This document shows positions 1 to 64,000 of a stretch of DNA of 64,000 nt, one piece after another. The DNA is taken from positions 58,801 to 122,800 of the forward strand of contig JBBSAM010000003.1 of NCBI GenBank assembly GCA_038252255.1. The letters are read 5' to 3'. How positions within the stretch are numbered: position 1 is the first letter of the stretch; each line of letters begins with the position of its first letter. The notes beneath the pieces are model-generated. The model made no database searches, had not been told where the DNA came from, and saw only the letters and a program-made list of their open reading frames with translations. The stretch is from Acidimicrobiia bacterium. GTDB taxonomy: Bacteria; Actinomycetota; Acidimicrobiia; IMCC26256; JAENVU01. A program made the translations under genes and the position numbers.

Positions 1-449
1 ATCCGTCGGTGTGCGTCGCGGCCGCGCGGCTCTTCAACGTCTACGGCCCCGGCAGCCTCAACCCACATCTCGTGCCCATGCTGATGGACCAGGTCTGGCG
101 CGACCAGCCGCTCCTCGTGGGCAACACCTGGCCCAAGCGTGACTACGTCCACCTGTACGACGTGGCCGAGGCCTTCGTCCGGCTGGCCAAGTGGCGGCCC
201 GGCTTCGCGGCGTACAACGTCGGGACCGGGGTCGGCACGTCGGTCGCCCAGCTCATCGGCCTGCTCACCCGGATGGCCGGCAGCCACCGCATGTACGAGA
301 CCGACCCGCGCCGCATGCGCGCGGACGACGGCCACCTCGTGAGCGACCCGGGCCGGCTCATCACCAACACCGGGTGGCGGCCACGCATCGAGCTGGCCGA
401 CGGACTCGCGTGGCTCGCCCACGACGTGATGAGCCCGAGCGCCCGCTGA
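1..449 (+). CDS. NAD-dependent epimerase/dehydratase family protein, C-terminal fragment (5' end lies outside the window)
   Basis: The ORF is open to the left edge. Its C-terminal sequence (LFNVYGPG...KRDYVHLYDVAEAF...YNVGTG) is typical of SDR-type sugar epimerases. Confidence 0.8.
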   Translation, partial: PSVCVAAARLFNVYGPGSLNPHLVPMLMDQVWRDQPLLVGNTWPKRDYVHLYDVAEAFVRLAKWRPGFAAYNVGTGVGTSVAQLIGLLTRMAGSHRMYETDPRRMRADDGHLVSDPGRLITNTGWRPRIELADGLAWLAHDVMSPSAR

Positions 450-457
450 CGCCCGGA

Positions 458-479
458 GCGCGGTGCACGTGAACCGCGC
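458..479 (+). terminator. Candidate hairpin after the epimerase stop (GCGCGGT-8 nt-ACCGCGC)
   Basis: A perfect 7-bp inverted repeat lies 9 nt after the TGA at 447-449. There is no U-tract. Confidence 0.3.
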
Positions 480-524
480 CCACTTCCCTGCATAGAGTCC
501 GACCAACCGCAGTCGGAGGTTCCC

Positions 525-1484
525 ATGTCCCACCCGCGCCCGTTCCGCTTCGCCGTCCACACCTCGAACGCACCCGACGGGAAGGCCTGGTCCGAAGCCG
601 CCCGCCGCTACGAGGACCTCGGCTTCTCGACGCTGCTGCTCCGCGACCACTTCGACGACCAGCTCGCGCCGATCGCCGCGATGACGGCGGCCGCGGTTGC
701 GACGAGCACACTGCGCGTCGGTTGCCTCGTGCTGGACAACGACTACCGCCACCCCCTCGTGCTCGCCAAGGAGCTGGCCACTATCGACGTGCTGTCGGGC
801 GGGCGCGTGGACGTCGGCATCGGCGCGGGCTGGATGGCTCCCGACTACGAGCAGGCCGGCATGCCGTTCGACCCTCCCGGCGTGCGTGTCTCGCGGATGA
901 TCGAGGGCGTGCACGTGATGAAGGGCTTGTTCGCCGACGGCCCGTTCACCTTCACCGGCGAGCACTACACGATCACCGGCCACGAGGGTCTGCCGAAGCC
1001 GGTGCAGGCACCGCATCCCCCGATCATGATCGGCGCCGGTGGCGAACGGCTGCTGCGCTTCGCGGCACGCGAGGCCGACATCATCGGCATCAACCCGGTG
1101 AAGCGCAGCAACGAGGCGTGGGAGGACCAGAACGTCGCCGACGCGACCGCGGCGGCCACCGACCGCAAGGTCGCCTGGATCCGCGACTCCGCGGGCGCCC
1201 GCTTCGACGACCTCGAGCTCTCGATCGTGGCGCCGTTCCTCGTCATGACCGACGACCGGGTCGGGCTCGCCGAGTCCATCGCCGCCGGGCTCGATGCACC
1301 CGAAGGGGCCGACACCGGGCCGGACGCGGTGCTGTCGAGCCCGTACGTGCTGCTCGGCACCGTCGACGAGATCGCCGACACGCTCGTCGAACGCCGCGAC
1401 CGTTGGCAGCTCTCGTACTACGTCTGCAACGACGACTCGGTCGACGCGATGGCGCCGATCGTGGAGCGCCTCGTCGGGCACTGA
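525..1484 (+). CDS. LLM-class (luciferase-like) F420-dependent oxidoreductase
   Basis: 319 aa. The luciferase-like monooxygenase pattern is present (LLLRDHF, GGRVDVGIGAGW, PPIMIGAGGERLL). GGAGG sits upstream of the ATG. Confidence 0.85.
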   Translation: MSHPRPFRFAVHTSNAPDGKAWSEAARRYEDLGFSTLLLRDHFDDQLAPIAAMTAAAVATSTLRVGCLVLDNDYRHPLVLAKELATIDVLSGGRVDVGIGAGWMAPDYEQAGMPFDPPGVRVSRMIEGVHVMKGLFADGPFTFTGEHYTITGHEGLPKPVQAPHPPIMIGAGGERLLRFAAREADIIGINPVKRSNEAWEDQNVADATAAATDRKVAWIRDSAGARFDDLELSIVAPFLVMTDDRVGLAESIAAGLDAPEGADTGPDAVLSSPYVLLGTVDEIADTLVERRDRWQLSYYVCNDDSVDAMAPIVERLVGH

Positions 1485-1530
1485 TCACCCCGGACGGGTG
1501 AGCGAGCGCCCGGCTCGATAGTTTGGGCCC

Positions 1531-2082
1531 GTGCCGCGCGCTTTCCGGTCCGTCTTCGTCATCGGCCTCCTGGTCGTCACCGCGCTCTCGGCGTGCGACT
1601 CGTCGGGCTCCTCCGGCTCGAGCGCGTCCACTACGTCGAGGCCCGTGAGCCGCGACCCCGCATTACGGGCGCGCGTGTTCTGCAATCGAAGCCTGCAACG
1701 CGAGATCACCGCGAGCATCGGCGTCGCGCCGACCCGCGTAACGAAGGCGCGGCTGGCCGATCACATGTACTCGTGCCGTTACGAGTTCGCGGGTGCAACG
1801 ATCGCGTTGTCGCTGAAGGGCTTCCCCGACGCGACCGCGGCGCGGCACTACTTCGACGAGCAGGCTCGACTGCGAGGTAGGCGGCCGGAGCCGCCCATGC
1901 TCGGTGAAGGCATGCGCGCGTTCGTGACCACCGACGGCTCCATGATCGTGCGCAAGGGGGCGGACATCCTCGACGTCGACGCGCACACGCTCCCACCGCA
2001 GTTCGGCGACCCGCCGCAGGATCGCGCGCTCGTGTCGCTCGCGGTCGCGGTGACCATCATCGGGCACTGGGTGCCCGGATAG
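1531..2082 (+). CDS. Putative lipoprotein, unknown function
   Basis: GTG start. The signal peptide carries a lipobox (LLVVTALSAC-DSSGSSGSS). Confidence 0.6.
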   Translation: MPRAFRSVFVIGLLVVTALSACDSSGSSGSSASTTSRPVSRDPALRARVFCNRSLQREITASIGVAPTRVTKARLADHMYSCRYEFAGATIALSLKGFPDATAARHYFDEQARLRGRRPEPPMLGEGMRAFVTTDGSMIVRKGADILDVDAHTLPPQFGDPPQDRALVSLAVAVTIIGHWVPG

Positions 2083-2085
2083 TCC

Positions 2086-2136
2086 GAAACGCGTCAAGGA
2101 CGTACGTCGCGTTTGTACCAAACGCTCGAAACGCGG
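2086..2136 (+). promoter_or_regulatory. Cluster of four AAACGC(G) motifs forming alternative hairpins upstream of the 2206 gene
   Basis: GAAACGCG at 2086-2093, CGCGTTT at 2108-2114, GCGTTTG-tac-CAAACGC at 2109-2125, and GAAACGCG at 2128-2135. Confidence 0.3.
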
Positions 2137-2205
2137 CGCGCGAAATTGTGAAGAAGCCGCGAGAGGTCCTAGTCGGCAGCAGTCGGTCGTTCTAGGGTCG
2201 AAGTC

Positions 2206-3765
2206 ATGCATGGACGCATGAATCAGCGCCCTGGATGGCGCATCATCATTCTGACCACCGCGCTCCTCGTGGGCACGGCCGCACTGGTCACGCAGGGCGC
2301 GAGCAGCGCGAGCTCCGACGTCGTCACCGCGACGTTGGCGCCCGTCGCCGACGCGTACGTGGACAGCGCGAAGCCGACGACGAACTACGGGACCAACGCG
2401 CGACTCATGGCCGACGCGTCACCCGTGCGGCAGAGCTTCTTGCGCTTCGATCTCACCGCGCTGTCGGGGACGGTGCAAGACGCGCGCCTCCGCATCCACG
2501 TCGCGAACGTCACCGACGCCGAGAGCCCCGCCGGCGGAACCGTCGCGCTCGTGACCGAGACACCGTGGACGGAGAGCAAGATCACGTACCGGAACCGGCC
2601 GACCGGCTGGGGTGCGACCGTGGCGACGATCGGTGCGGTGCAGCGGAACACGTGGATCGAGGTTCCGGTCACCGATGCGGTGACCACCGGCGGCGTGCTC
2701 ACCCTCGGCATCCGTTCGACGAATGACGACGGCGCGTTCTACGACAGCCGCCAGACCAAGGCCACGCCGCCCCAGCTCATCGTCACCACCGCCACGACCA
2801 GCAGCTCGTCCACCACCGACAGCTCCTCGACCAGCTCCTCGAGCTCGTCGACGACCTCCAGCTCGTCCACGACCTCCAGCTCGTCCACGACTTCGAGCTC
2901 GAGCTCCACCACCTCGACGTCGACCACCACGACGACGCGTCCGCCGCCGGACGGCTCCGTGGTCAACGTCGCCGCCGTCGGCGACATGGCCTGCACCCCC
3001 GGGAGCTCGGTCACGTCGTCGAGCTGCCAACAGATGGCGGTCTCGAACCTGATCGTCAACGACCCGGACAACCAGCTCTTCCTGGCGCTCGGCGACCAGC
3101 AGTACGAGAACGGCGCGCTCACCGGGTTCCAGACCTCGTACGAGCAGAGCTACGGCCGGATCAAGAACAAGACCAGGCCCGCAGCGGGCAACCACGAGTA
3201 CGGCACGGCCGGCGCGAGCGCGTACTTCACGTACTTCGGCGCCGCGGCCGGAGAGGCCGGCAAGGGCTACTACAGCTTCGACGTCGGCAACACCTGGCAC
3301 GTCGTCACCCTGAACTCCAACTGCGACGTCGTCTCGTGCGCGGCGGGCTCGCCACAGGAGCAATGGCTGCGCGCCGACCTCGCCGCGACGACGCGACCCT
3401 GCGTGATCGCCACCTGGCACCACCCGCGGTTCTCGTCGGACTACAGCAACACACCGGTCGCACCGTTCTGGAACGCGCTCCAGGATTACGGGGTCGAGCT
3501 CAACCTCTCGGGCCACGAGCACAGCTACGAGCGCTTCAACCCGCAGCTGCCCAGTGGCGCCGCGAGCGCCAACGGGGTGCAGGAGATCGTCGCCGGCACC
3601 GGGGGGCGGAACCTCGACGTGTGGAAGACGCCGCTACCCAACAGCGCGGCGCGAATCTCCGCGTTCGGGGTCCTGAAGCTCCAGCTCGCCGACAACAGCT
3701 ACTCGTGGCAGTTCGTGGACCTCAACGGCACCGTGCGCGACAGCGGCACCCGCGCCTGCCACTAG
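2206..3765 (+). CDS. Secreted protein: N-terminal DNRLRE-like domain, Ser/Thr-rich linker, C-terminal metallophosphoesterase
   Basis: A signal peptide is present. The N-terminal part (LAPVADAYVDSAKPTTNYG...RQSFLRFDL) looks DNRLRE-like. The linker is about 45 aa of S/T. Calcineurin-like motifs follow: GDMAC, GDQQYENG, GNHEY, GHEHSYERF. Confidence 0.8.
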   Translation: MHGRMNQRPGWRIIILTTALLVGTAALVTQGASSASSDVVTATLAPVADAYVDSAKPTTNYGTNARLMADASPVRQSFLRFDLTALSGTVQDARLRIHVANVTDAESPAGGTVALVTETPWTESKITYRNRPTGWGATVATIGAVQRNTWIEVPVTDAVTTGGVLTLGIRSTNDDGAFYDSRQTKATPPQLIVTTATTSSSSTTDSSSTSSSSSSTTSSSSTTSSSSTTSSSSSTTSTSTTTTTRPPPDGSVVNVAAVGDMACTPGSSVTSSSCQQMAVSNLIVNDPDNQLFLALGDQQYENGALTGFQTSYEQSYGRIKNKTRPAAGNHEYGTAGASAYFTYFGAAAGEAGKGYYSFDVGNTWHVVTLNSNCDVVSCAAGSPQEQWLRADLAATTRPCVIATWHHPRFSSDYSNTPVAPFWNALQDYGVELNLSGHEHSYERFNPQLPSGAASANGVQEIVAGTGGRNLDVWKTPLPNSAARISAFGVLKLQLADNSYSWQFVDLNGTVRDSGTRACH

Positions 3766-3944
3766 GCCCACGCCGGCGCTTCCGGGCGGATCCTCGGGTG
3801 CGCGGCAGGTGTCGCGGTGGACGCGCGGGCCACGGTCGCGCCGAACGGCACGATCAATGCCGCCGCCAGCGCGACCAGGAGGATGCAGAGCAGGATCAGT
3901 CGCCGTAGCCGCGAACGCCGCTGCCGCCGGGCGCGTCGGCTCAT
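3762..3944 (-). CDS. Possible small membrane protein (60 aa); weak call
   Basis: MSRRARRQRRSRLRR is followed by one hydrophobic helix. The RBS is poor, and the ORF overlaps the convergent stop by 4 bp. Confidence 0.25.
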   Translation of the reverse strand: MSRRARRQRRSRLRRLILLCILLVALAAALIVPFGATVARASTATPAAHPRIRPEAPAWA

Positions 3945-4243
3945 CGCCACGACCGCGAGCTGCTCCGCCTGCTCATGCCCTGACTCCCGCCCGGTGTTGG
4001 TGCTGAGGAACGAATGGAGTGTTGTCAATCTGTGCGGCGCCTGAAGTCTGGTCAAGGGGACGCTCTGCGCGATTCGACCGGTCCGAAGTCATCGACCTCG
4101 CGGCGTACCGGTCGCCACCGCTCGGGCTTCGGGCGAATACGCCGTAGTCGTCCGGTACCGGCGTTACCTGGCCTATAAGCCAGTAAATAGAGATAGCGGC
4201 AAAAGCCGAAATAGGGCGGATGGATCGTTACGTGCGATTCATA

Positions 4244-4280
4244 TATGCCCTATCCGTGCACGCCGGGTTTTAAGGGCATA
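4244..4280 (+). promoter_or_regulatory. Inverted repeat TATGCCCT-N21-AGGGCATA in an AT-richer region upstream of the large secreted protein gene
   Basis: The 8-bp arms are perfect (11 bp with one mismatch). The repeat lies 60-100 bp upstream of the 4342 start, in the least GC-rich stretch of this neighbourhood. Confidence 0.35.
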
Positions 4281-4341
4281 CATTCCGGACACCGCGGTGC
4301 GACTGGGCACGGACGCCGCGTCGATCCGACTCACCCCAAGG

Positions 4342-7065
4342 ATGGGCAGAATGCTCGCGTCGTTCACTGCGGCCTTCATGGCCGCGGCACTGCTCGTGTT
4401 CGCAATCCCCGCGACTCCCGCGCACGCGGCAACCACGAACGGGGTGCACGCGCCACGCGCGGCAACCGGCCGCCGAACCGCGCCGCGACCGAAAGCGCCG
4501 TTCGTCCGTCCGTCGAAGCCGTTGGCCAGCGCGCGCTACGCGGTGTCGCGGGTAGACGGTCGGAGGACCGCGGGAGCCGTGCGCGCATCAGCCGCGGTGC
4601 GGGCCGCGGCCGCGCAGGAGTCGGCGAGCGCGCCGAACCGGCTGAGTGCCCTCGCCACCGACACCACGCCACCGACCGCGCCGAGCCAGCTCGTCGCGGG
4701 AGCGCAGCAGCTCTCGACGATCACCGCGCAATGGAACCCGTCCCAGGATCCCGAGTCCGGCATCGCGTCGTACGCGTTCGCCGTCGGGACGAACAGCTCC
4801 GGGACTCCGACCGCCTTGGCGAACGTGCGGTGGTGGCAGATCACCTACTCGCCCAACATCTCCGTCAACCTGAGCCTCGACCCGAACCTCACGTACTACG
4901 TGTCCGTCTACGCCTCGAACGGGGCCGGTTTGACCAGCACGGTCGTGACGAGCGCGCCGATCCACCCCGCCTGGACCCAGCTCGGCCAAGCCGGCAACGT
5001 GATGCAGCTGCGCTTGGCGACGACCGGGCTCGACGCGAGCGGGAACCCGACAACCGGGTGGACGCCGGATCAGGTCGCGCTCATGACGACCTTCTTCAAC
5101 AAGATGTACCCGATCCTCCTCGCGATCTACGGGCCTCCGGCGGACAGCTACACCGTGACGGCCGTGCGCGACCTCCGGTACACGAACAGCAACGTGTTCA
5201 TCCCCTCGCTCGACGAGATCCACATGTCCGATGCCTTCTACCCGCAGCTGTTCACCCACGAGCTCGTGCACGCGTTCCGCAACGACCGGCTCCTCTCGAG
5301 CGACGCGAGCTGGAACTTCAACTCGACGCTGTCGCCGTTCGAGGAGTCCTTCGCCCAGGCCGTCAGCTACGACGCGATGAACGCCTACGTCGCCGCATAT
5401 CCCAACGACACCCTCGTGCCCGGCACCTCGCTGTTCGGTTCGAGCAACGACTGGGACTACGACTTCCAGAACGTGCCCGAGCTGCGCGGCACCGACTTCT
5501 GGAGCGACGGCGGGGCCACCGGCCTCTACTGGACCAAGTACGAGATGGGCGCGGCCGCGATGCGCAAGATCGAGCTGGAGTCGCCGGGCTTCTTCAAGCG
5601 CTTCAACGCGGAGTACTACCGCCGCATCAACGCGAACCCGACCGTCGTGCGGCCGACCCGGGCCCTCATCGTCGACATCATCGCGACGTTGGTGCCCCAG
5701 ATCGAGGGTCGCCCGGCCGCGGACTGGGTCGACAGCCAGAACATCTTCTACGCGCAGAACGTCTACGGGGAGAAGATCTTCCACCGGATCCAGGACTACC
5801 CCTACATCGATCTCTTCGCGTTCCAGGACCTGTACTTCCTGAACACGATGTCGTGCGGGAGCGAGTGGGCATGCTTCGACGGCACCGCGTGGACGTACCA
5901 CCGGTTGAACGGCGCGATCGGCAGCGGCCGGCTCCTCAATGCCGCGGGCAGTCCCGTGTGGTCCGGGGGCCTGCAGATCCAACCGACGCAGAACCCGTCC
6001 GACGGCTACTACGGGATCGGCTTCGCGCGGAAGAGCCTGACCACCGCCACCACGCTGCTGCCGTGGCCGGGCGGGAGCGAGAACGACTACGTGATGAACC
6101 TGCGGACGTTCGGCTTGTACAAGTTCGAGAGCACGTTCGCGGATCCCGCCACGCAGGCGAGCACCACGAACAGCATCTACCGGGTGATGGGCGGTGACGT
6201 CGCCAACAACTTCACCGGCGTCTGGGGCGGCGTGCTCGGCCACACCACGGGCACGCTGTACCTGAACCACGAGGGCTACGCGACGGAGCCGGGCATTCCG
6301 GTGACCAACGGCGCGTTCGCGGCGACGAGGACCTGGGCCGGGGTGGCCAACCCGCGCACCGGTGGTCGCGACTCCGTGCCGGGGCGGGTCTTCGCCACGT
6401 TCGTGGACGGCCAGACGGGCCAGAGCTACACCGCGCAACGCAACGTCGACTACGGCAGCGTGAACGGCAACCAGATGTTCCTGTTCGACTTCACCGGTCC
6501 CGGAGTGGACGCCACCGCTCCCACTGTGGCGATCTCCAGCCCGGCGAGCGGCGCGAGCCTCTCGGCCGCGACGACGATCAGCGCGTCCGCATCGGACAAC
6601 GTCGGGGTGACGCGCGTCGAGTTCCTGGTCGACGGCAAGCTCGTCGCCACCGACACGTCGGCGCCGTACTCCACCTCGTGGAACGCGGCCGCGGCGACGC
6701 TGGGCGTGCACACGCTGACGGCGAAGGCGTACGACCAGGCCGGCAACAGCGCGACGTCCACCGCCGTATCCGTGACGGTGGCCGATGCCACGGCGCCGAC
6801 CCTCACCATCACCAAACCGAAGAACGGCAGCACCGTGAGCCGCAGCTCGAGCGTGACGATCGCAGCCACGGCAACCGACAACCGGAGCGTGGCCAAGGTG
6901 CTCTTCTACGTGAACAACACGTTGAAGTGCACGGACACCACCAGCGCGTACACGTGCGGGTGGTCGGTGCCCTCGGCGAGGGGCGTGAAGTACACGATCC
7001 GGGTCCAGGCCTACGACAGCTCGAACAACTTCGCCGAGAGGTCGGTGACCGTCACCTCCAAATGA
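4342..7065 (+). CDS. Large secreted multidomain protein: signal peptide, FN3-like domain, HExxH-containing central region, two C-terminal Ig-like domains
   Basis: The signal peptide is MGRMLASFTAAFMAAALLVFAIPATPAHA. HELVH is encoded at 5257-5271. Two paralogous ~90-aa Ig-like repeats follow (ATAPTVAISSPASG... and ATAPTLTITKPKNG...). The start could instead be 4297 or 4351. Confidence 0.75.
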   Translation: MGRMLASFTAAFMAAALLVFAIPATPAHAATTNGVHAPRAATGRRTAPRPKAPFVRPSKPLASARYAVSRVDGRRTAGAVRASAAVRAAAAQESASAPNRLSALATDTTPPTAPSQLVAGAQQLSTITAQWNPSQDPESGIASYAFAVGTNSSGTPTALANVRWWQITYSPNISVNLSLDPNLTYYVSVYASNGAGLTSTVVTSAPIHPAWTQLGQAGNVMQLRLATTGLDASGNPTTGWTPDQVALMTTFFNKMYPILLAIYGPPADSYTVTAVRDLRYTNSNVFIPSLDEIHMSDAFYPQLFTHELVHAFRNDRLLSSDASWNFNSTLSPFEESFAQAVSYDAMNAYVAAYPNDTLVPGTSLFGSSNDWDYDFQNVPELRGTDFWSDGGATGLYWTKYEMGAAAMRKIELESPGFFKRFNAEYYRRINANPTVVRPTRALIVDIIATLVPQIEGRPAADWVDSQNIFYAQNVYGEKIFHRIQDYPYIDLFAFQDLYFLNTMSCGSEWACFDGTAWTYHRLNGAIGSGRLLNAAGSPVWSGGLQIQPTQNPSDGYYGIGFARKSLTTATTLLPWPGGSENDYVMNLRTFGLYKFESTFADPATQASTTNSIYRVMGGDVANNFTGVWGGVLGHTTGTLYLNHEGYATEPGIPVTNGAFAATRTWAGVANPRTGGRDSVPGRVFATFVDGQTGQSYTAQRNVDYGSVNGNQMFLFDFTGPGVDATAPTVAISSPASGASLSAATTISASASDNVGVTRVEFLVDGKLVATDTSAPYSTSWNAAAATLGVHTLTAKAYDQAGNSATSTAVSVTVADATAPTLTITKPKNGSTVSRSSSVTIAATATDNRSVAKVLFYVNNTLKCTDTTSAYTCGWSVPSARGVKYTIRVQAYDSSNNFAERSVTVTSK

Positions 7066-7119
7066 CCTGCTGGCGGGCGGGCCGGGATGACTGTCACACC
7101 CTCTCGGTAGCCTCGGGCC

Positions 7120-10100
7120 ATGCTCCATCTCTCGGCTTCCGATCGCGTCCGTCCGCTCGCGGACGCGCTCGCCGGGGTGCTGGCGACCCCGCTCCCCGAC
7201 CCGATGAAGCCGGAGTGGGTCGCGATCCCGACCGACGGGATGCTGCGGTGGCTGCAGCTCGAGCTGGCCCGGTCGCTCGGCGCGACCGGCCCGGGCCGCG
7301 GCGACGGTGTCGCGGCGAACATCGAGTTCCGGTTCCCCGACGCGCTGCGCCGGGCGGTGCTCGACGCGGACCGGGCCGACGGTGCCGCCGACCCGTGGCA
7401 CGTCGACCATCTCGTGTGGGCCGTGCTCGACGTGCTCCACGCGAGTCGCGATGACGACCGGCTCGGTCCACTCACCACCCTGCCCGCGGGCGGCACCTGG
7501 TTCGGCCGCGCCCGCCGCCTCGCGGACCTGTTCGATCGCTACGCGGTGCGGCGCCCGGAGCTGATCCGCCACTGGAACGAGCACCGCGACGTCGATGCCG
7601 CGGGGTTCAAGCTCGAAGCGCACGACCGGTGGCAGCCACATCTCTGGCGCCTCACGCGCGCGTGCATCGGCGAGCCGAGCCCGCCCGAGCGCTTCCCCGC
7701 CCTGCTCGACGGGTTGCGCGCCGGCACGCTCGAGCCGGAGCTCCCACCGCGACTCGCGGTCTTCGGCATCACCACCCTGCCCGGCGGCGCGCCGTTCCTC
7801 GACCTCGCGCACGCGCTCGCGCAGCACCGGGAGCTCCACCTCTTCCTGCTCGACCCGTCGCCGTCAGCCGTCGCGACCGTGCACGACTTCGCCCGCGCGG
7901 CCCACCCGGAGGCGGAGCTCCTGCGCACCGACGACGAGTCCGCGGCCGCCGTCCGCCATCCGTTGCTGCGCTCGTGGGGGCGTCCCTACCGGGAGCGGAC
8001 CGTCCTGCTCACCGCGGCCGAGCCCACGGGCTGGCCCGAGCCCCTCCGGATCGGCGACGTGAGCCACGACGACGACGCCGATGCCCGGCCGGCCACGCTG
8101 CTCGCCCGGGTCCAAGCCGACCTGCGGGCGGACGTGGTCCCGGCCGGCGACTTCGCGCTCGCCCCGGGCGACCACTCGATCCAGGTGCACTCGTGCCACG
8201 GGCCCGGTCGTCAGGTCGAGGTCCTCCGCGACGCGATCCTGCACCTGCTCGCGGACGACCCCACCCTGCGCGAGGAGGACATCGTCGTCCTGAGCCCGGC
8301 GATCGAGGAGTTCGCGCCGTGGATCGAGTCGGGCTTCGGGACGTCGGCCGACCGCACGCCCGGCGACGGCGCGCCGGGCCGGCCGCAGCTCGCGTACCGC
8401 ATCGCCGACCGGTCGTTGCGCGACTCGGTTCCGCTGCTCGCCGCGCTCGACACGCTGCTCGAGCTCGTCGCGGGTCGCTTCACCGCGTCGGCGGTGCTCG
8501 AGTTCCTCGCGCTCGCGCCCGTCCGCACCCGGTTCGACCTGGACGACGACGCCATCGCGGCCATCGGCCAGTGGATCACCGAGACGAACGTGCGCTGGGG
8601 TCTCGACGGCGCGCACCGCGAGCCGTGGGGCGTGCCGGCCGGGTACTCGGCCAACTCGTGGCAGGCCGCGCTCGACCGGCTGCTCATGGGGATCGCGGTC
8701 AGCGAGGACGACTGGGCGCTGGCGGCCGGGGAGATCGCGCCACTGGGGGTGGAGGGCGGCGACATCGTCGTCGCCGGACGCCTCGCCGACGTCCTCGCCC
8801 ACCTCGCCGAGATCGCAGCGGACCTGGAACGCCCCCGCGCCGCGGCCGAGTGGTGCACCAAGCTGCTCGACGTGAGCGACCGGCTGTTCTCGGTCGAGTC
8901 CTCGCAACAGTGGCAGCAGGACCGGCTGCGCCGGACCATCGCGGACATCGCCGACGCCGCCGCGGTCGGCGACCGCGCGTCCGGCGTCGAGCTGACCCTC
9001 GCGGATCTCCGCCGCCTGCTGGTGGAGCGACTCCGAGGCGCGCCGCGCCGGCCCGACTTCTTCCGGGGTGGGATCACCTTCAGCTCGCTCACTCCCCTGC
9101 GCTGGCTGCCGTTCCGGGTCGTCTGCCTGCTCGGCCTCGACGAGGACGCGCTCGGTACCGAGGCCGCCGACGGCGACGACCTCGCCGCGCTCGTGCCGCG
9201 CCTCGGCGACCGTGATCCCCGCGCCGAGCTGCGCCAGACCCTGCTCGAAGCGGTGCTCGCCGCGCGCGACCACCTCGTCATCACCCGCACCGGCCACAAC
9301 ATCCTCACCAACCAGGATGTGCCGGAGTCGGTCCCGTTCGCCGAGCTGCGCGACACGATCACGGCCACGTTGGCCGGCAGTGCCCGCAACCCGTTCACGG
9401 CTCAGGTCGAGACCGTCCATCCCCACCAGCCATTCGATGCCCGCTGCTTCGAGCCCGGGGCGCTGCGCCACGGGCCGTGGAGCTTCGACGCCACCGCGCT
9501 CGCCGGTGCGCAGGCGCGGGCGCGCCGCACGGACGAGACGGCGCCGTTCCTCACCCGGCCGCTCGCCGCACCCGCCGACCCGGCCCGGGTGATCACGCTG
9601 GCCGAGCTGCAGTCCTTCCTCAACCATCCCGTGAAGTGCTTCTTCGCCCGCCGCCTCGACGTCTACCTCCCTCGCGAGGAGGGCGGGCTCTCGGACCACC
9701 TGCCGATCTCGCTCGGCGGGCTGGCGGAGTGGTCGGCGGCGCAGCGGCTCATCGAGGCCCGGCTCGACGGGCGCACGAGCGAGCAGTGGGCGCGCCACGA
9801 ACGGGCGCTCGGCACGCTCCCGGCCGGCGGCTACGGCGATCTGGCCCTCGCCCGGATCACCGGCCTCGTCGACGCGCTGCTCTCGACCACCACCGCGCTC
9901 GGAGTCGACCCTCGCCACGACGACCCGCAGCCGATCGACGTCGAGCTCCCGGACGGTACCCGCATCGTCGGTGCCGTCGACCTCCGCTGCGGGTCGGAGC
10001 GCCCGGGTCCGGCCCGGCTGACGTTCAGCAAGGCCCAACCGAAGCATCACGTCGAGTCGTGGCTCGATCTCATGGCGCTCGTCGCGCACGATCCGGAGGC

Positions 10101-10614
10101 GAGCTGGCGCAGCGTGCACGTGCGCCGGAACACCGGCGGCACGAAACCGGACCCGCTCGAGCTCGTCGCGCGCGGCGCGACCGCCGAGACGCGACGCTCG
10201 GACGCACTCGCCGCGCTCACGGTCGTGGTGGACCTCTACCGCCGCGGGATGCGCGAACCGATCCCGCTGTTCACCAAGCTGTCCCGCAAGCTCTTCGACG
10301 GTGACGCCACCACCAACGACTGGCTCAACCAGAGCGGCTTCGCGGAGGGCGCGCAGGACCCGCACGTGCTCGCGTTCGGGACCCTCGAGCTCCACGAGCT
10401 GCGGGCACTTCCTGCCCGGCCCGACGATCCGGTGGGCCCGGCACCCGGGCGAGCGCAACGGTTCGCCGACTCCCTGTGGAGCACGGTCGAGAGCTCCGCG
10501 CAGATCCTGGACCCCGCCACGACGGACTCGGATGCCGACGCGAGCCGGAGACCGCCGGCGGCGCCGGATGCCGAGCCGGCGGACGAGCCGCCGGTCGTCG
10601 AGGCGGCGCGATGA
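7120..10614 (+). CDS. recC: Exodeoxyribonuclease V gamma subunit RecC
   Basis: 1164 aa. The N-terminus is RecC-like (MLHLSASDRVRPLADALAGVLATPLPDP...EWVAIPTDGMLRWLQLELAR). The stop overlaps the recB ATG (ATGA at 10611-10614). Confidence 0.9.
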   Translation: MLHLSASDRVRPLADALAGVLATPLPDPMKPEWVAIPTDGMLRWLQLELARSLGATGPGRGDGVAANIEFRFPDALRRAVLDADRADGAADPWHVDHLVWAVLDVLHASRDDDRLGPLTTLPAGGTWFGRARRLADLFDRYAVRRPELIRHWNEHRDVDAAGFKLEAHDRWQPHLWRLTRACIGEPSPPERFPALLDGLRAGTLEPELPPRLAVFGITTLPGGAPFLDLAHALAQHRELHLFLLDPSPSAVATVHDFARAAHPEAELLRTDDESAAAVRHPLLRSWGRPYRERTVLLTAAEPTGWPEPLRIGDVSHDDDADARPATLLARVQADLRADVVPAGDFALAPGDHSIQVHSCHGPGRQVEVLRDAILHLLADDPTLREEDIVVLSPAIEEFAPWIESGFGTSADRTPGDGAPGRPQLAYRIADRSLRDSVPLLAALDTLLELVAGRFTASAVLEFLALAPVRTRFDLDDDAIAAIGQWITETNVRWGLDGAHREPWGVPAGYSANSWQAALDRLLMGIAVSEDDWALAAGEIAPLGVEGGDIVVAGRLADVLAHLAEIAADLERPRAAAEWCTKLLDVSDRLFSVESSQQWQQDRLRRTIADIADAAAVGDRASGVELTLADLRRLLVERLRGAPRRPDFFRGGITFSSLTPLRWLPFRVVCLLGLDEDALGTEAADGDDLAALVPRLGDRDPRAELRQTLLEAVLAARDHLVITRTGHNILTNQDVPESVPFAELRDTITATLAGSARNPFTAQVETVHPHQPFDARCFEPGALRHGPWSFDATALAGAQARARRTDETAPFLTRPLAAPADPARVITLAELQSFLNHPVKCFFARRLDVYLPREEGGLSDHLPISLGGLAEWSAAQRLIEARLDGRTSEQWARHERALGTLPAGGYGDLALARITGLVDALLSTTTALGVDPRHDDPQPIDVELPDGTRIVGAVDLRCGSERPGPARLTFSKAQPKHHVESWLDLMALVAHDPEASWRSVHVRRNTGGTKPDPLELVARGATAETRRSDALAALTVVVDLYRRGMREPIPLFTKLSRKLFDGDATTNDWLNQSGFAEGAQDPHVLAFGTLELHELRALPARPDDPVGPAPGRAQRFADSLWSTVESSAQILDPATTDSDADASRRPPAAPDAEPADEPPVVEAAR

Positions 10615-13600
10615 GCGAGCGCACGCGCTTCGAGCTCACGGGCCCGTTGCCGGTCGGTCGCGTCGCGATCGAAGCGAGTGCCGGGACGGGCAAGACCTAC
10701 ACCCTGGCCGGGCTCGCGGTGCGGTACGTGGCCGAGGCCGCGGTGCCCGTGGCCGAGCTCCTGGTGGTCACGTTCACGCGGGCGGCCGCGGCGGAGCTCC
10801 GCGATCGTGTCCGGACGCGGCTCAGCGACGCCGCGCGCGCGTTGCGCAGCAGCTCCGAGTCCTTCGACGATCCCCTGCTCGGGCACCTCGCGTCCACGGA
10901 CCGCGAGATCCGGGCGGAGCGCATCGAGGCCGCGGTCACGGATTTCGACGCCGCGACGATCACCACGATTCACGGCTTCGCCCAGCAGGTGCTCACCACG
11001 CTCGGCTCGACCGCGCCGGGCGACCTCGACGCCACCTTGGTCGACGACGCCCGCGAGCTCGTGACCCAGGTCTGCGCCGACGTGCTGGCCGCGGCCGCGG
11101 TGGCCGAGCCGCCCGTCGCCGAGGACCTGCCCAAGCTCGGTCGGCTGGTGCAGCTGGTGCTCACGGTGCTGGGCAACCCGGGCCTGGCGATCGTCCCGGG
11201 GCCCGACCCCGAAGACTCGTCGGAGCTCAGTGCCCGCTACCGGCGGCTGGTCGATCAGGCGGTCGACGAGGTGCAGCGGCGCCGGCGCGACGCCGGGACG
11301 ATGTCGTTCGACGACGTGCTGACCCAGCTCCGCGACGCGCTCCGCGACAGCCCCGCGGTCGCGGCCTCGCTCCAACGTCGTTACCGGGTGGCGCTCATCG
11401 ACGAGTTCCAGGACACCGACCCGGTGCAGTGGCAGATCTTCTCGACGCTGTTCGGCGGGGGGACGAGCCAGACGTCGCTCGTGCTCGTCGGCGACCCGAA
11501 ACAGGCGATCTACGCGTTCCGCGGCGCGAACGTGCACACCTACCTCGAGGCCGCGTACGAGCCGGGCACCGAGCGCTCGACCCTCGGCATGAACTGGCGC
11601 TCGGACCAGGCGTTGCTCGACGCGTTGGAGCACCTGCTCCACGGGGCGACGTTCGGTGATCCGCGGATCGGCTTCGTGGACGTCGAGACCGCGCCCGCGC
11701 ACGTCGCGCGCCGGCTGCAGACCGCGGCCGGCACCCCCCTCCCCGCGCTGGCCGTGCGCGCCGCGCTGGGCGCCGACCTCGAGCGCAACAAGACCCGCAA
11801 GCCGCCGCCGATCAAGGTGGACGACGCCACTCGCGCGATCGCCCGCGACCTCGCGCGCCAGGTCCAGCTCCTGCTGGAGGAGGCCTACCTCCCCGGCGGG
11901 GAGGGCGGGACGGGAGCGGACGGAGCCAGCGCGACGCAGCGGGTCCGGCCGCACGACATCGCGGTGCTCGTCGGGACCCACGCCGACGCGACCATCATGC
12001 AGTCGGCACTGCTCCGGCAGGGCATCCCCGCCGTCGCGCACCGGGGCGGCAGTGTGTTGGAGTCGCCGGCCGCGATCCAGTGGCGGTGGCTGTTGACCGC
12101 GCTCAGCCGACCCTCCGACGCGTCCCGCGCGCGCACCGCCGCGTTGTCGTGGTTCTTCGGCTGGCCCGCGGATCGCATCGACACCGCGAGCGACGAGGAC
12201 CTCGCGGGCGTGCAGGAGCGGCTCTACCGGTGGGCGGAGATCCTCGAGACGCGCGGCGCGGTGGACTTCTGCGCCCACGTCTGGTCCGAGAGCGACGTCA
12301 CCACCCGGGTGCTCGAGACGCCCGACGGGGACCGCAACCTCACCGACCTCGACCATCTCGCCCAGCTGCTCCAGGCGAGCGCGTCCGGCCACCGGCCGGG
12401 TCCGGTCGCGCTGCTCGCCGCGCTCGCGCTGCTCGAGGAGGCGAACAAGATCGAGCTCGAGAACGACGTCACCGCGCGCCGCATCGAGTCCGAAGCCGAG
12501 GCCGTACAGGTCATGACGGTGTACGCGGCGAAGGGCCTCGAGTTCCCGGTGGTGTACGTCCCGACGCTGTGGAAGAACAACTTCTCGCGCCGCGAGTGCA
12601 TCTACCAGGACCCGGACACCGGTGCCCGGACGCTGGACGTCACCAAGGCGATCACCAGGTCCGGCGTGTGGCCGAGCAAGGCAGGGGCCGAGGCGCGCAA
12701 GGAGCTCGCGGAGCGGGAGGCGGTCGGCGAGAACCTGCGGCTCCTGTACGTCGCGCTCACCCGCGCCCGGCACCAGACGGTCGTGTGGTGGAGCCGGGCC
12801 CAGGACAGCGAGGCGACCGGCCTGGCCCGGGTGCTCTTCGCCCGCGACGAGGGCGGCTCGCTCCGGCCGGACCTGTTCGAGGCGGACACGGTGCCGTTGC
12901 CGGCCGATGCCGACGCGGTGGCGTGGCTCGCACCCGTGTTCGCCCCGGTCGGCGACGCGGTGGCGCTGACCGAGACGGGCCGGGCGGACGGGGCCGTCCC
13001 GCGGTGGATCCCGGCCGACGACGCGACGACCCCCGCACAGCTGGAGCTCGCCGAGCTCGGGCGGATGCTCGAGCGGCCCCACCGGCGCTGGTCGTTCAGC
13101 GCGATCAGCGACCGCGCGCACACACTGGACCTCGACCCGGACGACGACACGCTCGGTGACTCCGGCGCGGCCGACGAACCCGCCGATCCCGAGGCGGGCG
13201 AGGCGATGGCCGGAGCCGGGACCGGGGAAGCCACCGGACCGGTCGCCGAGCTGGTCACCGATCTGCCGCTCGGCGCGGTGCCGGGCGGCACGACCTTCGG
13301 GTCCATGGTCCACGAGCTGCTCGAGCACGTGGACTTCGCCGCCGCCGACCTCGACGCGGAGCTCCAGGCGCGCATCGACGAGCGGCGGCGCTGGAGCCCG
13401 TCACCGGTGCTGGGCGAGGAGCTGCGCGCGGGCCTGCGGGCCGCGATCGAGTCGCCCCTCGGCCCGCTGTTCGACGGGCGCCGGCTCCGGGACCTGACCC
13501 GCGCCGACCGCCTCGACGAGCTGAGCTTCGAGCTGCGCCTCGGCGAGGGCGGGCGCCGGGCGACGGACCGGGACATCGGCGCGCTCATGGCCCACCACCT

Positions 13601-14105
13601 CGCCGGCGACGACCCGCTACGACCGTGGGCCGAGCGCCTCGCCGCCGGTCTCTTCGACGTCGAGCTCGCCGGCCACCTCACCGGTTCGATCGACGCGATC
13701 TTCCGGGTCACCGACACCACCGAGCTCTTCGCCCCACACCGCTTCGTCCTCGTGGACTACAAGACGAACCTGCTCGCCGAACGCGGGCAGCCGCCGCGGT
13801 CGGCCGACTACCACCCGAGCCGGCTGCCGGCCGCGATGGAGGAGCACCACTACCCGCTCCAGGCGCTGCTCTACTCCGTGGTCCTCCACCGCTACCTGCG
13901 CTGGCGCGTAGAGGGCTACGACCCCGCCGTGCACTTCGGCGGCGCCGCCTACCTCTTCCTGCGCGGGATGACTGGGGCCGGTACGCCGGTCGTGGGCGGC
14001 CAACCGCACGGTGTGTTCGGTTGGGCGGTGCCGCCCGCGCTCGTCACCGACCTGAGCGACCTCCTCGACGGCCAGCTCCTCGACGTACTGGCGGCCGGCG
14101 CATGA
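10611..14105 (+). CDS. recB: Exodeoxyribonuclease V beta subunit RecB (UvrD-type helicase plus PD-(D/E)xK nuclease)
   Basis: Walker A motif EASAGTGKTYTLAG, then DEFQDTD, and C-terminal nuclease-type sequence (LVDYKTN). The in-frame extension upstream of 10611 is Arg/Gly-rich and overlaps recC. Confidence 0.92.
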   Translation: MSERTRFELTGPLPVGRVAIEASAGTGKTYTLAGLAVRYVAEAAVPVAELLVVTFTRAAAAELRDRVRTRLSDAARALRSSSESFDDPLLGHLASTDREIRAERIEAAVTDFDAATITTIHGFAQQVLTTLGSTAPGDLDATLVDDARELVTQVCADVLAAAAVAEPPVAEDLPKLGRLVQLVLTVLGNPGLAIVPGPDPEDSSELSARYRRLVDQAVDEVQRRRRDAGTMSFDDVLTQLRDALRDSPAVAASLQRRYRVALIDEFQDTDPVQWQIFSTLFGGGTSQTSLVLVGDPKQAIYAFRGANVHTYLEAAYEPGTERSTLGMNWRSDQALLDALEHLLHGATFGDPRIGFVDVETAPAHVARRLQTAAGTPLPALAVRAALGADLERNKTRKPPPIKVDDATRAIARDLARQVQLLLEEAYLPGGEGGTGADGASATQRVRPHDIAVLVGTHADATIMQSALLRQGIPAVAHRGGSVLESPAAIQWRWLLTALSRPSDASRARTAALSWFFGWPADRIDTASDEDLAGVQERLYRWAEILETRGAVDFCAHVWSESDVTTRVLETPDGDRNLTDLDHLAQLLQASASGHRPGPVALLAALALLEEANKIELENDVTARRIESEAEAVQVMTVYAAKGLEFPVVYVPTLWKNNFSRRECIYQDPDTGARTLDVTKAITRSGVWPSKAGAEARKELAEREAVGENLRLLYVALTRARHQTVVWWSRAQDSEATGLARVLFARDEGGSLRPDLFEADTVPLPADADAVAWLAPVFAPVGDAVALTETGRADGAVPRWIPADDATTPAQLELAELGRMLERPHRRWSFSAISDRAHTLDLDPDDDTLGDSGAADEPADPEAGEAMAGAGTGEATGPVAELVTDLPLGAVPGGTTFGSMVHELLEHVDFAAADLDAELQARIDERRRWSPSPVLGEELRAGLRAAIESPLGPLFDGRRLRDLTRADRLDELSFELRLGEGGRRATDRDIGALMAHHLAGDDPLRPWAERLAAGLFDVELAGHLTGSIDAIFRVTDTTELFAPHRFVLVDYKTNLLAERGQPPRSADYHPSRLPAAMEEHHYPLQALLYSVVLHRYLRWRVEGYDPAVHFGGAAYLFLRGMTGAGTPVVGGQPHGVFGWAVPPALVTDLSDLLDGQLLDVLAAGA

Positions 14106-15985
14106 GCGCCCCTGCGCCCATCCTCGACCGCGACACGCAGGTGCTCGAGCCGTTCGTCGCGGCCGGTGTGCTCGACGCGGCGGCGGTGCACGTCGCCGGG
14201 CGGATCGCCCGCGCCGTCGGCGGCCTCGATCCCGCCGTGCTGCTGGGTGCCGCGCTGGCCACGCGCGCACCGACGTTCGGTCACGTCTGCATCGTTCCCG
14301 CGACCGTGGCCGAGTCCATCGTGCTCGACGACCCCGAACCGGTCGCGCTCGACACCCTTCCGTGGCCCGACCCCGGGGAGTGGGCGACGCGTCTCGCCGC
14401 GAGCGGCGCGGTGCGCGGCCCGGACGATCCGGGCAACGGTGTCTCGCTCCCGCTCGTCTGGGACGGCACCCGCCTCTACCTCGAGCGGTACTGGCGGTTC
14501 GAGCGCCGGGTCGCCGACGATCTGCGGCGCCGCGCCGCGACCGCGGGCGGCATCGCGGGAGCGTCGCCCGAGCTCACCGGGATCCTCGACCGGCTGTTCG
14601 ACGCCGGCGGCGGGAGCGGGCCGGATCTCCAGCGCGACGCGGCGACGATCGCGCTCACTCACCACCTCGCGGTGATCGCGGGGGGTCCCGGCACCGGCAA
14701 GACGCGCACCATCGCCCGGTTGCTCGCCGCCGCGCACCACGTCGCGCTCGCCGAGGGCCGGCCCATCGAGGTGGCGCTGGCCGCGCCGACGGGCAAGGCA
14801 TCGGCGCGCATGACCCAGGCGGTGCACCACGAGGTCGCCGAGGCGGGCGAGACCGGCCCGGTCGCGGACCAGCTGCTCGCGACCGAGGCGTCCACGCTGC
14901 ACCGGTTGTTGGGCGCGACGTCGGGCGTGGAGTTCCGCCACGACGCCGCCAACCCACTCCCCCACGACCTCGTGGTGGTGGACGAGACGTCGATGGTGTC
15001 GCTGCCGCTCATGGCCCGGCTGCTCGCGGCGGTTCGCCGGGACGCGACACTCGTGCTCGTCGGCGACCCGTACCAGCTCGCGAGCGTCGAGGCCGGCGCG
15101 GTGCTCGGCGAGATCGTCGGCCCGACCCCCGGGACGCGCGCGCACGGACCGCTGGCCGAGCGCGTCGTGCTGCTCGAACGGGTGCACCGCTTCGGTGCCG
15201 ACTCGGCGATCGCCGCCCTGGCGGACGCGGTTCGGACCGGCGACGCCGACCGCGCCCTGCGCCTCCTGGCCGGCGACGACACCGGTGATCTCACCTGGGT
15301 CGCCGCGGACGACACCCCCGGAATCGCCGCCGTCCAGCGCGACGCGGCCGCGCACGCGGTCGACGTGATCGCCGCGGCACGCGCCGGCGACGCCGAGGCC
15401 GGGCTCGCCCGCGCGGCGGCGCTGAAGGTCCTGAGCGCGACCCGGCTCGGACCGCTCGGCGCGTACCGGTGGGGGGACCGCATCGAGACGCTCGCCGGCC
15501 GGGCCATGCCGCCGGCCGCGATGCAGGGCCGTTGGTACGTCGGCCGGCCGGTCATCGTGACCCGCAACGACTACCCGAACCGCCTGGTCAACGGCGACGT
15601 CGGGCTCGTGGTCGCCGGAGCCGAACGGCCGGTGGTGGCCTTCGGCGGCGCCGAGGGGATCCGGGAGCTCGCGGTCTCCCAGCTCGACGAGATCGAGACC
15701 TGGTGGGCGATGACCATCCACAAGAGCCAGGGTTCCGAGTTCGGCCGGGTCGTGATCACGCTCCCGCCGGCCCCGTCACCGATCCTCACCCGCGAGCTCC
15801 TCTACACCGCGGTGACCCGGGCGAAGGAGCACGTCACCGTCGTGGCCTCCGAGGCGTCGCTGCGCGCCGCGATCGCCCGCCCGGTGAACCGCGCCTCCGG
15901 CCTGGCAGACCAGCTCGCCCACTCTTCAAGATCGCCGGCGCTTCCGAGATCTCCGGCGGCCGAACGGAAGGACCGCGAGCGGTAG
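14102..15985 (+). CDS. recD: Exodeoxyribonuclease V alpha subunit RecD
   Basis: GGPGTGKT, VVDETSMV, and TIHKSQGSEF...YTAVTRAK are present. There is an ATGA overlap with recB. The last ~19 codons and the TAG stop lie inside the repeat array. Confidence 0.9.
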   Translation: MSAPAPILDRDTQVLEPFVAAGVLDAAAVHVAGRIARAVGGLDPAVLLGAALATRAPTFGHVCIVPATVAESIVLDDPEPVALDTLPWPDPGEWATRLAASGAVRGPDDPGNGVSLPLVWDGTRLYLERYWRFERRVADDLRRRAATAGGIAGASPELTGILDRLFDAGGGSGPDLQRDAATIALTHHLAVIAGGPGTGKTRTIARLLAAAHHVALAEGRPIEVALAAPTGKASARMTQAVHHEVAEAGETGPVADQLLATEASTLHRLLGATSGVEFRHDAANPLPHDLVVVDETSMVSLPLMARLLAAVRRDATLVLVGDPYQLASVEAGAVLGEIVGPTPGTRAHGPLAERVVLLERVHRFGADSAIAALADAVRTGDADRALRLLAGDDTGDLTWVAADDTPGIAAVQRDAAAHAVDVIAAARAGDAEAGLARAAALKVLSATRLGPLGAYRWGDRIETLAGRAMPPAAMQGRWYVGRPVIVTRNDYPNRLVNGDVGLVVAGAERPVVAFGGAEGIRELAVSQLDEIETWWAMTIHKSQGSEFGRVVITLPPAPSPILTRELLYTAVTRAKEHVTVVASEASLRAAIARPVNRASGLADQLAHSSRSPALPRSPAAERKDRER

Positions 15986-16140
15986 ACGGCCGCCGGCGGC
16001 TCTCCAAGATCTCCGGCGGCCGAACGGAAGGACCGCGAGCGGTAGACGGCCGCCGGCGGCTCTCCAAGATCTCCGGCGGCCGAACGGAAGGACCGCGAGC
16101 GGTAGACGGCCGCCGGCGGCTCTCCAAGATCTCCGGCGGC
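15929..16140 (+). repeat. Tandem array of a 60-bp hairpin repeat (3 perfect units plus partial flanks)
   Basis: The unit is AGATCT-CCGGCGGCCG-(24 nt, core GACCGCG)-CGGCCGCCGG-CGGCTCTCCA. Units start at 15947, 16007, 16067 and 16127. Confidence 0.95.
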
Positions 16141-16304
16141 GTCCTGGCCGGTTGGGCCGGAGCGATTCACCCGATCCGGGTGACGACGCGCGGCGCGTGA
16201 GGTGGTTGAGTACGGGCGCTGGCCGTTTGGGTCTACCGTGGCCGGGCCGTGCGGAGATCCGAGGGCCGCGCCAGCTTCGAGACACGGACAAGGGAGAGCA
16301 CCAC

Positions 16305-16607
16305 ATGGGCTTGATGATGCGCCGCCGCCGTCCCCTGATGCGCGTGGCCGCGGGTGCGGCGGTCGCCGGGACGGCGTACCACATGGGCAAGAAGAACGAG
16401 CAGCAAGCGACGGTCAACGACCAGGCGCAGGCCGCGTACGCCGCGACCCAGCCGGCCCCGCCGCCACCCGCACCGGCCTACGCGCCTCCCACCCCGCCCG
16501 CGGCGAGCGGTACCGCGGACCTGGACCAGCTGGTCCAGTACCACAACTCCGGCGTGCTGAGCGACGAGGAATTCGTGGCCGCCAAGGCCAAGCTGCTCGG
16601 GCTCTGA
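16305..16607 (+). CDS. SHOCT domain-containing protein with Pro/Ala-rich linker
   Basis: AGGGAGAG RBS is present. The C-terminus (DLDQLVQYHNSGVLSDEEFVAAKAKLLGL) is SHOCT-like. Confidence 0.75.
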   Translation: MGLMMRRRRPLMRVAAGAAVAGTAYHMGKKNEQQATVNDQAQAAYAATQPAPPPPAPAYAPPTPPAASGTADLDQLVQYHNSGVLSDEEFVAAKAKLLGL

Positions 16608-16639
16608 GCCCCCGACCCAACGCATCCAAGGAGCGCACC

Positions 16640-17062
16640 GTGCCGACCGCAACGAAGGAGACCGTGCTCATCCAGGCACTGGAGGCCGCCGTCACCGGCG
16701 ACGGGAGCCGGCTGGAAGAGACGTTCACCGAAGACGTCGTCGGCTGGTCCCCCAACCTCTCCGTCACGTCGCGCGCCGAGCTGGCCGAGGAGTTCGGTGA
16801 CCGCCACGACGTGCTGTCGAACATCGTGATCTCGTTCGACGCCGTGTACCTCGTCGGAGACAACGCCATCGCCGAGTGGCGCGTCGGCGCCGACCACACC
16901 GGCACGCTGCACATCGAGGACGAGCTGCAGATCGAGCCGAGCGGCCGGCGCATCGTGCTCGCCGGGGCGACGTTCGCCGAGTTCCGGGGCGACCAGATCT
17001 GCGCCTTCCGCAACTACTTCGACGACGCAGCCTTGCTGGAGCAGCTGCTCCTCGAGGTCTGA
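16640..17062 (+). CDS. NTF2-like / SnoaL-type (ester cyclase-like) protein
   Basis: GTG start with an AAGGAG RBS. 140 aa with an NTF2-fold-like pattern (FTEDVVGWSPN...IAEWRV...FRNYFD). Confidence 0.7.
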   Translation: MPTATKETVLIQALEAAVTGDGSRLEETFTEDVVGWSPNLSVTSRAELAEEFGDRHDVLSNIVISFDAVYLVGDNAIAEWRVGADHTGTLHIEDELQIEPSGRRIVLAGATFAEFRGDQICAFRNYFDDAALLEQLLLEV

Positions 17063-17082
17063 GGCCGGCACCAGGACGATCG

Positions 17083-17529
17083 ATGGCGCCGCCGGATCTC
17101 GTGGTCGAGGACGACCCGGATCCCGCGGACGTCGCGTGGCTCGAAGCCCGGGTCGCCGACCAGACCGCGGCCGCCACCGGTCACGGTGGTGAGAGCCAGC
17201 TCGCGGTGTTCGTACGCCACGATGGCGCGATAGTCGCGGGCATCTACGGCTGGACCTGGGGTGGGTGCTGCGAGCTGCAGCACCTCTGGGTCGACGAGAG
17301 CCGCCGCGGCGAGGGCCTCGGGAGCAATCTGATCGAGGCCGCCGAGCGGGAGGCGGCGCGCCGGGGCTGCCGCCAGATGGTCCTGCTCACGCACGCCGCG
17401 AACGCCGGCCGCGCCGGGGATCGCTGGACCCGCCGCGGCTACGAGCTCGTGGGCCGGGTGGACGACTACCCGGTCGGCGATGCCGCCCTCTGGTTCCGCA
17501 AGGTGCTCTCGCCGCCGGCGGCCGCGTGA
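17083..17529 (+). CDS. GNAT family N-acetyltransferase
   Basis: LQHLWVDESRRGEGLGSNLIEAAEREAARRGC matches the acetyl-CoA binding motif. Confidence 0.8.
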   Translation: MAPPDLVVEDDPDPADVAWLEARVADQTAAATGHGGESQLAVFVRHDGAIVAGIYGWTWGGCCELQHLWVDESRRGEGLGSNLIEAAEREAARRGCRQMVLLTHAANAGRAGDRWTRRGYELVGRVDDYPVGDAALWFRKVLSPPAAA

Positions 17530-17598
17530 GACGTCCCGCCACTCACGCTGGGTCGAACCCACCCGGGCGCGCGACCACCGGCGCCTAGTCTCCCGGGC

Positions 17599-18051
17599 GT
17601 GAGCTTGCGCGATCTCCTCATCAAGGCCGGCGTCGGCATCCACAAGGCTGCGTTCCAGCTGAGCGGTGGGCGGTTGCTCAACCGGGGCTCCGGCATGCCG
17701 GTGCTCATGCTGACGACCCGCGGGCGCAAGTCCGGCCAGGCCCGCACCACGATGCTCACGAGCCCGCTGCAGGACGGCGACAACCTGGTGCTCGTCGCAT
17801 CGGCCGGGGGCAGCGACCACGACCCCGCCTGGCTCCTCAACCTGCGTGACGACCCCCAGGTCCAGATCACGATGGGCGGCAAGGCCCGGCCGATGACCGC
17901 CCGGATCGCCGACCCGGCGGAGAAGGCGCAGCTCTGGCCGCGCATCGTCGCCGACCACGCCAACTACGGCGGCTACCAGAGCAAGACCGAACGGGACATC
18001 CCCGTCGTCGTCCTCGAACCCACGACCACCGGATCGGCCACCGATGCCTGA
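17599..18051 (+). CDS. Deazaflavin (F420)-dependent nitroreductase family protein (DDN-like)
   Basis: MPVLMLTTRGRKSGQARTTML...GGSDHDPAWLLNLRDDPQVQI...YGGYQSKTERDIPVVVLEP. Confidence 0.85.
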   Translation: MSLRDLLIKAGVGIHKAAFQLSGGRLLNRGSGMPVLMLTTRGRKSGQARTTMLTSPLQDGDNLVLVASAGGSDHDPAWLLNLRDDPQVQITMGGKARPMTARIADPAEKAQLWPRIVADHANYGGYQSKTERDIPVVVLEPTTTGSATDA

Positions 18052-18511
18052 CCTCAAGGACCAGCTCCGCTCCGACCTCACGGCCGCGATGCGCGACCGC
18101 GACGAGGTGACCGTCGCGGCGCTGCGCCTGGCGCTGGCGGCCATCACCAAGCTGGAGGTGGCCGGGAAGGAGCCGGTGGAGCTCACCGACGACCAGGTCG
18201 TCGACGTGCTGCGCAGCGAGGGCAAGAAGCGCGCCGAGGCCGCCGAGCTGTACGAGAAAGGGAACCGGACCGAGCTGGCCGACCGCGAGCGCACCCAGGC
18301 CGCGGTGCTCGACCGGTACCTGCCGGCGGAGATGGACGATGCGCAGCTCGAGGCCATCGTCGCCGAAGAGGTCGAGGCGGCGCGCGGCTCCGGCGCGGAG
18401 GGCGGCAAGGCCATGGGCCAGGTGATCAAGGCGGTGCGCGCTCGCGTCGGCGCCGACGCGAACGGCAGCCGGGTTGCCGCCGCGGTCAAGTCCGCGCTCG
18501 GCCAGGGCTGA
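18044..18511 (+). CDS. GatB/YqeY domain-containing protein
   Basis: LKDQLRSDLTAAMRDRDEVTVAALRLALAAI... is typical of YqeY. It overlaps the upstream gene by 8 bp. Confidence 0.85.
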   Translation: MPDLKDQLRSDLTAAMRDRDEVTVAALRLALAAITKLEVAGKEPVELTDDQVVDVLRSEGKKRAEAAELYEKGNRTELADRERTQAAVLDRYLPAEMDDAQLEAIVAEEVEAARGSGAEGGKAMGQVIKAVRARVGADANGSRVAAAVKSALGQG

Positions 18512-18517
18512 GCCGAA

Positions 18518-19231
18518 GTGGCGGGCATGCCGCGTCCCGAGGCCGTCCTGCTCGATGCCGGGGGTGTCTTCTTCCTGCCCGAGCACGAGCGGATCATCGG
18601 CGCGTTCGAGCGGGCCGGATTGCCGGCGCCCACCGAGGATCTGGACCTGGCCCACTTCCGCGGTGCGTCGCGGTTCACCACCGATCTCGACGTCGAGGCG
18701 GACTGGGCCGGTTGCTGGGATTCCTACCTGGACTCGTACGTCGAGGCGCTGGACGTCGCGCCGCTCGACCGCAAAGAGATCCACCGCCACCTCGACAGCG
18801 AGTTCGCCGACGCCGGGCTCTGGCTGCGGGTGATCCCGGGGTGTCGTGACGGGATCCGCGCGCTCGCCGGCACCGGGGTGCGACTCGGCGTGATCTCGAA
18901 TGCCGACGGGCTCATCGGCGAGCGTCTCCGCAGCTTCGAGCTCGTACAGGTCGGTCCCGGCATCGGCGTCGAGATCGAGTGCGTGATCGATTCCGGAGCG
19001 GTCGGTGTGATGAAGCCGGACCCGCGCATCTTCGAGATGGCCCTCGACGCGATGGATCTCGCCGCGGACCAGGCGTGGTACGTCGGCGACATGCCCGCGA
19101 TCGACATCGTCGGCGCCCGCCGCGCCGGGATGCATCCCGTGCTCGTCGACCCGTACGACCTGCACCACGAGGCCGACTACGACCGGGTCAGCTCCCTCAC
19201 CGAGCTCGCGTCCCGCATCACCACGGATTAG
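18518..19231 (+). CDS. HAD family hydrolase
   Basis: HAD motifs are present: LLDAGGV, GVISNADG, KPDPRIFE, YVGD. Confidence 0.8.
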   Translation: MAGMPRPEAVLLDAGGVFFLPEHERIIGAFERAGLPAPTEDLDLAHFRGASRFTTDLDVEADWAGCWDSYLDSYVEALDVAPLDRKEIHRHLDSEFADAGLWLRVIPGCRDGIRALAGTGVRLGVISNADGLIGERLRSFELVQVGPGIGVEIECVIDSGAVGVMKPDPRIFEMALDAMDLAADQAWYVGDMPAIDIVGARRAGMHPVLVDPYDLHHEADYDRVSSLTELASRITTD

Positions 19232-19239
19232 GCGCGGGC

Positions 19240-19300
19240 TTACCCGCGGCGGGCCCAGACCGCGTAGAGCGGGTCGCGCTTCCCCGCGCTACTCGATGCT
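19240..19300 (-). pseudogene. Putative orphaned 3' remnant of the disrupted SAM-methyltransferase gene
   Basis: The minus-strand frame ends ...AGKRDPLYAVWARRG-stop. I recall DPLYAVWA as the conserved C-terminus of this methyltransferase family. The position is convergent with, and 8 bp from, the HAD stop. Confidence 0.4.
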
Positions 19301-19386
19301 TGTCCAGCGTCGTGACCTTCGGCCCTGGTGACGCGGAAAGGCTTGGGCGTACGATTTTGTGAGTAGGCGGGGCAAGGGGGGTAGTT

Positions 19387-20049
19387 GTGACCGTACGGAT
19401 CGCAGGGCGACGCTTCATTGTCTCGGTCTCTGCGGGGGTCTTGGTACTCGGAGGGTTGGCTGCTTCGGCGGTTCCTGCGTCCGCGGCAACCAAACCTCCG
19501 CCCTTCGTCGCGACCGGTACTGTCAGCTGCACCTATAAGAACCTCGTGTTCAGGCTCACCCCTGGTCTCACGGACACACCGACAGTGCAGTCCACGACCT
19601 TCAAGGGCCACGCAAGCTGTACCGGTACGACGGGCAACCCCGCGGTGACGCTGCGGTCCGCTACCGTCACCGGCTCGCTTCACAACTCGAGCCCCGTGAC
19701 CTGCAACGACGTTCTCGGAGTGCCAGAGGCGAAGGCGGTCTCAGGTCCGGCGGCGAAACTCGACGCGGGTGCCCTCAGCTCGCAATCGCTGATCGGTGGA
19801 CTCGTGCGATGGAAGGCACGGCAAGCCAAGGTGTTCGACTCGCAAGTTTCCTTCGATGCTTACGCCTTCGTGGGCGGCGTGTACAGCGTGCCCTACCCGG
19901 GGGGTAACGCCGGAGTGCTCAGCGGCTCTTACCACGGCGAGCAGTTCAGCTCGACCGCGACCGGGCTTCGCTACACGGGACGCTGCAATCGGAAGAGCGG
20001 CATCAGATCGATGCACTTCGGGATCGCAGCCTTCAAGATTCAGCCCTGA
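19387..20049 (+). CDS. Secreted Cys-containing protein of unknown function, carried on a lower-GC insert
   Basis: GTG start. The signal peptide ends ASAVPASA-ATKPP. Codon GC3 is visibly lower than in neighbouring genes. I recognise no domain. Confidence 0.6.
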   Translation: MTVRIAGRRFIVSVSAGVLVLGGLAASAVPASAATKPPPFVATGTVSCTYKNLVFRLTPGLTDTPTVQSTTFKGHASCTGTTGNPAVTLRSATVTGSLHNSSPVTCNDVLGVPEAKAVSGPAAKLDAGALSSQSLIGGLVRWKARQAKVFDSQVSFDAYAFVGGVYSVPYPGGNAGVLSGSYHGEQFSSTATGLRYTGRCNRKSGIRSMHFGIAAFKIQP

Positions 20050-20617
20050 GCAACAACGCAGAGCCAGCGGCGTATCCCAATCTGACGCTCTCATTCGAGA
20101 ACGTGCACACGAACCGTCCACCGGGTCGCACGACGCGGGCCAGATTCGCGAACACCTCGACGGGCCGGGTGAGGTAGTCGACCGATACGCAGCACACGGC
20201 GTCGTCGAACGCGCCCGCCGCGAACGGCAGCCGCGGGTCCTCGTTGAGGTCGTGCACGGCAGTTGCTGCGGCCATCGGGTTGGCGGCCAGCTCGGCGGCG
20301 TTCATGCCGAGCACGGTCAGGTGCGGGGGCGGGGACCGGAAGTGCGAGACCCACGAGCCCATGAGGTCGAGCACCGTGCCGTCGATCCGGAGCTCGTCGT
20401 AGAGCTCGCCGACCGCCGCGATCGCCCCGTCATCGATGTGGGTCACGAGCCGCGCGACCGCGTAGAACTGGTCGTCCACCGCGGGGTCGGACCGGTCGAA
20501 GAAGCCGGGCAGGAACGGGGTGGGCTCCACGAGCCCCAGTCTGGCCGGACATGACGAGGCCCCCACCGTGCGGACCTGGGCGGGCACACGCAGGGTGGGG
20601 ACCTCGCCCGTGAACAT
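20033..20617 (-). pseudogene. Class I SAM-dependent methyltransferase, apparently 3'-truncated (family-like sequence ends at ...CTFSN near 20093)
   Basis: FFDRSD...LVTHIDD...VLDLMGSWVSHF...VCCVSVDYLTRPVEVF...RPGGRFVCTFSN is followed by unrelated lower-GC sequence (ESVRLGYAAGSALLLRAES). That tail overlaps the 19387 gene. Confidence 0.6.
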
Positions 20618-20723
20618 ACGACGCCACCGGGCTCTGGACGCGGACCCCGACCGCAGGTGACTCCGGTCACCTCCACCTGACGTGAGGGTGACGGCTGCGC
20701 GCGATCGGCGGCATCATGGCCCG

Positions 20724-21389
20724 ATGGTCGAGCGGGTACGGATCACGGTCGGCTCCGGCCGCGTGAGAGTGATCGGCGAGCCACGTCACGACGTGGCGGT
20801 CGACGGCGCGGAGTCATCGGGCTCCGAGGCGGAGCTGGCCGTGCGCGGCGGCTCCGACGACGTCACCGTGCGCGTGCCCTCGGGAACCGAGGTCATCGTG
20901 GGCAGCGGGTCCGGGGACGTCACGCTCACGGGTCTGCTCGGCGCGGTGAGCGTCACCACGGGCAGTGCCGACGTCGAGGCCGAGGACGTCGGGTCGATCG
21001 ACGCGCGCACGGCCTCCGGAAAGCTGACGGTCGAGGAGAGTCGCGGGTCGGTCCGCTTGCGCACGAAGAGCTCCAGGGTGCGGATCGGGCGGGCCATCGG
21101 GGACGTGCACGTCGCCGCCGTGTCCGGGAAGGTCGACGTCGGCGAGGCACGGGACTCCGTGTCGATCAAGACCGTGAGCGGCAACGTCGACGTCACGGTC
21201 ACCGGATCGGGCGCGATCGGCATCGAGAGCGTCTCGGGCAAGATCAAGATCCACGTCCCCGAGCGCGCGCGCCCCCGCGTGGAGCTGCGCAGCATGAGTG
21301 GGAAGCGCAGGGTCGAGTGTGCGACCGGTGACGATTTCGTGATCTCCGGTCGCTCCATCAGCGGCAACCTCACGGTGACGACCGAGTGA
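20724..21389 (+). CDS. DUF4097-type beta-strand repeat protein (putative adhesin-like fold)
   Basis: SG(D/K)V repeats recur throughout (GSGDVTL, GSADVEA, ASGKLTV, VSGKVDV, VSGNVDV, VSGKIKI, ISGNLTV). An alternative GTG start is at 20682. Confidence 0.75.
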   Translation: MVERVRITVGSGRVRVIGEPRHDVAVDGAESSGSEAELAVRGGSDDVTVRVPSGTEVIVGSGSGDVTLTGLLGAVSVTTGSADVEAEDVGSIDARTASGKLTVEESRGSVRLRTKSSRVRIGRAIGDVHVAAVSGKVDVGEARDSVSIKTVSGNVDVTVTGSGAIGIESVSGKIKIHVPERARPRVELRSMSGKRRVECATGDDFVISGRSISGNLTVTTE

Positions 21390-21940
21390 ACGCTCCGGCG
21401 CAGTCCGAAGGCGCGCTCGCGTTCACAGACCTCGTCGGCTTCACGGAGTTCACCGCGACCCGCGGCGATCAGGAGGCGATCGCGATCCTCGGCGCCCAGG
21501 AGCGGATCGTGGATGGCGCGCTCCCGGCCGGGGCCAGGATCGTGAAGGAGCTCGGCGACGGCCTGCTCCTCTTCCTGCCCGACACCGATTCGGCGATCTC
21601 GGTGTGCCTCGAGATCCTGGCCGGCTTCGACCGGGCCGCCGCCGACGATGAGATGCCCCTGTGGGTCCGGGCCGGCCTGCACTGCGGCCGCGCCGCCCGC
21701 CGCGGCGACGACCTCATCGGTCACGACGTGAACATCGCTGCGCGCATCGTCGACATCGCCGCTCCCGGTGAGCTCCTGTGCTCGGGCGCCATGTTGCACA
21801 AGGGCGCGCCGCACGACGGCTCACTCGAGTTCGTCGAGCTGGGACCGGTCGTGATGAAGGGCATCCCCGAGCCGATCGACCTCTACCGGGTGGAGCGGCT
21901 CGACGTGCCGCGCGGCGATCGGGTCTCGGTCCAGCCGTGA
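21386..21940 (+). CDS. Class III adenylate/guanylate cyclase, catalytic domain only (184 aa)
   Basis: FTDLVGFTEF...KELGDGLLLF...GLHCG...GHDVNIAARI. There are GTGA overlaps with both neighbours. Confidence 0.85.
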   Translation: MNAPAQSEGALAFTDLVGFTEFTATRGDQEAIAILGAQERIVDGALPAGARIVKELGDGLLLFLPDTDSAISVCLEILAGFDRAAADDEMPLWVRAGLHCGRAARRGDDLIGHDVNIAARIVDIAAPGELLCSGAMLHKGAPHDGSLEFVELGPVVMKGIPEPIDLYRVERLDVPRGDRVSVQP

Positions 21941-23223
21941 GCTCCCGCGGCGGAGGGAACGACGCGGCCGGCTACTGGCCCAGCCGCTGGCCCGGCGAAG
22001 ACGGCGGGCCGCGGCGCACCCAGTCTCCGCGCGGCGGATCCGGGCCCGGGCTCCGCCCCGGCGCGCACCTCGACGTCGTCTCGCGCGACGCAGCGGCCGC
22101 GACCATGGTGGTGCTGCGGGACCCGGGCGAGGCGTACCTGCTGCGGCACACCGGTGGCGCGGACGCGATCTCGTGGGTCGAACGGTTCGACCCGGTCTCG
22201 CTCGAGCCGGTCGAGCGGTCGCCGGACCTCGCCGGCGGCCCCACCTGGCCGGGCGGCGTCGCGGTGCACGCGAACGGCTCGCTGCACGTCGCGTTCGGCA
22301 ACCATGTCCACCGGCTCGGACCGGACACCGCGCCCATCGCCGCTCGCCGGCTCCCGCGTGAGCGGCCGTACAACAGCTTCGTCGTGCTGCCGGACGGGCA
22401 TCTTGCGATCAAGGACTTCGGCGGCGCGCTCCCGGGAGGCTCTCCCGCCGCCCCGGAGCCGGCCGAGCTGCTGGTGCTCGAACCCGACGGGCTCGAGATC
22501 GTCGCGCGGCTGGCGCTCCCCGAGCGCTCGATCGCGCGTCTGTCCGCCGCAGGATCGGACATCTACGTCGTCGGCGACGCCAGCCTCTTCCGGGTTCGTT
22601 GGGACGGCGAGCAGCTGACCCTGGACGACGGGTTCCAGCCCCGTTACCGGACCATCGAGGGCCAGACCTACGGCTGGGACACGGTGATCGACGCCGGCTC
22701 GGCCTGGTTCCTCGACAACGGTGAGGGCAGCGAGGGGTACGCCGGGACCTTCCGCGGCGTCGGCATCTCGACCGCGCCGCTCCACCTCGTGCGGGTAGAC
22801 CTCGCCACCGGTGCCGTCGGGCTCACCGAGATCTGCGGGCAGCCGAACGGCATCGTCGCGAACCCGCCATCGGTCGACCCCGAGCGGGGCATCGCGGTCG
22901 GTTACGACAGCGGCAACGGCGTGCTCGCGGCGTTCAGCTTCGACCCTTCGGTGCACGGGCCGCTCGAGCCGCGGTGGACGCGTGAGCAGAACCACGGCTC
23001 CCACATGCTGCGCTTCCCCGACACCGGCGAGCTGGTGACCGCCGACCATGACGCGGCCAACCTGTGCGAGCACGTCGTCGTCCTGGACATCGAGACCGGG
23101 GAGGAGATCGCTCGCGCCGAGACGGGGAGCCCGGTGCAGTCCGTGCTGTTCCCCTGCCCGGGGTTCGACCGGGACTTCTACCTCTGCTCGTTCACCACTC
23201 TCAGCCGGGTCAGCGTGACCTGA
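21937..23223 (+). CDS. Hypothetical protein, beta-propeller-like repeats
   Basis: The GTG start overlaps the cyclase stop. 428 aa with repeated strand-rich blocks. I recognise no named family. Confidence 0.65.
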   Translation: MSSRGGGNDAAGYWPSRWPGEDGGPRRTQSPRGGSGPGLRPGAHLDVVSRDAAAATMVVLRDPGEAYLLRHTGGADAISWVERFDPVSLEPVERSPDLAGGPTWPGGVAVHANGSLHVAFGNHVHRLGPDTAPIAARRLPRERPYNSFVVLPDGHLAIKDFGGALPGGSPAAPEPAELLVLEPDGLEIVARLALPERSIARLSAAGSDIYVVGDASLFRVRWDGEQLTLDDGFQPRYRTIEGQTYGWDTVIDAGSAWFLDNGEGSEGYAGTFRGVGISTAPLHLVRVDLATGAVGLTEICGQPNGIVANPPSVDPERGIAVGYDSGNGVLAAFSFDPSVHGPLEPRWTREQNHGSHMLRFPDTGELVTADHDAANLCEHVVVLDIETGEEIARAETGSPVQSVLFPCPGFDRDFYLCSFTTLSRVSVT

Positions 23224-23834
23224 TCCCGAGGGGGATCCTGAACGGTGCCGCCCTGAACGGTGCCGCCCTCGGCCGCCGGACCAGCAGCGATCCGACCGTT
23301 CGGCCGAGGGAGACCCTGAACGGTGCCGCCCTCGGCCGCCGGACCAGCAGCGATCCGACCGTTCGGCCGAGGGGGATCCTGAACGAGCAGGTGCCGGAAG
23401 CGCGAGACGGTGTGCTCGACGACGCGGTCGTGCGCGAAGCGGATGACCGGGGACCCGACGCGGGCGGCGAGGCGCATCGGCCGTTGCATCATCTCCACGC
23501 TCCAGCTCACCGTGGCCCGGGTGCCGTCCCGTTCCGGATCGAAGCGGATGCCGGCCCGGCCGACGAGGTCACCCGAGACGGCGGCTTCGATCAGGCTGGG
23601 GCGTACGCAGCGCACCAGCGCGATGTGCAGGTGCATCCGGTAGGGCACGGGCGGTGCGACCAGCCCGTGCAGCACGCAGCCGGATTCGAGCGGCGTGCCG
23701 TCCACCCTCAGCTCACGCAACCAGCTCCACCAGGACTCGAACTCCTCGGTCCGGGCGACTGTGGACCAGACGGCGTCCGGCGTCGCGGGCAGGCTGAAGC
23801 GTTCGGCGTACTCGAAGATGGGGGCACGCACCAT
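23178..23834 (-). CDS. SRPBCC (START/polyketide cyclase-like) family protein with a repeat-encoded C-terminal tail
   Basis: GGGAG RBS is present. The protein starts MVRAPIFEYAERFSLPATPDAVW... The last ~70 codons read through the 63-bp array (PRPNGRIAAGPAAEGGTVQG twice). The ORF ends 46 bp inside the convergent gene. Confidence 0.65.
   Translation of the reverse strand: MVRAPIFEYAERFSLPATPDAVWSTVARTEEFESWWSWLRELRVDGTPLESGCVLHGLVAPPVPYRMHLHIALVRCVRPSLIEAAVSGDLVGRAGIRFDPERDGTRATVSWSVEMMQRPMRLAARVGSPVIRFAHDRVVEHTVSRFRHLLVQDPPRPNGRIAAGPAAEGGTVQGLPRPNGRIAAGPAAEGGTVQGGTVQDPPRDQVTLTRLRVVNEQR
23225..23385 (-). repeat. Tandem array (about 2.6 units) of a 63-bp variant of the hairpin repeat family
   Basis: Arms CCCTCGGCCG / CGGCCGAGGG lie at 23266-23275/23301-23310 and at 23329-23338/23364-23373. 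Loops are 25 nt and the flank is GGATCCT/AGACCCT. Confidence 0.9.
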
Positions 23835-23850
23835 GTCGCGGCTCCCAACG

Positions 23851-24060
23851 TCAGGCGAGTCGGATGTCGTCGCTGGTGAACGCGCGCGGCAAGACCGCGC
23901 CGTCGGAGCACCGGCGCACTTCGTAGGCACCGTCGCGCCAGCCACTCACTTGAAAGCCGGGCGACCAGAGATTGAGCGAGTTGCGGACCAGCACGCCGGT
24001 GCCCACGTCCAATTGCGGGCGCGGCCTGGAGATCTCGTTGCGCATGGAGGCGGCTTCCAT
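23851..24060 (-). CDS. Small hypothetical protein (69 aa)
   Basis: GAGGAGGA RBS upstream of the ATG at 24060. No recognisable domain. Confidence 0.4.
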   Translation of the reverse strand: MEAASMRNEISRPRPQLDVGTGVLVRNSLNLWSPGFQVSGWRDGAYEVRRCSDGAVLPRAFTSDDIRLA

Positions 24061-24163
24061 CGGAATCCTCCTCGGGAGTCGGGGTGCTGCCGGGGAAGTG
24101 TCGGCGGGGAAGCGGGTGTTCATTGTCCGCCCTCAGTCAAGGGGGACAAACCTCGCGCCGAAC

Positions 24164-24364
24164 TCAGATCTTCGGCTCGGGCCAGAGCACGGCGTGCTCG
24201 ACCATCACCGAGCACCCGAACCGGTGCTCCGCGATCCGGCGCGCCTCGCCCTCGGCCGCCAGCGCGTTCTCGGCATCGACGAAGACCACCGTCATGCCGT
24301 TGCCCTCGGGCCGGTCCAGGGTCTGGACCGCCACGCCGTAGGTATGCGCGTCCTCGTGCTTCAT
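24164..24364 (-). CDS. Small hypothetical protein (66 aa)
   Basis: CAGGAG RBS upstream of the ATG at 24364. No recognisable domain. Confidence 0.4.
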   Translation of the reverse strand: MKHEDAHTYGVAVQTLDRPEGNGMTVVFVDAENALAAEGEARRIAEHRFGCSVMVEHAVLWPEPKI

Positions 24365-24448
24365 CAACTCCTGACAACGCCAGCCACCTTCCAAGTGTTC
24401 CCATCAGCGCGATGACGCGCGCCATGCTCCGGCTCTAACCTCCCGCTC

Positions 24449-25069
24449 GTGGCGTTCGCAGGGTGGCCGGTCGAGGCGATCGAGTTCTTCGAGGGCTTGA
24501 CCGCCGACAACTCGAAGCCGTACTGGCAGGAGCACAAGGGGGTCTACGAGACGTGCGTGCGCGCGCCGATGGACGCCCTCCTCACCGAGCTCGAGCCGGA
24601 GTTCGGAGCCGGCAAGGTGTTCCGGCCCTACCGGGACGTGCGGTTCAGCGCCGACAAGTCGCCGTACAAGACCGCGATCGCCGCGACGCTCGACAGTGGT
24701 GGGTACCTGCACCTGTCGGCCGAGACCTTCGGGGTCGGTTCGGGGCTCTACCGGCCGGAGCCCGACCAGCTCGACCGGTACCGCCGAGCGGTCAGCGACG
24801 GGCGCAGCGGCGCCGCGCTGGTCAAGATCGTGGCCGCCGCCCGCGCCGCCAAGCTCGAGGTCCACGGCCACGAGGAGCTGAAGACTGCGCCACGCGGGTA
24901 CCCCAAGGAACATCCGCGCATCGACCTGCTGCGCCAGAAGGGCCTGATCGCGTGGCGCGAATGGCCGGTCGGTGCCTGGCTCGACACGTCGGCTCCGAAA
25001 CGCCGCGTGGCCGAGTTCCTGCATGCCTCCGAGCCGCTCAGGGCCTGGCTCGCCAAGCACGTCGGCTGA
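24449..25069 (+). CDS. DUF2461 (TIGR02453) family protein
   Basis: NSKPYWQEHKGVYE...FRPYRDVRFSADKSPYKT...LKTAPRGYPKEHPRIDLLRQKGL. Confidence 0.85.
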   Translation: MAFAGWPVEAIEFFEGLTADNSKPYWQEHKGVYETCVRAPMDALLTELEPEFGAGKVFRPYRDVRFSADKSPYKTAIAATLDSGGYLHLSAETFGVGSGLYRPEPDQLDRYRRAVSDGRSGAALVKIVAAARAAKLEVHGHEELKTAPRGYPKEHPRIDLLRQKGLIAWREWPVGAWLDTSAPKRRVAEFLHASEPLRAWLAKHVG

Positions 25070-25104
25070 TCGACGACCGCTCGACGTGACGGCCGGCGCC
25101 GGAC

Positions 25105-26136
25105 CTAGCGCAGCGGGCCGGGAACCTCTTCGACGCGGCCGTCCGCGTGGCGCGCGAAGCGCCCGCGGTCGCGCGTGTGAACGGGATCGTCGGTCGGCCA
25201 GGGCCACCCACCGAACCCCGTCCGGCGGTAGTCCTCGAACGTCTGCTGGATCTCGCCCTGGGTGTTCATCACGAACGGTCCGTACTGCGCGACCGGCTCG
25301 CCGATCGGCCGGCCCTGCAGCACGAGGAGCTCGACCCCGCGGTCACCGGCCGTGAGCGGCGCGGGGTCGTCGGTACGGACCGCGGCACCGGTGTCGGGCC
25401 CGATCTCGTGCTCCCCCACCCGGAGCCCGGAGCCGTCGTAGACGTAGAGCATCCGCACGGTGTCGGCGCCGCGGGCCGGCGGCAGCGTCCATCGCGCGCC
25501 GGGCTCCATCCGGATCACCCAGATCGCCACGTCCGACTCCGCGCGTGCGGCCCAGGAGTTCGGCGGCGGCGCGGGCGGTTGATGGCCGTCGAGCTCGCCC
25601 GCGATGGCCGTGACCTCCGTGATCCGGCCCTCGTCGTCCTTGTGCTCGACCGTCGGGATGTCGTCGTGCCACAGCATCGTGAAGTACGGGTCCGCCATCT
25701 TGTCGGTGGCGGGCAGGTTCAGCCAGATCTGGAACAGCTCGAGCGGGTTCGGACCCTCCCGGTCCAGGAGGGGGAACATCTCGGCGTGGACGATGCCCTT
25801 TCCCGCGGTGAGCCACTGCACGTCGCCGCGCCCGAACCTCGCGGTCGCGCCGAGAGAGTCGGAGTGGTCGATCTGGCCGCGCCGCACGTAGGTCACCGTC
25901 TCGAACCCTCGGTGCGGGTGGCTCGGGAACCCCGGCACTACCTGGCCGTGGTACATGTTCCAGCCGGCGATCCGGTCGAAGTCCGAGCCGATCTGGCGGC
26001 CGGTCAGGTCCGCCACGGGGCCGAGCTGGTCGTTCCCGGCCGGGTACGCGTCGTCGTGGTGGGCACAGAACAGGAACGGGTCGATCGTCGGCCACTGCGG
26101 GCCCAGGGCCACCGTCTGGAGCACGAAGTCGGTCAT
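25105..26136 (-). CDS. Pirin family protein
   Basis: HPHRGFETVTY and WLTAGKGIVHAEM are present. 343 aa from MTDFVLQ. The upstream in-frame extension is Arg/Pro-rich. Confidence 0.9.
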   Translation of the reverse strand: MTDFVLQTVALGPQWPTIDPFLFCAHHDDAYPAGNDQLGPVADLTGRQIGSDFDRIAGWNMYHGQVVPGFPSHPHRGFETVTYVRRGQIDHSDSLGATARFGRGDVQWLTAGKGIVHAEMFPLLDREGPNPLELFQIWLNLPATDKMADPYFTMLWHDDIPTVEHKDDEGRITEVTAIAGELDGHQPPAPPPNSWAARAESDVAIWVIRMEPGARWTLPPARGADTVRMLYVYDGSGLRVGEHEIGPDTGAAVRTDDPAPLTAGDRGVELLVLQGRPIGEPVAQYGPFVMNTQGEIQQTFEDYRRTGFGGWPWPTDDPVHTRDRGRFARHADGRVEEVPGPLR

Positions 26137-26180
26137 CGCCACCAGGCTAGAAGGCCCGTCAAATCGTCCGCGCGCTCCGC

Positions 26181-26705
26181 TCATGCCGGATCGATCGAGC
26201 TCCCGTCCGGACGCCAGTCGGTGACGGGGTGGATCTCCCACTGCGTGTACTCGTGGAGCGGATCGTTGGCGTGAGTGTCGAAGTACGGCGTTCCGGTCTC
26301 CTGGATGCGGCTGCCGAGCGGCGGCTGCTCGAGACCGCGTGCCTGGTCGCGCGGGATGACCTCGGTGATGAACGCGGGGACGGATCCGTCGGTCACGTCG
26401 ACGTGCCAGTCGCCGTCTTCCTGAGGGGCAACGGCGATGACCGTGAGGTTCCTCACGTGGACCAGGACCCCACCGTGGCCCTCCTTGTCGACCGCACCCC
26501 GGAACCGGCCGGCGATGATCTCCTGGAGGGTGGTCTCGATGGGCTTGTTGCGAGGCAGCGGGGGTTTCCGCGCCAGGCCGGAATCGGTGTCCGGATCGCA
26601 TGACACCACCAGGAGGCAGCACACCACGATCGCCAGCACAGCGTGAAGGAGACCGCGAGTCCGGCTCCGGATCTCCAGGCCCGCCCTAGTGGATGAAGCC
26701 ATCAC
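26181..26705 (-). CDS. Putative lipoprotein, unknown function
   Basis: The signal peptide carries a lipobox (CCLLVVSC-DPD). The start is uncertain. It overlaps the M28 gene's 3' end by 20 bp. Confidence 0.55.
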   Translation of the reverse strand: MMASSTRAGLEIRSRTRGLLHAVLAIVVCCLLVVSCDPDTDSGLARKPPLPRNKPIETTLQEIIAGRFRGAVDKEGHGGVLVHVRNLTVIAVAPQEDGDWHVDVTDGSVPAFITEVIPRDQARGLEQPPLGSRIQETGTPYFDTHANDPLHEYTQWEIHPVTDWRPDGSSIDPA

Positions 26706-27858
26706 AGGTGCCGGTGCTCAGGATCTGGACCGATTGGGCGGCGCCGGCGATCACCGCCGCGACGTCGTTGTTGTCGAACGCGGCGGGGCCCGCGGTGACG
26801 ATGGCGTTGAGGGTGTCCCGGAAGGACTGGAGCTGCTGCAGCTGGGCGGCGGTGAAACGCCCGAGATCGGGGAGCGCCGCGTTCGTGGTCGCGGCCAACG
26901 CGGCTGCGTCGTCGAACGTCGCCACCGGGTTCGCGGCCGAGAAGACCGGTGCGGTGCCGTTGACGAGATCCACGCTCAGGCGGTAGGCGGTGTCCACCTG
27001 CCGTGCGAGCTTCGTGAAGTCGACGACCTTCAGCTCGTCCTGGGCCGTGTGGTAGCAGGGACCCGTCGAGTCGCTGAAGAACACATTCGGGATGCCGACG
27101 TTCGTGAAGTTGACGTAGTCGCTGCGGCCCTGGCCGAAGATCGAGCTGACGAGGTGCGTCTGGAGCGGGCCGTTCCCGATCGCGCGCTTCACCGCGTCGC
27201 TCAGCCGGGCGCCACCGGTCTCGGCGCCGACCGCGAAGCTCGTGTTCCGCAGGCTGGGCAGGAGGTTCGCGCCCTGGATGTCGAAGTTCACGTACGCGAT
27301 CGTCTTGGCGAGCGGGACGATCGGGTGCTGGACGTAGTAGTTCGACCCCAGGAGTCCGTCCTCCTCGCGGTCCCACAGTGCCAGAACGACGGTGCGGCGA
27401 GGCGTCCCCGCGGCTGCGATCTTCCGGGCCACGTCGAGCACCGCGGCGACTCCGGCGCCGTTGTCCGCCGCGCCGTTGCAGATCGTGTCGGCCTGATCGG
27501 CGGTGCGGCACGTGTTGCCGAGGTGGTCGTAGTGCGCGCCGATGATCACGTACTCGCCGGCCTGCTGACCACCGGGGATCTTGGCGACGATGTTCGTCCC
27601 GGCGTCGAACGGCTGCTTGAACGCATCGTCGCCGGTGCGCGAGCTGTCGAGGCCCACCCCGACCTGCTTCAGCTGCGCGATGAGGTAGCTCTGTGCGAGC
27701 TCGGAACCGGGAGTCGCGTTGTCGCGCCCGTTCATCGCGTCGCTCGAGATCACCGTCTCGTCGATCACGAGGCGGCTGCAGGAGGCTGCGACCATGGCCG
27801 TGAGCAGGACCACGGCCAGCAGACGGACGCGCGAGCCGCGCGGGCGTGGAGCAATCAT
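26686..27858 (-). CDS. M28 family metallopeptidase (aminopeptidase-like), secreted
   Basis: IIGAHYDHLG, GAADNGAGVAAVLDVARKI and ALWDREEDGLLGS are present, with a signal/lipoprotein N-terminus. Confidence 0.85.
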   Translation of the reverse strand: MIAPRPRGSRVRLLAVVLLTAMVAASCSRLVIDETVISSDAMNGRDNATPGSELAQSYLIAQLKQVGVGLDSSRTGDDAFKQPFDAGTNIVAKIPGGQQAGEYVIIGAHYDHLGNTCRTADQADTICNGAADNGAGVAAVLDVARKIAAAGTPRRTVVLALWDREEDGLLGSNYYVQHPIVPLAKTIAYVNFDIQGANLLPSLRNTSFAVGAETGGARLSDAVKRAIGNGPLQTHLVSSIFGQGRSDYVNFTNVGIPNVFFSDSTGPCYHTAQDELKVVDFTKLARQVDTAYRLSVDLVNGTAPVFSAANPVATFDDAAALAATTNAALPDLGRFTAAQLQQLQSFRDTLNAIVTAGPAAFDNNDVAAVIAGAAQSVQILSTGTCDGFIH

Positions 27859-27933
27859 CGTTCCCCCAAGTTCGCGATGAGCCCCGAGTGTCCCATCCCG
27901 GGGCGGAGGCGTCGAGACGACACCGGCGGCCGG

Positions 27934-29514
27934 TCAGGCGAAGACGGGTTCGAGGTGCTCGCGCACCGAGCAGTCGCGACCGAAAGCGAGGAATCGGTCG
28001 AACGTCCGGAGGAACCAGCGGTCGTGGGTGACCGCCATCACCGTGCCGAAGAACGAGCCGAGTGCCTCTTCGAGCGCCTCGGCCGACGCGAGATCGAGGT
28101 TGTCGGTGGGCTCGTCGAGCAGCAGCAGGTTCGCGCCCGACAGCTCGAGCAACAGGATCTGCAGGCGGGCCTGCTGGCCACCGGAGAGCGTCTCGAACGG
28201 TTGGCTCGCGCACGCCTGCAGGCCGTACCGGCGCAAGGTGGCCATCGCCCGCGCGCGATCGTGCCCGGCCTTCATGACCACCTCGAGCACCGCAACGCCG
28301 CGGAGCTGCGGCTGGTCGTGGGTCTGGGAGAAGTAGCCGGGGAAGACGCGCGCGCCGAGGCGGGCGACCCCGGCGTGCTCGACGGGCTCGCCGGCGAGGA
28401 GGCGGAGGAAGTGGCTCTTGCCGGTGCCGTTCGGGCCGAGCACGGCGACGCGCTCGCCGAACTGGGCCTCGAAGTCGAACGCATCCGTCAGACCGTCGAG
28501 CTCGAGCTCCTCGCACACGACGACCCGGGTCCCGGTGCGGTTTCCACCCAGCCTCATCGAGACCGCTTCCTCCTTCACCCGCTCCGTCGGTGCCGTCGCG
28601 TCGAACCGCTCGATCTTGGACTTCGTCGCCCGCACCCGCGATGCGAAGGTGTCGCTGCCCATCGCGGCGCGGCGCCGGAATTCGCGCAAGGACTCTTCGA
28701 GCCGTTTGCGCTCCTCGCCCCAGCGTCGATGGTCCTCGTCGATACGGGCGATGCGTTCGTCGCGCGCCTCGTGCCACGTTGCGAACGAATCGCCGTGCGT
28801 CCACGCGGTGTGTCCTTCGAGGGTCACGATCTTGTCCCCCACGGCGGCGAGCAGCGCCCGGTCGTGGCTGATGAGCAGGATGGTCTTCGGGCTCGCCCGG
28901 AGTGCCGCTTCGAGCCATTCCTTGCCGGCCACGTCGAGATAGTTGTCCGGCTCGTCGAGCAAGAGGACCTCCGCGTCCGAGCGCAGCAGCAGCTCGAGCG
29001 CGAGCCGCTTCTGCTCCCCACCCGAGAGCGTGGACAATCGCCGGCCGCCGGCCTCGGTCAGCGGCTGGCGGACCGCGATCGTCGTGCAGGTGTCCCACAG
29101 GACCTCGGCGGCCCAGCCGCCGGCATCGCCCCAGGCGGAATGGGCGCGGGCCAGCGCGAACCCCGCCCGCTCCCCGGGCGCGCGTTCGCACGCGGCCTCG
29201 GCCGAGTCGAGCGCGGCCGCCGCGGCGCGCAGCGCCGGCGGGGAGAGGACCAGGAGCAGGTCTCGTACGGTGCGCTGCTCGTCCCGCCAGCCGACGAGCT
29301 GATGCATCACCAGCAGACGACCGTCGACGTGAACACTCCCGCGATCGACGGGGACCTCACCCGTGATCGCGCGGAGCAACGTGGTCTTGCCGGCCCCGTT
29401 CGCCCCGACCAGAGCGACGTGCTCGGCGGCACCTACTCGGAACGTGACGTCCGAGAAGAGCTCGTCGCCACCGGGGATCCGGCATGAGATCCCGTTGACG
29501 TCGACCGAGCCCAC
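27934..29514 (-). CDS. ABC-F family ATPase (two ABC domains, no TMD)
   Basis: GANGAGKTT and GPNGTGKSH Walker A motifs. LSGGEQKRL and LSGGQQARL signature motifs. Confidence 0.9.
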   Translation of the reverse strand: MGSVDVNGISCRIPGGDELFSDVTFRVGAAEHVALVGANGAGKTTLLRAITGEVPVDRGSVHVDGRLLVMHQLVGWRDEQRTVRDLLLVLSPPALRAAAAALDSAEAACERAPGERAGFALARAHSAWGDAGGWAAEVLWDTCTTIAVRQPLTEAGGRRLSTLSGGEQKRLALELLLRSDAEVLLLDEPDNYLDVAGKEWLEAALRASPKTILLISHDRALLAAVGDKIVTLEGHTAWTHGDSFATWHEARDERIARIDEDHRRWGEERKRLEESLREFRRRAAMGSDTFASRVRATKSKIERFDATAPTERVKEEAVSMRLGGNRTGTRVVVCEELELDGLTDAFDFEAQFGERVAVLGPNGTGKSHFLRLLAGEPVEHAGVARLGARVFPGYFSQTHDQPQLRGVAVLEVVMKAGHDRARAMATLRRYGLQACASQPFETLSGGQQARLQILLLELSGANLLLLDEPTDNLDLASAEALEEALGSFFGTVMAVTHDRWFLRTFDRFLAFGRDCSVREHLEPVFA

Positions 29515-29568
29515 GTCGAGAGGCTACCGATGCATGGGTACCATTGGCCCTCTATTAGGGGGAACGTG

Positions 29569-30438
29569 ATGCGTCGTCGCTTGTGCCTGCTCGTCCTGGT
29601 TCTGTCCGTCGTCGCCGCCGGTTGCGGGCTTCCGTACCTCACTCCGCCCGGTGCGGCGCCGCTGCGGTACCGGGACGACATCTTCAGCGGCGTGACCGTC
29701 ACGCACGACGTGACCTACGGGAGCGCACTCGATCAATCGGGCGCGCCGGTCACGCTCAAGCTCGACGTGTACAGCCCGACCGGCGACACGGACACCCACC
29801 GGCCCGCGATCGTGTGGGTCCACGGCGGGGGCTTCAGCAGCGGGAACAAGACGTCACCGGAGCTGGTCGACGAAGCGAGCTACCTCGGCAAGAAGGGGTA
29901 CGTCAGCGTCTCGATCGACTACCGGCTGGCGCCCGGCGGGTGCAGCGCCGCGGGGGCCACGCCGGCCTGCCTCCAGGGGATCACCGACGCGATGCACGAC
30001 GCCCAGGCCGCGGTGCGCTTCCTCCGGGCCAACGCGTCGACCTACGGCGTAGACGTGAACCGCATCGCGGTCGGCGGCTCGTCCGCCGGCGCGATCACCG
30101 CGCTCAACGTCGCCGACAGCCCGAACGACCCGGGCGACAGCGGCAACCCCGGCTTCTCGTCCGCGGTGCAAGGCGCGGTGTCCCTCTCGGGCGCCAGGCT
30201 TCTCACCACCGAGGACGCGACCGACGCACCGATCCTCATGTTCCACGGCACGGCCGACCCGCTCGTGCCGTACGCGTGGGCGCAGGCGACGCTGGCCGAG
30301 GCCCAGGCCGCGGGGATCATCTCGTACCTGACGACGTGGCCGGGCGCGGGGCACGTCCCGTACGTGGACCACCGCCAGGAGATCCTGGACCAGACCCAGA
30401 ACTTCCTCTACTGGGTGCTCCACCTCAACACCAGGTGA
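29569..30438 (+). CDS. Alpha/beta hydrolase (esterase/lipase), lipoprotein
   Basis: Lipobox VVAAGC, oxyanion motif VWVHGGGF, nucleophile elbow GGSSAG. Confidence 0.8.
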   Translation: MRRRLCLLVLVLSVVAAGCGLPYLTPPGAAPLRYRDDIFSGVTVTHDVTYGSALDQSGAPVTLKLDVYSPTGDTDTHRPAIVWVHGGGFSSGNKTSPELVDEASYLGKKGYVSVSIDYRLAPGGCSAAGATPACLQGITDAMHDAQAAVRFLRANASTYGVDVNRIAVGGSSAGAITALNVADSPNDPGDSGNPGFSSAVQGAVSLSGARLLTTEDATDAPILMFHGTADPLVPYAWAQATLAEAQAAGIISYLTTWPGAGHVPYVDHRQEILDQTQNFLYWVLHLNTR

Positions 30439-30492
30439 TCACCGCGCTGCACCCGGCCCGCGAGCAGGACAGGGAGCGAGCCGCGCCTCGGG

Positions 30493-31467
30493 TCAGTGAC
30501 CGAGGACGGGGTGCGGCACGTAGCGCTCTTCGAGGCGCTTCATCTCGTCGTCGCTCAACGTGAGCTGCTCGGCCGCGAGCGCGTCTTCGAGGTGCCCGAT
30601 CTTCGTTGCACCCACGATCGGCGCCGTGACGCCCGGTCGGTGCAGCAGCCACGCCAGCGCCACCTGCGCCGGCGCGACACCACGCTCGCCGGCCACCTCC
30701 ACGACCCGGTCGACCACGTCGAAGTCACCTTCGCTGTAGAGGTACTCGGTGAACGGGTCGGTGTTCGACCGGGTGGTGTTCCTGTCCCCCGACCGCGTGC
30801 GGTTCCCGGCGAGCACGCCGCGCGCCAGCGGGCTCCACGGGATGACACCGATCCCCTGGTCCTGGCACTGCGGGATCATCTCCCGCTCCTCCTCCCGATA
30901 GAGGAGGTTGTAGTGGTTCTGCATCGAGACGAACTGGGCTCCGCCGGCCCGCTCGGCCACGTGCTGCGCCTTCGCGAACTGCCACGCGTACATGCTGCTC
31001 GCGCCGATGTAGCGCGCCTTGCCGGACCGCACCACCTCGTTGAGCGCGTCCATCGTCTCCTCGATGGGCACATTGGGGTCCCACCGGTGGATCTGGTAGA
31101 GGTCCACGTAGTCCATCTCGAGCCGCTGCAGCGACGCGTCGATGGCCGAGAGGATGTGCTTGCGGGACAAGCCACCACCGTTGGGGCCCGGGGTCATGGG
31201 CATGAAGACCTTGGTCGCGATCACGGCCTCGTCGCGGCTCAGGTGCTGGCGCACGAGCCGACCCGTCGCGACCTCGCTCGCACCGGCGGAGTACGTGTCC
31301 GCGGTGTCGAAGAAGTAGATCCCACCTTCGACGGCAGCCCGCACGATGGGCTCGGCGGCGTCCTCGTCGAGCACCCACGGCCGGTCGCTGTCGTTGCCGA
31401 AGCTCATCATCCCGAGGCATACGCGCGAGACGCGCAGCCCGGTCGCACCCAGGTTCACTGATTCCAT
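30493..31467 (-). CDS. Aldo/keto reductase
   Basis: Typical AKR sequence (LGMMSFG...FFDTADTY...GASSMYAWQ). Confidence 0.9.
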   Translation of the reverse strand: MESVNLGATGLRVSRVCLGMMSFGNDSDRPWVLDEDAAEPIVRAAVEGGIYFFDTADTYSAGASEVATGRLVRQHLSRDEAVIATKVFMPMTPGPNGGGLSRKHILSAIDASLQRLEMDYVDLYQIHRWDPNVPIEETMDALNEVVRSGKARYIGASSMYAWQFAKAQHVAERAGGAQFVSMQNHYNLLYREEEREMIPQCQDQGIGVIPWSPLARGVLAGNRTRSGDRNTTRSNTDPFTEYLYSEGDFDVVDRVVEVAGERGVAPAQVALAWLLHRPGVTAPIVGATKIGHLEDALAAEQLTLSDDEMKRLEERYVPHPVLGH

Positions 31468-31476
31468 GCCAGGAAC

Positions 31477-32796
31477 CTACCCCTCGGCCCGCCCGTCCTC
31501 ACCTGTGATGTAGCGGTCGATGACGCGGTGCATGTGCAGGAGGTTGGCCTCTTGGCGCGGGTTGAGGCGCAGCCCATCGAAGCCCGCCGATTTCATCCCG
31601 ATCTGCACCTCGGCCATGTTGGCGTAATCCTGCGTCGTGATCTCGCCCCACTCGTGCTCGGTCCAGTCCGGGTAGAAGCGGCGCTCCACCCGGCGGCGCT
31701 CCTTCCCCGGCCGCGGCCACTCGAGCACCCACGTGTCGTGGATCGCCCGGTCCGGGTCCAGGCCGAACGGTCGGGCCCGGAAGAGGATGGCGCTCCCCGG
31801 GTAGATCGGTCCCACGACGTTCGGGAAGCAGTACACGTCCTCCGCGCTCGACATCTGGTCCGGCTCGAAGCCGGATACGTCGAGCCCGCGCGCCGCGAGC
31901 AGCTCCAACCGCCGCGCCTGGTACGCGGGCAGCAGCTCGCCTCTCGGTAGCCCGGCGGCCCGCAGCTCGTCGACGAGCGCTCGCTCGTCCGCGAGGAACG
32001 CGCCACCGAGGCCGCCCACGAGCGCGGCAAGGATCTCACCTTCGTCGTACTCGTCGCCGCGCGGCCCGAGGCGCGGGCTGGGCCGCAGCTCCCGCCGCGC
32101 GCCGGCGAGCCGGCCGTACCGGGCGTGCTTCCCGAGCTGCTCGTACGCGATGCTCACGTCGTCGGTCCACGCCAGGATCTGCGGGTGCGTTCCCTGCACG
32201 TGGTAGCTCTCGTTGAACGCGTCCACCACGCTCTTCCAGTTCGCCGGGAGCACCGTGCTCAGATGCGCTCGCAGTCGCATGTCTTCGAGGTGGTACGAGC
32301 TGAGCAGCGACGGGAGCGGGTCGAGGAAATCGAGGAGCGGCTCGGCATTCGGGTCGGGATTCACGAACACGAAGCCGCCCCAGCGCCCGACGCGCACTGC
32401 GGCGAGGCACAGGCCCTCGGGCAGGGCGTCGAACTCCGCCGCGTCGACCACCTCGGTCAACCGGCCGTCCAGCGCGTAGCGCCAGGCGTGATAGCGGCAT
32501 TGGACGAAGCCCTCGGTGAAGCACCCCGAGCCGGCCGCGAGGCGGGTCCCGCGGTGCAGGCACGCGTTGTGGAAGGCCGAGATCACGCCGTCGTCACCCC
32601 GGACCACGAGGATCGACTGATCGCCGATCTCGTACTCGACGAAGTCGCCCGGCTCGGCCAGCTCCTCCTCCCGGCACGCGATCTGCCAGACCCGGTTCCA
32701 GAGCCGGTCGAGCTCGAGACGCGCGAAGTCGGCGGAGATGTAGCGCGCCTTCGGAACGCGACCGTCACTCCGGACGAGCACGTCGCTCGAGCCCAT
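31477..32796 (-). CDS. Rieske [2Fe-2S] aromatic ring-hydroxylating oxygenase alpha subunit
   Basis: The Rieske motif is CLHRGTRL...CRYHAWRY. A C-terminal catalytic-type domain follows. Confidence 0.85.
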   Translation of the reverse strand: MGSSDVLVRSDGRVPKARYISADFARLELDRLWNRVWQIACREEELAEPGDFVEYEIGDQSILVVRGDDGVISAFHNACLHRGTRLAAGSGCFTEGFVQCRYHAWRYALDGRLTEVVDAAEFDALPEGLCLAAVRVGRWGGFVFVNPDPNAEPLLDFLDPLPSLLSSYHLEDMRLRAHLSTVLPANWKSVVDAFNESYHVQGTHPQILAWTDDVSIAYEQLGKHARYGRLAGARRELRPSPRLGPRGDEYDEGEILAALVGGLGGAFLADERALVDELRAAGLPRGELLPAYQARRLELLAARGLDVSGFEPDQMSSAEDVYCFPNVVGPIYPGSAILFRARPFGLDPDRAIHDTWVLEWPRPGKERRRVERRFYPDWTEHEWGEITTQDYANMAEVQIGMKSAGFDGLRLNPRQEANLLHMHRVIDRYITGEDGRAEG

Positions 32797-32843
32797 GCGA
32801 AGACAGTAGCGTCCGGCCGGCCGGTTACCGGCGGGGGGTCATC

Positions 32844-34466
32844 GTGAACTTCAACCTCGCAGATCTGTTCGAATGCGTGGTGGATCACGTGCCCGAGCGC
32901 GAGGCCCTCGTCTGGGGAGCGCGCCGTTGCACCTACGCCGAGCTCGACGAGGCCGCGACGCGGGTCGCGCACGGTCTCGCGGATCTCGGGATCGGACCCG
33001 GCAGCCACGTCGGGCTCGCGCTGTTCGACTGCATCGAGCACATCGAGGCGATGCTCGCCTGCTACAAGCTGCGGGCCGTCCCGGTGAACGTCAATCACCG
33101 GTACGTCGCGGCGGAGCTCGCGTCGCTGTGCGCCGACGCGGATCTCGTGGCGCTCGTGTATCCCGCGGCCCATGCCGACCGCGTCCGGGGTCTCGGCATC
33201 GAGCACCTGATCGAGGTCACCCACGAGGAGCCTCCGACACGGGGAGTGCGCAACTACTCCGACCTGCTCGCCGGCTCGCCGGCCCGCGACTTCGGACCGC
33301 GCTCGGGCGACGACCACTACATCCTCTACACGGGTGGCACGACCGGCGCGCCCCGAGGAGTCGTGTGGCGCCACGAGGACATCTTCTTCGCCGCGCTCGG
33401 CGGCGGGAACCCGGGGGGACCGCCGATCACGGAACCTGAGGCGATCGGCCCCGGTGTGCTCGCCAACCCGGCCGGGCGGGTCAGGGCATTCCTACCGACC
33501 GACGATCCGGGCCCGCCGCGGCTCGTCGCGCTAGCGCTCGGACCCCTCGTGCACGCGAGCGGGCAGTGGTCCGCGCTCGGCACCATGCTGAGCGGCGGCA
33601 CCGTCGTCCTCTCTCCCGCCGTGCACCTCGACGTCGCGAGCGTGCTGGACCTCGTCGCGGCCGAGCGTGTCGTCGCGCTCAACCTCGTGGGCGATGCGAT
33701 CGCACGCCCGCTCGTGGAGCTGCTCGAAGCCCGACCCGGCGCGTGGGACACCTCGTCACTACTGTTGCTCGGGTCCGGCGGGAGCATCCTGTCCGGCGAG
33801 GTGAAGGATCACCTCCTGGCTGCGCTCCCGTCGGTCTTCGCGCTCATCGACGGTATCGGGTCTTCGGAGTCGCCCGCCCAGGCCGTCGCGGTCACCACGC
33901 GTGGGAGCGATCCGACGCCGTCGCTGCGCTTCACCGCGAAGCCGACGACGATGGTGGTCGACGACGCGCTGCGACCGGTGCCCGCCGGGTCCGGGATCGT
34001 CGGGCGGCTTGCCACCACCGGGCGCGTCCCGCTCGGCTACTACGGGGACCCCGAGCGCTCGGCGCGCACGTTCGTCGAGATCGACGGCCAGCGGTGGTCG
34101 CTGCCCGGCGACATGGCGACGATCGACGCGGGCGGTGTGGTGCAGCTTCTCGGCCGCGGGTCGTTCTGCATCAACACCGGAGGCGAGAAGGTCTATCCGG
34201 AAGAGGTCGAGGCCGTGGTGAAGTCGCACCCGCTCGTGACCGACGCGGTGATCGTCGGAGTCCCTGAGCCCCGCTTCGGCGAGCAGGTGGCCGCGATCGT
34301 GGCGCCCGTGGGCACCGCGCTGGACCTCGAGGGGCTGCAGGAGCACTGCCGCGCACACCTCGCGGGCTACAAGATGCCGCGCGCGCTGTACCTGGTCGAC
34401 GAGGTGCAGCGGCTGGCGAACGGCAAGGCCGACTACGTGTGGGCCCGCAAGACGGTCGCCGGTTGA
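32844..34466 (+). CDS. Acyl-CoA synthetase (AMP-dependent synthetase/ligase)
   Basis: ILYTGGTTGAPRGVVW and GGEKVYPEEVE are present, with the conserved Lys near the C-terminus (YKMPR). Confidence 0.85.
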   Translation: MNFNLADLFECVVDHVPEREALVWGARRCTYAELDEAATRVAHGLADLGIGPGSHVGLALFDCIEHIEAMLACYKLRAVPVNVNHRYVAAELASLCADADLVALVYPAAHADRVRGLGIEHLIEVTHEEPPTRGVRNYSDLLAGSPARDFGPRSGDDHYILYTGGTTGAPRGVVWRHEDIFFAALGGGNPGGPPITEPEAIGPGVLANPAGRVRAFLPTDDPGPPRLVALALGPLVHASGQWSALGTMLSGGTVVLSPAVHLDVASVLDLVAAERVVALNLVGDAIARPLVELLEARPGAWDTSSLLLLGSGGSILSGEVKDHLLAALPSVFALIDGIGSSESPAQAVAVTTRGSDPTPSLRFTAKPTTMVVDDALRPVPAGSGIVGRLATTGRVPLGYYGDPERSARTFVEIDGQRWSLPGDMATIDAGGVVQLLGRGSFCINTGGEKVYPEEVEAVVKSHPLVTDAVIVGVPEPRFGEQVAAIVAPVGTALDLEGLQEHCRAHLAGYKMPRALYLVDEVQRLANGKADYVWARKTVAG

Positions 34467-34542
34467 CCCGAGAGGCGACGCCACTCGGGCCCCGGCTGGC
34501 AGACTCGCCGCCGACACGGAGTCGCGGGCCGGGAGGGACGCA

Positions 34543-35511
34543 ATGCGGTACGTCGAAGCGGGAGGAGCCAGGGTCTCGTCGATCGGGCTCGGGTGCTGGC
34601 AGTTCGGATCGCACGACTGGGGTTACGGCAAGAGCTACGGCGACAGCACGGCGATCGAGCTGGTGCACTGGGCGCTCGATCACGACGTCAACCTCATCGA
34701 CACGGCCGAGGTGTACGCGCGCGGCGCGTCGGAGGCGATCGTCGGACGCGCGCTCGAAGGCCGCCGTGACGAGGCGTTCCTCGCCACCAAGGTCCTCCCG
34801 ATCTGGCCGACCGCGACGCGCGTCGCGGAGCACGGCCGGATCTCGTCACTCCGGCTCGGCGTCGCGACGATCGACCTCTACCAGGTGCACTGGCCCAACC
34901 CGCTGGTCCCGATCTCCTCGACGATGGAGGGGATGCGCCGGCTCCAGGAGAGCGGCCTCGTCCGCCACGTCGGAGTGAGCAACTTCTCGGCCGGCCGGTG
35001 GGCCGCCGCGGAGCGGGCGCTCGGCGCGCCGGTGTTGTCGAACCAGGTGCAGTTCAACCTGTTGCAGCGCAAGCCGGATCGGGAGAACGTCCCGTACGCG
35101 CAAGGGAACGACCGCATCGTGATCGCCTACAGCCCGCTCGGCCAGGGCGTGCTCGGCGGTCGCTACGACGCGGCGCACCCGCCACCGGGTCCGGCGCGGA
35201 CGAACAACCCCCTGTGCCTGCCGGAGAACCTCGAACGCGCGGGTGCGCTCATCGACACGTTGCGTCGCGTCGCCAAGGGCCACGACGCGACGCCGGCGCA
35301 GGTCGCGCTGGCCTGGCTGATCCGCAAGCCCAACGTCGTTGCGATCCCCGGCGCGAGCTCGGTCGACCAGCTCCGCCGCAACGTCGAAGCAGCCGACCTC
35401 GACCTCAGTGACGAGGAAGCGCGCGAGCTCACGGCCGAGAGCGACCGGTTCGAACCCGTCAACCTCCCCGCCACCGCACGCGGCCTCCTCGCCGCCCGCC
35501 GCCGCAAGTAG
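34543..35511 (+). CDS. Aldo/keto reductase
   Basis: AKR pattern (GLGCWQFG...IDTAEVYARG...GVSNFS). Confidence 0.9.
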   Translation: MRYVEAGGARVSSIGLGCWQFGSHDWGYGKSYGDSTAIELVHWALDHDVNLIDTAEVYARGASEAIVGRALEGRRDEAFLATKVLPIWPTATRVAEHGRISSLRLGVATIDLYQVHWPNPLVPISSTMEGMRRLQESGLVRHVGVSNFSAGRWAAAERALGAPVLSNQVQFNLLQRKPDRENVPYAQGNDRIVIAYSPLGQGVLGGRYDAAHPPPGPARTNNPLCLPENLERAGALIDTLRRVAKGHDATPAQVALAWLIRKPNVVAIPGASSVDQLRRNVEAADLDLSDEEARELTAESDRFEPVNLPATARGLLAARRRK

Positions 35512-35514
35512 ATC

Positions 35515-37887
35515 GTGTCCTGGAAGGCGCGGCTGCACGGGCTGCTGGTCCACCGGCGCGAGGTGGGGCCGAGCCGGCGACGGCCGGGTGACGTCGTCCG
35601 GGTGGTGGTCGGCGCGGCGCTGCTCGCGGGGCTCGCGATCTACTCGCAGGACCATGCGCCACTCGAGCGGGACATCGTCCGCTCGATCGCGGACCTGCCC
35701 CACGACGGCTACTCGTTCGTCGTCCTCATCTACCGGATCCTGGCGGTGTGGGCGATCGGCCTGCTGATCTTCGGCGCGATCCTCGTCCGCCGGTGGCGGC
35801 TGACCCGCGACCTCGCCGTTGCGGGCGCCGGCGCGTGGTGCATCGGACGTGTCCTCGCGTTCTACACGCGCGACGGCCGGCTGTGGAACGCGGTGAAGGA
35901 CACGGCGGACCTCACCGGCGCACCGCGGTTCCCGACCGTGCGCGTGGCCGTCGTCGTGGCGATGGTGGTGGTCGCGTCGCCGTACCTGGCGCGGCCGCTC
36001 CGGCACGTCGGCCAGATCCTGGTGATCGCGGTCGCGATCGACGCGCTCTACATCGGCCGGGTCTTCCCCACCGACCTTCTCGGCGCGCTCGTGCTCGGGT
36101 GGAGCGTGGCCGCGGCCGTCCACTACGGGTTCGGGACCCCCGTAGGCCGGCCGACGGCGGAGTCCGTGACCCGCACGCTCGCCCGGCTCGGCCTCGACGT
36201 GAAAGAGGTCGAGGCGGCCGAAGAGCAGCCGGTCGGCCGGGCCGTCTTCACCGCGACCGGCCCACCGGGCGCGCTGCGGATCACGGCGCTCGGGCGCGAC
36301 GAAGCCGACGCGCAGCTCCTGGCCCGCGCCTGGCGCTACATCACGCGCAAGGACGCGCCGCGAACGTTGCTCTGGAGCCGCCGGCAGCAGGTCGAGTACG
36401 AGGCGTACCTCGAGTTGCAGGCCGGCGAGGTGGGAGTGCGCGTCCCCGGGGTGGTGCTGGCCGGCAACGCGGGAGCGGTGGCCGTGCTTGTCGAGCACGA
36501 CATGCCCGGGCGTGCCCTCTTCGACGCTCCCGTCGACGAGATCACCGACTCCGTCCTCGACGACGCGTGGGAGCAGCTCGGGCGCTTGCGCAACGCACAC
36601 CTCGCGCACGGCAAGCTCGACGGCCACCATCTCCTCGTCGACGGCGAACAGACGGTCGTGACGGAGTTCGAATGGGCCACGACGAGTGCCGGCTTCGGCC
36701 AGGCCGCGGCCGACGCGGCCAACCTGCTCGCGGCGACCGCGGCAATGGTCGGTACCGAGCGCGCGGTCGCCGCCGCCCGGCGCGAGATCAGCGACGAGGA
36801 GCTGCTCGCGGCACTTCCCATGTTGCAGCCACAGTCGATCTCCGGCTGGACCCACGACGCGTTCGGCGGTCGCAGCGGGCTCGACGACCGGCTCGCCGAG
36901 CTCCGCGAGGCAACCGCGCAGGCCGCCGGGACCGAGCCGCCCGAGCTCCGCCAGCTGTACCGCGTGCATCCCCGGAACCTGCTCATGGCCATCGGCGCGC
37001 TCGTCGCGGTCGCGGTGCTGTTCAGCCGGGTGGGCGACCCCGAGAAGTTCTGGCACTCGTTGCGCAACGCCAACTGGTGGTACGTCGCGCTCGCGTTCGT
37101 GCTCGGTCTCGGTACGGACGTCGCGTTCGGCATCACGTTCCTCGGCAACGTCCCCATCCGCATCCCGGTCTGGCCGAGCATCGAGCTGCAATCCGCGATG
37201 TCGTTCTCGAACCTGGCGGTCCCGGTGGCTGCCGACACCGCGATCCAGGTGCGCTTCCTCCAGAAGCAGGGGCTCGATCTGCCCTCCGCGGTCGCGACCG
37301 GCGGGGTGCTCAGCTCCGTCTCCGAGATCATCGTGCAGGTCGCGCTGTTCTTCGTCGCGGTCCGGCTCGCGCCCGACTCCATCGACTTGGGCCGCATCGA
37401 CACCGAACAGCTCGTGGTCATCGCGCTGATCGTCGTGTTCGCGGTGGGGGTCGCACTGGCGATCATCTTCGGCATCCGCCGGATCCGGCACCGGGTGCTC
37501 CCGCCCGTCGCCCGCGCGACACGCACCGTCTGGGACGCGGTGAAGACCCCGAGCCGCATCTCGCTGCTCGTGGTCGGCAACATCGTTGCCCAGTGCCTGT
37601 TCGCGGGATCGCTGCTCGCGTGCCTCCTCGCGTTCGGGGCGAGTGTGAACTTCTGGACCCTGCTCGCGCTCAACATCGGGATCACGACGATCGCGTCGCT
37701 CGTCCCCATCCCCGGCGGGGGCACCGCGGTGTCCTCGGTCGGCCTCGCCGGCCTGCTGACGGCGCTCGGGGTGTCCCCTGCCGCCGCCGGCGCGGCGGTG
37801 CTGTCCCATCAGCTCGCCGTGACGTACCTCCCCGCCATTCCCGGCTGGTTCGCCACCCACGACCTCATCCGCAAGCGGATGCTCTAG
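35515..37887 (+). CDS. Polytopic membrane fusion protein: degenerate PAP2-like N-terminal TM domain, kinase-like cytoplasmic domain, C-terminal LPG-synthase-TM/flippase-like domain
   Basis: GTG start 3 nt after the AKR stop. The central region contains HGKLDGHHLLV (RIO/lipid-kinase-like). The C-terminal ~330 aa has multiple TM helices typical of the flippase-like domain. Confidence 0.7.
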   Translation: MSWKARLHGLLVHRREVGPSRRRPGDVVRVVVGAALLAGLAIYSQDHAPLERDIVRSIADLPHDGYSFVVLIYRILAVWAIGLLIFGAILVRRWRLTRDLAVAGAGAWCIGRVLAFYTRDGRLWNAVKDTADLTGAPRFPTVRVAVVVAMVVVASPYLARPLRHVGQILVIAVAIDALYIGRVFPTDLLGALVLGWSVAAAVHYGFGTPVGRPTAESVTRTLARLGLDVKEVEAAEEQPVGRAVFTATGPPGALRITALGRDEADAQLLARAWRYITRKDAPRTLLWSRRQQVEYEAYLELQAGEVGVRVPGVVLAGNAGAVAVLVEHDMPGRALFDAPVDEITDSVLDDAWEQLGRLRNAHLAHGKLDGHHLLVDGEQTVVTEFEWATTSAGFGQAAADAANLLAATAAMVGTERAVAAARREISDEELLAALPMLQPQSISGWTHDAFGGRSGLDDRLAELREATAQAAGTEPPELRQLYRVHPRNLLMAIGALVAVAVLFSRVGDPEKFWHSLRNANWWYVALAFVLGLGTDVAFGITFLGNVPIRIPVWPSIELQSAMSFSNLAVPVAADTAIQVRFLQKQGLDLPSAVATGGVLSSVSEIIVQVALFFVAVRLAPDSIDLGRIDTEQLVVIALIVVFAVGVALAIIFGIRRIRHRVLPPVARATRTVWDAVKTPSRISLLVVGNIVAQCLFAGSLLACLLAFGASVNFWTLLALNIGITTIASLVPIPGGGTAVSSVGLAGLLTALGVSPAAAGAAVLSHQLAVTYLPAIPGWFATHDLIRKRML

Positions 37888-38013
37888 CGATCGGGCACGG
37901 CGCCCGGGAGCCCGCGCCCTCCGAGCCGTTGTCCCACCCCTGTCCTATGGTCAGGTCAGCCCTTCCCCGGTCCTTCCTCCGTTCGCTGAGCCGTTGCCCG
38001 CGGAGGAGCCGTC

Positions 38014-38478
38014 ATGTCATCGACCGAGCTGCAGTCACAGATCTGGATTCCCTGCCCCGACTGCGCGCCCTTCCACATCCGCGGTCCGGCGGATGCTCTC
38101 GCGCTCGCCACCGCGTGGCCCGAGCTCCCCGAGTTCGAGCTGATGCTGGCGCTGCTGGACGCTGATCGGCGCATCACGCTGATGCTCACGAACCCGGAGG
38201 CCGACCTCGTCTTCTGCCCGGAGCAGATCGAGCGACCCGGGATCCCCCGACCGGTGCGGGGCGTCGCGTTGTTCTCCCGGGTGTGGAGGGAGAACCGGCA
38301 GCTCAGCAGCTGGTCCCTGTTCGAGATCCTGAAGCGCCGCTACCGGGAGGCGGGGATCCGCTTCGTCGACTGGGTGCAGATCGACTTCGACGAGGACATC
38401 TACCGCTCGATGCGGATCAGCACCCGCGATCGGCAGGGCATCGCGCAGGACTACCTCCGGTCCGGGACGTGTGTGTGA
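38014..38478 (+). CDS. Hypothetical protein (154 aa)
   Basis: GGAGGAG RBS is present. No recognised domain. Its stop overlaps a possible GTG start of lhgO (GTGA at 38475-38478). Confidence 0.55.
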   Translation: MSSTELQSQIWIPCPDCAPFHIRGPADALALATAWPELPEFELMLALLDADRRITLMLTNPEADLVFCPEQIERPGIPRPVRGVALFSRVWRENRQLSSWSLFEILKRRYREAGIRFVDWVQIDFDEDIYRSMRISTRDRQGIAQDYLRSGTCV

Positions 38479-38546
38479 GCCCCGACCCGGTGCTCCGCGA
38501 GCTTCCTCCGGCGGCCGCAGCCGGGCATGCCAGAGTGTCCGGCCAT

Positions 38547-39749
38547 ATGGACCGGGTCGACGTGCTCGTGGTGGGGGCCGGCATCGTCGGGCTGGCGACC
38601 GCGCGCGCGGTCCAGCAGGCGGAGCCGGGGCTCACGGTCGTCGTCGCCGAGAAGGAGGACGCACCGGCCCGCCATCAGTCCGGCCGGAACTCGGGCGTCA
38701 TCCATGCCGGCGTGTACTACGCGCCCGGCTCGGACAAGGCCCGGCTGTGCTCGGCCGGGCGGGTCTCGATGGTCGAGTACTGCCGCGAGCGCGGCATCCC
38801 GCACGAGGTGTGCGGGAAGGTCGTCGTCGCGGTGGACGAGGACGAGCGCGGCCGGCTCGTGGAGCTCGAGCGACGATGCCAGGTCAACGATGTGCGGGTG
38901 GAGCGCATCGGGCCGGACCGGCTGCACGAGATCGAGCCCTACACGGCCGGGGTCGCCGCGTTGCACGTGCTCGACACCGGCATCGCCGACTACACCGCGG
39001 TCTGCCTGTCACTCGCGCGTGAGGTCGAGGAGGCCGGCGGGCGCTTGCAGCTCGACACCGAGATCCTGTCGGGCACCGAGCAGGCCGATCGTCTCGTGGT
39101 GGAGACGAACCGCGATGCGATCGCGGCGCGCCGCGTGGTCACGTGCGGTGGCTTGCAGGCCGACCGGCTCGCGGTCGCGGTGAGCGGGCCGGACGGCGCG
39201 GCGGGCCTGCGGGTCGTGCCGTTCCGCGGGGAGTACTACGCGCTCCCGCCCGAGCGGGCGCATCTGGTGCGAACCCTCGTCTATCCGGTGCCGGACCCCC
39301 AGTTCCCGTTCCTCGGCGTCCACCTGACCCGCGGCATCGACGGCCAGGTGCACGTCGGCCCCAACGCGGTGCTCGCGCTCGCCCGCGAGGGCTACTCCTG
39401 GCGTGAGCTCGACCTCGCCGACGTGCGCGACACGGTGCGCTATTCCGGCTTCCGCAAGCTCGCCGCGCAGCACTGGCGCTACGGCGCGGGTGAGATGGCG
39501 CGTTCGGTCAGCAAGCGGCGCTTCGTCAAGGCCCTGAACCGGCTCGTGCCCGACGTGACGGTCGGCGACCTCGAACCGGCCGCGTCGGGCGTGCGCGCCC
39601 AGGCCGTCACGCCCACGGGCGACCTCGTCGACGACTTCGCCTTCCAGCAGGTCGGCCGCGCGCTCCACGTGCTCAACGCCCCGTCCCCCGCCGCCACCGC
39701 GTCACTCGAGATCGGCCGAACCATCGCCGAGAGGTTGTCTCTCGGCTGA
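38547..39749 (+). CDS. lhgO: L-2-hydroxyglutarate oxidase (FAD-dependent)
   Basis: DVLVVGAGIVGLATA...HQSGRNSGVIHAGVYYAPGS. An alternative coupled GTG start is at 38475. Confidence 0.85.
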   Translation: MDRVDVLVVGAGIVGLATARAVQQAEPGLTVVVAEKEDAPARHQSGRNSGVIHAGVYYAPGSDKARLCSAGRVSMVEYCRERGIPHEVCGKVVVAVDEDERGRLVELERRCQVNDVRVERIGPDRLHEIEPYTAGVAALHVLDTGIADYTAVCLSLAREVEEAGGRLQLDTEILSGTEQADRLVVETNRDAIAARRVVTCGGLQADRLAVAVSGPDGAAGLRVVPFRGEYYALPPERAHLVRTLVYPVPDPQFPFLGVHLTRGIDGQVHVGPNAVLALAREGYSWRELDLADVRDTVRYSGFRKLAAQHWRYGAGEMARSVSKRRFVKALNRLVPDVTVGDLEPAASGVRAQAVTPTGDLVDDFAFQQVGRALHVLNAPSPAATASLEIGRTIAERLSLG

Positions 39750-39784
39750 GACCCCTTCGCGGACTCGAGCCGGCGGACTCGAGA

Positions 39785-39836
39785 CCGCCGCCGGCCGCCC
39801 CGCGATCGCGGTCGAGCGATCGGCCGGCGGAGATCT
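39785..39836 (-). repeat. Single copy of the hairpin repeat family
   Basis: The plus strand reads CCG-CCGCCGGCCG(39788-39797)-23 nt (CGCGGTC core)-CGGCCGGCGG(39821-39830)-AGATCT(39831-39836). It is wedged between the convergent lhgO and ldh stops. Confidence 0.85.
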
Positions 39837-39838
39837 TG

Positions 39839-40765
39839 TTAAATCGGCAGGTTCTCGTTCGCCTGGCGCAGCACCGCGAGGGTGTGGTCCCAGGCTTCGC
39901 GCTCGCGGGTGGTCATCAACGGCTGGAGCGGCGCGCTCGGGCCGTCGGGGCCGAGCACGCAGGGGAGGCTGGCGCACACGTCGTCGCCGACCCGCACCGA
40001 CACCGGGATGATCGCACCCGCTTCGTGAGAGATCGCGTGGACCAGCCCGCTGACCGTCAGCCCGATGCCGTGCACCGCCGAGCCCTTCAGGTCGCGCACG
40101 TGGTACGCCGCGCGGCGGACGTCGTGCTCGATCGAGTCGAGGCGTTCGGGTGTCAGCTCCACCCCGCGCTGCGCGGCGAACTCCACCAGCGGCAACGTGC
40201 CCACGGTCGCGCTGCCGAGCAGGAAGACCGAGGAGTCCCCGTGCTCCCCCACCACCCAGGAATGCACGCTGCGCGGGTGCACCGCGCACTCTTGCGCGAT
40301 CCGCTGGGTGAGCCGCAGCGTGTCGAGCGACGTGCCGGAGCCCATGATCGACACCGGCTGACCGGCCCAGCGGCGGGCCAGGTACTCCGTCATCACGTCC
40401 AGCGGGTTGGTGACGACGAGCGCGATGTGCGGCAGCGTGCCCGCCTCCACCGCGCTCGCCATGTCGTCCATCACCGCGAGGTTCTGGTGCAGCGTGTCGA
40501 GGCGGGTGCCACCGGTGACGGTGTGAGCGCCGGCCGCGAACACGAGGATGTCCTCGTACTGGATGTCGTCGAGGCCGCGACCCTGGATCTCGATGCTCGG
40601 GAGCAGCGGGCGGGCGTGGAGGAAGTCCATCGCGACACCTTGCGCGGCCTCGGGCTTGCGGCTGTAGATCGTGACCCGGTTGGCGAGGCCCCGGTGGATG
40701 AGCGCGGACGCGGTGGCCACGCCGACTCCCCCGGCTCCGATGACACCGACTCGAGCTCCCGCCAT
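39839..40765 (-). CDS. ldh: L-lactate dehydrogenase family protein
   Basis: VGVIGAGGVG, VVTNPLDVMT and GEHGDS are present. The upstream in-frame extension is not protein-like. Confidence 0.8.
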   Translation of the reverse strand: MAGARVGVIGAGGVGVATASALIHRGLANRVTIYSRKPEAAQGVAMDFLHARPLLPSIEIQGRGLDDIQYEDILVFAAGAHTVTGGTRLDTLHQNLAVMDDMASAVEAGTLPHIALVVTNPLDVMTEYLARRWAGQPVSIMGSGTSLDTLRLTQRIAQECAVHPRSVHSWVVGEHGDSSVFLLGSATVGTLPLVEFAAQRGVELTPERLDSIEHDVRRAAYHVRDLKGSAVHGIGLTVSGLVHAISHEAGAIIPVSVRVGDDVCASLPCVLGPDGPSAPLQPLMTTREREAWDHTLAVLRQANENLPI

Positions 40766-40974
40766 GGCGCCGAAGCCTAAACGCGCGCCCGGCGGCGAGG
40801 ATCGCTCATGCGCCACCCACCGACTCGAGCGCGAGCGTCGTGTCGACGAGGAGCCGGAACCGGCCGCGCCCCGTCTTCTCGACCTCGCCGGCTCGGTGCT
40901 GACCCCGTCGGACCACCAGGCACTCGCGGCCCGGCTCGATCTCTCGTAGAGGCCCGACCGGTTGGGCATCTCGT

Positions 40975-41004
40975 GGGGGTGCGCGGTCTGGGCCGCGCAC
41001 CCCC
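40975..41004 (+). promoter_or_regulatory. Perfect 12-bp GC hairpin (GGGGGTGCGCGG-tctggg-CCGCGCACCCCC) 17 nt upstream of the FKBP start
   Basis: The inverted repeat was read directly. It is followed by GCTACCTTTCC. Confidence 0.4.
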
Positions 41005-41020
41005 GCTACCTTTCCTGCCG

Positions 41021-41644
41021 GTGAGCCCCAGCCAGAAGCAGAAGCAGAGTCAGAGGCGCAAGTCGTCGACCCCGCCCCCGCAGAGCAAGGCGTGGGTCCG
41101 GATCGCGATCTTCGCGCTGGCCATCGTGTTTGCGTTCGGTTCCGTCATCGCCATCGCCATCGGCAGCAGCGGCAACTCCGGGAACGACACCGCGAGCACG
41201 ACGGCCCCGTCGACCGCTGCCACTCCGGCCGCGGCTTCGGTCGCAGGCAAGCCGTGCGTGGCCGAGACCGGCACGCCGCCGGCGGGTGCACCCGTCGTGC
41301 CGGTGGAGGTCGGCCCGCCGCCGACCACGCTCGTCTCGAAGGACCTCGAAGTCGGAACCGGCCCGACGGTCGCGCCGGGCGCGACCGTCACCGTCGACTA
41401 CATCGGCGTCTCGTGCTCGACCGGCGTGATCTTCGACTCGTCGTACAAGGGCGGCCAGCCGGTGACGCTCCCGCTCGCCAACATGATCCCGGGTTGGACC
41501 AACGGCATCCCCGGCATGAAGGTCGGCGGCACCCGGCTGCTCGGCATCCCACCGGACCAGGCGTACGGGGACAACGGTCAGGGCCCCGACATCGCGCCCG
41601 GCGAGACCCTCTGGTTCGTGGTGAAGGTCGAGAGCACGCAGTAG
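41021..41644 (+). CDS. Membrane-anchored FKBP-type peptidyl-prolyl cis-trans isomerase
   Basis: GTG start. A basic N-terminus and one TM helix precede VTVDYIGV...GVIFDSSY...IPGWTNGIPGMKVGGTRLLGIPPDQAYG. Confidence 0.8.
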   Translation: MSPSQKQKQSQRRKSSTPPPQSKAWVRIAIFALAIVFAFGSVIAIAIGSSGNSGNDTASTTAPSTAATPAAASVAGKPCVAETGTPPAGAPVVPVEVGPPPTTLVSKDLEVGTGPTVAPGATVTVDYIGVSCSTGVIFDSSYKGGQPVTLPLANMIPGWTNGIPGMKVGGTRLLGIPPDQAYGDNGQGPDIAPGETLWFVVKVESTQ

Positions 41645-41650
41645 CCCTGA

Positions 41651-41703
41651 AGATCTCCGGAGGGCGGACGCTCGACCGCGGCTGAGCCGGCGCCCTCCGG
41701 CGG
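41651..41703 (+). repeat. Single copy of the hairpin repeat family
   Basis: AGATCT(41651-41656)-CCGGAGGGCG-24 nt (GACCGCG core)-CGCCCTCCGG(41691-41700)-CGG. It lies between the convergent FKBP and whiB stops. Confidence 0.9.
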
Positions 41704-41721
41704 TCTCCTCCGGCAGCTCGT

Positions 41722-42054
41722 TCAGGCGGCGCGGTGGGGGTCGGACCGCCTGGCCCGGCGGTTGACGCTCGGGAAGCGGACCCGGAACCCGGCGGCGATG
41801 CGTGCCTCCTCGGACTCCCCACCCCAGTACCCGTACTCGCGGTGCTCGCGGGCCCATTCGCGGCACGGGTTCACGACCGGGCAGGAGGCGCACACGAGCC
41901 ATGCCCGGAGCTCGCGCGCCGCGCGGACCTCGGGTCGTTCTCCGGGTGCCGGGTAGAACAGGTCGGTCTTCCCGGCGCACGCGGCGCGCCGGCTCCACGG
42001 ACGCGCGTCGGCAGCCATTCCCGCGCCCAGCGTCGCTACCAACGTCTTCGGCAT
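41722..42054 (-). CDS. WhiB family transcriptional regulator
   Basis: The four Cys are present (AACAGK...CASCPV..PC), followed by GYWGGESEEAR. The start is ATG 42054 or 42018. The rest of the 375-aa ORF is not protein-like. Confidence 0.8.
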   Translation of the reverse strand: MPKTLVATLGAGMAADARPWSRRAACAGKTDLFYPAPGERPEVRAARELRAWLVCASCPVVNPCREWAREHREYGYWGGESEEARIAAGFRVRFPSVNRRARRSDPHRAA

Positions 42055-42186
42055 GCGGATCGGGCTACCCGTTTCCTCAACGGGCGAAACACGCTCAACG
42101 CGGACGTGTGACCCGGGCGCGGCGCGGGTATCAGGACGACAACGCGACGTGCGCGGTGCGGCGGCGCTGAACCGGCGGAGGCACGA

Positions 42187-42768
42187 GTGAACCAGCGAGA
42201 GCCCCGGGTAGCCGACCAACAGGTCGTCGTCGGACTGGCACCGGATCTGGGCCAGGCCCGGCGGGTCTTCGGCTACCTCCAGAACCATGGCATCGATCCG
42301 AACGACGTCCGGCTCGAGCTCGCCGCGGTCGAGCCCGACGCGCAGCCCTCGCTCGACCCCGCGGTTCGTGATCAGCTCGGGCAGGTCACGATCGGCCACG
42401 CCGGCCGTCGGGCCGAAGCGGGCGCGCTGATCGGCGCCCTGGCGGGTGGCGCGGTGGGTGCGCTCGGCGGAGTGCTCGCCACGAGCGGCCACGTGGGTCG
42501 GGACCTGACCACGTTCCTCGCGATCGTGTTCGTGTTCACCGGGCTCGGCGCGTGGGCGGCCGCGTGCCTGACCGCCGCCCGCTCGATGGCCGACGACAAC
42601 GCACCGGCGCGTCCCTCGGAGCACATCGACGGCTCGACGTGGATCGCTGTACGCGTGCATGACGCGCGCGATGTCGCCCATGCCCGCGATCTGCTCGAGC
42701 GCGAGGGCGTAGTCCTGGTGGAGGAGGACACCGCACACGCGCAAGGAGCCCACTCCCTGCGCTGGTAG
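42187..42768 (+). CDS. Hypothetical membrane protein
   Basis: GTG start. There is a central Gly/Ala-rich TM pair. No recognised domain. Confidence 0.5.
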   Translation: MNQREPRVADQQVVVGLAPDLGQARRVFGYLQNHGIDPNDVRLELAAVEPDAQPSLDPAVRDQLGQVTIGHAGRRAEAGALIGALAGGAVGALGGVLATSGHVGRDLTTFLAIVFVFTGLGAWAAACLTAARSMADDNAPARPSEHIDGSTWIAVRVHDARDVAHARDLLEREGVVLVEEDTAHAQGAHSLRW

Positions 42769-42845
42769 GGCCCGCCCGGCGCAAGCGCAGCCCGGCCCGT
42801 GCTCGCGGTCGGGACGGGCGCGAGCCGTCCACCCCGGAGACGCGC

Positions 42846-43943
42846 TCAACGAGGTGAGAAGCCGGCGCGATCGGCATCCAGCGCCGCGACGCGGCCGGAC
42901 GGCGCGATCCCGTCACCGCGGAGCCGGGCCGGGAGACGCGCCACCAGCCCCGCCTCCGTCTCGAGGTGGAACCCGCGGCCGCGGAGCTGCGGATGCTCGG
43001 TCGCGCCTTCGGGAGACAGCACCGGTGTGACGGGCGCGCCGAACGATTCGAGTCGCGCGAGCGCGACCTCCGAGCCGAGCCCGGCGATCCGCTCGGCGAT
43101 CATCGCGTTGATCTCGTCCGTGCGCGCGAGTCGCGCCGCGAACGTGAGCGGAGCGAGCTCCTCGAGCCCCAGGGCGCGGCAGATGGCGTCCCAGAGTCTC
43201 TGCTCCGCGAGCACGCCGAGCGCGATCCACGCACCATCCGCGGCGCGGAACACGCCGTAACCGGGTGACCCCACGGTTCGGCTACCGGCCTCCGCGTTCG
43301 CGGTCCCGCTGCGCGTCCCCACCCACCACGCGACGACGTCGGCCATCGCGACGTCGATCCGCTCGCCCTCGCCGGTCGCGATCCGGTGCGCCCACGCCGC
43401 GCAGATCAACATCGCGCACACCGTCCCACCTTCGAGGTCGGCGACCGGGAGCCGCGACACCTCGGGAGCAAGCTCGGGGCGGCGCGGCGCGAGCGCACCC
43501 GCGATCGCCTGGAAGTTCACGTCGTGGCCGGGCACATCGCGAAGCGGCCCGTCCTGGCCGAAGCCGGTCAGCGAGCAGTAGATGACCGTCGGGTTCGCTT
43601 CCACGACCGTCTCGTAGCCGAGCCCGAGCCGGTCCGCGACACCCGGCCGCCAGCTCTCGCACACCACGTCGGCCGCCGCCGCCAGCTCGAGCGCCCGCGC
43701 GCTCCCGGCCTCGGTGCGGAGGTCCAGCACGATGCTGCGCTTCCCGCGGGCGACCGAGGCGAAGATCTCCGGATAGCCGCGCATCGGGTCGCCACCCGGC
43801 GGCTCGACCTTGAGCACCTCGGCGCCGAGGTCGGCGAGGATCTGGGTCGCGTGCGGCATCGGCCGCCACGCCGACAGATCCAACACCCGCATCCCCGCCA
43901 GAAGCCCAGACACAACCGCTTCTTTACTAGGTACCGCCACCAT
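42846..43943 (-). CDS. CoA transferase (family III, CaiB/BaiF-like)
   Basis: LAGMRVLDLS...ILADLGAEVLKVEPPGGDP. Start choices are ATG 43943 (inside the repeat edge), GTG 43913 or ATG 43892. Confidence 0.85.
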   Translation of the reverse strand: MVAVPSKEAVVSGLLAGMRVLDLSAWRPMPHATQILADLGAEVLKVEPPGGDPMRGYPEIFASVARGKRSIVLDLRTEAGSARALELAAAADVVCESWRPGVADRLGLGYETVVEANPTVIYCSLTGFGQDGPLRDVPGHDVNFQAIAGALAPRRPELAPEVSRLPVADLEGGTVCAMLICAAWAHRIATGEGERIDVAMADVVAWWVGTRSGTANAEAGSRTVGSPGYGVFRAADGAWIALGVLAEQRLWDAICRALGLEELAPLTFAARLARTDEINAMIAERIAGLGSEVALARLESFGAPVTPVLSPEGATEHPQLRGRGFHLETEAGLVARLPARLRGDGIAPSGRVAALDADRAGFSPR

Positions 43944-44087
43944 TCGCCCTCCGGAGATCTTCGGAATGCCGCCGGAGGGCGCCGGGCAACCGCGGTCCAC
44001 CATTCGCCCTCCGGAGATCTTCGGAATGCCGCCGGAGGGCGCCGGGCAACCGCGCTCCACCATTCGCCCTCCGGAGATCTCCGAATT
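43937..44087 (-). repeat. Tandem array (about 2.5 units, 60-bp period) of the hairpin repeat family in a divergent promoter region
   Basis: Complete hairpins lie at 43972-44014 and 44032-44074 (CCGGAGGGCG / CGCCCTCCGG). AGATCT occurs at 43955, 44015 and 44075. Confidence 0.95.
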
Positions 44088-44154
44088 GAAGGATGGCGGG
44101 AAAGGTGGGTTCGCCGTCCTTGTGGTCGCGGGGAGGTGGCCGCACGATGGGGTC

Positions 44155-44793
44155 ATGCAGATTGCCTTCGTGCTCTACGACCAGTTCACGGCGCTCGACA
44201 TCGTCGGGCCGTTCCAGACGCTCGCGGACCTTCCCGGTGTGGAGGCCGTGTTCGTCGCGCCGAAGCGAGGCCCGGTGCCGGACCACACCGGCCGGCTGTC
44301 ACTGACCGCGACCGCGGCACTCGACGAGGTCACCGAGCCGGAGGTCATCGTGGTTCCGGGCGGGTTCGCCGACCGGCACGCCGGCCCGGACGACCCGGTC
44401 GTCCAGTGGATCCGCGCGGTGCACCCGACCACGACGTGGACCACGAGCGTCTGCACCGGCTCGATCTTCCTGGGGCTGGCCGGGGTGCTCGACGGTCTCG
44501 ATGCGACCACGCACTGGACGGCCTACGAGCGTCTCGCCGCGCTGGGGGCTCGTCCCACCGAGCAGCGGGTCGTCGAGCGCGGCAAGGTGATCACCGCCGC
44601 CGGCGTGTCGGCGGGCATCGACATGGGTCTCACCCTCGCGTCGCGCCTGTTCGGAGATGACGTCGCGTGCGCGGTGCAGCTCGCCATCGAGTACGACCCG
44701 CAACCGCCGTTCGATTCGGGCGCGCCGAGCAAGGCATCACCGGAGCTGCTCGCGTTCGTCAGCGAGCTGATGGGCGCCACGGCTCCCGCCTAG
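44155..44793 (+). CDS. DJ-1/PfpI family protein
   Basis: VVPGG...SVCTGSIFLGLAGVLDG...THW...ITAAGVSAGIDM. Confidence 0.85.
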   Translation: MQIAFVLYDQFTALDIVGPFQTLADLPGVEAVFVAPKRGPVPDHTGRLSLTATAALDEVTEPEVIVVPGGFADRHAGPDDPVVQWIRAVHPTTTWTTSVCTGSIFLGLAGVLDGLDATTHWTAYERLAALGARPTEQRVVERGKVITAAGVSAGIDMGLTLASRLFGDDVACAVQLAIEYDPQPPFDSGAPSKASPELLAFVSELMGATAPA

Positions 44794-44807
44794 ACCTCGA
44801 TGCGAGC

Positions 44808-47800
44808 TCAGGTCGCGTCGAGCTCCGTGAGAAGCCGTTCGTACCCGTTCGCCTCTGCCACCCGCGCCACGACGGTGGCCAGCGTCTCGGACGCGTCGTC
44901 TGCCTGATCCGACTGCCGGAGCACCTGCACCGTCCCGGCCTGAGCCTGCGCCACCCAGTACGGCGCCCGCATCGCCTCGGACATCGCGGCCGCGGCCTCG
45001 AAGTGCGCCAGCGCGAGTGACGTGTCGTGCCGGACGGCGGAGAGCGCTCCGAGCCAGTGGTGAACGCATCCCAACACCGCGCCGCCGGCACCGAACACCA
45101 CGACGTGGTCGGCGAACGGCTCGAGCATCTCGATCAGGAGGTCGGCCAGGTCGAGATCCCCGGTCCGGGCCGCCGCACCGGCGAAGAGGGAGATCGCGGC
45201 GAGCCAGAAGCCGTCGCGCTGCAACCGGTGCCCGTCCGGGCCGAGCGCCTGGCGCACGATAGGCACGACGTCACCGGTCCGGCCGGTCTCTGCGCACGCG
45301 ACCGCGGCGAGCGCCAAGCCGGCCCAGTACCCGTGCTGGTGCTCCGGCGCGTTGCTCAGGCCGGTGACGAGCTCGGCGAGCCGGCCCTGCTGGTAGCGGA
45401 TGACGAAGAGGTGGAGCACATGGGCACCGACGACGTCGGTCTGCCCGAGCTCGCGACCACGCGTGAGCGCACCACGAGCCCGCTGCTCCGCCGCGCTCAG
45501 GTCACCGTGCAGCGTCGCCTGCGTCGCCCTCAGCGCCATCGACCAGTAGATGTCCGGTGGGCTCCGCAACGTCGAGGCCTGGCGCTCGTACTCTTCGAGC
45601 CGGTCGTCGAACTCGTCCACCCGACCGTTCTGCAGCAGATCGGAGAGGTGCAGCCGCTCGGCCCGGAGGTGGAGGTGCCGGCAGTCGTCGGCGCGGGTCA
45701 GCTCCACCGTGCGAGCCGAGAGCTCGAGCCGTTCGCATCGCGCCCCGGGCTCGTGGGTCAACCACCGGTGGTACGCCAGGTTCCCGGCCGCCCGGGCCGC
45801 GGTGTCGCCCAGCTCCTCGCCGAGGGCGAGCGCGGCGCGCGCGGCCTCACCCTCACGATCGGGATCGGTGTAGTAGAGCGTCGCCGCCAGGCTGTTGAGC
45901 ACCTGCACCCGGCGCAGCCGATCGGACTCGCCGAGCTGCTCCAACGCATCGTCGAGCAGCGCGAGCACGTCCGACTGCAGGTGGAGTGCCACGCTCCACG
46001 GACCGGTCGCGGCCACACCGATGTCGGCGAGCAGCTCCGGGTCCCCGGCGGTGCGCGCGAAGTCCGCCGCCACCATGTAGGCATCCCGGGCCCGTTCGAG
46101 CTGGCCGCCGTTGTCCAGCGCACGCGCGAGCCCGAACTGGATCTGGCCCAGCTCCCGCGCGCTCCAGCGAGCGGCGCGGCCCAGCTCCAGCGCCTGCTCG
46201 AACCAGGGCGCGGCCTCGGAGAACGCGAACCGGTCCACCGCGTCCTCCGCGGCGCACCGGGCGTAGCGCGCGGCCTTCTCCGGATCGCCGAGCGGGAGGG
46301 CGGCGACGAAGTGCCGGGCCATCTCGGCCGCGCTCGGCGCCGCGCCCGTCGGGTCGGTCGCTTCGAGCGCGATGCCAACCTGCCGATGCAGCTGCCTCCT
46401 GCAGTCCTCCGGGATCTCGAGGTAGACCGCGTTGCGAACGAGCGCGTGGGAGAACTCGAACATGTCGCGGTCGCCGGGGTACTCCGCGAGCAACCTCGAT
46501 GCGAGGCTCTCCTCGACCGCGTCGAGGGTCTCGTCGGCCGTCAGGCCGCAGGCCGCGGCCAGCAGGTCGGCCGAGAAGAGCCGGCCGACGACGGTCGCCA
46601 TGTGCAGCACGTCGCGGCCGCGATCGGAGAGCCGCTCGACCCGCCGGCTCACGAGCGCCCGCACCCCGGCCGGCGCCATCGTGCGCAACATCTCCTCGAG
46701 CACCGCCGCGTCGGAGGTCTCGATGCGGTGCTCGTCGAGCTCACGGAGCAGCTCGCGGATGAACAGTGGGTTGCCGCGCGTCACCGACGCGATGGTCGGA
46801 ACGAGACCGACGAGCGTCTGCACCGCGTCGGGTGGTGCGGTGGCGCGCAGCATCGCCCGCACCTCGGTGTGATCGAAGCCCTCGAGCCGGACGTGCACGC
46901 GCCGGGTCCGCGGCGCGAGCCGATCGATCAGCTCGCGCCGGCTCGAGCTCAGCTCGTCGTCCCGGTAGGTCGCGAGGACGAGGAGCCCTTCGAGCTCGGG
47001 GTCGCGCAGCAGGTGCCGCAGCACCAGCAGCGTCGGCTCGTCGGCCCAGTGGAGGTCCTCGACCGAGAGCACCACGGGCCGCCCCGGGGCGCGCGCGATG
47101 GTGGCGGCGATCGCGGCGAAGAGCTGGTACCGCTGCACGGTCGCGGTGGCATCGGCACTCGCGTGGGCCCCGGTCATCGTCCCCGTCAGACCGAGCACCG
47201 AGAGCTCACCGGGCAGCTCGCCACCCGTGGCATCGAGGCGCGGCACGAGCGCGCGGAGGATCTCCACCCACGGTTGGTACTCACCGGGCGGATCCGGGTC
47301 GCAGCGACCGGTGAGAACGATCGCACCCGCGGCGGTCGCCCGCCGGATCGTCTCGCCGAGCAACGTGCTCTTCCCGACCCCGGCATTGCCGGTGATGAGC
47401 ATGAGCCGTCGCTCGTCCGCCACGGCGGCTCCGTACACGCCGCGAAAGTCCTCGAGCTCCTGGCGCCGACCGATGAACCGCCCGGGGGGCTCCGGCCGCT
47501 CGGGCACCGCGACCGACGACCGGCTCTCCGGCGCCCAATCGAGGCCGGGCCGCTGCAGCAGCACGTCTTCCTCGAGCTTGCGCAAAGCGAGCGACGGACC
47601 GATGCCGAGCTGCTCGTCCAGCCGGCGGGTGAGGTCGGAGCACGCCCGAAGCGCTTCCGCCTGCCGGCCACTCCGGTAGAGCGCGAGCACGAGCTCCTCC
47701 GTGAGCCGCTCGCGCAGCGGAAACGCCTCGATCGCCGTAGTCAGGAGCTCGATGACGACGGCATGGTCGCCGAGCGTCATGCGGGCCTCGGCCAGCTCCT

Positions 47801-48299
47801 CGAATGCGGCGGCGCGCAGGTCCTCCAAGCGGGCGAGGTCTCCTCGCACCGCCCGCAGGTCACGGGCGTCGGCCAGCGGCGGCCCACGCCAGAGCGTGAA
47901 GGCACGTGAGAGATGGCGGACCGCCGCGTCCGGATCACCTTCGGCGTTCGCATCGCGACCGAGCACGAGCAGGCGCTCGAACCGCTCCGCGTCCAGCTCG
48001 TCCGGCTCCACCCGCAGGAGGTAGCCGTGCGGGCTCGCGGGGAGCCGGATGCTCGGCGCGTTCGTGGCCCGCTCGGGCTCCAGGATCTGGCGCAACCGCC
48101 TGATGTGGACCCGGAGCGCCGTTGCCGCGCTGGGCGGCTGATCCTCTTCCCAGAGCTCCTCGATCAGCTGCTCGGCCGGCACCGGCCGGTTGGCGCGCAG
48201 GGTCAGCAGGGTCAGCACGGCTCGGGGCTTGGCCCCTCGCAGCGAGGTCGGCCCGTTACCGTGATCGACCTCGAGCGGGCCCAACACCCGAATCTCCAC
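44808..48299 (-). CDS. AfsR/SARP family transcriptional regulator (OmpR-type wHTH + BTAD + NB-ARC/AAA ATPase + TPR-like C-terminus)
   Basis: GTG start with an AGGAGG RBS. The protein begins VEIRVLGPLEV. ALRVHIRRLRQIL, Walker A GNAGVGKSTLL and a long helical repeat tail follow. Confidence 0.9.
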   Translation of the reverse strand: MEIRVLGPLEVDHGNGPTSLRGAKPRAVLTLLTLRANRPVPAEQLIEELWEEDQPPSAATALRVHIRRLRQILEPERATNAPSIRLPASPHGYLLRVEPDELDAERFERLLVLGRDANAEGDPDAAVRHLSRAFTLWRGPPLADARDLRAVRGDLARLEDLRAAAFEELAEARMTLGDHAVVIELLTTAIEAFPLRERLTEELVLALYRSGRQAEALRACSDLTRRLDEQLGIGPSLALRKLEEDVLLQRPGLDWAPESRSSVAVPERPEPPGRFIGRRQELEDFRGVYGAAVADERRLMLITGNAGVGKSTLLGETIRRATAAGAIVLTGRCDPDPPGEYQPWVEILRALVPRLDATGGELPGELSVLGLTGTMTGAHASADATATVQRYQLFAAIAATIARAPGRPVVLSVEDLHWADEPTLLVLRHLLRDPELEGLLVLATYRDDELSSSRRELIDRLAPRTRRVHVRLEGFDHTEVRAMLRATAPPDAVQTLVGLVPTIASVTRGNPLFIRELLRELDEHRIETSDAAVLEEMLRTMAPAGVRALVSRRVERLSDRGRDVLHMATVVGRLFSADLLAAACGLTADETLDAVEESLASRLLAEYPGDRDMFEFSHALVRNAVYLEIPEDCRRQLHRQVGIALEATDPTGAAPSAAEMARHFVAALPLGDPEKAARYARCAAEDAVDRFAFSEAAPWFEQALELGRAARWSARELGQIQFGLARALDNGGQLERARDAYMVAADFARTAGDPELLADIGVAATGPWSVALHLQSDVLALLDDALEQLGESDRLRRVQVLNSLAATLYYTDPDREGEAARAALALGEELGDTAARAAGNLAYHRWLTHEPGARCERLELSARTVELTRADDCRHLHLRAERLHLSDLLQNGRVDEFDDRLEEYERQASTLRSPPDIYWSMALRATQATLHGDLSAAEQRARGALTRGRELGQTDVVGAHVLHLFVIRYQQGRLAELVTGLSNAPEHQHGYWAGLALAAVACAETGRTGDVVPIVRQALGPDGHRLQRDGFWLAAISLFAGAAARTGDLDLADLLIEMLEPFADHVVVFGAGGAVLGCVHHWLGALSAVRHDTSLALAHFEAAAAMSEAMRAPYWVAQAQAGTVQVLRQSDQADDASETLATVVARVAEANGYERLLTELDAT

Positions 48300-48365
48300 C
48301 CGCACCTCCTGCCGGAAACGGTGGGGCGCGAAGGCTACAACCGGGGGGCATCCGAGCGCCGCGAC

Positions 48366-48387
48366 GCGCTTTACGCGCGCTTTACGC
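48366..48387 (+). promoter_or_regulatory. Perfect 11-bp tandem direct repeat (GCGCTTTACGC x2), candidate SARP operator
   Basis: It lies in the divergent region between the SARP gene and the 48454 gene. A TACAAC -10-like hexamer sits 8 nt downstream (48396-48401). Confidence 0.45.
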
Positions 48388-48453
48388 CCACCGCGTACAA
48401 CGACGACCACGAGGAACCCGTCGCCTCACCACCCCGACCCGAAGGAACTCCCT

Positions 48454-48846
48454 GTGACGCACGAATCCCGTAGGCCCGCGCCCCCGTCCGCTTTGCGTCA
48501 CGCGGAGGCCCCGCTCGTCCTGGCCGCGAACGCCGGCTTCGCCGATCCCCAGTTCCGCGAGACGGTCCGGGAGATGCATCGCCAGGAGTACCCGCTCCTG
48601 CGCATGGTCACCGATCTCGGGCTCGACGACGAGCTGACGGCCGAGATCCGCTCCGTCCTCGAAGGCCTCAGCCCCGAGGTCGTGGCGGGGATCCGTGCCT
48701 CGACGCTGGCGATGCTCGACCGGGAGGAGCAGGCCCTCCCGCTCGACTGCTCCGTCGATCCGGGTGAGCTCCAGCGTGGGGTTCCTGTCGCGGTCGAGGT
48801 CAACGAGGTCGGCGGCACGGACACGATCCAGGTGTCGCGCGCCTGA
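48454..48846 (+). CDS. Hypothetical protein (130 aa)
   Basis: GTG start with a GAAGGAA RBS. No recognised domain. Confidence 0.55.
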   Translation: MTHESRRPAPPSALRHAEAPLVLAANAGFADPQFRETVREMHRQEYPLLRMVTDLGLDDELTAEIRSVLEGLSPEVVAGIRASTLAMLDREEQALPLDCSVDPGELQRGVPVAVEVNEVGGTDTIQVSRA

Positions 48847-48851
48847 CCGCC

Positions 48852-49481
48852 GTGACCGAGCCGATCCGGAAGATCGGCCTGGCGTCGGACGTACCGGAGG
48901 TGAGCTTCGACGCGCTCGAACAGGTCGCTCACGCGCTCCATCAACAGGTCACCCGCGATCTCGGGCCGATCTGGGGCATCGACGCGGCCGTACGCGCGTT
49001 CCCGGGCACCAGCGCGGTGCCACCCGGGTACTGGCCGCTCGTCGTCGTGCGCGACCTCGACGGGGGCTCCGGCCTGCATCGCAACGCGAGCGGCCGGCCG
49101 AGCGGTCTCGTCAAGCTCCGCCCGCTGTGGTCGCTGACGGCCAGCCACGAGTGTCTCGAGATGCTGATCAACCCACTCGGTGATCGCGTGGTCATCGGCC
49201 CGTCGCCCGCGGCACCCGATCGCCAGGTCGAGCTGCTCGTCGAGGTCTGCGACCCGGTGCAGGCCGCCTCGTTCGGCTACCGGATCGGCAACGTGCTCGT
49301 GTCGGACTTCGTGACGCCGAGCTACTTCGACTTCCCGCCGGGCTTCGTCGCCCGGTACAGCTTCCGCGAGACCGTCACCTCTCCGCGTCAGGTGCCGCCG
49401 GGTGGCTGCCTCACCTGGTTCGAGCCGCGGACCCAGCGGTGGCTGCAGCGGACCTTTCTCGGGGTTCGGGAGGTCTCGTAG
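48852..49481 (+). CDS. Hypothetical protein (209 aa)
   Basis: GTG start 5 nt after the upstream stop. It contains SHECLEMLINP. No recognised family. Confidence 0.6.
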   Translation: MTEPIRKIGLASDVPEVSFDALEQVAHALHQQVTRDLGPIWGIDAAVRAFPGTSAVPPGYWPLVVVRDLDGGSGLHRNASGRPSGLVKLRPLWSLTASHECLEMLINPLGDRVVIGPSPAAPDRQVELLVEVCDPVQAASFGYRIGNVLVSDFVTPSYFDFPPGFVARYSFRETVTSPRQVPPGGCLTWFEPRTQRWLQRTFLGVREVS

Positions 49482-49496
49482 ACCTCCGGGCCCGCC

Positions 49497-50024
49497 CTAG
49501 CCGATTCCTTCGAGGCGTTGCTGCGGGGAGGCACCCGGCGGCACGTGGCCTTCGAGCCCGAGCAGGAGGCGCTTGCGCTCCAGCCCGCCGCCGTAGCCGG
49601 TGAGGCTCCCGTCGGCGCCGATCACCCGGTGGCACGGGACGATCACCGCGATCGGGTTCGCGCCGTTCGCGAGGCCGACAGCGCGCGCGGCGGACGGCTT
49701 CCCCACGCGCCGCGCCAGCTCGCCGTAGCTGGTGGTCGTTCCGTACGGGATCTCGCAGAGCGCGTTCCACACGCGCCGCTGGAATGGAGAACCGTCCAGC
49801 CGCAGCGGCACGTCGAACTCGGTGCGCGCGCCGGCGAAGTACGCGGATAGCTGCTCCCGTACTTCCGCGAACGGCTCGTCGGCTCGTTGCCACTCCGGGC
49901 GCAGCGTCACCGGGCGCCGCCCTTCCTGCATGCAGAGCCCCTGGAGCGCGTGCCCGTCGCTGAGCAGCAGAAGGTCTCCGATCGGGCTCGCCACGTTCGT
50001 GTACCAGGTCACCTCGTTGCTCAC
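49497..50024 (-). CDS. ogt: Methylated-DNA--protein-cysteine methyltransferase
   Basis: The PCHRV active site and the YGELA helix are present. There is a GTGA overlap with the upstream ada/alkA gene. Confidence 0.9.
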   Translation of the reverse strand: MSNEVTWYTNVASPIGDLLLLSDGHALQGLCMQEGRRPVTLRPEWQRADEPFAEVREQLSAYFAGARTEFDVPLRLDGSPFQRRVWNALCEIPYGTTTSYGELARRVGKPSAARAVGLANGANPIAVIVPCHRVIGADGSLTGYGGGLERKRLLLGLEGHVPPGASPQQRLEGIG

Positions 50025-51499
50025 GCGGCCACCTCGGCGTCGCCGGCCGGGCCCGCAGTCGCCTGAGCCCACAGATGCTGCACCGCGTAGGCCCGGTACG
50101 GTCGCCACGGTTCGGCGAGCCGCGCCACCGCCGCCGGTCGCGAGTTGAGTCCGAGACCCTCGAGCGCGTGGCGGATACCGAGGTCGGTCGGGAGGAAGGC
50201 GTCGGGATCCCGCAAGACGCGCATCGCGACGTACGCCACGGTCCACGGACCGATGCCGGGAAGCGCGAGCAGCTGTCGTTGCGTCTCGTCGCGCTCCGTT
50301 CCCGCATCGAGGACGATGCTGCCGTCGGCCAGTGCCCCGGTCAGCGCGAGCAACGCGCGACGGCGGGCGGCCGGCATCGCGAGACGGTCGGGGTCGCCCT
50401 CCGCGATCGCCTCCGGTCGCGGGAACACGTGGGTCACGCCACCGAGCGGGCGCGCCAGCGGTGTCCCGTGCTCCGCGACGAGCCGCCCGGCGAGCGTGGC
50501 CGCGCCCGCCAGCGAGACCTGCTGGCCGAGCACCGCGCGCACCGCGAGCTCGTCGCCGTCCACGGCACCTGCCACCCTTCGCCCCGGTTGCACCCGGACC
50601 AGCGGGCCCAGCAGGGGATCGGCGCCGAGCGCGTCGACGACGGCGTGCGGATCGGAGTCCAGGTCGAGCAGCGCACGACACCGTTGCACCGCGGTCGCCA
50701 GGTCGCGGAGGTCGTCCAGCCAGAATCGAGCCCTCACGTGACCGTCTCCGGGGCGCAGCTCGACGATCCCGGCGCCGCGGGGCAGACCCAGGCTGCGCCG
50801 GTACACACCGTTGACTGCCTCTTCGACACCCGGCACCGCGCGGGCGGCAAGGAACGCGAGAAGTGCACCGGCGCCGAGCGGCGCGCGGTACGGAAGGCGC
50901 AGGTCCACCGCACCGCTCCCCTCCGGTCGACCATGGCGGCCGGCGCGGGCGCGGAGCGCGCTCGGTGTGGTGGCGAAGACCTCCTGCACGGTGGCGTTGA
51001 ACTGGCGCACGCTCCGAAAGCCGGAGGCGTATGCCACCTGGGCGATCGGCAGGTCGGTCGTCTCCACGAGCACCCGCGCTGTCTGCGCCCGTTGCGCACG
51101 TGCGAGCGCCAAGGGCCCGGCGCCGACCACGGCGACGAGCTGGCGGTGCACGTGGCGTTCGGCGTAGCCCAGCCGGCTCGCGAGCCCGGTGACGCCCTCG
51201 CGGTCCACGATGCCGTCGGCGATGAGCCGCATGGCGCGGCCCACGAGGTCAGCCCGGCGGTCCCACTCGGGCGAGCCCGGAGTGGCATCCGGCCGGCAGC
51301 GCTTGCAGGCACGGAACCCGGCGGCCTGCGCCGCGGCAGCGGTCGCGTAGAAGCGCACGTTGCGGCGCTTCGGGGTCCGGGCCGGGCAGCTCGGCCGGCA
51401 GTAGATCCCGGTCGAGGTCACCCCGCAGAACACCCAGCCGTCGAAGCGCGGATCGCCGGTCTCCACGGCGTGCCAGCTGCGGTCGGGGTCGAAGATCAT
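50021..51499 (-). CDS. Ada-AlkA fusion: Ada Zn-binding domain + AraC HTH + DNA-3-methyladenine glycosylase II (HhH-GPD)
   Basis: CRPSCPAR...CKRCRP is followed by an AraC-type HTH and an AlkA-type C-terminus (LPGIGPWTVAYVAMR). Confidence 0.9.
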   Translation of the reverse strand: MIFDPDRSWHAVETGDPRFDGWVFCGVTSTGIYCRPSCPARTPKRRNVRFYATAAAAQAAGFRACKRCRPDATPGSPEWDRRADLVGRAMRLIADGIVDREGVTGLASRLGYAERHVHRQLVAVVGAGPLALARAQRAQTARVLVETTDLPIAQVAYASGFRSVRQFNATVQEVFATTPSALRARAGRHGRPEGSGAVDLRLPYRAPLGAGALLAFLAARAVPGVEEAVNGVYRRSLGLPRGAGIVELRPGDGHVRARFWLDDLRDLATAVQRCRALLDLDSDPHAVVDALGADPLLGPLVRVQPGRRVAGAVDGDELAVRAVLGQQVSLAGAATLAGRLVAEHGTPLARPLGGVTHVFPRPEAIAEGDPDRLAMPAARRRALLALTGALADGSIVLDAGTERDETQRQLLALPGIGPWTVAYVAMRVLRDPDAFLPTDLGIRHALEGLGLNSRPAAVARLAEPWRPYRAYAVQHLWAQATAGPAGDAEVAA

Positions 51500-51589
51500 G
51501 CGACCACCGTGCCACGCCCGGACCGGGTTGTCTGGCGGGAATCGGACGGCAATGAGATCGGCCGCGCGCCGGCCGCCGCCGGGCCGTCC

Positions 51590-52468
51590 TCAGCTGCAGC
51601 CGAGGGCCTTCCGGAGCTTGGCGAGGTTCTCGCGCATCACCGAAGCCCAGTCGTCGCCGTGCGCGATCTCGCGGTCGGTGAGCCCTTCAAGCGGGTTGAG
51701 CGTCTCCGTCCTGACCCCGCCGGCCTCGCGGGCCAGGGCGTCCGCCACCCGACGCGACACCAGAGCCTCGGTGAAGACGGTCGTGATCCCGCCCCGATGC
51801 ACCAGATCGGCGAGCTGACCCAGCCGTTGCGCGTTGGGCTCCTCGTCGGGCGAGATGCCGGCGATCCCCTCCTGCCGGAGGCCGTAGCGGTCGGCGAGAT
51901 AGCCGAACGCCTCGTGCGCGGTGACGATCGTGCGGCGCCGGCACGTGCGCAACCCGTTCGCATAGTCGTCGTTCACCTGCCGGATCTCGGCCTGGAACCG
52001 GGCAGTGTTGCGGACGATCTGCGCCCGGCAGCGCGGCAGCGCGCGCACGAGCGATCGCGACACCGTGCCCACGAGCTCCGAGTAGCGGATCGGGTCCAGC
52101 CACACGTGCGGATCGGACGGCCTCGCGTGCAGACCGTCGAGCAGCCCGACGGTGATCCCGTCGCGCTGGTCTGCCGCGTGCTCCACCGCCGGTTGGAAGC
52201 CGTGGCCCATGACGAACACGACCTTCGCGTCCTGGATCGCATCGACCTGGTCCGGGACCAGCTCGAGGTCATGGGGCTCGGCGCCGGCGGGGGTGAGGTT
52301 CTGCACCGCGACGCAGCTCCCACCGACCCGCTGCGCCGCTTCGGCCACCGGATAGAAGGCCGCCACCACCTTGGCCTTGCCGGTCGCGGTCTGACTCGAG
52401 TGCTGACCGCTCCCACACGCCGTGCCGAGCACGGCAACGACCGCACCCAGCACCAGCCACCGTCGCAC
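51590..52468 (-). CDS. Metal ABC transporter substrate-binding lipoprotein (ZnuA/TroA-like)
   Basis: GTG start with a GGAGGG RBS. Lipobox LGTAC, then EPHDLEL and DPHVWLDP. Confidence 0.8.
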   Translation of the reverse strand: MRRWLVLGAVVAVLGTACGSGQHSSQTATGKAKVVAAFYPVAEAAQRVGGSCVAVQNLTPAGAEPHDLELVPDQVDAIQDAKVVFVMGHGFQPAVEHAADQRDGITVGLLDGLHARPSDPHVWLDPIRYSELVGTVSRSLVRALPRCRAQIVRNTARFQAEIRQVNDDYANGLRTCRRRTIVTAHEAFGYLADRYGLRQEGIAGISPDEEPNAQRLGQLADLVHRGGITTVFTEALVSRRVADALAREAGGVRTETLNPLEGLTDREIAHGDDWASVMRENLAKLRKALGCS

Positions 52469-52642
52469 GGGCCACCCTCCATGTTCCCTTGAAGCGTTCT
52501 CCCGAATCGTTCTCTTGCATTGTTGTTCGCTTGAATCCAAGTTCCTTTGAATCTAAGAATCGGTCTCATTACTATCATGGGACGGGAGGCATCTACAATC
52601 CCGAGGCTCCGAAATCGCGAGAGCTGGGAAGGGGACACCACG
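52469..52642. promoter_or_regulatory. AT-richer divergent promoter region of the metal uptake genes; candidate Zur operator(s)
   Basis: This is the least GC-rich stretch seen in the window. It carries four GAATC motifs (52504, 52533, 52549, 52557), CGTTCTC twice, and a TCTCATTA half-site at 52564-52571. Confidence 0.35.
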
Positions 52643-53386
52643 GTGGAGGTGATCGCGGCCGACGGGGTCTGCTTCGCGTACGGCACCGAGCGGGTCCTGG
52701 ACGACGTCGGCATGCATGTCGACGCGGGCGAGTTCGTCGCACTCGTCGGCCCGAACGGCTCGGGCAAGTCCACCCTCGTGCGCATCCTGGTCGGCCTGCT
52801 CACCCCTGACGCCGGCACGGTCCTCGTGTTCGGCGAGACGCCCCGCCGGCTCACCGACCGCGCCCGGTTGGGCTACGTGCCCCAGCGCTCCCAGCTCGTG
52901 GGCGCGCTCCCCGCCACGGTGACCGAGCTCGTCTCCGCCGGCCGGCTGGCCCGCCGGGGCTGGTGGCGGCGACCGGGTCGGGACGACCGGGCCGCGGTCG
53001 ACGCCGCGATCGACGCGGTGGCCCTCGGGGACCTGCGCCGGCGCCCGATCCGCGAGCTGTCCGGCGGCCAGCAGCAGCGCGTGCTGATCGCGAAGGCGCT
53101 CGCGGCCGAACCCGAGCTCCTCGTGCTCGACGAGCCGATCGCCGGCGTCGACGCCGAGTCGCAGCGCCTCTTCCGTGACGCGCTCGTGCACGTGGTACGC
53201 GAGCGGGGCGGCGCCGTCGTCCTCGTCTCCCACGAGCTCGGTGCCGTCGCCGAGGACCTCGACCGCGTCGTGGTGCTGAAGCGCCGAGTGCTGTTCGACG
53301 GCCCGCCCGCCGACCTCGCGGCAACCGGCGTGAGCCTCGGCATCCACCAGGAAGACCTCCCGCTCTGGCTGGAGACGCTGACATGA
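52643..53386 (+). CDS. Metal ABC transporter ATP-binding protein (ZnuC-like)
   Basis: [18 protein letters not shown] and LVLDEP are present. GTG start with a GGAAGGGGA RBS. Confidence 0.85.
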   Translation: MEVIAADGVCFAYGTERVLDDVGMHVDAGEFVALVGPNGSGKSTLVRILVGLLTPDAGTVLVFGETPRRLTDRARLGYVPQRSQLVGALPATVTELVSAGRLARRGWWRRPGRDDRAAVDAAIDAVALGDLRRRPIRELSGGQQQRVLIAKALAAEPELLVLDEPIAGVDAESQRLFRDALVHVVRERGGAVVLVSHELGAVAEDLDRVVVLKRRVLFDGPPADLAATGVSLGIHQEDLPLWLETLT

Positions 53387-54240
53387 ACCTGCCCCTCCCC
53401 TATCCCTTCGACCGCGACTACATGCAGCTCGCGCTCGTCGCCGGGCTGGTCGTCGCATTGTGCGCACCGCTGATCGGGACGTTCCTCGTGGAGAAGCAGC
53501 TGTCCCTGCTCGGCGACGGCCTCGGCCACCTCGCGTTCGCGGGAGTCGCGGTCGGCCTGCTGCTCGCCGTCTCGCCGTTGTGGGCGGCGCTCGTCGTCAC
53601 CGTCGTGGGCGCGCTGGCGCTCGAATACCTGCGATCGCGGGGCCAGGGCTCCGGCGACCTCGTCCTGGCGCTGTTCTTCTACGGCGGCATCGCCGCGGGC
53701 GCGGTGCTCGCCAGCCGTGCGACCGCGGTAGGGCAGAGCGTCAACGTCCTGCCCTACCTCTTCGGTTCGATCCTCACGGTCACACCGGGCGACGTCTGGC
53801 TCATCGTGGCGCTCGGTGCCGTCATCGTCACCAGCATCGCGATCGCCGGCCGCGCGCTGTTCGCGGTCGTCGTGGACGAGGAGGCGGCGCGCGTCTCGGG
53901 CCTGCCCGTCGTCATGCTCAACGGTCTGCTGGTCACCCTGGCCGCGGTCACGATCGTCGCCGCGACCCAGGTCGTCGGGACGCTCCTCGTGGCCGCGCTC
54001 ATGGTGCTGCCCGTGGCATCGGGCCGGTTGGTGGCCCGGTCGTTTCGCACGACGATCGTCGCCGCGGTCTGCGTCGGCCTCTTCTCGGTGATCGTCGGCC
54101 TCGCGATCGCCCGCATCTGGGCGCTCGCGCCCGGCGGGGTCATCGTGCTCGTGTCCGCCGCCGTGTTCCTCGTCACCGTCCTCGCGACCGGCATCCGCCG
54201 CTCCAACATGGCCAACCTGCTCGCGGGGCCTGGACACTGA
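53383..54240 (+). CDS. Metal ABC transporter permease (ZnuB-like)
   Basis: ATGA overlap with the ATPase gene. About 8 TM segments, ABC-3 family-like. Confidence 0.85.
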   Translation: MNLPLPYPFDRDYMQLALVAGLVVALCAPLIGTFLVEKQLSLLGDGLGHLAFAGVAVGLLLAVSPLWAALVVTVVGALALEYLRSRGQGSGDLVLALFFYGGIAAGAVLASRATAVGQSVNVLPYLFGSILTVTPGDVWLIVALGAVIVTSIAIAGRALFAVVVDEEAARVSGLPVVMLNGLLVTLAAVTIVAATQVVGTLLVAALMVLPVASGRLVARSFRTTIVAAVCVGLFSVIVGLAIARIWALAPGGVIVLVSAAVFLVTVLATGIRRSNMANLLAGPGH

Positions 54241-54252
54241 CTGCCTGAGAGA

Positions 54253-54313
54253 CCGCCCGAGGGCGCCTGAGCGATCGCGCTCGGGCCATTCGCCTCCGGA
54301 GACCTCCGGAATC
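54253..54313 (-). repeat. Degenerate single copy of the hairpin repeat family
   Basis: CCG-CCCGAGGGCG-25 nt-CGCCTCCGG-AGACCT-ccggaatc. The arms are no longer perfectly complementary and AGATCT is mutated. It lies between convergent stops. Confidence 0.6.
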
Positions 54314-54776
54314 AGGCGCAGTTCTCGCAGAGACCGAACAGGTCGAGTCGGTGCTGCTGGGTCTTGAAGCCGGTGCGCCGGGCGACCTGGCGGGCGACGT
54401 CGCGCAGTGACCGCTCGATCATCGGCGACGCGGGTACGTCCTCCACGGTGCCGCAGCTCGAGCACACGACGTGGTGGTGGTGCTCGGTGAGCTCTTCGAC
54501 GAGCTCGTAGTACGCGAAGTCGCCGCGGGTCACGACCCGGTGGACGACAGCCGCCTGCTCGAGCACCACGAGGTTGCGGTAGACGCTGCTGACCGCGAGA
54601 TCGGGACGGATCGCGGTGATCTCCGGAATCGTCAACGGCCCGGTGCCCCCGCGGGCGAGCACCTCGAGCAGCGCCTCCCGGTTGGGTGTCAGGCGTTGGT
54701 TGGCCTGCCGCAACCGGCTGCGCACCGTGTCCCGCAAGCCGTCGGTGAGCGGCACGGTCTTCCGCTTCGTCGCCAC
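54312..54776 (-). CDS. Fur family transcriptional regulator (likely Zur)
   Basis: A winged-helix N-terminus is followed by HHHHVVCSSCG...CENC metal sites. It is adjacent to the metal ABC genes. Confidence 0.85.
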   Translation of the reverse strand: MATKRKTVPLTDGLRDTVRSRLRQANQRLTPNREALLEVLARGGTGPLTIPEITAIRPDLAVSSVYRNLVVLEQAAVVHRVVTRGDFAYYELVEELTEHHHHVVCSSCGTVEDVPASPMIERSLRDVARQVARRTGFKTQQHRLDLFGLCENCA

Positions 54777-54816
54777 GCTCCCACTCTACCGGCCGGCGCG
54801 AGACCCGGACGGCAGA

Positions 54817-55440
54817 TCAAGAACCATTCTCGACGAGCTCACGGAGGCTCGTCGCGCACGCGCGGGCGTCCGCGCAGGGCCACCCGTACTCGGGGAGGTC
54901 GAAGTACTCGATCGACAGCTTGCCCTCGTACCCGAGGCGATCGAGGCGGGCGAGGACCGCGCGAAAGTCGACGTCACCCTCGCCCGGTGCGACCTGGGCC
55001 TCACCCACTCGCGCATCTCGCAGCTGGACGTGAGCGGCATACGGCAACAGCTCGAGCACGTCGCCGCCCCATGCGGTCACGTGGCCGGTGTCGATCAGGA
55101 ACCGCACCCCGGGTACCTCGTCGACGAGCGCGCGGACGTGGTCGATGGAGCTCACGGTGCCGCCGGCCCACGGTTCACAGAGAGCCTGCGGCGCGGCCCG
55201 CCACCAACGAACGGTGCGCTCCCAGCCCCCGTCGCCTGCCGGGGGTGCCGGAGTCGAGCACCACGTCGGCGCGGGGCGCGGGAAGGCGATCGGGCACCCG
55301 ACCGGGAGGGCGAGCGCGCGTGCATCCACCTCCAGCGCCACATCGATGTGCGCGAATCCGTCGTCGCGCGCGAGCTCGGCGCGGCGGGCAACGGTCGGCT
55401 CGGTCGCGTACGCCAGGTCGGCCACCCCAACGCTGAGCAT
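54817..55440 (-). CDS. Sugar phosphate isomerase/epimerase-like TIM-barrel protein
   Basis: The xylose-isomerase-like TIM pattern is present (FLIDTGHV...GEGDVDF...LSIEYF). The start is taken at MLSVGV. Confidence 0.6.
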   Translation of the reverse strand: MLSVGVADLAYATEPTVARRAELARDDGFAHIDVALEVDARALALPVGCPIAFPRPAPTWCSTPAPPAGDGGWERTVRWWRAAPQALCEPWAGGTVSSIDHVRALVDEVPGVRFLIDTGHVTAWGGDVLELLPYAAHVQLRDARVGEAQVAPGEGDVDFRAVLARLDRLGYEGKLSIEYFDLPEYGWPCADARACATSLRELVENGS

Positions 55441-55510
55441 TCTGCGAGCGTAGGTGGCAGTACGTCCGGTGAGCGGAGTCCGGCGCGACGAGGGCACCTA
55501 GAGTCGCCGC

Positions 55511-56356
55511 ATGGGTGTCGACATCTCCGGCGCGATCGACCTGCACTGTCATTTCGGTCCCGACGCCCACCGGCAACGATCGGTCACCGCGCTCGAGGCG
55601 GCGGCCCAGGCCCACGCAGCCGGTCACGCCGGCGTGCTGCTGAAGTCGCACACGGAGCCCACCGCGCAGCTCGCCCGCATCGTCGCCGACGCGGTCGAGG
55701 GGATCGCCGTCTACGGCGGGATCTGCTGCGACCACGAGATCGGCGGGCTGAACCCGGCCGCGGTCGAGACCGCGCTCATGCTCGGCGGTCGCATCGTCTG
55801 GTTGCCGACGCTCGCCTCTCGCCAGGACGTGGTCAACGGGGTCGCCGCGCAGCTCGGCATCCCCGGCCCCGGGCTCGTCGTGACCGACGACGACGGCGAG
55901 ATCCTTCCCGTGGTGCACGAGATCGCCGCGCTGTGCCGGGAACACGACGCTGTCCTCGCGACCGGACACGTCAGCGCCGGCGAGCACTTCGCGGTGGCTC
56001 GCGCGTTCGGCGCGGGCCAGCGGGTGCTCGTGACCCACGCGCTCGAAGAGATGGTGGGACCACACCTGACCGTGGCCGAGCTCGAGGAGCTTGCCGATCT
56101 CGGTGCCTGGATCGAGCTCTGCGCGCTGACCTGTGTCGGTGCGCTGGCCTCACGACCGGTCGGTGATCTCGCGGCCGCGGCCGGCCAGATCGGCCCCGGC
56201 CGGTGCACGCTGGCGAGTGACTACGGCCAGGCGCAGAACGCACCACCCGTCGAAGGTCTGCAGCAGTTCGCCGACCTGATGGCGGCCGAGGGCCTGAGCA
56301 CCGACGCGATCCGCACGATGGTCGTGGCCAACCCGGCCACGCTCGTCTCGCGCTGA
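55511..56356 (+). CDS. Amidohydrolase-fold metal-dependent hydrolase-like protein (DUF6282-like)
   Basis: The N-terminus has GAIDLHCHFGPD, followed by TIM-barrel-like alternation. The family assignment is from memory. Confidence 0.55.
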   Translation: MGVDISGAIDLHCHFGPDAHRQRSVTALEAAAQAHAAGHAGVLLKSHTEPTAQLARIVADAVEGIAVYGGICCDHEIGGLNPAAVETALMLGGRIVWLPTLASRQDVVNGVAAQLGIPGPGLVVTDDDGEILPVVHEIAALCREHDAVLATGHVSAGEHFAVARAFGAGQRVLVTHALEEMVGPHLTVAELEELADLGAWIELCALTCVGALASRPVGDLAAAAGQIGPGRCTLASDYGQAQNAPPVEGLQQFADLMAAEGLSTDAIRTMVVANPATLVSR

Positions 56357-56357
56357 C

Positions 56358-56807
56358 TCAGCGGCCGCCGGCGCGCGCCGACGCAACGGCGCCGAGCGCC
56401 CGGGTCAGGTCACCGGCCACGGCCGGCGAGACGTTGCGCCCGAGATGCTCGTCGAGGGCCGCGGTGTACACCGCGTGCGCCCGGCGAAAGCGCGTTCTCC
56501 CGCTACGGGTGAGCGCGACCAGGGTCGCACGCCCGTCATCGGGATCCACGCGGCGTTCGACGATCCCGTCGCGCTCCATCCGCTGGATCAGCCGGCTCAA
56601 GCCGGGCTGGCTGTACCGCACCCGCATGAGCTCCTGCAGCTCCCGGAGCCGCATCGGCTTGCCGGACCGATCCAGGTACGCAAGCACGGAGTACGTCCCG
56701 GAGTCGATCCCGCCGTCCCGCTCGAGCGCGCTGACCACGTCGCGGAGCACCGGCTGGTACACCGCGACCAGCGCGCTCCAGAGCCGGGCGGCGTGTCCGT
56801 CGGTCAC
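56358..56807 (-). CDS. MarR family transcriptional regulator
   Basis: wHTH region (MRLRELQELMRVRYSQPGLSRLIQRMERDGIVER). GTGA overlap with the upstream gene. Confidence 0.85.
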   Translation of the reverse strand: MTDGHAARLWSALVAVYQPVLRDVVSALERDGGIDSGTYSVLAYLDRSGKPMRLRELQELMRVRYSQPGLSRLIQRMERDGIVERRVDPDDGRATLVALTRSGRTRFRRAHAVYTAALDEHLGRNVSPAVAGDLTRALGAVASARAGGR

Positions 56808-57055
56808 GGCCGGCGCGGATCGTCGAGGAGCAGCTCGAACTCACCGGGGACCCGCCGCCCGATCGCGTCGTTGATGGTCCGGGCCAGCTCGTCCGGCGCG
56901 AGCACGCACTCCGCGCAGCTCACGTCGTCGAAGCGGAGCTCGAGGTGGACACGGAGCGTCTTCGGGTCTGCTTCGACGAGCACGAGGTCCGCGCCATCGG
57001 CGCGCAACATGCGCGCCAGCTCGTCCACCGCCCCGGCGACTGCTTCGCGTTCCAC
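56804..57055 (-). CDS. NifU C-terminal-domain-like small protein with CxxC
   Basis: LARMLRADGADLVLVEAD...RVHLEL...SCAECVL resembles the NifU/Nfu C-terminal fold. Confidence 0.55.
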   Translation of the reverse strand: MEREAVAGAVDELARMLRADGADLVLVEADPKTLRVHLELRFDDVSCAECVLAPDELARTINDAIGRRVPGEFELLLDDPRRP

Positions 57056-57057
57056 GA

Positions 57058-58113
57058 TCAGCGGGTGCCGCGCGCCGGCGCACTCTGCATCTGGCTCTCA
57101 CCGAAGCTCGGCAGCGCCACGGCATGCAGGCTGCCCAGCCCACCGCACACGACGGGAACGATCTGATCCGCGCGCGCGGTGAGGTACACGCGGTCGCCGG
57201 GGGCCACCCGCCCCTTCGCCCGCAGGATCTCGCGGTTCGGCTCCGGCCAGAGATCGAGCGGTTGCCAGGCGTGCTCATGGAGGAAGGTCTGGAGGTCGTT
57301 GACCTCCGCGAAGACCGCACCGAACCGCTCGGCCCACATCGGGTTCACGGCCAAGACCACCTCACCGTTCTCGGCATTGCCGAGGAACATGTTCGCGAGT
57401 GGGTACGCGAGGCTCTTCGCCAGCAGCTCCAGCAGGTCGCGCGCGTCGTCGTTGTGGATGTCGGCCATCGGGAAGGTCCCCTTGCCCCCGTGGACGGTGA
57501 CCACGTCGACCTCCGGCGCGTACCCGCGCCGTTCGGCGAGCGACGGCCATGGCGAGCGTTCTTCCCACTCGCCGAAGCACAGCCCGAAGCGAGCGGGCTG
57601 ACCGAACACGGTTCGGGACGTCTCCCCCGCTCGTTGCCCACCGATGTTGCGGAGGCACAGCGAGACCGCGCGGCCGACCGTCATCGATCCGCGGCCGGCC
57701 GCGCCACCCATGCAGCCGGCTCGGTAGTCGATGCCCAGCCGGTCCCGCGACGGCCCGTTCACGATCAGCATGGGGAACACGCTCGACGTCGTGGTGGTGA
57801 GGCCGAAGGCGTTCCACTCGGGCGCCAGGAGCGCGTCGAGCGCGGCCAGCACGAGCGGGAACGCCTCCGGCTGCACGCCCGCCATCGCCGCGTTCGTCGC
57901 CACGAGCTCGACGGTCGCCACCCCGGCGCGCGGCGGCAACACCCCCACGACCTGGTCCGGCGGATCCGGGGTGCAGGCGAGCAGCGCCTCGATCGCCACA
58001 TCCGTCGGGGGCAGGAGCGGCGCGCCGTCCCCCCAGTGCTCGGCCAGCGACAGCTCGTAGAACGCGGCCGCGTCGGCGGAGATCTCGAGCCGCGGGCTGG
58101 ACAGGTTGCTCAC
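57058..58113 (-). CDS. Conserved-looking hypothetical protein (351 aa), unknown function
   Basis: GTG start overlapping the upstream stop (GTGA). The composition is protein-like. No recognised domain. Confidence 0.6.
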   Translation of the reverse strand: MSNLSSPRLEISADAAAFYELSLAEHWGDGAPLLPPTDVAIEALLACTPDPPDQVVGVLPPRAGVATVELVATNAAMAGVQPEAFPLVLAALDALLAPEWNAFGLTTTTSSVFPMLIVNGPSRDRLGIDYRAGCMGGAAGRGSMTVGRAVSLCLRNIGGQRAGETSRTVFGQPARFGLCFGEWEERSPWPSLAERRGYAPEVDVVTVHGGKGTFPMADIHNDDARDLLELLAKSLAYPLANMFLGNAENGEVVLAVNPMWAERFGAVFAEVNDLQTFLHEHAWQPLDLWPEPNREILRAKGRVAPGDRVYLTARADQIVPVVCGGLGSLHAVALPSFGESQMQSAPARGTR

Positions 58114-58655
58114 CGCGTGACGCCGAGGAGGTCCAGGGCGCGGGGGTAGGCGTCCGCCGAGATGGCGAGGAGCTCGTCGTGCGGCCGCGCTTCGAGCGGG
58201 TACGGGAGCACGAGGATGCGGAGGTCACCGTGGCCGAGATGGCCGGCCATGTTGTGCCCGTGCGTCGCGAACTCGTCGGTGACGACCGCGACCACCGGCC
58301 GCCTCCGTTCCTCGAGCGCGACCGCGTCGGCGATCGCGAACGATGTGCACGAGCCGCAGGTGCCGAGGCCGACGATCGCGAAGTCGACGGCGTCGGCCAG
58401 GTCGCCGACGTGGCTCCGGTCCGTCGAGCCCGTGCGACCGACCTGGCCGTGCGTCTCGACCGTCTCGACCGCGAGCACGCCGTCGCGCCGCAGGCGCGCT
58501 TCCCAGTCAGCCGCGATGAGACGCCACGAGCGCCAGGCCGCGTCGGTGCGGATCCCCGCCCGGAGGCCGCGGAGCGGGCCGTCGACCCGGAAGGTCGGGG
58601 CCGCGACCTCGGGGGCGGGTGGAGCGGTAGGCCGGCGGATCCAGATCGTGCTCAC
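58110..58655 (-). CDS. UGSC-family-like protein, Cys variant (motif TCGSC)
   Basis: GLGTCGSCTSF corresponds to the (U/C)GSC motif of the UGSC (seleno)protein family as I recall it. GTG start. About 181 aa. Confidence 0.55.
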   Translation of the reverse strand: MSTIWIRRPTAPPAPEVAAPTFRVDGPLRGLRAGIRTDAAWRSWRLIAADWEARLRRDGVLAVETVETHGQVGRTGSTDRSHVGDLADAVDFAIVGLGTCGSCTSFAIADAVALEERRRPVVAVVTDEFATHGHNMAGHLGHGDLRILVLPYPLEARPHDELLAISADAYPRALDLLGVTR

Positions 58656-58674
58656 CCGCCCAGCCTAGAGATCC

Positions 58675-58686
58675 ATGCGCACGCAT
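58675..58686. promoter_or_regulatory. Palindrome ATGCG-CA-CGCAT upstream of the MarR-linked operon, candidate MarR operator
   Basis: 5-bp perfect inverted arms lie 20 bp upstream of the GTG at 58655, in a 56-bp intergenic region. Confidence 0.3.
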
Positions 58687-58711
58687 ACAACTGGTCCGGA
58701 CGTCCGACCGC

Positions 58712-59689
58712 CTACTGCGTCACCCCCGAGGGGGCGCCGTCGCCGCCGGCGCCGGGCGGGGGCCCGCCGAAGCCGACGAGCGCGCCTTCGCGGATGGAGG
58801 TGGCGGTGATGGTGCCGTTGGAGTCCTGGCCGCGCACCATGATCGTGTCCCCGACCTTGAGGTCGGAGAGCGATCCGGGCTTGGAGACGGTCACCTCGGT
58901 CGACGACGTCGTGGTGACGGTCACCGCGTTGCCGTCGAGCCCGGTGACCGTGAACGTTCCGTCACCCGCGGACTGCACGACCCCACGGGTGAACGTCGTG
59001 CCACTCGCGCCGCCCGGGGCCTGGCCACCGGCGCCGGGACCGCCGAACCGCCGGCCGCCGTAGCCCTGGCCGCTGCCGCCGCCCGGGGGCCCGCCGTTGC
59101 CGCCCGGTCCGGCGAATCCGCCCGGACCGTTCGCGTCGCTCGACACCACACCGTCATCGGTGACCCGCGTCGCCGCGATGTTGGGAGACGATCCCGTGCC
59201 GACGACCGTCACGGTGTCGCCGACCTTGATGTCGCCGGTCGTCCCGCTGGCGGACGTGGTCACCGCCGTCGCGGACGTGGTGACCACCTTGGTGGTCGCT
59301 CCGCTCCGGTCCTTGATGGTCAGCTTGGAACCCTCGATGCTCGCAATCGTGCCGAAGCCGCCGGGTCCGCGCCGGAAGCCGGGTTGGCCACCCTGCGCCT
59401 GTGACTGGCCCGCACCACCCGGCTGGTTCGCGGCCGGCGCCTGGCTCGAGACCGCGGCGTTCGAGGAGTCCGACGAGGTTGCGGCACTGATTCCGAACAC
59501 CGCGGCCGCACCGACCACCGCGGCACCCGCGCCGACGGCGACCCACGTCCGCCACGAGGGTTTCCACGGCTCCTTCTCCGTCGCCCGGGTCACGGGCAGC
59601 CCGGTCTCGGGCAGCCCGGTCTCGGGCAGCCCGAACGTGGGGGTCTCGGGCTCGGGTGGCGAGCTCGGTGTGGTCGTGTCGTCATCCAT
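58712..59689 (-). CDS. Membrane-anchored Gly-rich protein with two DUF5666-like beta domains
   Basis: An N-terminal TM helix is followed by two repeats of the pattern G(T/S)...V(T/K)...T...IKVGDTV/LKVGDTI, separated by GGPGG-rich linkers. Confidence 0.65.
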   Translation of the reverse strand: MDDDTTTPSSPPEPETPTFGLPETGLPETGLPVTRATEKEPWKPSWRTWVAVGAGAAVVGAAAVFGISAATSSDSSNAAVSSQAPAANQPGGAGQSQAQGGQPGFRRGPGGFGTIASIEGSKLTIKDRSGATTKVVTTSATAVTTSASGTTGDIKVGDTVTVVGTGSSPNIAATRVTDDGVVSSDANGPGGFAGPGGNGGPPGGGSGQGYGGRRFGGPGAGGQAPGGASGTTFTRGVVQSAGDGTFTVTGLDGNAVTVTTTSSTEVTVSKPGSLSDLKVGDTIMVRGQDSNGTITATSIREGALVGFGGPPPGAGGDGAPSGVTQ

Positions 59690-59731
59690 CGGTCTTCTCC
59701 TTCGAGAGCGTCGAGGTGTTGCTGAGACTGG

Positions 59732-61495
59732 TCACTGGCCCGGCGCGCCGCGGAAGAACGGGCCGGGCGGCCCGCCGGCGGGAAACCCGCCCGGGCCGGT
59801 CGTGCCCGAGCCCGAGCTGGAGGATGCGGTCGCGGAACCGGGCAGTGGCTGCGAGAGATCGGCGAGGACCACCTGCTGGCCTGCGGTGACCCCGGACTCG
59901 ATCGCCGTCCACGTGGCGCCGATCACCCCGACCTGCACCAACACCCGCCGGGCGGTGCTCCCGTCGAGGACGGTGACCGTGTGGCGGCTGCCGATCGCCG
60001 TGACGGCCGACGTCGGTACCGCGAGGGCGGCGCGCGAGCTCGCGGTGACGATGGCGACGGAGCCGGTCGAGCCATTGTCGAGGTTCGTGCCCTTGCCGGT
60101 CAGACCGATCACGACCCGGTAGCTCGTCGCGGTCGCGTTGTTGTCCGGGGCGATCGAGATCGCGGTGACCGTGCCGGCGAGTGGCTGCTTCCTGCCGTCC
60201 GGCAGGAACGTGGCGGGCTGGCCGACCTTGATCTTGGTGATGTCGTCGACGCTGACCGTCGTGGTGATCTCGTAGCCACCCGTGCCGACCACCACGATGT
60301 TCGCGGTCGAGGACGCGCTCGTAACGGAGTCACCCACGGCCAGGTTGACGGCCTCGACGGTGCCGGCGATCGGGCTGACGATCGTCGCCTGCGCGATCGC
60401 CTGCTGGGCCGCGACGACCTCGGCGGCGGCCGCGTCCACCGCCTTCTGGTCGGCCGCGAGGTCGGCCGACGACGGTGCCGCCGCCGTGGCCGGGCTCGAT
60501 CCGGGCGCGCCGACCGGCGAGCTCCCGCCGGCGCTCGCGCCGGTCCCCGAACCCGCGTTGCCTCCGGACACCGCTGCCGCGGCCTGCTGCGCGAGGAGCG
60601 CGTCGAGAGCCGTCGAAGCCTGCGCGAGCTGCTGCTGCGCGGTGCTGACGGCCGTCTGCGCGCGTAGGACCGATCGCGTCGCGGTCTGGCACGCGGTCAA
60701 CGCACCGCTCGTCGGTGCCGCCGGGCCGGTCGTGCCGACGCCGGCCGCCGCACACACCGTGGCGGCGGAGTCGAGCGCCTCCGTTGCGGTGTTGATCGCC
60801 GCGTCGACGCGCTGCTGCGCGGCGAGCACGGCCTGCTGGGCGTCCGGGAGCGAGGCGCCGGCACCCGGAGCACCGGAGCCGTTCGTGCCCGAGGGCCCGC
60901 TCGCACCGGCCGGGATGGACAGCGCGGTGAGCTTGACACCCCCACCGCTGCCGGACGCGCTCGAACCGCTGCCGGTTCCGGCACCCGACACGCCACCGGA
61001 ACCGGAGACCGATTCGCCGTTCAGCGCCCGGGACAGGACGAGCTCGGCCTGCGCGAGGGATGCCTCCCTGTCGTGCAGCGTCTGGGTCAATGCCGCCGGA
61101 TCGAGCGACGCGAGCGGCTGCCCGACCGTCACGGGGTCACCGACCTTGACGTTCACCGAGGCCACGGTCCCCGACGACGGGAACGAGACCGAAGACTGGG
61201 AGATCGGCTCGACGCTCGCGACACCGTTCAGGAGCGCGTCGACATCGTGCTGGTCGACGACGGCCGTGCGGTAACCGGCATCCGTGGCCCCGAAGGCCTG
61301 CGACGCGAGCACGAGGCTCCCGACGGCGACCACCGCGATCATGCCCACGACCAGACGGCGCTTCCGCTGAAACCACCGCGGCCGCGGGGCCGACGGGTCC
61401 GGGAACAAGGTCGCGAGCCGCTCCCGCGCCGACGCGGAGCGCAGCGGCAGACCCGCGGCGCGAGCGTTCGGGGACGATTGCGCTTCGAGGGCCAT
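59732..61495 (-). CDS. Efflux transporter periplasmic adaptor (HlyD/MacA-like membrane fusion protein) with an Ala/Gly/Ser-rich insertion
   Basis: N-terminal TM, a lipoyl-like hairpin (VKVGDPVTVGQPLASLD), coiled-coil segments and a C-terminal beta-barrel. Confidence 0.8.
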   Translation of the reverse strand: MALEAQSSPNARAAGLPLRSASARERLATLFPDPSAPRPRWFQRKRRLVVGMIAVVAVGSLVLASQAFGATDAGYRTAVVDQHDVDALLNGVASVEPISQSSVSFPSSGTVASVNVKVGDPVTVGQPLASLDPAALTQTLHDREASLAQAELVLSRALNGESVSGSGGVSGAGTGSGSSASGSGGGVKLTALSIPAGASGPSGTNGSGAPGAGASLPDAQQAVLAAQQRVDAAINTATEALDSAATVCAAAGVGTTGPAAPTSGALTACQTATRSVLRAQTAVSTAQQQLAQASTALDALLAQQAAAAVSGGNAGSGTGASAGGSSPVGAPGSSPATAAAPSSADLAADQKAVDAAAAEVVAAQQAIAQATIVSPIAGTVEAVNLAVGDSVTSASSTANIVVVGTGGYEITTTVSVDDITKIKVGQPATFLPDGRKQPLAGTVTAISIAPDNNATATSYRVVIGLTGKGTNLDNGSTGSVAIVTASSRAALAVPTSAVTAIGSRHTVTVLDGSTARRVLVQVGVIGATWTAIESGVTAGQQVVLADLSQPLPGSATASSSSGSGTTGPGGFPAGGPPGPFFRGAPGQ

Positions 61496-61498
61496 GGT

Positions 61499-62731
61499 TC
61501 ACTCGCTCCTGAGCGCGTCGATCGGGGCGAGCCGAGCCGCGCGGGATGCGGGGTACACGCCAAACACCACACCGATGCCCATCGCCATGACGATGGCGCC
61601 GAGGCCGGCGGGGACGGAGAGGATCACCCTCGAGTCCGTGAAGAGCGGCAGCACCGCCGCGCCGATCAGACCCAGGGCGACACCGAGCACCCCGCCGGCG
61701 AGCCCGAGCACCGACGCCTCGACCAGGAACTGGCGGCGGATGAGCCGGGGCCGCGCGCCGAGCGACTTCCGCAAGCCGATCTCGCGCACGCGCTCGGTCA
61801 CGGACACCAACATGATGTTCATCACGCCGATCCCACCGACGAGCAGCGAGATGATCGCGATCCCGCCGAGCATGACGGTCAGGGTGTCGTCGACCGAGTT
61901 GGCCGCGCTGAGGATCGACTGCTGCGTCGCGATCGAGAAGTCGGCGTCCGTGCGCGCCGTGATGTGGTGCGTGTTGAGCAGGAGGGCGTCGGCCTCCTGG
62001 TACGCGGCGGACAGCGTGGCGGCTGACGCCGCCTTCACCGAGATGGAGCTCACCGAGTTCCGGCTCGTGCCGCCGACCAGCCGTTGCGAGTAGGTGCTGA
62101 GGGGCACGATCGCGAGATCGTTGTTCGACGTGGCCTCGGAGGAGCTCAGCTCTCGGAGCACCCCGATGACCTCGAGCTTGACGCCGTTGTAGCTGACGCT
62201 CCGGCCGACGGGATCGCCCGCGGTGAACAGCTCGCTCGCGGTATCGGGTCCGAGGACGACGACGGCCTTCGCCTGGCTCTCGTCGGCCGCGGTGAGGAAC
62301 CGGCCCGAGGACACCCCGCGCGACCGCACCGCCTTCCAGCTGGGCGTGGTGCCCGTGAGCGTCGTCGTCCAGTTCGTCGAGCCGTTGACCAGCGAGACCG
62401 TCGACGTCGACGTCGCGGCGACCGCCTGGATGTCGGGCGCGGCCGCCTTGGACGTGAGCGCGGCCGCGTCCTGCACGGTCAGCGTGGACGCGGAGCCGAA
62501 CCCGCCCCGCGTGCCGGAGCTCGAGGTGGTGCTGCCCGGCGAGATCACGAGCAGGTTCGTACCGAGCTCGTTGATCTGGTCCTGCACCTGCGCCCGCGCG
62601 CCTTCACCGAGACCGACGGTCAGCACGACCGCGGTGATGCCGATGAGGATCCCGAGCATGGTCAGCGCCGAGCGCAGCCGGTGCGTGCGGACGGCTTCGG
62701 TTGCGGTGCGGAACGTGTCGCGCCAGCTCAT
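61499..62731 (-). CDS. ABC transporter permease (MacB/FtsX family)
   Basis: [17 protein letters not shown], a large periplasmic loop, and a C-terminal FtsX domain ([11 protein letters not shown]). ATGA overlap with the ATPase gene. Confidence 0.9.
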
Positions 62732-63474
62732 GGCGCCACGCCGGTGAGACGCGGGCCCGCCGCGGAGGAGTCCGGGGTCCATACCCGCCCGTCACGAATC
62801 TGGATGGACCGCTGCGCGCGCCGCGCGATGTCGGGCTCGTGCGTGATCAGCACGATCGTGCGCCCCTCCTGGTTGAGCGCTGCGAGCAGGTCGAGCACCT
62901 CGCCGGTCGATGTGGAGTCGAGGTTGCCCGTGGGCTCGTCGGCCAGGATGAGCGCCGGCTCGGTGACGAGCGCCCGCGCGATGGCGACCCGTTGCTGCTG
63001 GCCACCGGACAGCTCACCCGGCTTGTGGTCCGCGCGGTCGCCCAGGCCGACCTTGTCGAGCGCGGCCAGCGCGCGCTCCCGTCGTTCGGCCGGGTTGACG
63101 CCGCTGTACATCAGGGGCAGCTCGACGTTGCGCCACGCCGGGAGATAGGCGAGCAGGTTGAACTGCTGGAACACGAAGCCGATGAACAGGTTTCGCACGT
63201 CAGCGAGCTGGTCCTCGTCGAACGACTGCGCGTCGTGGCCGGCCAGGCGGAAGATCCCCGAGGTCGGGACGTCGAGGCAGCCGAGGATGTGCATCAACGT
63301 CGACTTCCCCGACCCGGACGGCCCGGTGATCGCGACGAAGTCGTTCTCCTCGATGCGCACCGAGATGTCGCGCAGCGCGGCGACCTCGAACGCGCCGGTC
63401 CGGTAGATCTTGCTGACGTCGAGCAGCTCGATGATCGCCGGGAGACCGGGGTCGCGCGGGGCGGAGGCGGTCAT
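62728..63474 (-). CDS. ABC transporter ATP-binding protein (MacB/LolD-type)
   Basis: [24 protein letters not shown] and [11 protein letters not shown] are present. Confidence 0.92.
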
Positions 63475-63479
63475 CGCGC

Positions 63480-64000
63480 TCAGCCGCCCGATCCGGGCCC
63501 GAACGTGACGCCGCCGGGGAACCCGCCGCCCTGAATCCCCCCGGCCGGTGGTGAGAACCCGCCCGCGCCGGAGGGCCGGGTGATCGTGACGATGACCTTC
63601 TCCCCCGCCTTCAGGCCGCTCGTGATCTCGGTGCTGCCGTTCGCGACGAGCCCGGTCGTGACGGCCCGGGTCTCGGTCGGTCCGGTCGTGGTGCCGTCGG
63701 TGGCCACCGTGACGGTCGATACCCCGTTCGTCGTGGTGATCGCGAGCGACGAGACCTGGACGACGTTGGCGCGCACGTCGGTCGCGATCGCGCCCGTGAC
63801 GGTCGAGCCGACGTAGAACTCGTTGCCGGTCGAGTCGAAGCTGATCGTCACCGGGTAGGTCGCCACGCCGGAGCTCGCGTCGGCGATCTTGCCGACGTCG
63901 GTCACGGTCCCGGTCGCGCTGGCGGTGCTCGTCGCAGCACCCGACTGGTTCGACGGTGCGCCGTTGGCACCGGAGCTGTTGGCCGCGCCGGAACCCTGGC
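63480..64000 (-). CDS. Second efflux adaptor (HlyD-like), C-terminal part; gene continues beyond the window
   Basis: The frame is open to the right edge. C-terminal beta-barrel-like sequence (GTVTDVGKIADASSGVATYPVTISF...LKAGEKVIV) is followed by a Gly-rich tail. Confidence 0.6.
   Translation of the reverse strand, partial: QGSGAANSSGANGAPSNQSGAATSTASATGTVTDVGKIADASSGVATYPVTISFDSTGNEFYVGSTVTGAIATDVRANVVQVSSLAITTTNGVSTVTVATDGTTTGPTETRAVTTGLVANGSTEITSGLKAGEKVIVTITRPSGAGGFSPPAGGIQGGGFPGGVTFGPGSGG

Follow-up and report, generated by a model that had tools for sequence, protein, structure and literature searches.

The recD gene in this 64,000-nucleotide stretch of Acidimicrobiia DNA (hereafter the window) ends inside a tandem array of 60-bp palindromic units, which raises the question of what kind of element the array represents and whether its hairpin is maintained as RNA, as DNA, or not at all. 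The array is one recently expanded copy of a dispersed family, an undescribed 60-80 bp palindromic repeat of uncultured soil Acidimicrobiia that is of a familiar kind but forms a new family.

The recD array and other copies in the window

The recD gene closes a recC-recB-recD run, and the Pfam domains of its product (RecD_N, AAA_19, AAA_30, and UvrD_C_2) stop at residue 581 of 627. Tandem Repeats Finder (TRF) placed the repeat at 15933-16140, with a period of 60, 3.5 copies, and 98% matches, and the three identical 60-bp units plus partial units that a sequence-only reading had described at 15929-16140 were borne out (Table 1). Each unit consists, in order, of AGATCT, arm CCGGCGGCCG, a 24-nt loop, arm CGGCCGCCGG, and CGGCTCTCCA, and each contains a perfect 10-bp stem (15953-15962/15987-15996, 16013-16022/16047-16056, and 16073-16082/16107-16116). 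The partial unit at the 5′ edge corresponds to AGATCTCCGG with one mismatch. The array scored 67 bits with the covariance model. The identity of the three units marks the array as a recent local expansion.

The recD stop codon (TAG, 15983-15985) lies inside the loop of the first unit, and the protein tail (...ADQLAHSSRSPALPRSPAAERKDRER*) takes its last 18-19 codons and the stop codon from the repeat, which confirms the earlier proposal of a repeat-derived C terminus. RecD has 627 aa here, whereas its relatives mostly have 607 aa and end in ...RASGLxxKL(W/H)x, about six residues past SGL. The expansion after recD displaced the stop codon and added these codons. At the orthologous site, the closest relatives have no array (L097 and L098) or a 16-nt partial unit only (L096), and the label of founding copy that had been given to the recD array is not supported. 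The solo partial unit after recD in L096 resembles the terminal partial unit of array A.

The five other loci reported in the window exist as described and were recovered by the covariance model, which with its filters off found exactly six loci and nothing else convincing. The earlier reading was also right about the four arm sequences and about the decay of the copy at 54253-54313. Array B has GGATCC or GGTCT in place of AGATCT and is located between convergent genes, where a minus-strand SRPBCC-family ORF reads through it; its scores were 48.5 and 32.4 bits, although it was absent from the seed alignment. Copy C is flanked by convergent genes for an FAD oxidoreductase and a lactate/malate dehydrogenase, and copy D lies 7 nt past the stop codon of a gene for an FKBP-type isomerase. 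Two divergent genes, encoding a family III CoA-transferase (42846-43913, minus strand) and a DJ-1/PfpI protein, have array E between their starts. Copy F, between convergent ABC-3 permease and FUR genes, has one mismatch and one missing base in its stem; the corresponding site of relatives L107 and L052 holds a copy in the opposite orientation, with different self-complementary arms. Weak model matches inside genes (43749-43816 and 41356-41446) were judged not to be copies, as were isolated motifs resembling AGATCTCCGG near 24026-24175 and 49480.

Table 1 Coordinates of recD and of the repeat copies in the 64-kb window
Feature	Position	Strand	Details
recD, exodeoxyribonuclease V alpha subunit	14102..15985	+	
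Degenerate partial unit, 5′ edge of array A	15929..15946	+	AAGATCgCCGGCGcttccg, read directly
Array A, 3 identical 60-bp units	15947..16126	+	Units 15947-16006, 16007-16066, 16067-16126
Terminal partial unit closing array A	16127..16140	+	AGATCTCCGGCGGC
Array B, two 63-bp units plus partials	23225..23393	-	Arms CCCTCGGCCG/CGGCCGAGGG; TRF period 63, 97%
Single copy C	39785..39836	-	Arms CCGCCGGCCG/CGGCCGGCGG; 69.4 bits
Single copy D	41651..41703	+	Arms CCGGAGGGCG/CGCCCTCCGG; 67.7 bits
Array E, two 60-bp units plus partial	43937..44087	-	Arms CCGGAGGGCG/CGCCCTCCGG; TRF period 60, 98%; 80.5 bits
Decayed single copy F	54253..54313	-	Flank AGGTCT; 39.7 bits, outside seed alignment

Across the family, the unit is built from (T)TCCGA-AGATCT, a 10-bp GC-rich arm, a loop of 21-27 nt (usually 23-25 nt), the complementary arm, and CGG, giving a core of about 53 bp or 60-80 bp with flanks. 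The conserved 5′ motif, (TTCCGA)AGATCT, has RGRTCY variants, and GTAG is absent. Some copies carry an extra short imperfect outer inverted repeat (TCCG..AAGA / TCTT..CGGA) that brings the total to about 75-80 bp. Neighbouring units of an array offer an alternative pairing, between arm 2 of the first and arm 1 of the second. An extension of the stem into the loop, by three more pairs beyond a bulged A, was rejected, with its positions 51-88% paired and almost no double changes. All units of an array have identical sequence between their stems, so unique spacers of the kind that define CRISPR arrays are missing. Scans for promoters and terminators around array A were negative, with no T-run or terminator-like site.

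Distribution of the family and pairing in its stem

Copies were sought with a pattern that fixed only the invariant bases and left four stem pairs free. In a collection of species-representative genomes this gave 95 loci, about 81 of them in about a dozen uncultured Acidimicrobiia metagenome-assembled genomes (MAGs), one of which is labelled Thermoleophilaceae; the two richest MAGs have 23-26 pattern-matching 8-kb stretches each. The remaining matches were singles in other phyla with arms complementary at only 6-8 of 10 positions; these chance matches act as a built-in control, and in this search the family was found in Acidimicrobiia-type MAGs only. A further 65 contigs from soil metagenomes matched, and viral contigs, plasmids, and phages gave no pattern match. 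The claim of a dispersed family was thus upheld by copies beyond the window, and so was the remark that the element was not recognized as a named family: a covariance-model scan of the window against Rfam yielded no match at gathering score and, at E ≤ 1, the aspS RNA alone (18.7 bits against a gathering score of 42.5), and a literature search for such an element found no paper.

Copies from the pattern search are almost all complementary at 10 of 10 stem positions, despite more than 14 arm variants, and contain almost no G-U pairs; complementarity over all matches is two-peaked, at 10/10 and at 6-8/10. In the four stem pairs that the pattern left free, 132 cells were changed on both sides, 10 were broken, and a single one was G-U. 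Paired cells made up 84.8% after shuffling but 99.1% in the real copies, a level that none of 500 shuffles reached, and the signal was lost when partner columns were slid against each other. The paired stem changes that had been proposed from the window copies therefore lie far above chance. Copies that were not selected by the pattern showed compensated changes at three more stem positions, and 3-4 of the 18 were decayed. Single mismatches were seven of the A-C type and one of the G-T type.

Which arm variant a copy carries does not follow the similarity of its loop (mean loop distance 10.4 versus 10.5), which indicates that the paired changes arose many times. Such changes are also seen in place between orthologous copies, as in L012/L013 and L107/L052. 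In orthologous pairs, defined by a two-flank BLAST criterion in a sample biased towards intact copies, arms diverged by 3.7% and loops by 30%, with 9.2% for the pattern-free arm positions. Most arm positions and the flank motif are near-invariant between genomes whose DNA has diverged by about 20%. This slow divergence of the arms could mean that the host keeps each copy.

Location, orientation, and turnover of copies

The repeats occupy all types of intergenic site, occasionally lie within genes, and occur in either orientation to transcription. Between co-directional genes there were 19 sense and 14 antisense copies, and 16 further sites were convergent and 12 divergent (12 of 61, about 20%, array E among them). 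Orientations are mixed even among copies a short way apart, which suggests no bias relative to the direction of replication. There was a modest excess of copies facing gene 3′ ends over those facing 5′ ends (82 versus 53, p = 0.016), as would be expected either from a function at the 3′ end or from selection against promoter disruption, and many copies were 1-40 nt from a stop codon.

Sites differ between relatives in several ways. L012 and L013 show a clean 53-nt presence/absence difference, a three-unit array lies between operon genes that are 4 nt apart in L009, and L116 is occupied where the window site is empty. The pirin gene of L080 has an in-frame 63-nt insert, equivalent to 21 aa, that is missing from the gene in the window. 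Some orthologous sites carry the element in opposite orientations, and copy number at orthologous sites can vary, with three units in L049 and one in L014. A derivative that has lost its loop and inversions of the whole element are also present.

Single units numbered 71, and 23 direct head-to-tail arrays had two to five units. Tandem units are identical, whereas between dispersed copies a median of 9 out of some 23 loop positions are different. The array periods in relatives were 57, 59, 60, 61, 62, and 63 bp, and 9 of 17 were multiples of three, including the three in the window; the earlier emphasis on multiples of three thus described a feature of the window only. Within one genome, no dispersed copies were near-identical except for one segmental duplicate, and there is accordingly no direct sign of recent transposition.

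Most single copies are without terminal redundancy, and no target-site duplication was visible at the cleanest occupied/empty pair (L012/L013). Regions bracketed by inverted copies contained housekeeping genes, and the stretches between two copies yielded no parent insertion sequence sharing the ends of the repeat. A tblastn search with RAYT and IS200 queries, a weak test, gave no match in 0.78 Mb, a small fraction of the genomes. The idea that arms are copied from, or guided by, the target site arose from empty sites bearing AGATCC+CCTGAG (L013) or AGATCTCCGCCGGC (L096). It was rejected, since an AGATCT-like motif was present in the 3′ flank of no more than 15 of 93 elements. Excess similarity of the 3′ flank to a copy's own arm was confined to arrays and adjacent degenerate units, and the solo pieces in L013 and L096 are better read as deletion remnants.

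Nature of the element and relation to known repeats

The family is probably a lineage-specific, non-coding, palindromic DNA repeat of the REP/MIRU/MITE kind, and the REP- or MIRU-like behaviour suggested by the sequence-only reading is supported. That reading had also proposed selection on a folded structure, either RNA or cruciform DNA. Orientation that is unrelated to transcription and flipped at orthologous sites, together with the near-absence of G-U pairs, points to DNA and not to strand-specific RNA, and RNA as the level of selection is not supported. By analogy, the hairpin or cruciform would be constrained for recognition by a putative trans-acting protein, much as RAYT transposases are believed to read REP hairpins that carry a conserved 5′ motif. 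Arrays would grow and shrink through replication slippage or unequal recombination between units, and effects on neighbouring genes, such as protein tails, the in-frame insert, and possibly hairpins at mRNA 3′ ends, would be by-products.

A chance GC-rich palindrome or an assembly artefact is almost certainly not the explanation. A single unit does fold no better than shuffles (z = -0.05, folded as DNA) in sequence of 72-75% GC, and perfect arms of 9 bp or more occur at 46 unrelated hairpin axes in the window, but the family pattern matched seven times there, where 100 shuffles gave an expectation of 0.00, the family recurs in independent assemblies from different groups and data types, and the two-peaked complementarity contradicts chance as well. 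It is highly improbable that the unit is a coding module, translated as a peptide repeat that would account for the 60- and 63-bp periods and the open frames. The periods of the window arrays (60, 63, and 60 bp), the RecD and SRPBCC-family ORFs that run into arrays, and the in-frame copy in the pirin gene would fit such a module; it is contradicted by the periods of 57, 59, 61, and 62 bp in other arrays and by the mostly intergenic locations in either orientation, and close relatives of RecD do without the tail. At about 72% GC, any sequence can be expected to contain open frames.

A host-selected RNA hairpin, serving as an mRNA 3′-end stabiliser or a terminator without a U-tract and kept for the benefit of the neighbouring gene, is unlikely. 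Its symmetric stem could work in either orientation, arms are kept in place far more than loops, the modest 3′-end excess and the proximity to stop codons are consistent with it, and REP and SMAG are reported to alter upstream mRNA stability (PMC3184786). However, about a fifth of the sites lie between divergent starts, copies also occur inside coding sequence, no T-run accompanies array A, and loops of 21-27 nt far exceed those of terminators. G-U pairs are essentially missing although RNA helices tolerate them, close relatives gain, lose, invert, and replace sites, several of the copies found independently of the pattern have decayed, and the conserved asymmetric flanks AGATCT and CGG would have no role. 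Less probable again is a purely mutational process with no selection on structure, either replication template switching in quasi-palindromes or repair of mismatches in an extruded hairpin, in which one arm is copied onto the other and paired changes therefore need only one step. There is published evidence that template switching makes and keeps perfect stems with apparent compensatory substitutions (PMC8794818), and the near lack of one-sided intermediates and G-U pairs, the independence of arm variants from loop lineage, the whole-element inversions, and the loop-less derivative are all in its favour. Neutral self-correction nevertheless predicts equal divergence of arms and loops, whereas arms were 3-8 times slower in a sample weighted towards intact copies; variation is slight at most arm positions and in the flank motif, and the dispersal of one sequence family over hundreds of sites in a single lineage is left unexplained.

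Within the DNA-repeat reading, a stronger version is a tentative and rather doubtful one: that the stem stays Watson-Crick-perfect because every copy functions, as a DNA hairpin or cruciform, as a signal to a putative structure-specific enzyme, for example an HUH/Y1 enzyme or another recombinase, with AGATCT as its own recognition motif. The family would then be the first REP-RAYT-like host-element system described in Acidimicrobiia, and the slower divergence of arms than of loops would reflect continuing recognition, not sampling bias. The unusual habit of direct tandem arrays would set such a system apart. If a dedicated enzyme does exist, REP-RAYT-type biology would extend beyond Proteobacteria. 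The family provides a named repeat and a working search model for an element that moulds intergenic regions, and the ends of some proteins, in abundant uncultured soil Actinomycetota. It also offers a clean case, from nature, of a stem that covaries with no G-U intermediates, and paired changes alone are therefore no proof of RNA function. Arrays are likely to be useful as strain copy-number markers and are a likely cause of assembly breaks, and genes that enter copies, such as those for RecD and the SRPBCC protein, may be annotated with false C-terminal extensions.

REP, SMAG, and REPIN elements are mobilised by RAYT (Y1/HUH) transposases and are known mainly from Proteobacteria. The Acidimicrobiia repeat resembles REP and SMAG in being a short G+C-rich extragenic palindrome with a motif 5′ of the stem, present in many copies (six loci in 64 kb) singly or in clusters. 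Conserved stem pairing, vertical inheritance within a lineage, and long persistence of copies are likewise shared. The Acidimicrobiia repeat differs in its core of about 53 bp, its long loop, and its AGATCT, where SMAG has GTAG immediately 5′ of the stem (PMC3184786). Unlike REPINs, which are inverted doublets, it forms direct head-to-tail clusters, with an inverted pair seen once (L012), and unlike REP-RAYT systems it is hosted by Actinomycetota of the class Acidimicrobiia and had no RAYT gene in the 0.78 Mb searched by tblastn or in the bracketed regions.

Mycobacterial interspersed repetitive units (MIRU) of 40-100 bp have G-C-rich internal inverted repeats, lie in intergenic sites including operons, form variable direct arrays, and overlap the stop or start codons of adjacent genes with their ends (PMC3184786). 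An actinobacterial host, variable arrays, the RecD overlap, the operon array in L086, and the copy-number differences are shared features. The genus and the sequence differ, the comparison being with MIRU by description only, and MIRU is reported from about 40-50 sites and shows tetranucleotide direct repeats where a site is filled; no repeats of that kind were seen for the Acidimicrobiia repeat. A strict 10-bp covarying stem defines the latter and is not a defining feature of MIRU.

MITEs such as Correia, ERIC, and Chunjie are small, non-autonomous, and mostly intergenic; they vary in copy number, end in imperfect inverted repeats, and now and then form in-frame fusions (PMC10969869). The Acidimicrobiia repeat shares the variable copy number and mostly intergenic location and has an outer inverted repeat in a subset of copies; unlike MITEs, it is smaller than most, has one dominant internal stem, and had no detectable target-site duplication and no parent insertion sequence in the regions bracketed by two copies. 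Rickettsia palindromic elements (RPEs) are palindromic repeats inserted in frame into protein genes, where they add peptides (PMC10969869), and the 21-aa pirin insert and the C-terminal tails on RecD and the SRPBCC protein are similar. RPEs are, however, about 105-150 bp long, belong to AT-rich obligate intracellular Alphaproteobacteria, and are often intragenic. In this case intragenic copies are the exception, with one internal in-frame case (pirin, L080) and two C-terminal read-throughs, and the great majority of copies are intergenic.

The recD array and family members elsewhere

The array at the 3' end of recD (array A), read directly and recovered by a tandem-repeat search, lies in a window whose GC content is about 71% from end to end. 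Its three perfect units and partial flanks were confirmed as described by the sequence-only reading. Each unit consists of AGATCT, CCGGCGGCCG, a 24-nt loop, CGGCCGCCGG and CGGCTCTCCA, with perfect complementarity between the arms CCGGCGGCCG and CGGCCGCCGG. The RecD stop codon TAG (15983-15985) falls inside the first unit's loop. Nearly all close relatives of RecD have 607 aa and end in ...RASGLxxKL(W/H)x, whereas the window protein, whose last Pfam domain (UvrD_C_2) ends at residue 581 of 627, runs on as ...ADQLAHSS-RSPALPRSPAAERKDRER. About 18-19 codons and the stop are therefore repeat-derived, in agreement with the earlier estimate of about 19. Another RecD relative, P0029 (638 aa), has ...LQISGRKA... 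in its C-terminal tail, which is the translation of AGATCTCCGG, so that the recD 3' end of its lineage may also be occupied by an element.

A blind list of perfect stems (at least 9 bp, loops of 12-40 nt) gave 46 hairpin axes in the window, among which the family members are set apart by common flanks. A covariance model built from 90 non-redundant copies, run on the window with filters off, retrieved exactly the six loci noticed by eye, thus bearing out the five beyond recD; these include array B (48.5 bits) and the decayed copy F (39.7 bits), both absent from the model seed. The search pattern AGATCTCCNNNGGNCGN{21,27}CGNCCNNNGGCGG holds the invariant bases constant but places no demand on stem positions 3, 4, 5 and 8 of either arm; 7 exact matches to it occur in the window, with 0.00 expected from shuffles. 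An SRPBCC/polyketide-cyclase-family ORF has no stop ahead of array B and reads through it, so that the repeat adds a tail of ~70 aa (...PRPNGRIAAGPAAEGGTVQG two times); this C-terminal extension is probably artefactual or recent. Array E takes up most of a gap between the divergent starts of family III CoA-transferase and DJ-1/PfpI genes, a position that places it in the promoter or 5' UTR of each gene.

Coordinates of repeats and associated genes in the window
Feature	Position	Strand	Description
Long ORF	7120-10614		Upstream of recB-like gene; candidate recC by position
RecB-like helicase gene	10611-14105		Upstream of recD
recD	14102-15985		Pfam RecD_N, AAA_19, AAA_30, UvrD_C_2
Array A	15929-16140		Head-to-tail
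Array A, 5' part	15929-15946		Degenerate partial unit
Array A, core	15947-16126		Three identical 60-bp units
Array A, end	16127-16140		Terminal partial unit AGATCTCCGGCGGC
SRPBCC/polyketide-cyclase-family ORF	23178-23834	minus	Domain at residues 13-129
Array B	23225-23393		
Gap holding array E	43914-44155		~240 nt
Decayed copy F	54253-54313		
18/36-bp repeats	2792-2930		Within ORF 2206-3765
Small hairpin	49461-49491		
15-bp tandem repeat	59583-59633		Within ~58979-59731

Across one genome per bacterial and archaeal species, the pattern matched 95 loci. About 81 of these came from about a dozen uncultured soil Acidimicrobiia MAGs (one labelled Thermoleophilaceae), and the rest were single matches scattered in unrelated phyla. 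A further 65 matching contigs were found in soil metagenomes; viral contigs scanned with the pattern gave no match, nor did plasmid and phage records when queried by BLAST with two units. Because window DNA is 75-80% identical to syntenic parts of two of the element-bearing MAGs and the relatives of its RecD are labelled Acidimicrobiia or Acidimicrobiales, we place the window in the same lineage, as a species outside the representative set.

Pairing and constraint in the stem

The pattern did not demand complementarity, so its hits provide a fair test of pairing. Matches within the lineage were almost all complementary at 10/10 positions, and those outside it at 6-8/10, of which 6 are imposed by the pattern; metagenome copies comprised 53 at 10/10, 3 at 9/10 and 11 at 6-8/10. 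In the alignment of 90 sequences, the four free stem pairs held 132 double-changed cells, with 10 cells broken and a single G-U. Pairing overall reached 99.1% of cells, compared to 84.8% in column shuffles (0/500 shuffles reached the observed value), which upholds the claim that the arms are complementary beyond chance, and the signal was gone when partner columns were slid by 1-3 positions. At least 14 fully self-complementary arm variants occurred among the pattern hits. Copies that the model found in loci fetched for another copy are free of pattern bias (n = 18); about 10 were perfect, 5 had one mismatch and 3-4 were decayed, and compensated changes were seen at positions 2, 7 and 7-8 too (e.g., CTGGAGGGCG/CGCCCTCCAG, CCGGAGCGCG/CGCGCTCCGG and CCGGCGCTCG/CGAGCGCCGG). 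Copies with the same arms are no closer in their loops (mean loop distance 10.4) than copies with different arms (10.5), so the paired changes had many origins instead of tracing back to a few master copies. Two stretches from relatives, L022 and L040, differ by one loop base but by three compensated stem pairs.

Folded as DNA, one unit was no more stable than its shuffles (z = -0.05), and hairpin stability alone is no evidence for structure. Within arrays, arm 2 can pair alternatively with arm 1 of the next unit, in competition with the expected hairpin. A stem lengthened into the loop was also considered, and was rejected on its pair counts. In another relative (L017:71-124), a loop-less derivative, AGATCT-C-CCTCGGTCGACCGAGG-CGG, has arms that abut as a perfect palindrome.

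Perfect stems can also arise and persist through replication template switching, with no selection involved (PMC8794818), and this process could have made and kept the stems observed here. Alone, however, it predicts arms as diverged as loops, and the arms are much less so. Thirty orthologous pairs, each called from BLAST hits to the two flanking sequences, had flanks diverged by 9.8% on average; decayed orthologs are under-represented among them because most pairs entered via a pattern match of both copies. Their arms differed at 22/600 positions (3.7%), or 22/240 (9.2%) at pattern-free positions only, compared to 209/702 (30%) for loops; with pattern-free arm positions, the difference is highly significant (p about 1e-11). 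Six stem pairs had changed on both sides and 10 positions singly. At orthologous sites viewed without pattern selection, intact, decayed and absent states all occur. We conclude that the stem is under constraint, and either a recognising enzyme or use to the host may be its source.

In order to place 100 element clusters relative to genes, genes were called by third-position GC. Among the 61 clusters with both neighbours near, 16 lay between convergent genes, 12 between divergent genes, and 19 and 14 between co-directional genes in sense and antisense, respectively, so orientation is unbiased relative to transcription. Gene ends facing an element showed a modest 3' excess (82 vs 53 5' ends, p = 0.016), and the recD array has no T-run or terminator-like site. 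Single stem mismatches were of the A-C type in seven cases and G-T in one (p = 0.07), G-U pairs were nearly lacking from intact stems, and elements were oppositely oriented at some orthologous sites. Taken together, orientation, mismatches, terminator search and orthologous flips favour a Watson-Crick DNA hairpin and argue against a strand-specific RNA; a symmetric RNA hairpin active in both orientations may be an alternative. Of the folded structures proposed earlier, RNA or cruciform DNA, the DNA form is favoured.

Turnover and relation to known repeats

Elements come and go between relatives (L numbers denote their sequence stretches). A clean 53-nt presence/absence separates L012 from L013, whose empty site keeps GAGATCC-CCTGAG (~4600), and a 3-unit array in L086 separates two genes whose L009 counterparts are 4 nt from each other. 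In L080 (2440-2540, MAG SMAG_U4828), the C-terminal cupin domain encoded by a pirin-family gene is 21 aa longer (GGALPKISGGRSPDRDAPAPS) owing to one 63-nt in-frame copy; the window ortholog (25105-26184, minus strand) is uninterrupted. L116 carries a copy where the window has only CCGGCCGCCGG (27859-27933). The recD 3' end is empty in L097 and L098, and L096 (3310-3330) has only CAAGATCTCCGCCGGC, overlapping the stop codon; such hairpin-less solo partial units, in L096 and L013, look like footprints of unit or array deletion. Site F is occupied in L107, L052 and the window, where the copy is inverted; between L107 and L052, a stem pair has changed on both sides. The flanks of L010 (2200-2330) and L032 (130-290) are 97-99% identical, yet the intergenic DNA from the shared stop codon to the shared start codon is unrelated; each genome has an element there, the two being oppositely oriented and unlike in arms and loops, a replacement rather than point divergence.

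Array copy number, when compared at orthologous sites, proved variable (e.g., 3 units in L049, 1 in L014); overall, 71 units stood alone and 23 arrays had 2-5 units each. Units inside one array are identical, whereas the median difference between dispersed copies of one genome is 9 of ~23 loop positions, as large as between genomes, which indicates that arrays are young local expansions and that dispersal is either older or proceeds slowly. Array A at recD, which had been regarded as the founding copy, is one such young expansion rather than a founder.

We propose a REP/MIRU/MITE-like DNA repeat family in which the recognised feature would be the hairpin with AGATCT at its foot, arrays would arise via slippage or unequal exchange, and any influence on genes would be a by-product. 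Searches of 0.78 Mb by tblastn with approximate RAYT and IS200 queries returned nothing, and no target-site duplication was seen at the sites compared. Genes bracketed by inverted copies encode acyl-CoA synthetase, Fpg and a class IV aminotransferase. For comparison, the defining features of known families were taken from published descriptions (PMC3184786, PMC10969869, REPIN/RAYT abstracts). The family shares a GC-rich extragenic hairpin and conserved 5' motif with REP/SMAG, and an actinobacterial host, direct arrays of variable copy number and overlap with gene ends with MIRU, in keeping with the REP- or MIRU-like behaviour suggested earlier; in-frame insertion into genes recalls RPE. The family lacks the markers specific to each (GTAG, inverted doublets, target-site duplication), and no transposase turned up in the 0.78 Mb searched. 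Rfam gave no family at gathering scores (sub-threshold aspS only, E = 0.74), and literature searches aimed at such an element in Actinobacteria or Acidimicrobiia found no paper. The element is most fittingly placed as a new family, without a name so far, of a known kind. The sequence-only reading was confirmed in its observations and supported in part in its interpretation. Repeats of this small palindromic type are well known from bacterial genomes; in this case the covariation is unusually clean, and the host lineage is abundant and poorly known.

Other repeats are present in the window. A perfect small hairpin, GGAGGTCT-cgt-AGACCTCC, unrelated to the family, lies between convergent genes with the upstream gene's stop TAG at the loop/stem junction, and is possibly a terminator-type structure. 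The 15-bp tandem repeat GCCCGGTCTCGGGCA (3.3 copies, 94% matches) sits in a long stretch without a called gene on a rough gene map. The 18/36-bp tandem repeats, CAGCTCGTCCACCACCTC, are imperfect and probably code for a repetitive stretch of protein.

Follow-up and report, generated by a model that had tools for sequence, protein, structure and literature searches.

Site-specific integrases, the large serine ones especially, are wanted for genome engineering, and attB sites usually need experiments. Elements that carry a large serine integrase and have a protein-coding target include phiC31, A118 in comK, SPbeta in spsM and skin in sigK. Attachment sites (attB and attP) of large serine recombinases are expected to measure 40-50 bp and to show an imperfect dyad symmetry about a central dinucleotide. 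When prophages decay, they may keep a 'moron' or lysogenic-conversion gene beside the attachment site. In mycobacteriophages, serine integrases use common cores down to 3 bp and targets located within protein-coding genes (PMC9262239). Bxb1 integrates in groEL1, thereby inactivating this gene, and Bxz2 integrates in a DNA glycosylase gene (PMC9262239). The tyrosine integrases of mycobacteriophages use tRNA targets, with cores of at least 25 bp, and the target gene is rebuilt upon integration (PMC9262239). The signature of homology-facilitated illegitimate recombination (HFIR) is a foreign insertion together with a deletion of resident DNA, with a microhomology of 3-10 bp at the illegitimate junction (PMC3240628).

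The locus considered here is a methyltransferase (MT) gene interrupted by about 0.8 kb of DNA. It lies in the window, by which we mean the whole 64-kb stretch of DNA that was analysed. What is new is the finding that the MT gene is broken at one nucleotide in four lineages, with a conserved 21-nt element end. Judging from sequence comparisons, the 0.8-kb segment most likely remains from an element that integrated site-specifically.

A methyltransferase gene split by foreign DNA

The interrupted gene encodes a class I SAM-methyltransferase. It is recognized by the Pfam profile Methyltransf_11 (PF08241; 32.1 bits for a cut-off of 21.2, E 1.8e-7), MT residues 127-171 being aligned with profile positions 50-95, and it has 6808 relatives with E ≤ 0.001. 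The open reading frame, on the minus strand at 20033..20617, corresponds to 194 aa ending ...RPGGRFVCTFSN|ESVRLGYAAGSALLLRAES. From the annotation of an insert-free relative (L140, see below) and from the family alignment, the true start is probably the GTG at 20530 and not the ATG at 20617. As originally predicted, the sequence is family-like up to ...TFSN (20093) and is followed by 20 unrelated codons and a stop at 20033. Two types of searches bear this out. In tblastn with intact relatives as queries, family residues 4-146 map to 20521..20093, and positions 4-148 of a family HMM built from 113 sequences map to the 5′ part of the gene, up to 20093. This 5′ part is 78-84% identical to intact relatives and has a GC3 of 0.93. 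The tail read beyond it overlaps the 3′ end of the cargo gene, ORF220, by 17 nt. In the protein database searched, the broken MT is listed as an apparently complete protein of 194 aa.

The other end of the gene is found about 0.8 kb away. It shares the strand of the MT body and is colinear with it, its codon usage is native, and its reading frame is a different one. The frame at 19240-19300, proposed from the start to be the orphaned 3′ end, terminates with ...AGKRDPLYAVWARRG-stop (DPLYAVWARRG), with 8 bp between its stop and that of the HAD gene (19231). The stretch DPLYAVWARR is identical, 10 residues out of 10, to that of the relative P0031 (tblastn; E 7e-4 when 2.1 kb were searched, 0.002 over the whole window), and the frame matches family HMM positions 188-205 (E 0.002-0.003). 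Thus, the identification of the orphaned end holds. Its secure core spans 19240-19275. An extension to about 19326-19340 is possible by weak protein-level resemblance, since RAEGHD..SSAGKRDPLY aligns with the C-terminus of P0003 with an E value of 0.087 only.

Between these two parts, 39-48 MT codons (RCFPTKAIRGWL...RRT...; family HMM positions 149-187) are gone from the whole window. Their relocation elsewhere in the window was considered and rejected, as they were not found there. The C-terminal region that follows strand beta-5, family positions 147-208 with GDPLYAVWARR at its end, is kept in full by 98 of 105 MT relatives; in the window MT, it is not contiguous and in frame. The split of the MT gene is therefore confirmed, with some 0.8 kb of foreign DNA between its parts and a secreted-protein gene in this DNA. 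The event is a replacement and no clean insertion: about 117-144 bp of MT gave way to about 800-817 bp. Hence, the split described in the original prediction stands, whereas its account of a plain insert overlooked the missing MT codons.

Table 1. Coordinates of the features of the locus within the window.
Feature	Coordinates	Strand	Description
HAD-family hydrolase gene	18518..19231	+	Native convergent neighbour; Pfam Hydrolase/HAD_2/Hydrolase_like; GC3 0.90
Orphaned MT 3′ end (SSSAGKRDPLYAVWARRG-stop)	19240..19296	-	Last 11-18 MT codons; from tblastn and family HMM
Foreign segment	19297..20092		796-817 bp; left edge uncertain (19276-19340); from GC content and lack of a counterpart in L140
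Candidate ORF220 promoter	19328..19355	+	GTGACG-16 nt-TACGAT; putative, read from the sequence
Shine-Dalgarno-like sequence AAGGGGGG	19374..19381	+	5 nt upstream of the ORF220 GTG
ORF220	19387..20049	+	220 aa; predicted secreted; four conserved cysteines; GTG start
MT read-through tail ESVRLGYAAGSALLLRAES-stop	20033..20092	-	Read from element DNA; GC3 0.60
Element-end motif	20072..20092	-	Minus strand GAGAGCGTCAGATTGGGATAC; consensus GAG-N12-GRATAS; abuts the break
Junction dyad ACGTTCTC-GAAT-GAGAGCGT	20085..20104	-	7/8 complementary; candidate recombinase core
MT 5′ part	20093..20530	-	Family residues 1-146, through beta-5 motif RPGGRFVCTFSN
DUF4097 gene	20682..21389	+	Native divergent neighbour of MT; Pfam
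Cyclase gene	21386-21940		Native MT neighbour
DUF2461 gene	24449-25069		Native MT neighbour

An insert-free allele is found in the relative L140. As suggested in the original prediction, aligning the region with such a relative is informative: L140 is 84% identical at the nucleotide level over 20815..20094, DUF4097 gene included, the similarity ends at the Asn codon, and the insert has no counterpart. Past this codon, L140 has 156 nt missing from the window, followed by a block (879-896) that matches window 19264..19247. The DUF4097, cyclase and DUF2461 genes also flank the intact MT in L140 and in the contig of P0003, which places the window MT at its ancestral chromosomal position. Empty sites were found at 84% nucleotide identity (L140) and 71% amino-acid identity (P0003 contig) only. 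Among 80 GTDB loci with MT relatives, none shares the neighbours of the window as an insert-free allele of the same species would. On the other side, none of 54 metagenome loci with HAD relatives has the MT downstream; the closest one, L081, with a HAD relative 84% identical, keeps the upstream YqeY-HAD order and has a different gene after HAD.

The foreign segment has a GC content of 0.63, to be compared with 0.70-0.74 in the flanks, and has no second copy in the window. The repeat finder returned no terminal repeats, and the best inverted or direct matches between the segment ends were reached by 41-44% of shuffles. The inverted matches formerly proposed near the borders (19343-19353 and 20070-20080) agree at 5 of 11 ungapped positions and, as a pair, are at chance level. 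Its right-hand member, GCGTATCCCAA, overlaps the element-end motif. Another inverted pair (12/13; 19282-19294 and 19361-19372) was rejected, being reached by 113 of 500 shuffles. Neither a target-site duplication nor an attC-like hairpin was found at the segment, its left junction displays no recognisable site, and folding of both ends as DNA gave nothing above chance. With Rfam, no match with E ≤ 1 was obtained on either strand of 19000-20700, hence no group II intron or other RNA family. No tRNA or tmRNA was found in the window. Finally, in agreement with the original prediction, no transposase or integrase, and also no excisionase or phage gene, was found in the insert or its neighbours (15.4-27.9 kb, about 4-8 kb on each side).

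The cargo gene

ORF220, the gene carried by the segment, has very few relatives. Besides P0122 (E 4e-45) and P0123 (E 2e-37), both at 48% identity, an exhaustive HMMER search identified about eight distant members, a profile search with the family added just two members, and a word-indexed homologue search as well as a metagenome scan retrieved the query itself only. The homologues align from residue 7-8, which argues that the gene starts at GTG 19387 and not as in the 154-aa database version. The start of this database entry (P0121) is thus wrong. Four cysteines (C48, C78, C106, C200) and one tryptophan (W142) are invariant in the family; all are present in ORF220 and the gene is intact. GGAGG-type purine-rich boxes are found at the same place upstream of the ORF220 homologues, where no conserved element other than the ribosome-binding site was detected. 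A scan for consensus promoters returned no site, the candidate of Table 1 scoring under the threshold, and no terminator consensus either.

With an alignment of 11 sequences, AF2 proposes an all-beta model of ORF220 (pLDDT 80.8); from the single sequence, it gave no usable model (pLDDT 31). Using Foldseek, the model has no significant neighbour in the PDB or among viral structures (BFVD). The sequence has no match in Pfam, NCBIfam and PHROG, nor in plasmids and phages (tblastn), INPHARED and IMG/VR (DNA and profile scans). The ORF220 relatives found elsewhere (L135-L138, and the contig of P0132 as judged by its gene list) lie in ordinary chromosomal contexts that do not carry the element-end motif. 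On sequence grounds, ORF220 is a genuine gene of a very small, uncharacterised family of predicted secreted proteins with four cysteines. As modelled, these proteins would form a new beta-rich family with no described relative.

The insert had also been described as a low-GC region with a secreted-protein gene. The gene is real and its GC3 of 0.76 is the lowest of 53 window ORFs (mean 0.90 ± 0.045). However, in hosts of 69-71% GC, ORF220 homologues have a gene GC of 0.66-0.69, with GC1/GC2 of about 0.55 and GC3 of 0.84-0.92. Since homologues in GC-rich hosts also show a low gene GC, the low GC of ORF220 partly reflects its amino-acid composition, and it is the GC3 deficit that argues for a foreign origin.

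The same break in three other lineages and its possible origin

Among the 119 best family matches, three other proteins, P0029, P0047 and P0085, read ...TFSN|E... and stop 5-37 codons further on. At the DNA level, the window and the three loci L022, L141 and L142 read TTC TCG AAT | GAG..., all being cut after the same TCG AAT. L022 is a locus of 12.4 kb (CAWAGX010000020.1 455945-468373, reversed), where about 6 kb of the element portion is covered, and the contigs L141 and L142 measure 1.6 kb; the three sequences end short of any second junction. The N-terminal parts of the four broken genes are 71-76% identical to one another. Their nearest intact relatives are at 96.5% (P0029/P0043), 84% (window/P0002), 86.5% (P0085/P0082) and 78% (P0047). 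In the NJ tree (105 tips), the four genes are so scattered that their common ancestor is that of the whole tree. We rejected the idea that a truncated MT followed by the motif travels as cargo of a mobile element, because the intact chromosomal genes with which the broken ones group differ from case to case and the window gene keeps its upstream synteny. The occupation of the same MT nucleotide in three further lineages argues for site-specific integration, so that the mechanism, said to be unclear in the original prediction, now has a likely type.

On the foreign side of the break, the first 21 nt are conserved in register in the window, L022, L141 and L142. The sum-of-pairs identity of this motif is 70/126; random internal windows average 34, and the highest of 200,000 scores 61, so that none reaches the observed value. 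The motif occurs once in the window and, among the loci fetched, at junctions only. Past these 21 nt, the DNA of the four occupants has no similarity, so that the link among them is made by 21 nt only, and the tails of the three other truncated genes diverge in length and sequence beyond about seven residues. The genes located right at the junction differ in the four lineages, and code for secreted, lipoprotein or membrane proteins. On the target side, TCG AAT is present in 4/4 occupied sites, whereas among 76 empty sites AAT occurs in only 24% and TCG in 62%. Such a bias is expected if these bases are the recombination core or derive from the element. The sequence common to the four sites and possibly used as a core is at most TTCTCGAAT (≤ ~9 bp). 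The 8-4-8 dyad that covers the junction pairs at 7/8 positions in the window and in L022 and at 4/8 in L141 and L142, its folding energy and alignment score being no different from those of shuffles.

The occupant of L022 contains a Phage_capsid gene (PF05065, E 4e-28), whose product shares 50% identity with the major capsid proteins of Gordonia phages (E 1e-44), as well as fragments of a terminase large subunit; the PHROG matches are major head protein and terminase large subunit. These phage genes are fragmentary, and no integrase or recombinase was found among the ORFs of the ~6 kb of L022 element scanned.

Considering these data, we regard it as probable that the TTC TCG AAT codons of MT are an attachment site and that the window holds the attL-side relic of an integrative element or prophage after a deletion. 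In this model, ...TTC TCG AAT (Phe-Ser-Asn, residues 144-146) would be a recurrent attachment site in Acidimicrobiia-like actinobacteria, and at least one of the integrating elements would be an actinophage-like prophage. Integration of the element at the MT codon would have parted the 5′ part of the gene from its 3′ part and brought element DNA, starting with the 21-nt end GAG-N12-GRATAC, to the break, thus giving attL. A later deletion would have taken most of the element with any integrase it had, and also attR, plus some 117-144 bp from the 3′ part of MT. It would have left a 0.8-kb relic with a single cargo gene, ORF220, provided with a ribosome-binding site, and probably a promoter, of its own, and would have stranded the last MT codons beside the HAD gene. 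MT would be irreversibly inactivated, since its Rossmann-like fold loses everything past strand beta-5.

Several steps of this scenario may be weighed separately. The junction would have been made by a recombinase, and analogy favours one of the large serine type because the protein-coding target is not rebuilt and the common core is at most ~9 bp long. The secondary deletion, to which the small size of the relic would be due, is introduced to fit the data: attR is absent and the MT sequence due after attR is missing. No attR was found in the window, where the motif has no second copy and MT codons 147 to ~186-194 are missing. A second half-site at 19331-19352 was tried and rejected, as TTGGG..TAC alone matches. 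A search of IMG/VR with the junction motif returned low-GC phages only, in a number close to that expected by chance (hand estimate), and no matching attP. Neither the N-terminal nor the C-terminal part of MT was found in IMG/VR viral contigs, and there is no MT-flanked provirus among them.

Could the segment be complete rather than a relic? It may be imagined that a tiny non-autonomous cassette of about 0.75 kb, made of a promoter, ORF220 and two half-sites, was moved in trans by an integrase whose gene lies elsewhere. In such a case, the outer half-site TTGGGATAC would have a degenerate counterpart at the opposite end, namely TTGGGCGTAC (19343-19352). TTGGG(CG)TAC is oriented as a second half-site should be and sits approximately where the weak trace of the MT 3′ end stops (RAEGHD..., 19326, E 0.087); within a zone of 150 nt, a match to this 9-mer that allows one indel has a chance of about 1-2% (hand estimate), and what remains looks like a self-contained expression unit. 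However, the expected half-site lacks its inner 12 nt, the adjoining MT codons 147 to ~172 are absent, the inverted similarity between the two ends is at chance level, and the three other occupants show no sign of a 0.8-kb size, L022 exceeding 6 kb with phage genes. We therefore hold this mode of arrival to be unlikely. The broader proposal, that the segment is a complete minimal cassette and the MT site a one-slot, integron-like place where secreted or surface genes would be exchanged by an integrase acting in trans, appears to us quite unlikely.

Another model does without any site. In a one-off illegitimate capture, by HFIR or by end-joining at a double-strand break, about 140 bp of MT would have been replaced by 0.8 kb at a random position. 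The combination of an insertion with a deletion, the lack of terminal repeats, of target duplication and of a mobility gene, and a left junction with no recognisable site are what one expects from such an event. But three more lineages are broken after the same nucleotide, a coincidence that, at random in a gene of ~620 nt, would have a chance of ~(1/620)^3, and the conservation of the 21 nt on the foreign side and the TCG AAT bias are left unexplained. As an account of the whole locus, the capture is thus improbable; illegitimate recombination probably describes well how the secondary deletion made the left junction.

One may also wonder whether MT has a natural short form ending ...FSNE-x-VRLGY..., the DPLYAVWARRG frame being coincidental. 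Orthologues ending near ...FSNE with a similar tail, which the original prediction counted as evidence against itself, do exist: P0047 reads FSNEYVRLGY..., close to FSNESVRLGY in the window, with two differences being synonymous (CGG/AGA, CTG/TTG). Yet the insertion stands, because these orthologues are interrupted too, with unrelated downstream DNA and with an intact close relative each. Furthermore, the tails, 5-37 aa long, are unrelated past seven residues and the DNA after 21 nt; everything beyond beta-5, kept by 98/105 relatives, is missing; the orphan is identical to the family C-terminus (10/10) with strand, order and codon usage all native; and three of the four truncated genes have intact relatives at 84-96.5% (78% for P0047). 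A natural short form is accordingly very improbable. Finally, a chimeric join inside the MT gene, due to assembly or binning, is hardly conceivable: the source is a metagenome-assembled contig and public data hold almost nothing like the cargo protein, but a separate Logan assembly (contig L139 from SRR19962010, 1400 bp) is 100% identical to 18784-20183 and reproduces both junctions, the flanks are two parts of one gene and the same type of junction occurs in three other data sets, so that the split arrangement is no assembly chimera.

Comparison with known integrating elements

The locus provides, from uncultured soil Acidimicrobiia, a conserved MT codon as a candidate attB together with one candidate attP half-site for a recombinase. 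It would also illustrate the decay of an element down to one retained gene for a predicted exported protein, with permanent destruction of the target gene. Apart from these two points, the annotation errors and the ORF220 family, it reflects ordinary genome dynamics of a known type.

As in IS, MITEs and integron cassettes, a small segment interrupts a gene and, as in an integron cassette, it contains a single gene. Unlike them, it lacks a transposase, terminal inverted repeats, a target-site duplication and an attC-like hairpin, and no integron integrase is encoded nearby (within ~4-8 kb). The exchange of resident for foreign DNA, with neither repeats nor target duplication, resembles HFIR or end-joining; in contrast with HFIR, independent lineages have their right junction at one and the same nucleotide, with a conserved motif on the foreign side. 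The differences from tyrosine-integrase elements are clear, since the MT site is no tRNA or tmRNA gene and has no core of at least 25 bp, and MT is not rebuilt.

The resemblance to decayed prophage remnants is closer. ORF220 would be the sole survivor at the element end, with its own ribosome-binding site, a GC3 below that of the host and a product predicted to be exported, mobility and structural genes being lost. Compared to typical prophage remnants, however, the relic is extreme (0.8 kb, one gene) and the ORF220 family has no phage record in PHROG, INPHARED and IMG/VR. With regard to prophages having a serine integrase, the locus differs in that no integrase, attR or attP was seen at the MT site, almost all of the window element would be gone and part of MT is missing. 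With this part lost along with the element, excision could no longer restore the window MT. As far as could be checked, the MT target and its uncultured Acidimicrobiia-like host are not among the described attB sites. The likenesses to serine-integrase prophages are nevertheless several. The position is fixed within a conserved protein-coding gene, MT is inactivated and not rebuilt, and the sequence common to target and element is at most ~9 bp long. The conserved end on the element side, ~20 nt, has the size of an attP half-site, and actinophage structural genes are present in the occupant of L022.

The interrupted methyltransferase gene

The region belongs to the ordinary chromosome of an actinobacterium with a high GC content (71.6%), and the nearest relatives of its genes are found in metagenome-assembled genomes of Acidimicrobiia or 'Actinomycetes'. 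One minus-strand ORF codes for a class I SAM-methyltransferase (MT; Pfam Methyltransf_11, 32.1 bits for a cut-off of 21.2), whose thousands of relatives are about 206-213 aa long. The original prediction held that this gene had been split and its 3' end stranded near the HAD gene. Mapping by tblastn with three intact relatives, and with a profile from 113 full-length relatives, bore this out. Residues 4-146/148 are found at 20521..20093, after which the frame runs through 20 unrelated codons to a stop inside the 3' end of the plus-strand cargo gene, ORF220. The last residues of the family reappear on the same strand, in another frame, 8 bp from the HAD stop. This orphan matches HMM positions 188-205, with DPLYAVWARR identical to the relative P0031 at 10/10 residues. 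Family positions 149-187 were found nowhere in the 64-kb window by profile or BLAST searches. With 39 (profile) or 48 (BLAST) codons missing, about 800-817 bp stand in place of the expected ~117-144 bp. The left edge of the foreign segment is uncertain: the orphan has a secure start at 19275, the profile carries the boundary to 19296, and a marginal alignment with the C-terminus of P0003, an intact MT (E 0.087), could push it to ~19326-19340.

Features of the region and of the window's other low-GC stretch
Feature	Position	Strand	Remarks
ORF, 519 aa	2206-3765	+	
ORF, 922 aa	4297-7065	+	
GNAT acetyltransferase			Pfam; first in gene order of the region
F420H2-dependent quinone reductase			Pfam; second, after GNAT
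YqeY			Pfam; third, before HAD
HAD hydrolase	18518-19231	+	Pfam; directly before the feature under study
MT orphan 3' end	19240-19296	-	
ORF220	19387-20049	+	220 aa
MT, interrupted ORF	20033..20617	-	
Leader hairpin	20553-20606	-	between MT and DUF4097 genes
DUF4097	20682-21389	+	Pfam; directly after the feature
Adenylate/guanylate cyclase			Pfam; after DUF4097
DUF2461			Pfam; farther along, beyond the cyclase

The proposed comparison with an insert-free relative could be made with L140, an ENA metagenome contig in which the relative P0002 is intact. At the nucleotide level, 84% identity extends over window 20815..20094, taking in the first part of the divergent DUF4097 gene, the intergenic leader and MT. 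Similarity stops exactly at the Asn codon, past which L140 has 156 nt without counterpart in the window and then a block equivalent to window 19264..19247. The contig of P0003 (71% identity, 253 aa as called) has the same upstream neighbours as the window: a 224-aa protein, the cyclase and DUF2461. Thus, this empty site and this synteny indicate that MT lies at its ancestral place and was once full-length. As to the other side, the closest HAD relative found (L081, 84% aa identity) shows the same YqeY-HAD order, but past HAD (L081 1068-1373, compared with window 19232 onward) a different plus-strand gene takes the place of MT. In P0003, what comes after the intact MT is a 461-aa cyclase, not HAD. 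The HAD/MT boundary is therefore itself a synteny break point among relatives.

A class I fold requires strands β6 and β7 downstream of the RPGGxFV (β5) motif. PDB relatives align to MT only through that motif and extend for at least 70 further residues; on these grounds, the 146-residue core with its 20-residue foreign tail is very probably inactive. The MT 5' part (GC3 0.93) has native codon usage and neither stop nor frameshift which, together with the un-ameliorated GC3 of ORF220, suggests a fairly recent interruption. In the database, the truncated MT appears as P0001, an apparently complete protein of 194 aa that looks mis-called.

The leader contains a long stable hairpin (GAGGUCCCCACCCUGCG...CGCACGGUGGGGGCCUC; RNA MFE -44.5 kcal/mol for 20545-20625(-), z -2.9), nearly identical in L140 (z -4.1) and without match in Rfam. 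Its probable role is that of a leader RNA or operator in the promoter region from which MT and DUF4097 diverge, and it implies that MT begins at GTG 20530 rather than at ATG 20617. In P0003, this region has been read as protein, as an 'N-terminal extension' ...VPAQVRTVG....

A break site shared with other loci

Orthologues naturally ending near FSNE with a similar tail would speak for a short form of MT. Such endings do exist: in a check covering the best ~119-120 of 6808 family matches, P0047, P0029 and P0085 (among the best 119) each end just past ...TFSN with a Glu codon. However, their tails are unrelated (FSNEYVRLGYLPD... with 37 residues more, FSNEYRVPEYVVRA and FSNEWSRRG, respectively) and they have intact close relatives. 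Their genes lie on L022, L141 and L142, whose junctions are listed below.

Junctions and first foreign genes at the occupied MT loci
Locus	Source	Junction (MT / foreign)	First foreign gene(s)
Window		...TTC TCG AAT / GAG AGC GTC AGA TTG GGA TAC	ORF220
L022	GTDB MAG	...TTC TCG AAT / GAG TAC GTC CGG CTG GGA TAC	two inverted cysteine-rich small ORFs + 304-aa membrane protein
L141	JGI metagenome contig	...TTC TCG AAT / GAG TAC CGC GTT CCC GAA TAC	beta-propeller-repeat protein
L142	JGI metagenome contig	...TTC TCG AAT / GAG TGG AGT AGG AGA GGA TAG	lipoprotein-like ORF (LIACGG)

In 4/4 loci the foreign DNA opens with a similar stretch of 21 nt, in register (consensus GAG-N12-GRATAS). The sum-of-pairs identity of these stretches is 70/126, for a mean of 34 and never more than 61 in 200,000 draws of random windows from the same four foreign segments; beyond these 21 nt, no similarity was found among the four. 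The motif occurs once in the window and, among all fetched loci, at the four junctions only, plus one chance match in a low-GC phage. On the MT side, TCG AAT is present at 4/4 occupied sites, to be compared with 62% for TCG and 24% for AAT at empty sites (n=76); these bases are probably part of a recombination core or element-derived. The four breaks are independent events: the N-terminal parts of the occupied MTs are only 71-76% identical to one another, their nearest relatives are intact (P0029/P0043 96.5%, P0085/P0082 86.5%, window/P0002 84%, P0047 78%), and in a neighbour-joining tree (105 sequences) the four occupied genes join only at the root.

The foreign DNA in L022 extends over at least 6 kb of lower GC (0.57-0.66). 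It encodes terminase large-subunit fragments and a Phage_capsid protein (PF05065, E 4e-28; major head protein in PHROG) that shares 50% identity with Gordonia phage major capsid proteins (E 1e-44), and these structural genes are oriented towards the junction. Tail and lysis genes are missing from it, so this prophage has itself decayed. Its inverted ORFs, 6451-6801(-) and 7104-7826(+), flank the membrane-protein gene adjoining the junction and share a near-identical ~45-residue cysteine-rich C-terminal peptide (...DGT(V/I)(V/A)GCTLD(D/E)DEDGCRGRELRHEGDP..C..W...GCNYCGV..). Without Pfam or PHROG match, the pair is an inverted duplication inside the element.

The cargo gene

A word-indexed search returned only ORF220 itself. 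With exhaustive HMMER, P0122 (E 4e-45) and P0123 (E 2e-37), at 48% identity, were recovered together with some eight distant proteins 190-230 aa long, and a profile search gave two further members. As judged from these homologues, ORF220 is a real gene and not an orphan. A 1052-aa protein with ~11 tandem repeats, P0124, also matched residues 122-155 (E 5e-12); it looks repetitive, low-complexity and unrelated, and was treated as spurious and kept out of alignments. All family members have four invariant cysteines, the motifs CTGTTGNPAVT, W(K/R)A and GSY(A/G)G and, read by eye, an N-terminal signal-peptide-like segment (RR-FIVSVSAGVLVLGGLAASAVPASA/A in ORF220). The alignment with homologues begins at residue 7-8, which sets the start at GTG 19387, preceded by AAGGGGGG. 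The length of 220 aa is backed by the Logan call P0134 and by the homologues; the public database entry P0121 (154 aa, beginning at V67, without signal peptide) is too short. No match was found in Pfam, NCBIfam or PHROG. AlphaFold2, with an 11-sequence alignment, gave a confident all-beta model of about nine long strands (pLDDT 80.8, pTM 0.73), without significant neighbour in the PDB or viral models; the weak top matches, eight-stranded barrel proteins, are not counted as evidence.

The lower GC ascribed to the insert is real but only partly a mark of foreign origin. ORF220 has a GC3 of 0.76, three standard deviations under the window mean and the lowest among 53 ORFs, and GC is 0.61 in the insert's two non-coding stretches. 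However, GC1 and GC2 are low throughout the family, even for the homologue in L136, from a 71% GC genome (gene GC 0.665, GC3 0.88), so that part of the effect is amino-acid composition. In the window's other low-GC stretch (0.65 at 4800-6200), the ORFs of 519 and 922 aa have low GC1 and GC2 (~0.55) and, in contrast to ORF220, a native GC3 (0.94); there, amino-acid composition rather than foreign origin accounts for the low GC. In its 980-kb contig L136 (6912-9523), P0123 has as neighbours a divergent gene with an N6_N4 DNA-methylase domain and a convergent SCO2322-like gene, and GC falls locally to 0.66 (vs 0.70-0.77); neither the junction motif nor gene fragments were seen beside P0123.

Origin of the foreign segment

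Three defining features of a site-specific integrative element are present: the site is occupied repeatedly, the element end is conserved, and one occupant carries phage genes. An integrase and a second junction were not found, and the segment is therefore called the relic of an element rather than an element. IS or MITE, integron cassette, group II intron and tRNA-linked island were all rejected as identities. In the simplest mechanism, which is the one proposed, MT codons Phe-Ser-Asn (144-146) would hold the attachment site for a family of integrative elements that includes temperate actinophages. Integration would have inactivated MT and created an attL in which the MT 5' part is joined through TCGAAT to the conserved element end. 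These two steps are supported by the recurrent break, the shared end motif and the phage genes. From what is missing, it may be envisaged that, in the window lineage, a later deletion from within the element into the MT 3' part took the recombinase, attR and 39-48 MT codons, leaving the final 11-18 codons of MT and ORF220. The latter has a ribosome-binding site of its own and resembles a typical att-proximal 'moron'.

A single capture by illegitimate recombination (HFIR or end joining) would fit the insertion-plus-deletion pattern and the absence of repeats (PMC3240628), but it can account for neither the recurrence nor the conserved end; the secondary deletion may well have arisen in this way. 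A complete 0.75-kb cassette would bear two half-sites. On that reading, TTGGGCGTACG (19343-19353), part of the inverted border match in the original prediction, would acquire a meaning, since it is similar to the motif's outer part (TTGGGATAC) and is oriented as expected. Against this, neither the inner half-site nor the MT codons that should adjoin it are present, and from end to end the similarity does not exceed chance. A natural short MT isoform is contradicted by the orphan, the unrelated tails and the intact close relatives, and an assembly artefact by a separately assembled Logan contig (run SRR19962010), 100% identical over window 18784-20183 across both junctions, which shows that the arrangement is not a chimera of the MAG assembly.

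For the integrative-element relic, a large serine integrase is the favoured recombinase, at roughly even chances, because the junction does not restore the gene and the possible common core is at most ~9 bp. An 8-4-8 dyad (ACGTTCTC-GAAT-GAGnnCGT) spans the junction in the window and L022 and is weak in L141 and L142; it is not significant by itself. Serine-integrase mycobacteriophages show the same pattern of a short core and a gene that is not restored, as for Bxb1 in groEL1, whereas those with tyrosine integrases use tRNA genes, with cores of at least 25 bp, and restore the gene (PMC9262239). Functionally, the segment would belong to a known kind, prophage or integrative-element relics at a protein-coding attB; what is new is the target (an MT codon), the host group (uncultured Acidimicrobiia-like bacteria), the end motif and the cargo family.

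Follow-up and report, generated by a model that had tools for sequence, protein, structure and literature searches.

The window, that is, the whole 64,000-nucleotide stretch of Acidimicrobiia DNA that was analysed, contains a tandem hairpin repeat between two divergently transcribed genes. As the original prediction had stated, these are a CoA-transferase gene on the minus strand and a DJ-1 gene on the plus strand, and both were confirmed with Pfam (CoA_transf_3 for 42846-43943(-), E = 1e-85, with the domain starting at residue 15 of the ATG-43943 form; DJ-1_PfpI, E = 6e-24). The features of the locus are as follows.

42846 to 43913, minus strand: family III CoA-transferase gene, read from GTG 43913 (VSGLLAGMRVLDLS...) in agreement with the orthologues; the annotation starts it at ATG 43943 instead
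43914 to 43936, minus strand: A+T-rich tail CGGTACCTAGTAAAGAAGCGGTT running from the array to GTG 43913 and including a weak purine-rich ribosome-binding region
43937 to 44088, minus strand: repeat array with a 60-bp period, two full units and a truncated third, 98% identical
43937 to 43960, minus strand: truncated unit 3, AGATCT CCGGAGGGCG AATGGTGG, without the second arm
43961 to 44020, minus strand: full unit 2, differing from unit 1 by a single base in the linker (GACCGCGG versus GAGCGCGG)
44021 to 44080, minus strand: full unit 1, AGATCT CCGGAGGGCG AATGGTGGAGCGCGGTTGCCCGG CGCCCTCCGG CGGCATTCCGA, as extracted from the sequence
44081 to 44093, minus strand: 13-nt stretch upstream of the first AGATCT (plus strand CCGAATTGAAGGA), defined by alignments of units and of orthologous spacers
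44094 to 44124, no strand assigned: conserved block TGGC(A/G)GGAA...GGG...GTCCTTG(C/T)G, an imperfect dyad found in the spacer alignment
44120 to 44148, plus strand: candidate DJ-1 core promoter, TTGTGG (44120-44125), 17 nt, CACGAT (44143-44148), then 6 nt to ATG 44155
44155 to 44793, plus strand: DJ-1/PfpI family gene of 212 aa, a length shared by relatives according to the gene calls for L122, L129 and L137

The array is real and hairpin-forming, and takes up most of the divergent spacer with 2.5 units of 60-bp period, as had been described. The spacer length of 211 bp holds with the annotated ATG 43943, which does lie at the array edge, inside the truncated unit; it becomes 241 bp with the orthologue-consistent GTG 43913. 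Tandem Repeats Finder reported 43937-44080 with period 60, 2.4 copies, 98% matches and a score of 281, and an ungapped repeat finder extended the partial third copy to 44088. A 37-nt hairpin core (CGCCCTCCGG-AGATCTTCGGAATGCCG-CCGGAGGGCG) occurs twice without any mismatch (43945-43981 and 44005-44041), while none of 100 window shuffles gave any match. The covariance model scored the array at 88.7 and 61.5 bits, both on the minus strand, so that the canonical orientation (AGATCT-CCGG-arm1-linker-arm2-CCGG-CGG...) is that of the CoA-transferase sense strand. The single base separating the two full units is 43994 G versus 44054 C. When folded as RNA, one unit gave -32.6 kcal/mol with a GC-rich 10-bp stem. 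The truncated unit 3 contains GGAGGG and ATG 43943, the CoA-transferase start according to gene callers; unlike in the window, the last unit is complete in L136 and L123. At the other end, the 13-nt stretch 44081-44093 takes the position of an 8-nt YTTCCGA-like leader in other copies. The core of the A+T-rich tail, T(T/A)CCTAGTA(A/G)AGA, is common to the four lineages with the repeat in the window orientation, and the conservation of the tail next to the start codon is above that expected of a neutral spacer. The tail could be an element-borne promoter, and the array would then not be transcribed with the CoA-transferase gene.

The array belongs to a dispersed repeat family. The unit, of about 60 nt, consists of AGATCT-CCGG, a 10-bp arm, a 23-25-nt linker with central GACCGCGG, a complementary arm and CGG, and the unit alignment gave AGATCTCCGG as its conserved head. 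AGATCTCC, together with the G after it, stays constant across genomes, as do parts of the linker, while the stems vary. Among 18 distinct units from 12 sources, 93% of the cells in the 10-bp stem are paired, and 17 cells in 4 pairs are altered on both sides; the resulting covariation score was reached by 0 of 500 shuffles, and pairing fell to 39-68% when the partner columns were slid. The family hairpins have folding energies of -29 to -38 kcal/mol and carry no U-tract. Folding of the canonical strand and of its reverse complement differed by 1-3 kcal/mol in both directions, with nothing consistent between units, so the DNA-level and RNA-level roles are inseparable by this measure.

With the covariance model six family loci were found in the 64-kb window, and further copies were found in other genomes. 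In the genome-collection scan, 3 of 120 loci were true family members among the matches listed, all outside the window and in Acidimicrobiia MAGs (L050, L093 and L107); the pattern used, CCGGAGATCTTN{6,7}CCGCCGG, was too loose and mostly recovered an unrelated coding motif in Oscillospiraceae and Streptomyces genes. A two-unit pattern run against metagenomes returned four contigs, of which L125, L127 and L128 are family members from soil metagenomes; L126 carries an unrelated coding repeat and was rejected. In Rfam, no family reached the gathering threshold in the window, and with E up to 10 only chance-level matches appeared, none of them relevant in 43850-44200. The lack of an Rfam match also speaks against a riboswitch or known leader, and a CRISPR array was rejected for lack of unique spacers. 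The family is undescribed in Rfam and in the literature searched. A Pfam scan of the approximately 45 window ORFs detected no RAYT or other transposase.

The original prediction had set this array apart from the other copies by its divergent position, and this agrees with the five further window loci found with the covariance model, three of which lie between convergent genes.

15939 to 16140, plus strand: copy A, 3.5 units with arms CCGGCGGCCG and CGGCCGCCGG, at the end of the recC-recB-recD genes
23251 to 23387, minus strand: array B, two units of 63 bp each, from a diverged subfamily (covariance model 36 and 28 bits)
39773 to 39844, minus strand: copy D, a single unit filling the 89-bp convergent gap between a DAO oxidoreductase gene (plus) and a malate/lactate dehydrogenase gene (minus)
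41643 to 41715, plus strand: copy S, one unit, occupying the 77-bp gap that separates an FKBP gene (plus) from a WhiB-like gene (minus)
54241 to 54313, minus strand: copy E, a single, comparatively diverged unit (AGGTCT) that occupies the 71-bp gap separating an ABC-3 permease gene (plus) from a Fur-family gene (minus)

Every family copy lies outside coding regions or at their very end, and most begin directly after a stop codon on the same strand. The distance from this stop codon to AGATCT is 0 nt in L107, 2 nt in copy D, 4 nt in L127, 6 nt in copy S (where the stop codon is that of FKBP) and in copy E, 8 nt in L093 and L122x, and probably 8 nt in L050. The spacing is thus 0-8 nt at eight loci, and in copy A the RecD stop codon falls inside unit 1, which makes a ninth. 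The exceptions are the studied array with its orthologues (locus C), L125 and L123b. These positions were taken over about 13 independent loci, with the context of L128 left out. Orientation is a weak argument in convergent gaps; between co-directional genes, all four copies are oriented with those genes. Arrays at the other loci contain 1.3-3.5 units. No consistent target-site duplication flanks copies S, D and E, and at the studied site the possible duplication (TTCCTGCCAA versus TTCCTAGTAA) is ambiguous.

The closest known systems resemble the family only in part. TRIT, the Tuberculosis Rho-independent terminator of Mycobacterium, is a multi-copy sequence and hairpin motif located at annotated stop codons within a narrow position range (Gardner et al. 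2011, RNIE, PMC3152330). It is largely palindromic or bidirectional, comes from an actinobacterial lineage with high G+C and few canonical terminators, and was suggested by its authors to have a recognising factor; its centre lies about 8 nt inside the coding sequence (PMC3152330). Our family shares with TRIT the many dispersed copies, the conservation of both sequence and structure and, in a small sample, the narrow placement at stop codons. In contrast, it is found in Acidimicrobiia, begins 0-8 nt past the stop codon rather than being centred inside the coding sequence, builds its unit from a 10-bp stem around a 23-25-nt linker, forms 60-bp tandem arrays and occurs also in 5' regions; the two are compared here by description. 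REP and BIME elements are transcribed with their flanking genes, and are connected with protection of mRNA 3' ends and with protein binding (background in part from PMC2817692 and PMC12306157). The REP/BIME-2 elements of Enterobacteria and Pseudomonas (REPINs, mobilised by RAYT) are likewise multi-copy extragenic imperfect palindromes, and BIME-2 also alternates two inverted arms with two linkers in variable unit number. However, neither GTAG nor CGTC heads the units in the alignment, where AGATCTCCGG is invariant instead, and the arms are 10-nt half-sites rather than self-palindromic units of 20-40 nt.

Two other kinds of element are also comparable. The family is MITE-like (as are, for example, the Correia elements of Neisseria) in its terminal inverted arms, its presence/absence polymorphism, its occurrence in either orientation at one site and its ability to add hairpins or promoter-like sequence to 5' regions, but it shows no convincing target-site duplication, has a unit of only about 60 nt with tandem amplification, and is not known to have a partner transposase. 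MIRU-VNTRs of Mycobacterium are intergenic tandem repeats of 40-100 bp with a unit length that is a multiple of 3 and a variable copy number. The 60-bp unit and the copy numbers of 0, 1, 2 and 2.5 at the orthologous site are similar. Unlike our family, MIRUs lie within operons, encode small ORFs overlapping the neighbouring stop and start codons and have no defining covarying hairpin; the reading frames of our family vary among orthologues and its copies are mostly single and between convergent genes. Our family is REP/TRIT-like, undescribed in the sources searched, and belongs to Acidimicrobiia, which are known almost wholly from metagenomes; its tight placement after stop codons could help to define gene ends and 3'-end formation in genomes without canonical terminators. 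The findings are not very surprising for a bacterial intergenic repeat.

The same site was compared in relatives. L122 and L129-L135 contain 0 units and a spacer of 75 bp, L124 has 1 degenerate unit, L123 at least 1 unit, L136 2 units and the window 2.5 units, whereas L137 carries 1 unit in the opposite orientation. The originally proposed copy-number-dependent spacer agrees with these sites in that copy number does differ among relatives; any dependence of expression on it is hypothetical. The natural series of 0, 1, 1 inverted, 2 and 2.5 units is suited to testing for any effect of leader hairpins on expression. Because close relatives differ in copy number, the arrays could also be used as strain markers. 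Two independent contigs (L121 and L123) end within the array. In L136, the junction between the units (CGTCCTGCCA) copies the local flank (TCCTGCCA), indicating that this array grew in place. By CoA-transferase gene identity, the window and L124 fall outside the clade of the repeat-free lineage; the common ancestor therefore probably already had the repeat, which the repeat-free lineage may have lost secondarily. Four lineages, reaching down to about 82% nucleotide identity, still carry it in one and the same orientation, and this persistence could reflect function rather than tolerance. In L138 (74% identity), DJ-1 is still adjacent, and the spacer is 190 bp long and unrelated. In P0033 and P0043 (70-71% identity), DJ-1 is no longer the neighbour of the CoA-transferase gene, and no family copies were found in the 21-kb locus L139 around P0043.

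We infer the promoter positions, and the inclusion of the array in a 5' UTR, from conservation and position in these spacers. On the DJ-1 side, the footprint TTG(C/T)GG-N17-CACGAT-N6-ATG has invariant hexamers and invariant spacings in seven lineages (the window, L122, L129, L124, L136, L137 and L138), while the sequence of its 17-nt spacer varies. The footprint begins 32 bp past the array end. DJ-1 is most likely transcribed as a leaderless mRNA from its own promoter outside the array, which would leave no DJ-1 5' UTR in the repeats. A scan of 43700-44400 for promoter and terminator consensus sequences found none (promoters by E. coli consensus), so the assignment comes from conservation. The earlier claim, which placed the promoters and 5' UTRs of both genes within or beside the repeats, is thus only half right.

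On the CoA-transferase side, the conserved block 44094-44124 is a candidate for a shared operator and/or the ancestral CoA-transferase promoter region, and its left edge abuts the repeat insertion in every lineage. The repeat-free relative has only about 13-20 nt between the insertion point and the CoA-transferase start codon, so the ancestral promoter would lie beyond the insertion, towards DJ-1. The array then probably lies in the CoA-transferase 5' leader, between the conserved block and the ribosome-binding region. The minus-strand -10/-35 candidates TGCCAA(A/C)CT, by the insertion point and degenerate in the window, and TA(A/G)AGA, 7 nt before the start, were unconvincing. A sigma-54 promoter in TGGCAGG-N-TTGG was also rejected, as the spacing is wrong.

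The site is one member of a dispersed family that usually sits at gene 3' ends, and it is polymorphic for the presence, number and orientation of units. We consider it fairly probable that the array is a locally amplified dispersed Acidimicrobiia hairpin repeat, a tolerated insertion of variable copy number that at most modulates expression and is no purpose-built regulator. This reading builds on the observed anatomy of the array, the family and its stem covariation, the proximity to stop codons, the polymorphism of the site and the lack of a conserved coding extension. The usual copies, beginning 0-8 nt past a same-strand stop codon and often filling the whole convergent gap, would each give the transcript a stable GC-rich hairpin without a U-tract. 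By analogy with REP and TRIT, we infer a role at the RNA level, in which the family would define or protect mRNA 3' ends, while the repeat DNA may spread and expand as a selfish repeat. The studied element would be old at an atypical site, between the conserved block by the DJ-1 promoter and the CoA-transferase ribosome-binding region, and would later have expanded in situ to 2.5 units. Any effect would most likely fall on the CoA-transferase gene only, to whose 5' leader the array would add two to three hairpins and which it would move about 150 bp from the shared upstream block.

A structured CoA-transferase 5' UTR, one of the roles originally proposed, fits the position and is plausible. 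The stronger version, a selected leader acting as an attenuator or stabiliser tuned by unit number like a VNTR-type dial, appears unlikely. It agrees with an ancestral promoter lying between the insertion and DJ-1, with the sense orientation in four lineages, apparently kept from the common ancestor, and with the copy-number differences between close relatives; moreover, each unit has an in-frame GGAGGG-N4-ATG inside a 10-bp stem that could mask the motif. However, one lineage functions with 0 units and another with an inverted unit, the junctions are independent and apparently haphazard duplications, and most family members are at 3' ends, so that the sequence was not shaped for a leader. We regard as distinctly doubtful a further proposal, in which the family would be the Acidimicrobiia counterpart of TRIT, a factor-dependent 3'-end signal (a covarying stem with invariant AGAUCUCCGG at its base and GACCGCGG at its apex) replacing U-tract terminators, and the leader array a graded-attenuation VNTR dial on the CoA-transferase gene.

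The array might instead act as DNA, either through binding sites for a dimeric protein or a nucleoid-associated factor (the near-palindromes CCGAAGATCTCCGG and ACCGCGGT), as BIMEs bind IHF and gyrase, or as a spacer uncoupling the two promoters. Every unit contains both a near-palindrome of 14 bp around AGATCT and a palindrome of 8 bp, ACCGCGGT, the invariant AGATCTCC (with the following G) and linker parts stand beside varying stems, and the insertion of about 150 bp triples the ancestral-type 75-bp spacer. Nevertheless, single copies do not conserve the left half of the 14-bp palindrome, and the DJ-1 core promoter and the conserved block remain contiguous on one side of the insertion. A covarying stem with conserved flanks is equally expected of a transposase target or an RNA-binding target, and no candidate binding protein was found. 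A DNA-level role is therefore judged very unlikely in either form.

An assembly artefact, whether in the array itself or in its copy number, is hardly credible: the short-read contigs L121 (identical in sequence) and L123 do terminate within the array, and the copy number in the window comes from a metagenome-type assembly, but arrays of the same family were assembled independently by several projects, L136 has an array at the orthologous site with unique flanks on both sides, and the truncated third unit joins cleanly to unique sequence, so that the existence of the array is secure and the unit number alone is uncertain. Arrays of this kind break short-read assemblies.

It is just as improbable that the repeats code for a repetitive N-terminal extension of the CoA-transferase or supply in-frame starts (ATG 43943, 44003 and 44063). 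The longest minus-strand ORF (42846-44156) does run through the array, as had been noted, reading ...ISGGRMVERGCPAPSGGIPKISGGRMVDRGCPAPSGGIPK...; the 60-bp period is divisible by 3, the reading frame stays open from 44156 onwards, every unit has a strong GGAGGG Shine-Dalgarno-like motif followed after 4 nt by an in-frame ATG, and ATG 43943 is used in public annotation (P0001). In contrast, nearly all CoA-transferase orthologues begin with M-x-G-L-L-x-G-M-R-V-L-D-L-S, which in the 353-358-aa orthologues falls at the position of GTG 43913, and the Pfam domain starts directly past this GTG. In L123 the frame meets a stop codon 4 codons before the CoA-transferase start, and in L136 and L124 the upstream repeat element is read in other frames. 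The codon-position GC1/2/3 of the array is 0.66/0.78/0.64, versus 0.76/0.55/0.90 in the CoA-transferase body. An over-long call ('MTPSCGH...') is made also in a repeat-free relative (P0124). The N-terminal extension is rejected because the upstream frames vary by lineage and codon-position GC is non-coding there, and it is contradicted by the orthologue starts as well. GTG 43913, which lies outside the array, is the most likely translation start; ATG 43943, which would add only 10 residues, may still be used. The public gene model thus begins the CoA-transferase within a repeat unit (ATG 43943) and longer ORF calls cross the array, whereas the orthologues point to GTG 43913.

A tandem array with a period of 60 bp occupies 43937-44088, between the divergently transcribed CoA-transferase and DJ-1 genes. 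Tandem Repeats Finder reported 2.4 copies with 98% matches (score 281), and a repeat finder extended the partial third copy to 44088. The 37-nt core CGCCCTCCGG-AGATCTTCGGAATGCCG-CCGGAGGGCG has two exact occurrences and was matched in none of 100 window shuffles. The 60-bp-period array of the original prediction was thus confirmed, and the predicted flanking genes agree with the Pfam assignments. The array contains two full units, which differ by a single base, and a third unit ending after AATGGTGG. The canonical reading of the units is on the minus strand, which is the sense strand of the CoA-transferase.

42846-43943, minus strand: CoA-transferase, family III (Pfam E = 1e-85)
44155-44793, plus strand: DJ-1/PfpI protein (Pfam E = 6e-24)
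Array unit part 1, minus strand: AGATCT
Array unit part 2, minus strand: first arm, CCGGAGGGCG
Array unit part 3, minus strand: 23-nt linker, AATGGTGGA(C/G)CGCGGTTGCCCGG
Array unit part 4, minus strand: second arm, CGCCCTCCGG
Array unit part 5, minus strand: junction, CGGCATTCCGA

The same architecture with different arm sequences is repeated elsewhere in the window. A covariance model built on 15 units detected six loci of the family in the 64 kb, which are the array (locus C) and five further copies.

15939-16140: copy A, 3.5-unit array with arms CCGGCGGCCG / CGGCCGCCGG
23251-23387: copy B, two units of a diverged 63-bp subfamily
39773-39844: copy D, single unit between the convergent DAO oxidoreductase and malate/lactate dehydrogenase genes
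41643-41715: copy S, single unit between the convergent FKBP and WhiB-like genes
54241-54313: copy E, single unit between the convergent ABC-3 permease and Fur-family genes

In the units of copy B, AGGATC/AGGGTCT replaces AGATCT and the arms are CCCTCGGCCG / CGGCCGAGGG. The SRPBCC/Polyketide_cyc2 ORF upstream of this array (23388-23945, minus strand) has no stop codon before it and stays open to 23178.

A comparison of 18 distinct units showed little or no variation in AGATCTCC, in the G that follows it and in part of the linker. The 10-bp stem was paired in 93% of cells and carried both-sided changes in 17 cells, at 4 pairs. Its covariation score was reached by none of 500 shuffles, and pairing fell to 39-68% when the partner columns were slid. 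Single units folded with energies of -29 to -38 kcal/mol, and in copies S and D the stem is lengthened by flanking AGAUC pairing with 3' GGUCU. No U-tract follows the hairpin, the terminator scan gave no matches, and Rfam holds no family matching the repeat. Outside the window (G+C 71.6%), all true members among the matches listed belong either to MAGs of Acidimicrobiia (L050, L093 and L107) or to contigs from soil-type metagenomes (L125, L127 and L128); the nearest named homologues of the CoA-transferase are likewise from Acidimicrobiia. Within the CoA-transferase gene, 43759-43772 (CCGGAGATCTTCGC, encoding YPEIFA and conserved in orthologues) shares 13 of 14 positions with the repeat core and gave a weak model match of 23 bits, which was judged a chance resemblance.

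Members of the family usually follow stop codons. At D, S and E, a single unit takes up the entire 71-89-bp gap between the convergent genes, with 2-6 nt from the same-strand stop codon to AGATCT (AGGTCT in E). In other genomes this distance is 0 nt (L107), 4 nt (L127), 8 nt (L093 and L122x, a further copy on contig L122) and probably 8 nt (L050). Array A lies 3' of the recC-recB-recD genes (7111-15985); the RecD stop codon, TAG at 15983-15985, occurs only inside its first unit, so the repeat encodes the last 15-18 residues of RecD. All four copies between co-directional genes share the direction of those genes. The exceptions, upstream of a gene start, are locus C, L125 and the further copy L123b (L128 set aside). 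The further copies in relatives, at non-orthologous sites, include L122 925-1005, 8 nt past a methyltransferase stop codon, and L123 2765-2831, with a gene start about 115 nt downstream.

As described by Gardner et al. (PMC3152330), the mycobacterial TRIT motif has a narrow placement at stop codons and a covarying hairpin set in conserved sequence, and the present family resembles it in both position and conserved hairpin. Its inverted arms, which alternate with two linkers, and its variable array length recall BIME-2/REP, and the variation in copy number recalls MIRU-VNTR. In contrast to REP-type elements, however, the family lacks a GTAG or CGTC head motif, and in contrast to MIRU-type elements it lacks coupling ORFs inside operons; judged by the features that define them, it would belong to none of TRIT, BIME-2/REP and MIRU-VNTR. 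No transposase was found in the 64-kb window and no description of the repeat in the searchable literature, and the model obtained here is a useful yield for an undescribed family.

The array is best regarded, with some reservation, as one of the sites at which a dispersed, REP/TRIT-like hairpin repeat occurs in Acidimicrobiia. The usual role of the family, if any, would be at mRNA 3' ends. At locus C, an element would have come to a 5' position unusual for the family and then expanded locally, being tolerated there at 0 to 2.5 copies and in both orientations. Orthologous loci were found through the CoA-transferase protein, and the divergent pair persists even where protein identity is as low as about 74%.

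Repeat units in orthologous CoA-transferase/DJ-1 spacers
L122, L129-L135: 0 units, 75-bp spacer, several samples
L124: 1 unit, degenerate
L123: at least 1 unit, contig end within the repeat
L136: 2.0 units
Window: 2.5 units
L137: 1 inverted unit, 10 nt away from the ATG of the CoA-transferase
L138: 0 units, unrelated filler of 190 bp

The unit junction of L136, CGTCCTGCCA, copies the local flank TCCTGCCA and is unlike the usual junction of the family, indicating that this array grew by duplication in place. The CoA-transferase genes of the window and L124 have about 82% nucleotide identity to all others, and by gene nucleotide identities (L137 set aside) both fall outside the clade of L122/L129, L136 and L123. 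Probably, therefore, the common ancestor already carried the repeat, and a single loss followed. The inverted copy of L137 may stem from a separate insertion or from an inversion. The spacer offers a natural copy-number series for testing.

Almost all CoA-transferase orthologues have 353-358 residues and the N-terminus M-x-G-L-L-x-G-M-R-V-L-D-L-S, which maps to GTG 43913 in the window, where the Pfam domain also starts. This corrected gene start is a further useful yield. The publicly annotated start (P0001), ATG 43943, lies at the array edge as predicted, within the truncated unit; it is preceded by GGAGGG, and translation from it may occur, adding 10 residues. In a repeat-free relative, the insertion point is only about 13-20 nt away from the start codon, and this stretch includes a GGGGAG ribosome-binding site. 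The ancestral CoA-transferase promoter, if any, would therefore be on the side of the insertion that faces DJ-1. Either the array is then transcribed within the leader of the CoA-transferase, or a conserved A+T-rich tail adjoining the start codon, T(T/A)CCTAGTA(A/G)AGA, has replaced the old promoter; the hairpins are probably carried within the leader. Such a leader could itself be selected and tuned by copy number, for which the main argument is that the element has long been retained in one orientation, together with the conserved tail. However, some lineages evidently cope without any unit or with an inverted one, and a selected role is considered unlikely.

The DJ-1 side has a footprint common to all seven aligned lineages, in which TTG(C/T)GG, exactly 17 variable nt, CACGAT and 6 nt precede the ATG.

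44120-44125: TTG(C/T)GG
44143-44148: CACGAT
44155: ATG of DJ-1

This footprint fits a candidate core promoter for a leaderless mRNA. Leaderless mRNAs are common in Actinobacteria. The consensus promoter scan, which uses the E. coli consensus, missed the footprint as too weak a match, so conservation alone argues for the candidate promoter. It lies entirely outside the array, 32 bp beyond its end, and DJ-1 is probably unaffected by the array. A further block, TGGC(A/G)GGAA...GGG...GTCCTTG, extends from the -35 hexamer to the site of repeat insertion in every lineage. That the array acts at the DNA level, as a set of binding sites or a spacer, is held to be improbable. An imperfect dyad at 44094-44124, TGGC(A/G)GGA ... 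TCCTTG(C/T)G, is conserved in all orthologous spacers; it overlaps the DJ-1 -35 hexamer, is always abutted by the repeat at its left edge, and is a candidate shared operator of the divergent pair. At its other end, DJ-1 converges on a BTAD/AAA_16 regulator gene (1200 aa, 44808-48410, minus strand) with a 14-bp gap between the stop codons (44793-44808) and no repeat or hairpin, and the two transcripts probably overlap.

The longest minus-strand ORF does cross the whole array, as originally predicted, but the proposed repetitive N-terminal extension was rejected. Upstream of the start that agrees with the orthologues, what is read in frame depends on the lineage: in L123 the frame is stopped after 4 codons, in L136 the element is read in another frame (QDLRRANGRPRLLRRPPASC), and in L124 in yet another. 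Codon-position G+C differs between the gene body (0.76/0.55/0.90) and the array (0.66/0.78/0.64), and the over-long 'MTPSCGH...' gene call is antisense of the DJ-1 start and recurs in a repeat-free relative (P0124). A coding role for the array is thus very hard to credit.

The window-identical Logan contig L121 terminates within the array (L121 1-40), so the exact number of units is assembly-dependent; the Logan short-read contig L123 likewise ends within its repeat array (L123 1-10). Since the family breaks assemblies, MAGs may understate the number of units. That the number of units is an assembly artefact is held to be highly improbable.

Two other repeats were observed in the window. A 15-bp tandem repeat, GCCCGGTCTCGGGCA, is present in 3.3 copies with 94% matches at 59583-59633. 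An imperfect 18/36-bp tandem repeat (CAGCTCGTCCACCACCTC-like) at 2792-2930 is overlapped by a CBM96/metallophosphatase ORF (2173-3765, plus strand) and an ORF at 2739-3149 (minus strand), and is a candidate low-complexity peptide repeat on one strand, if on either.
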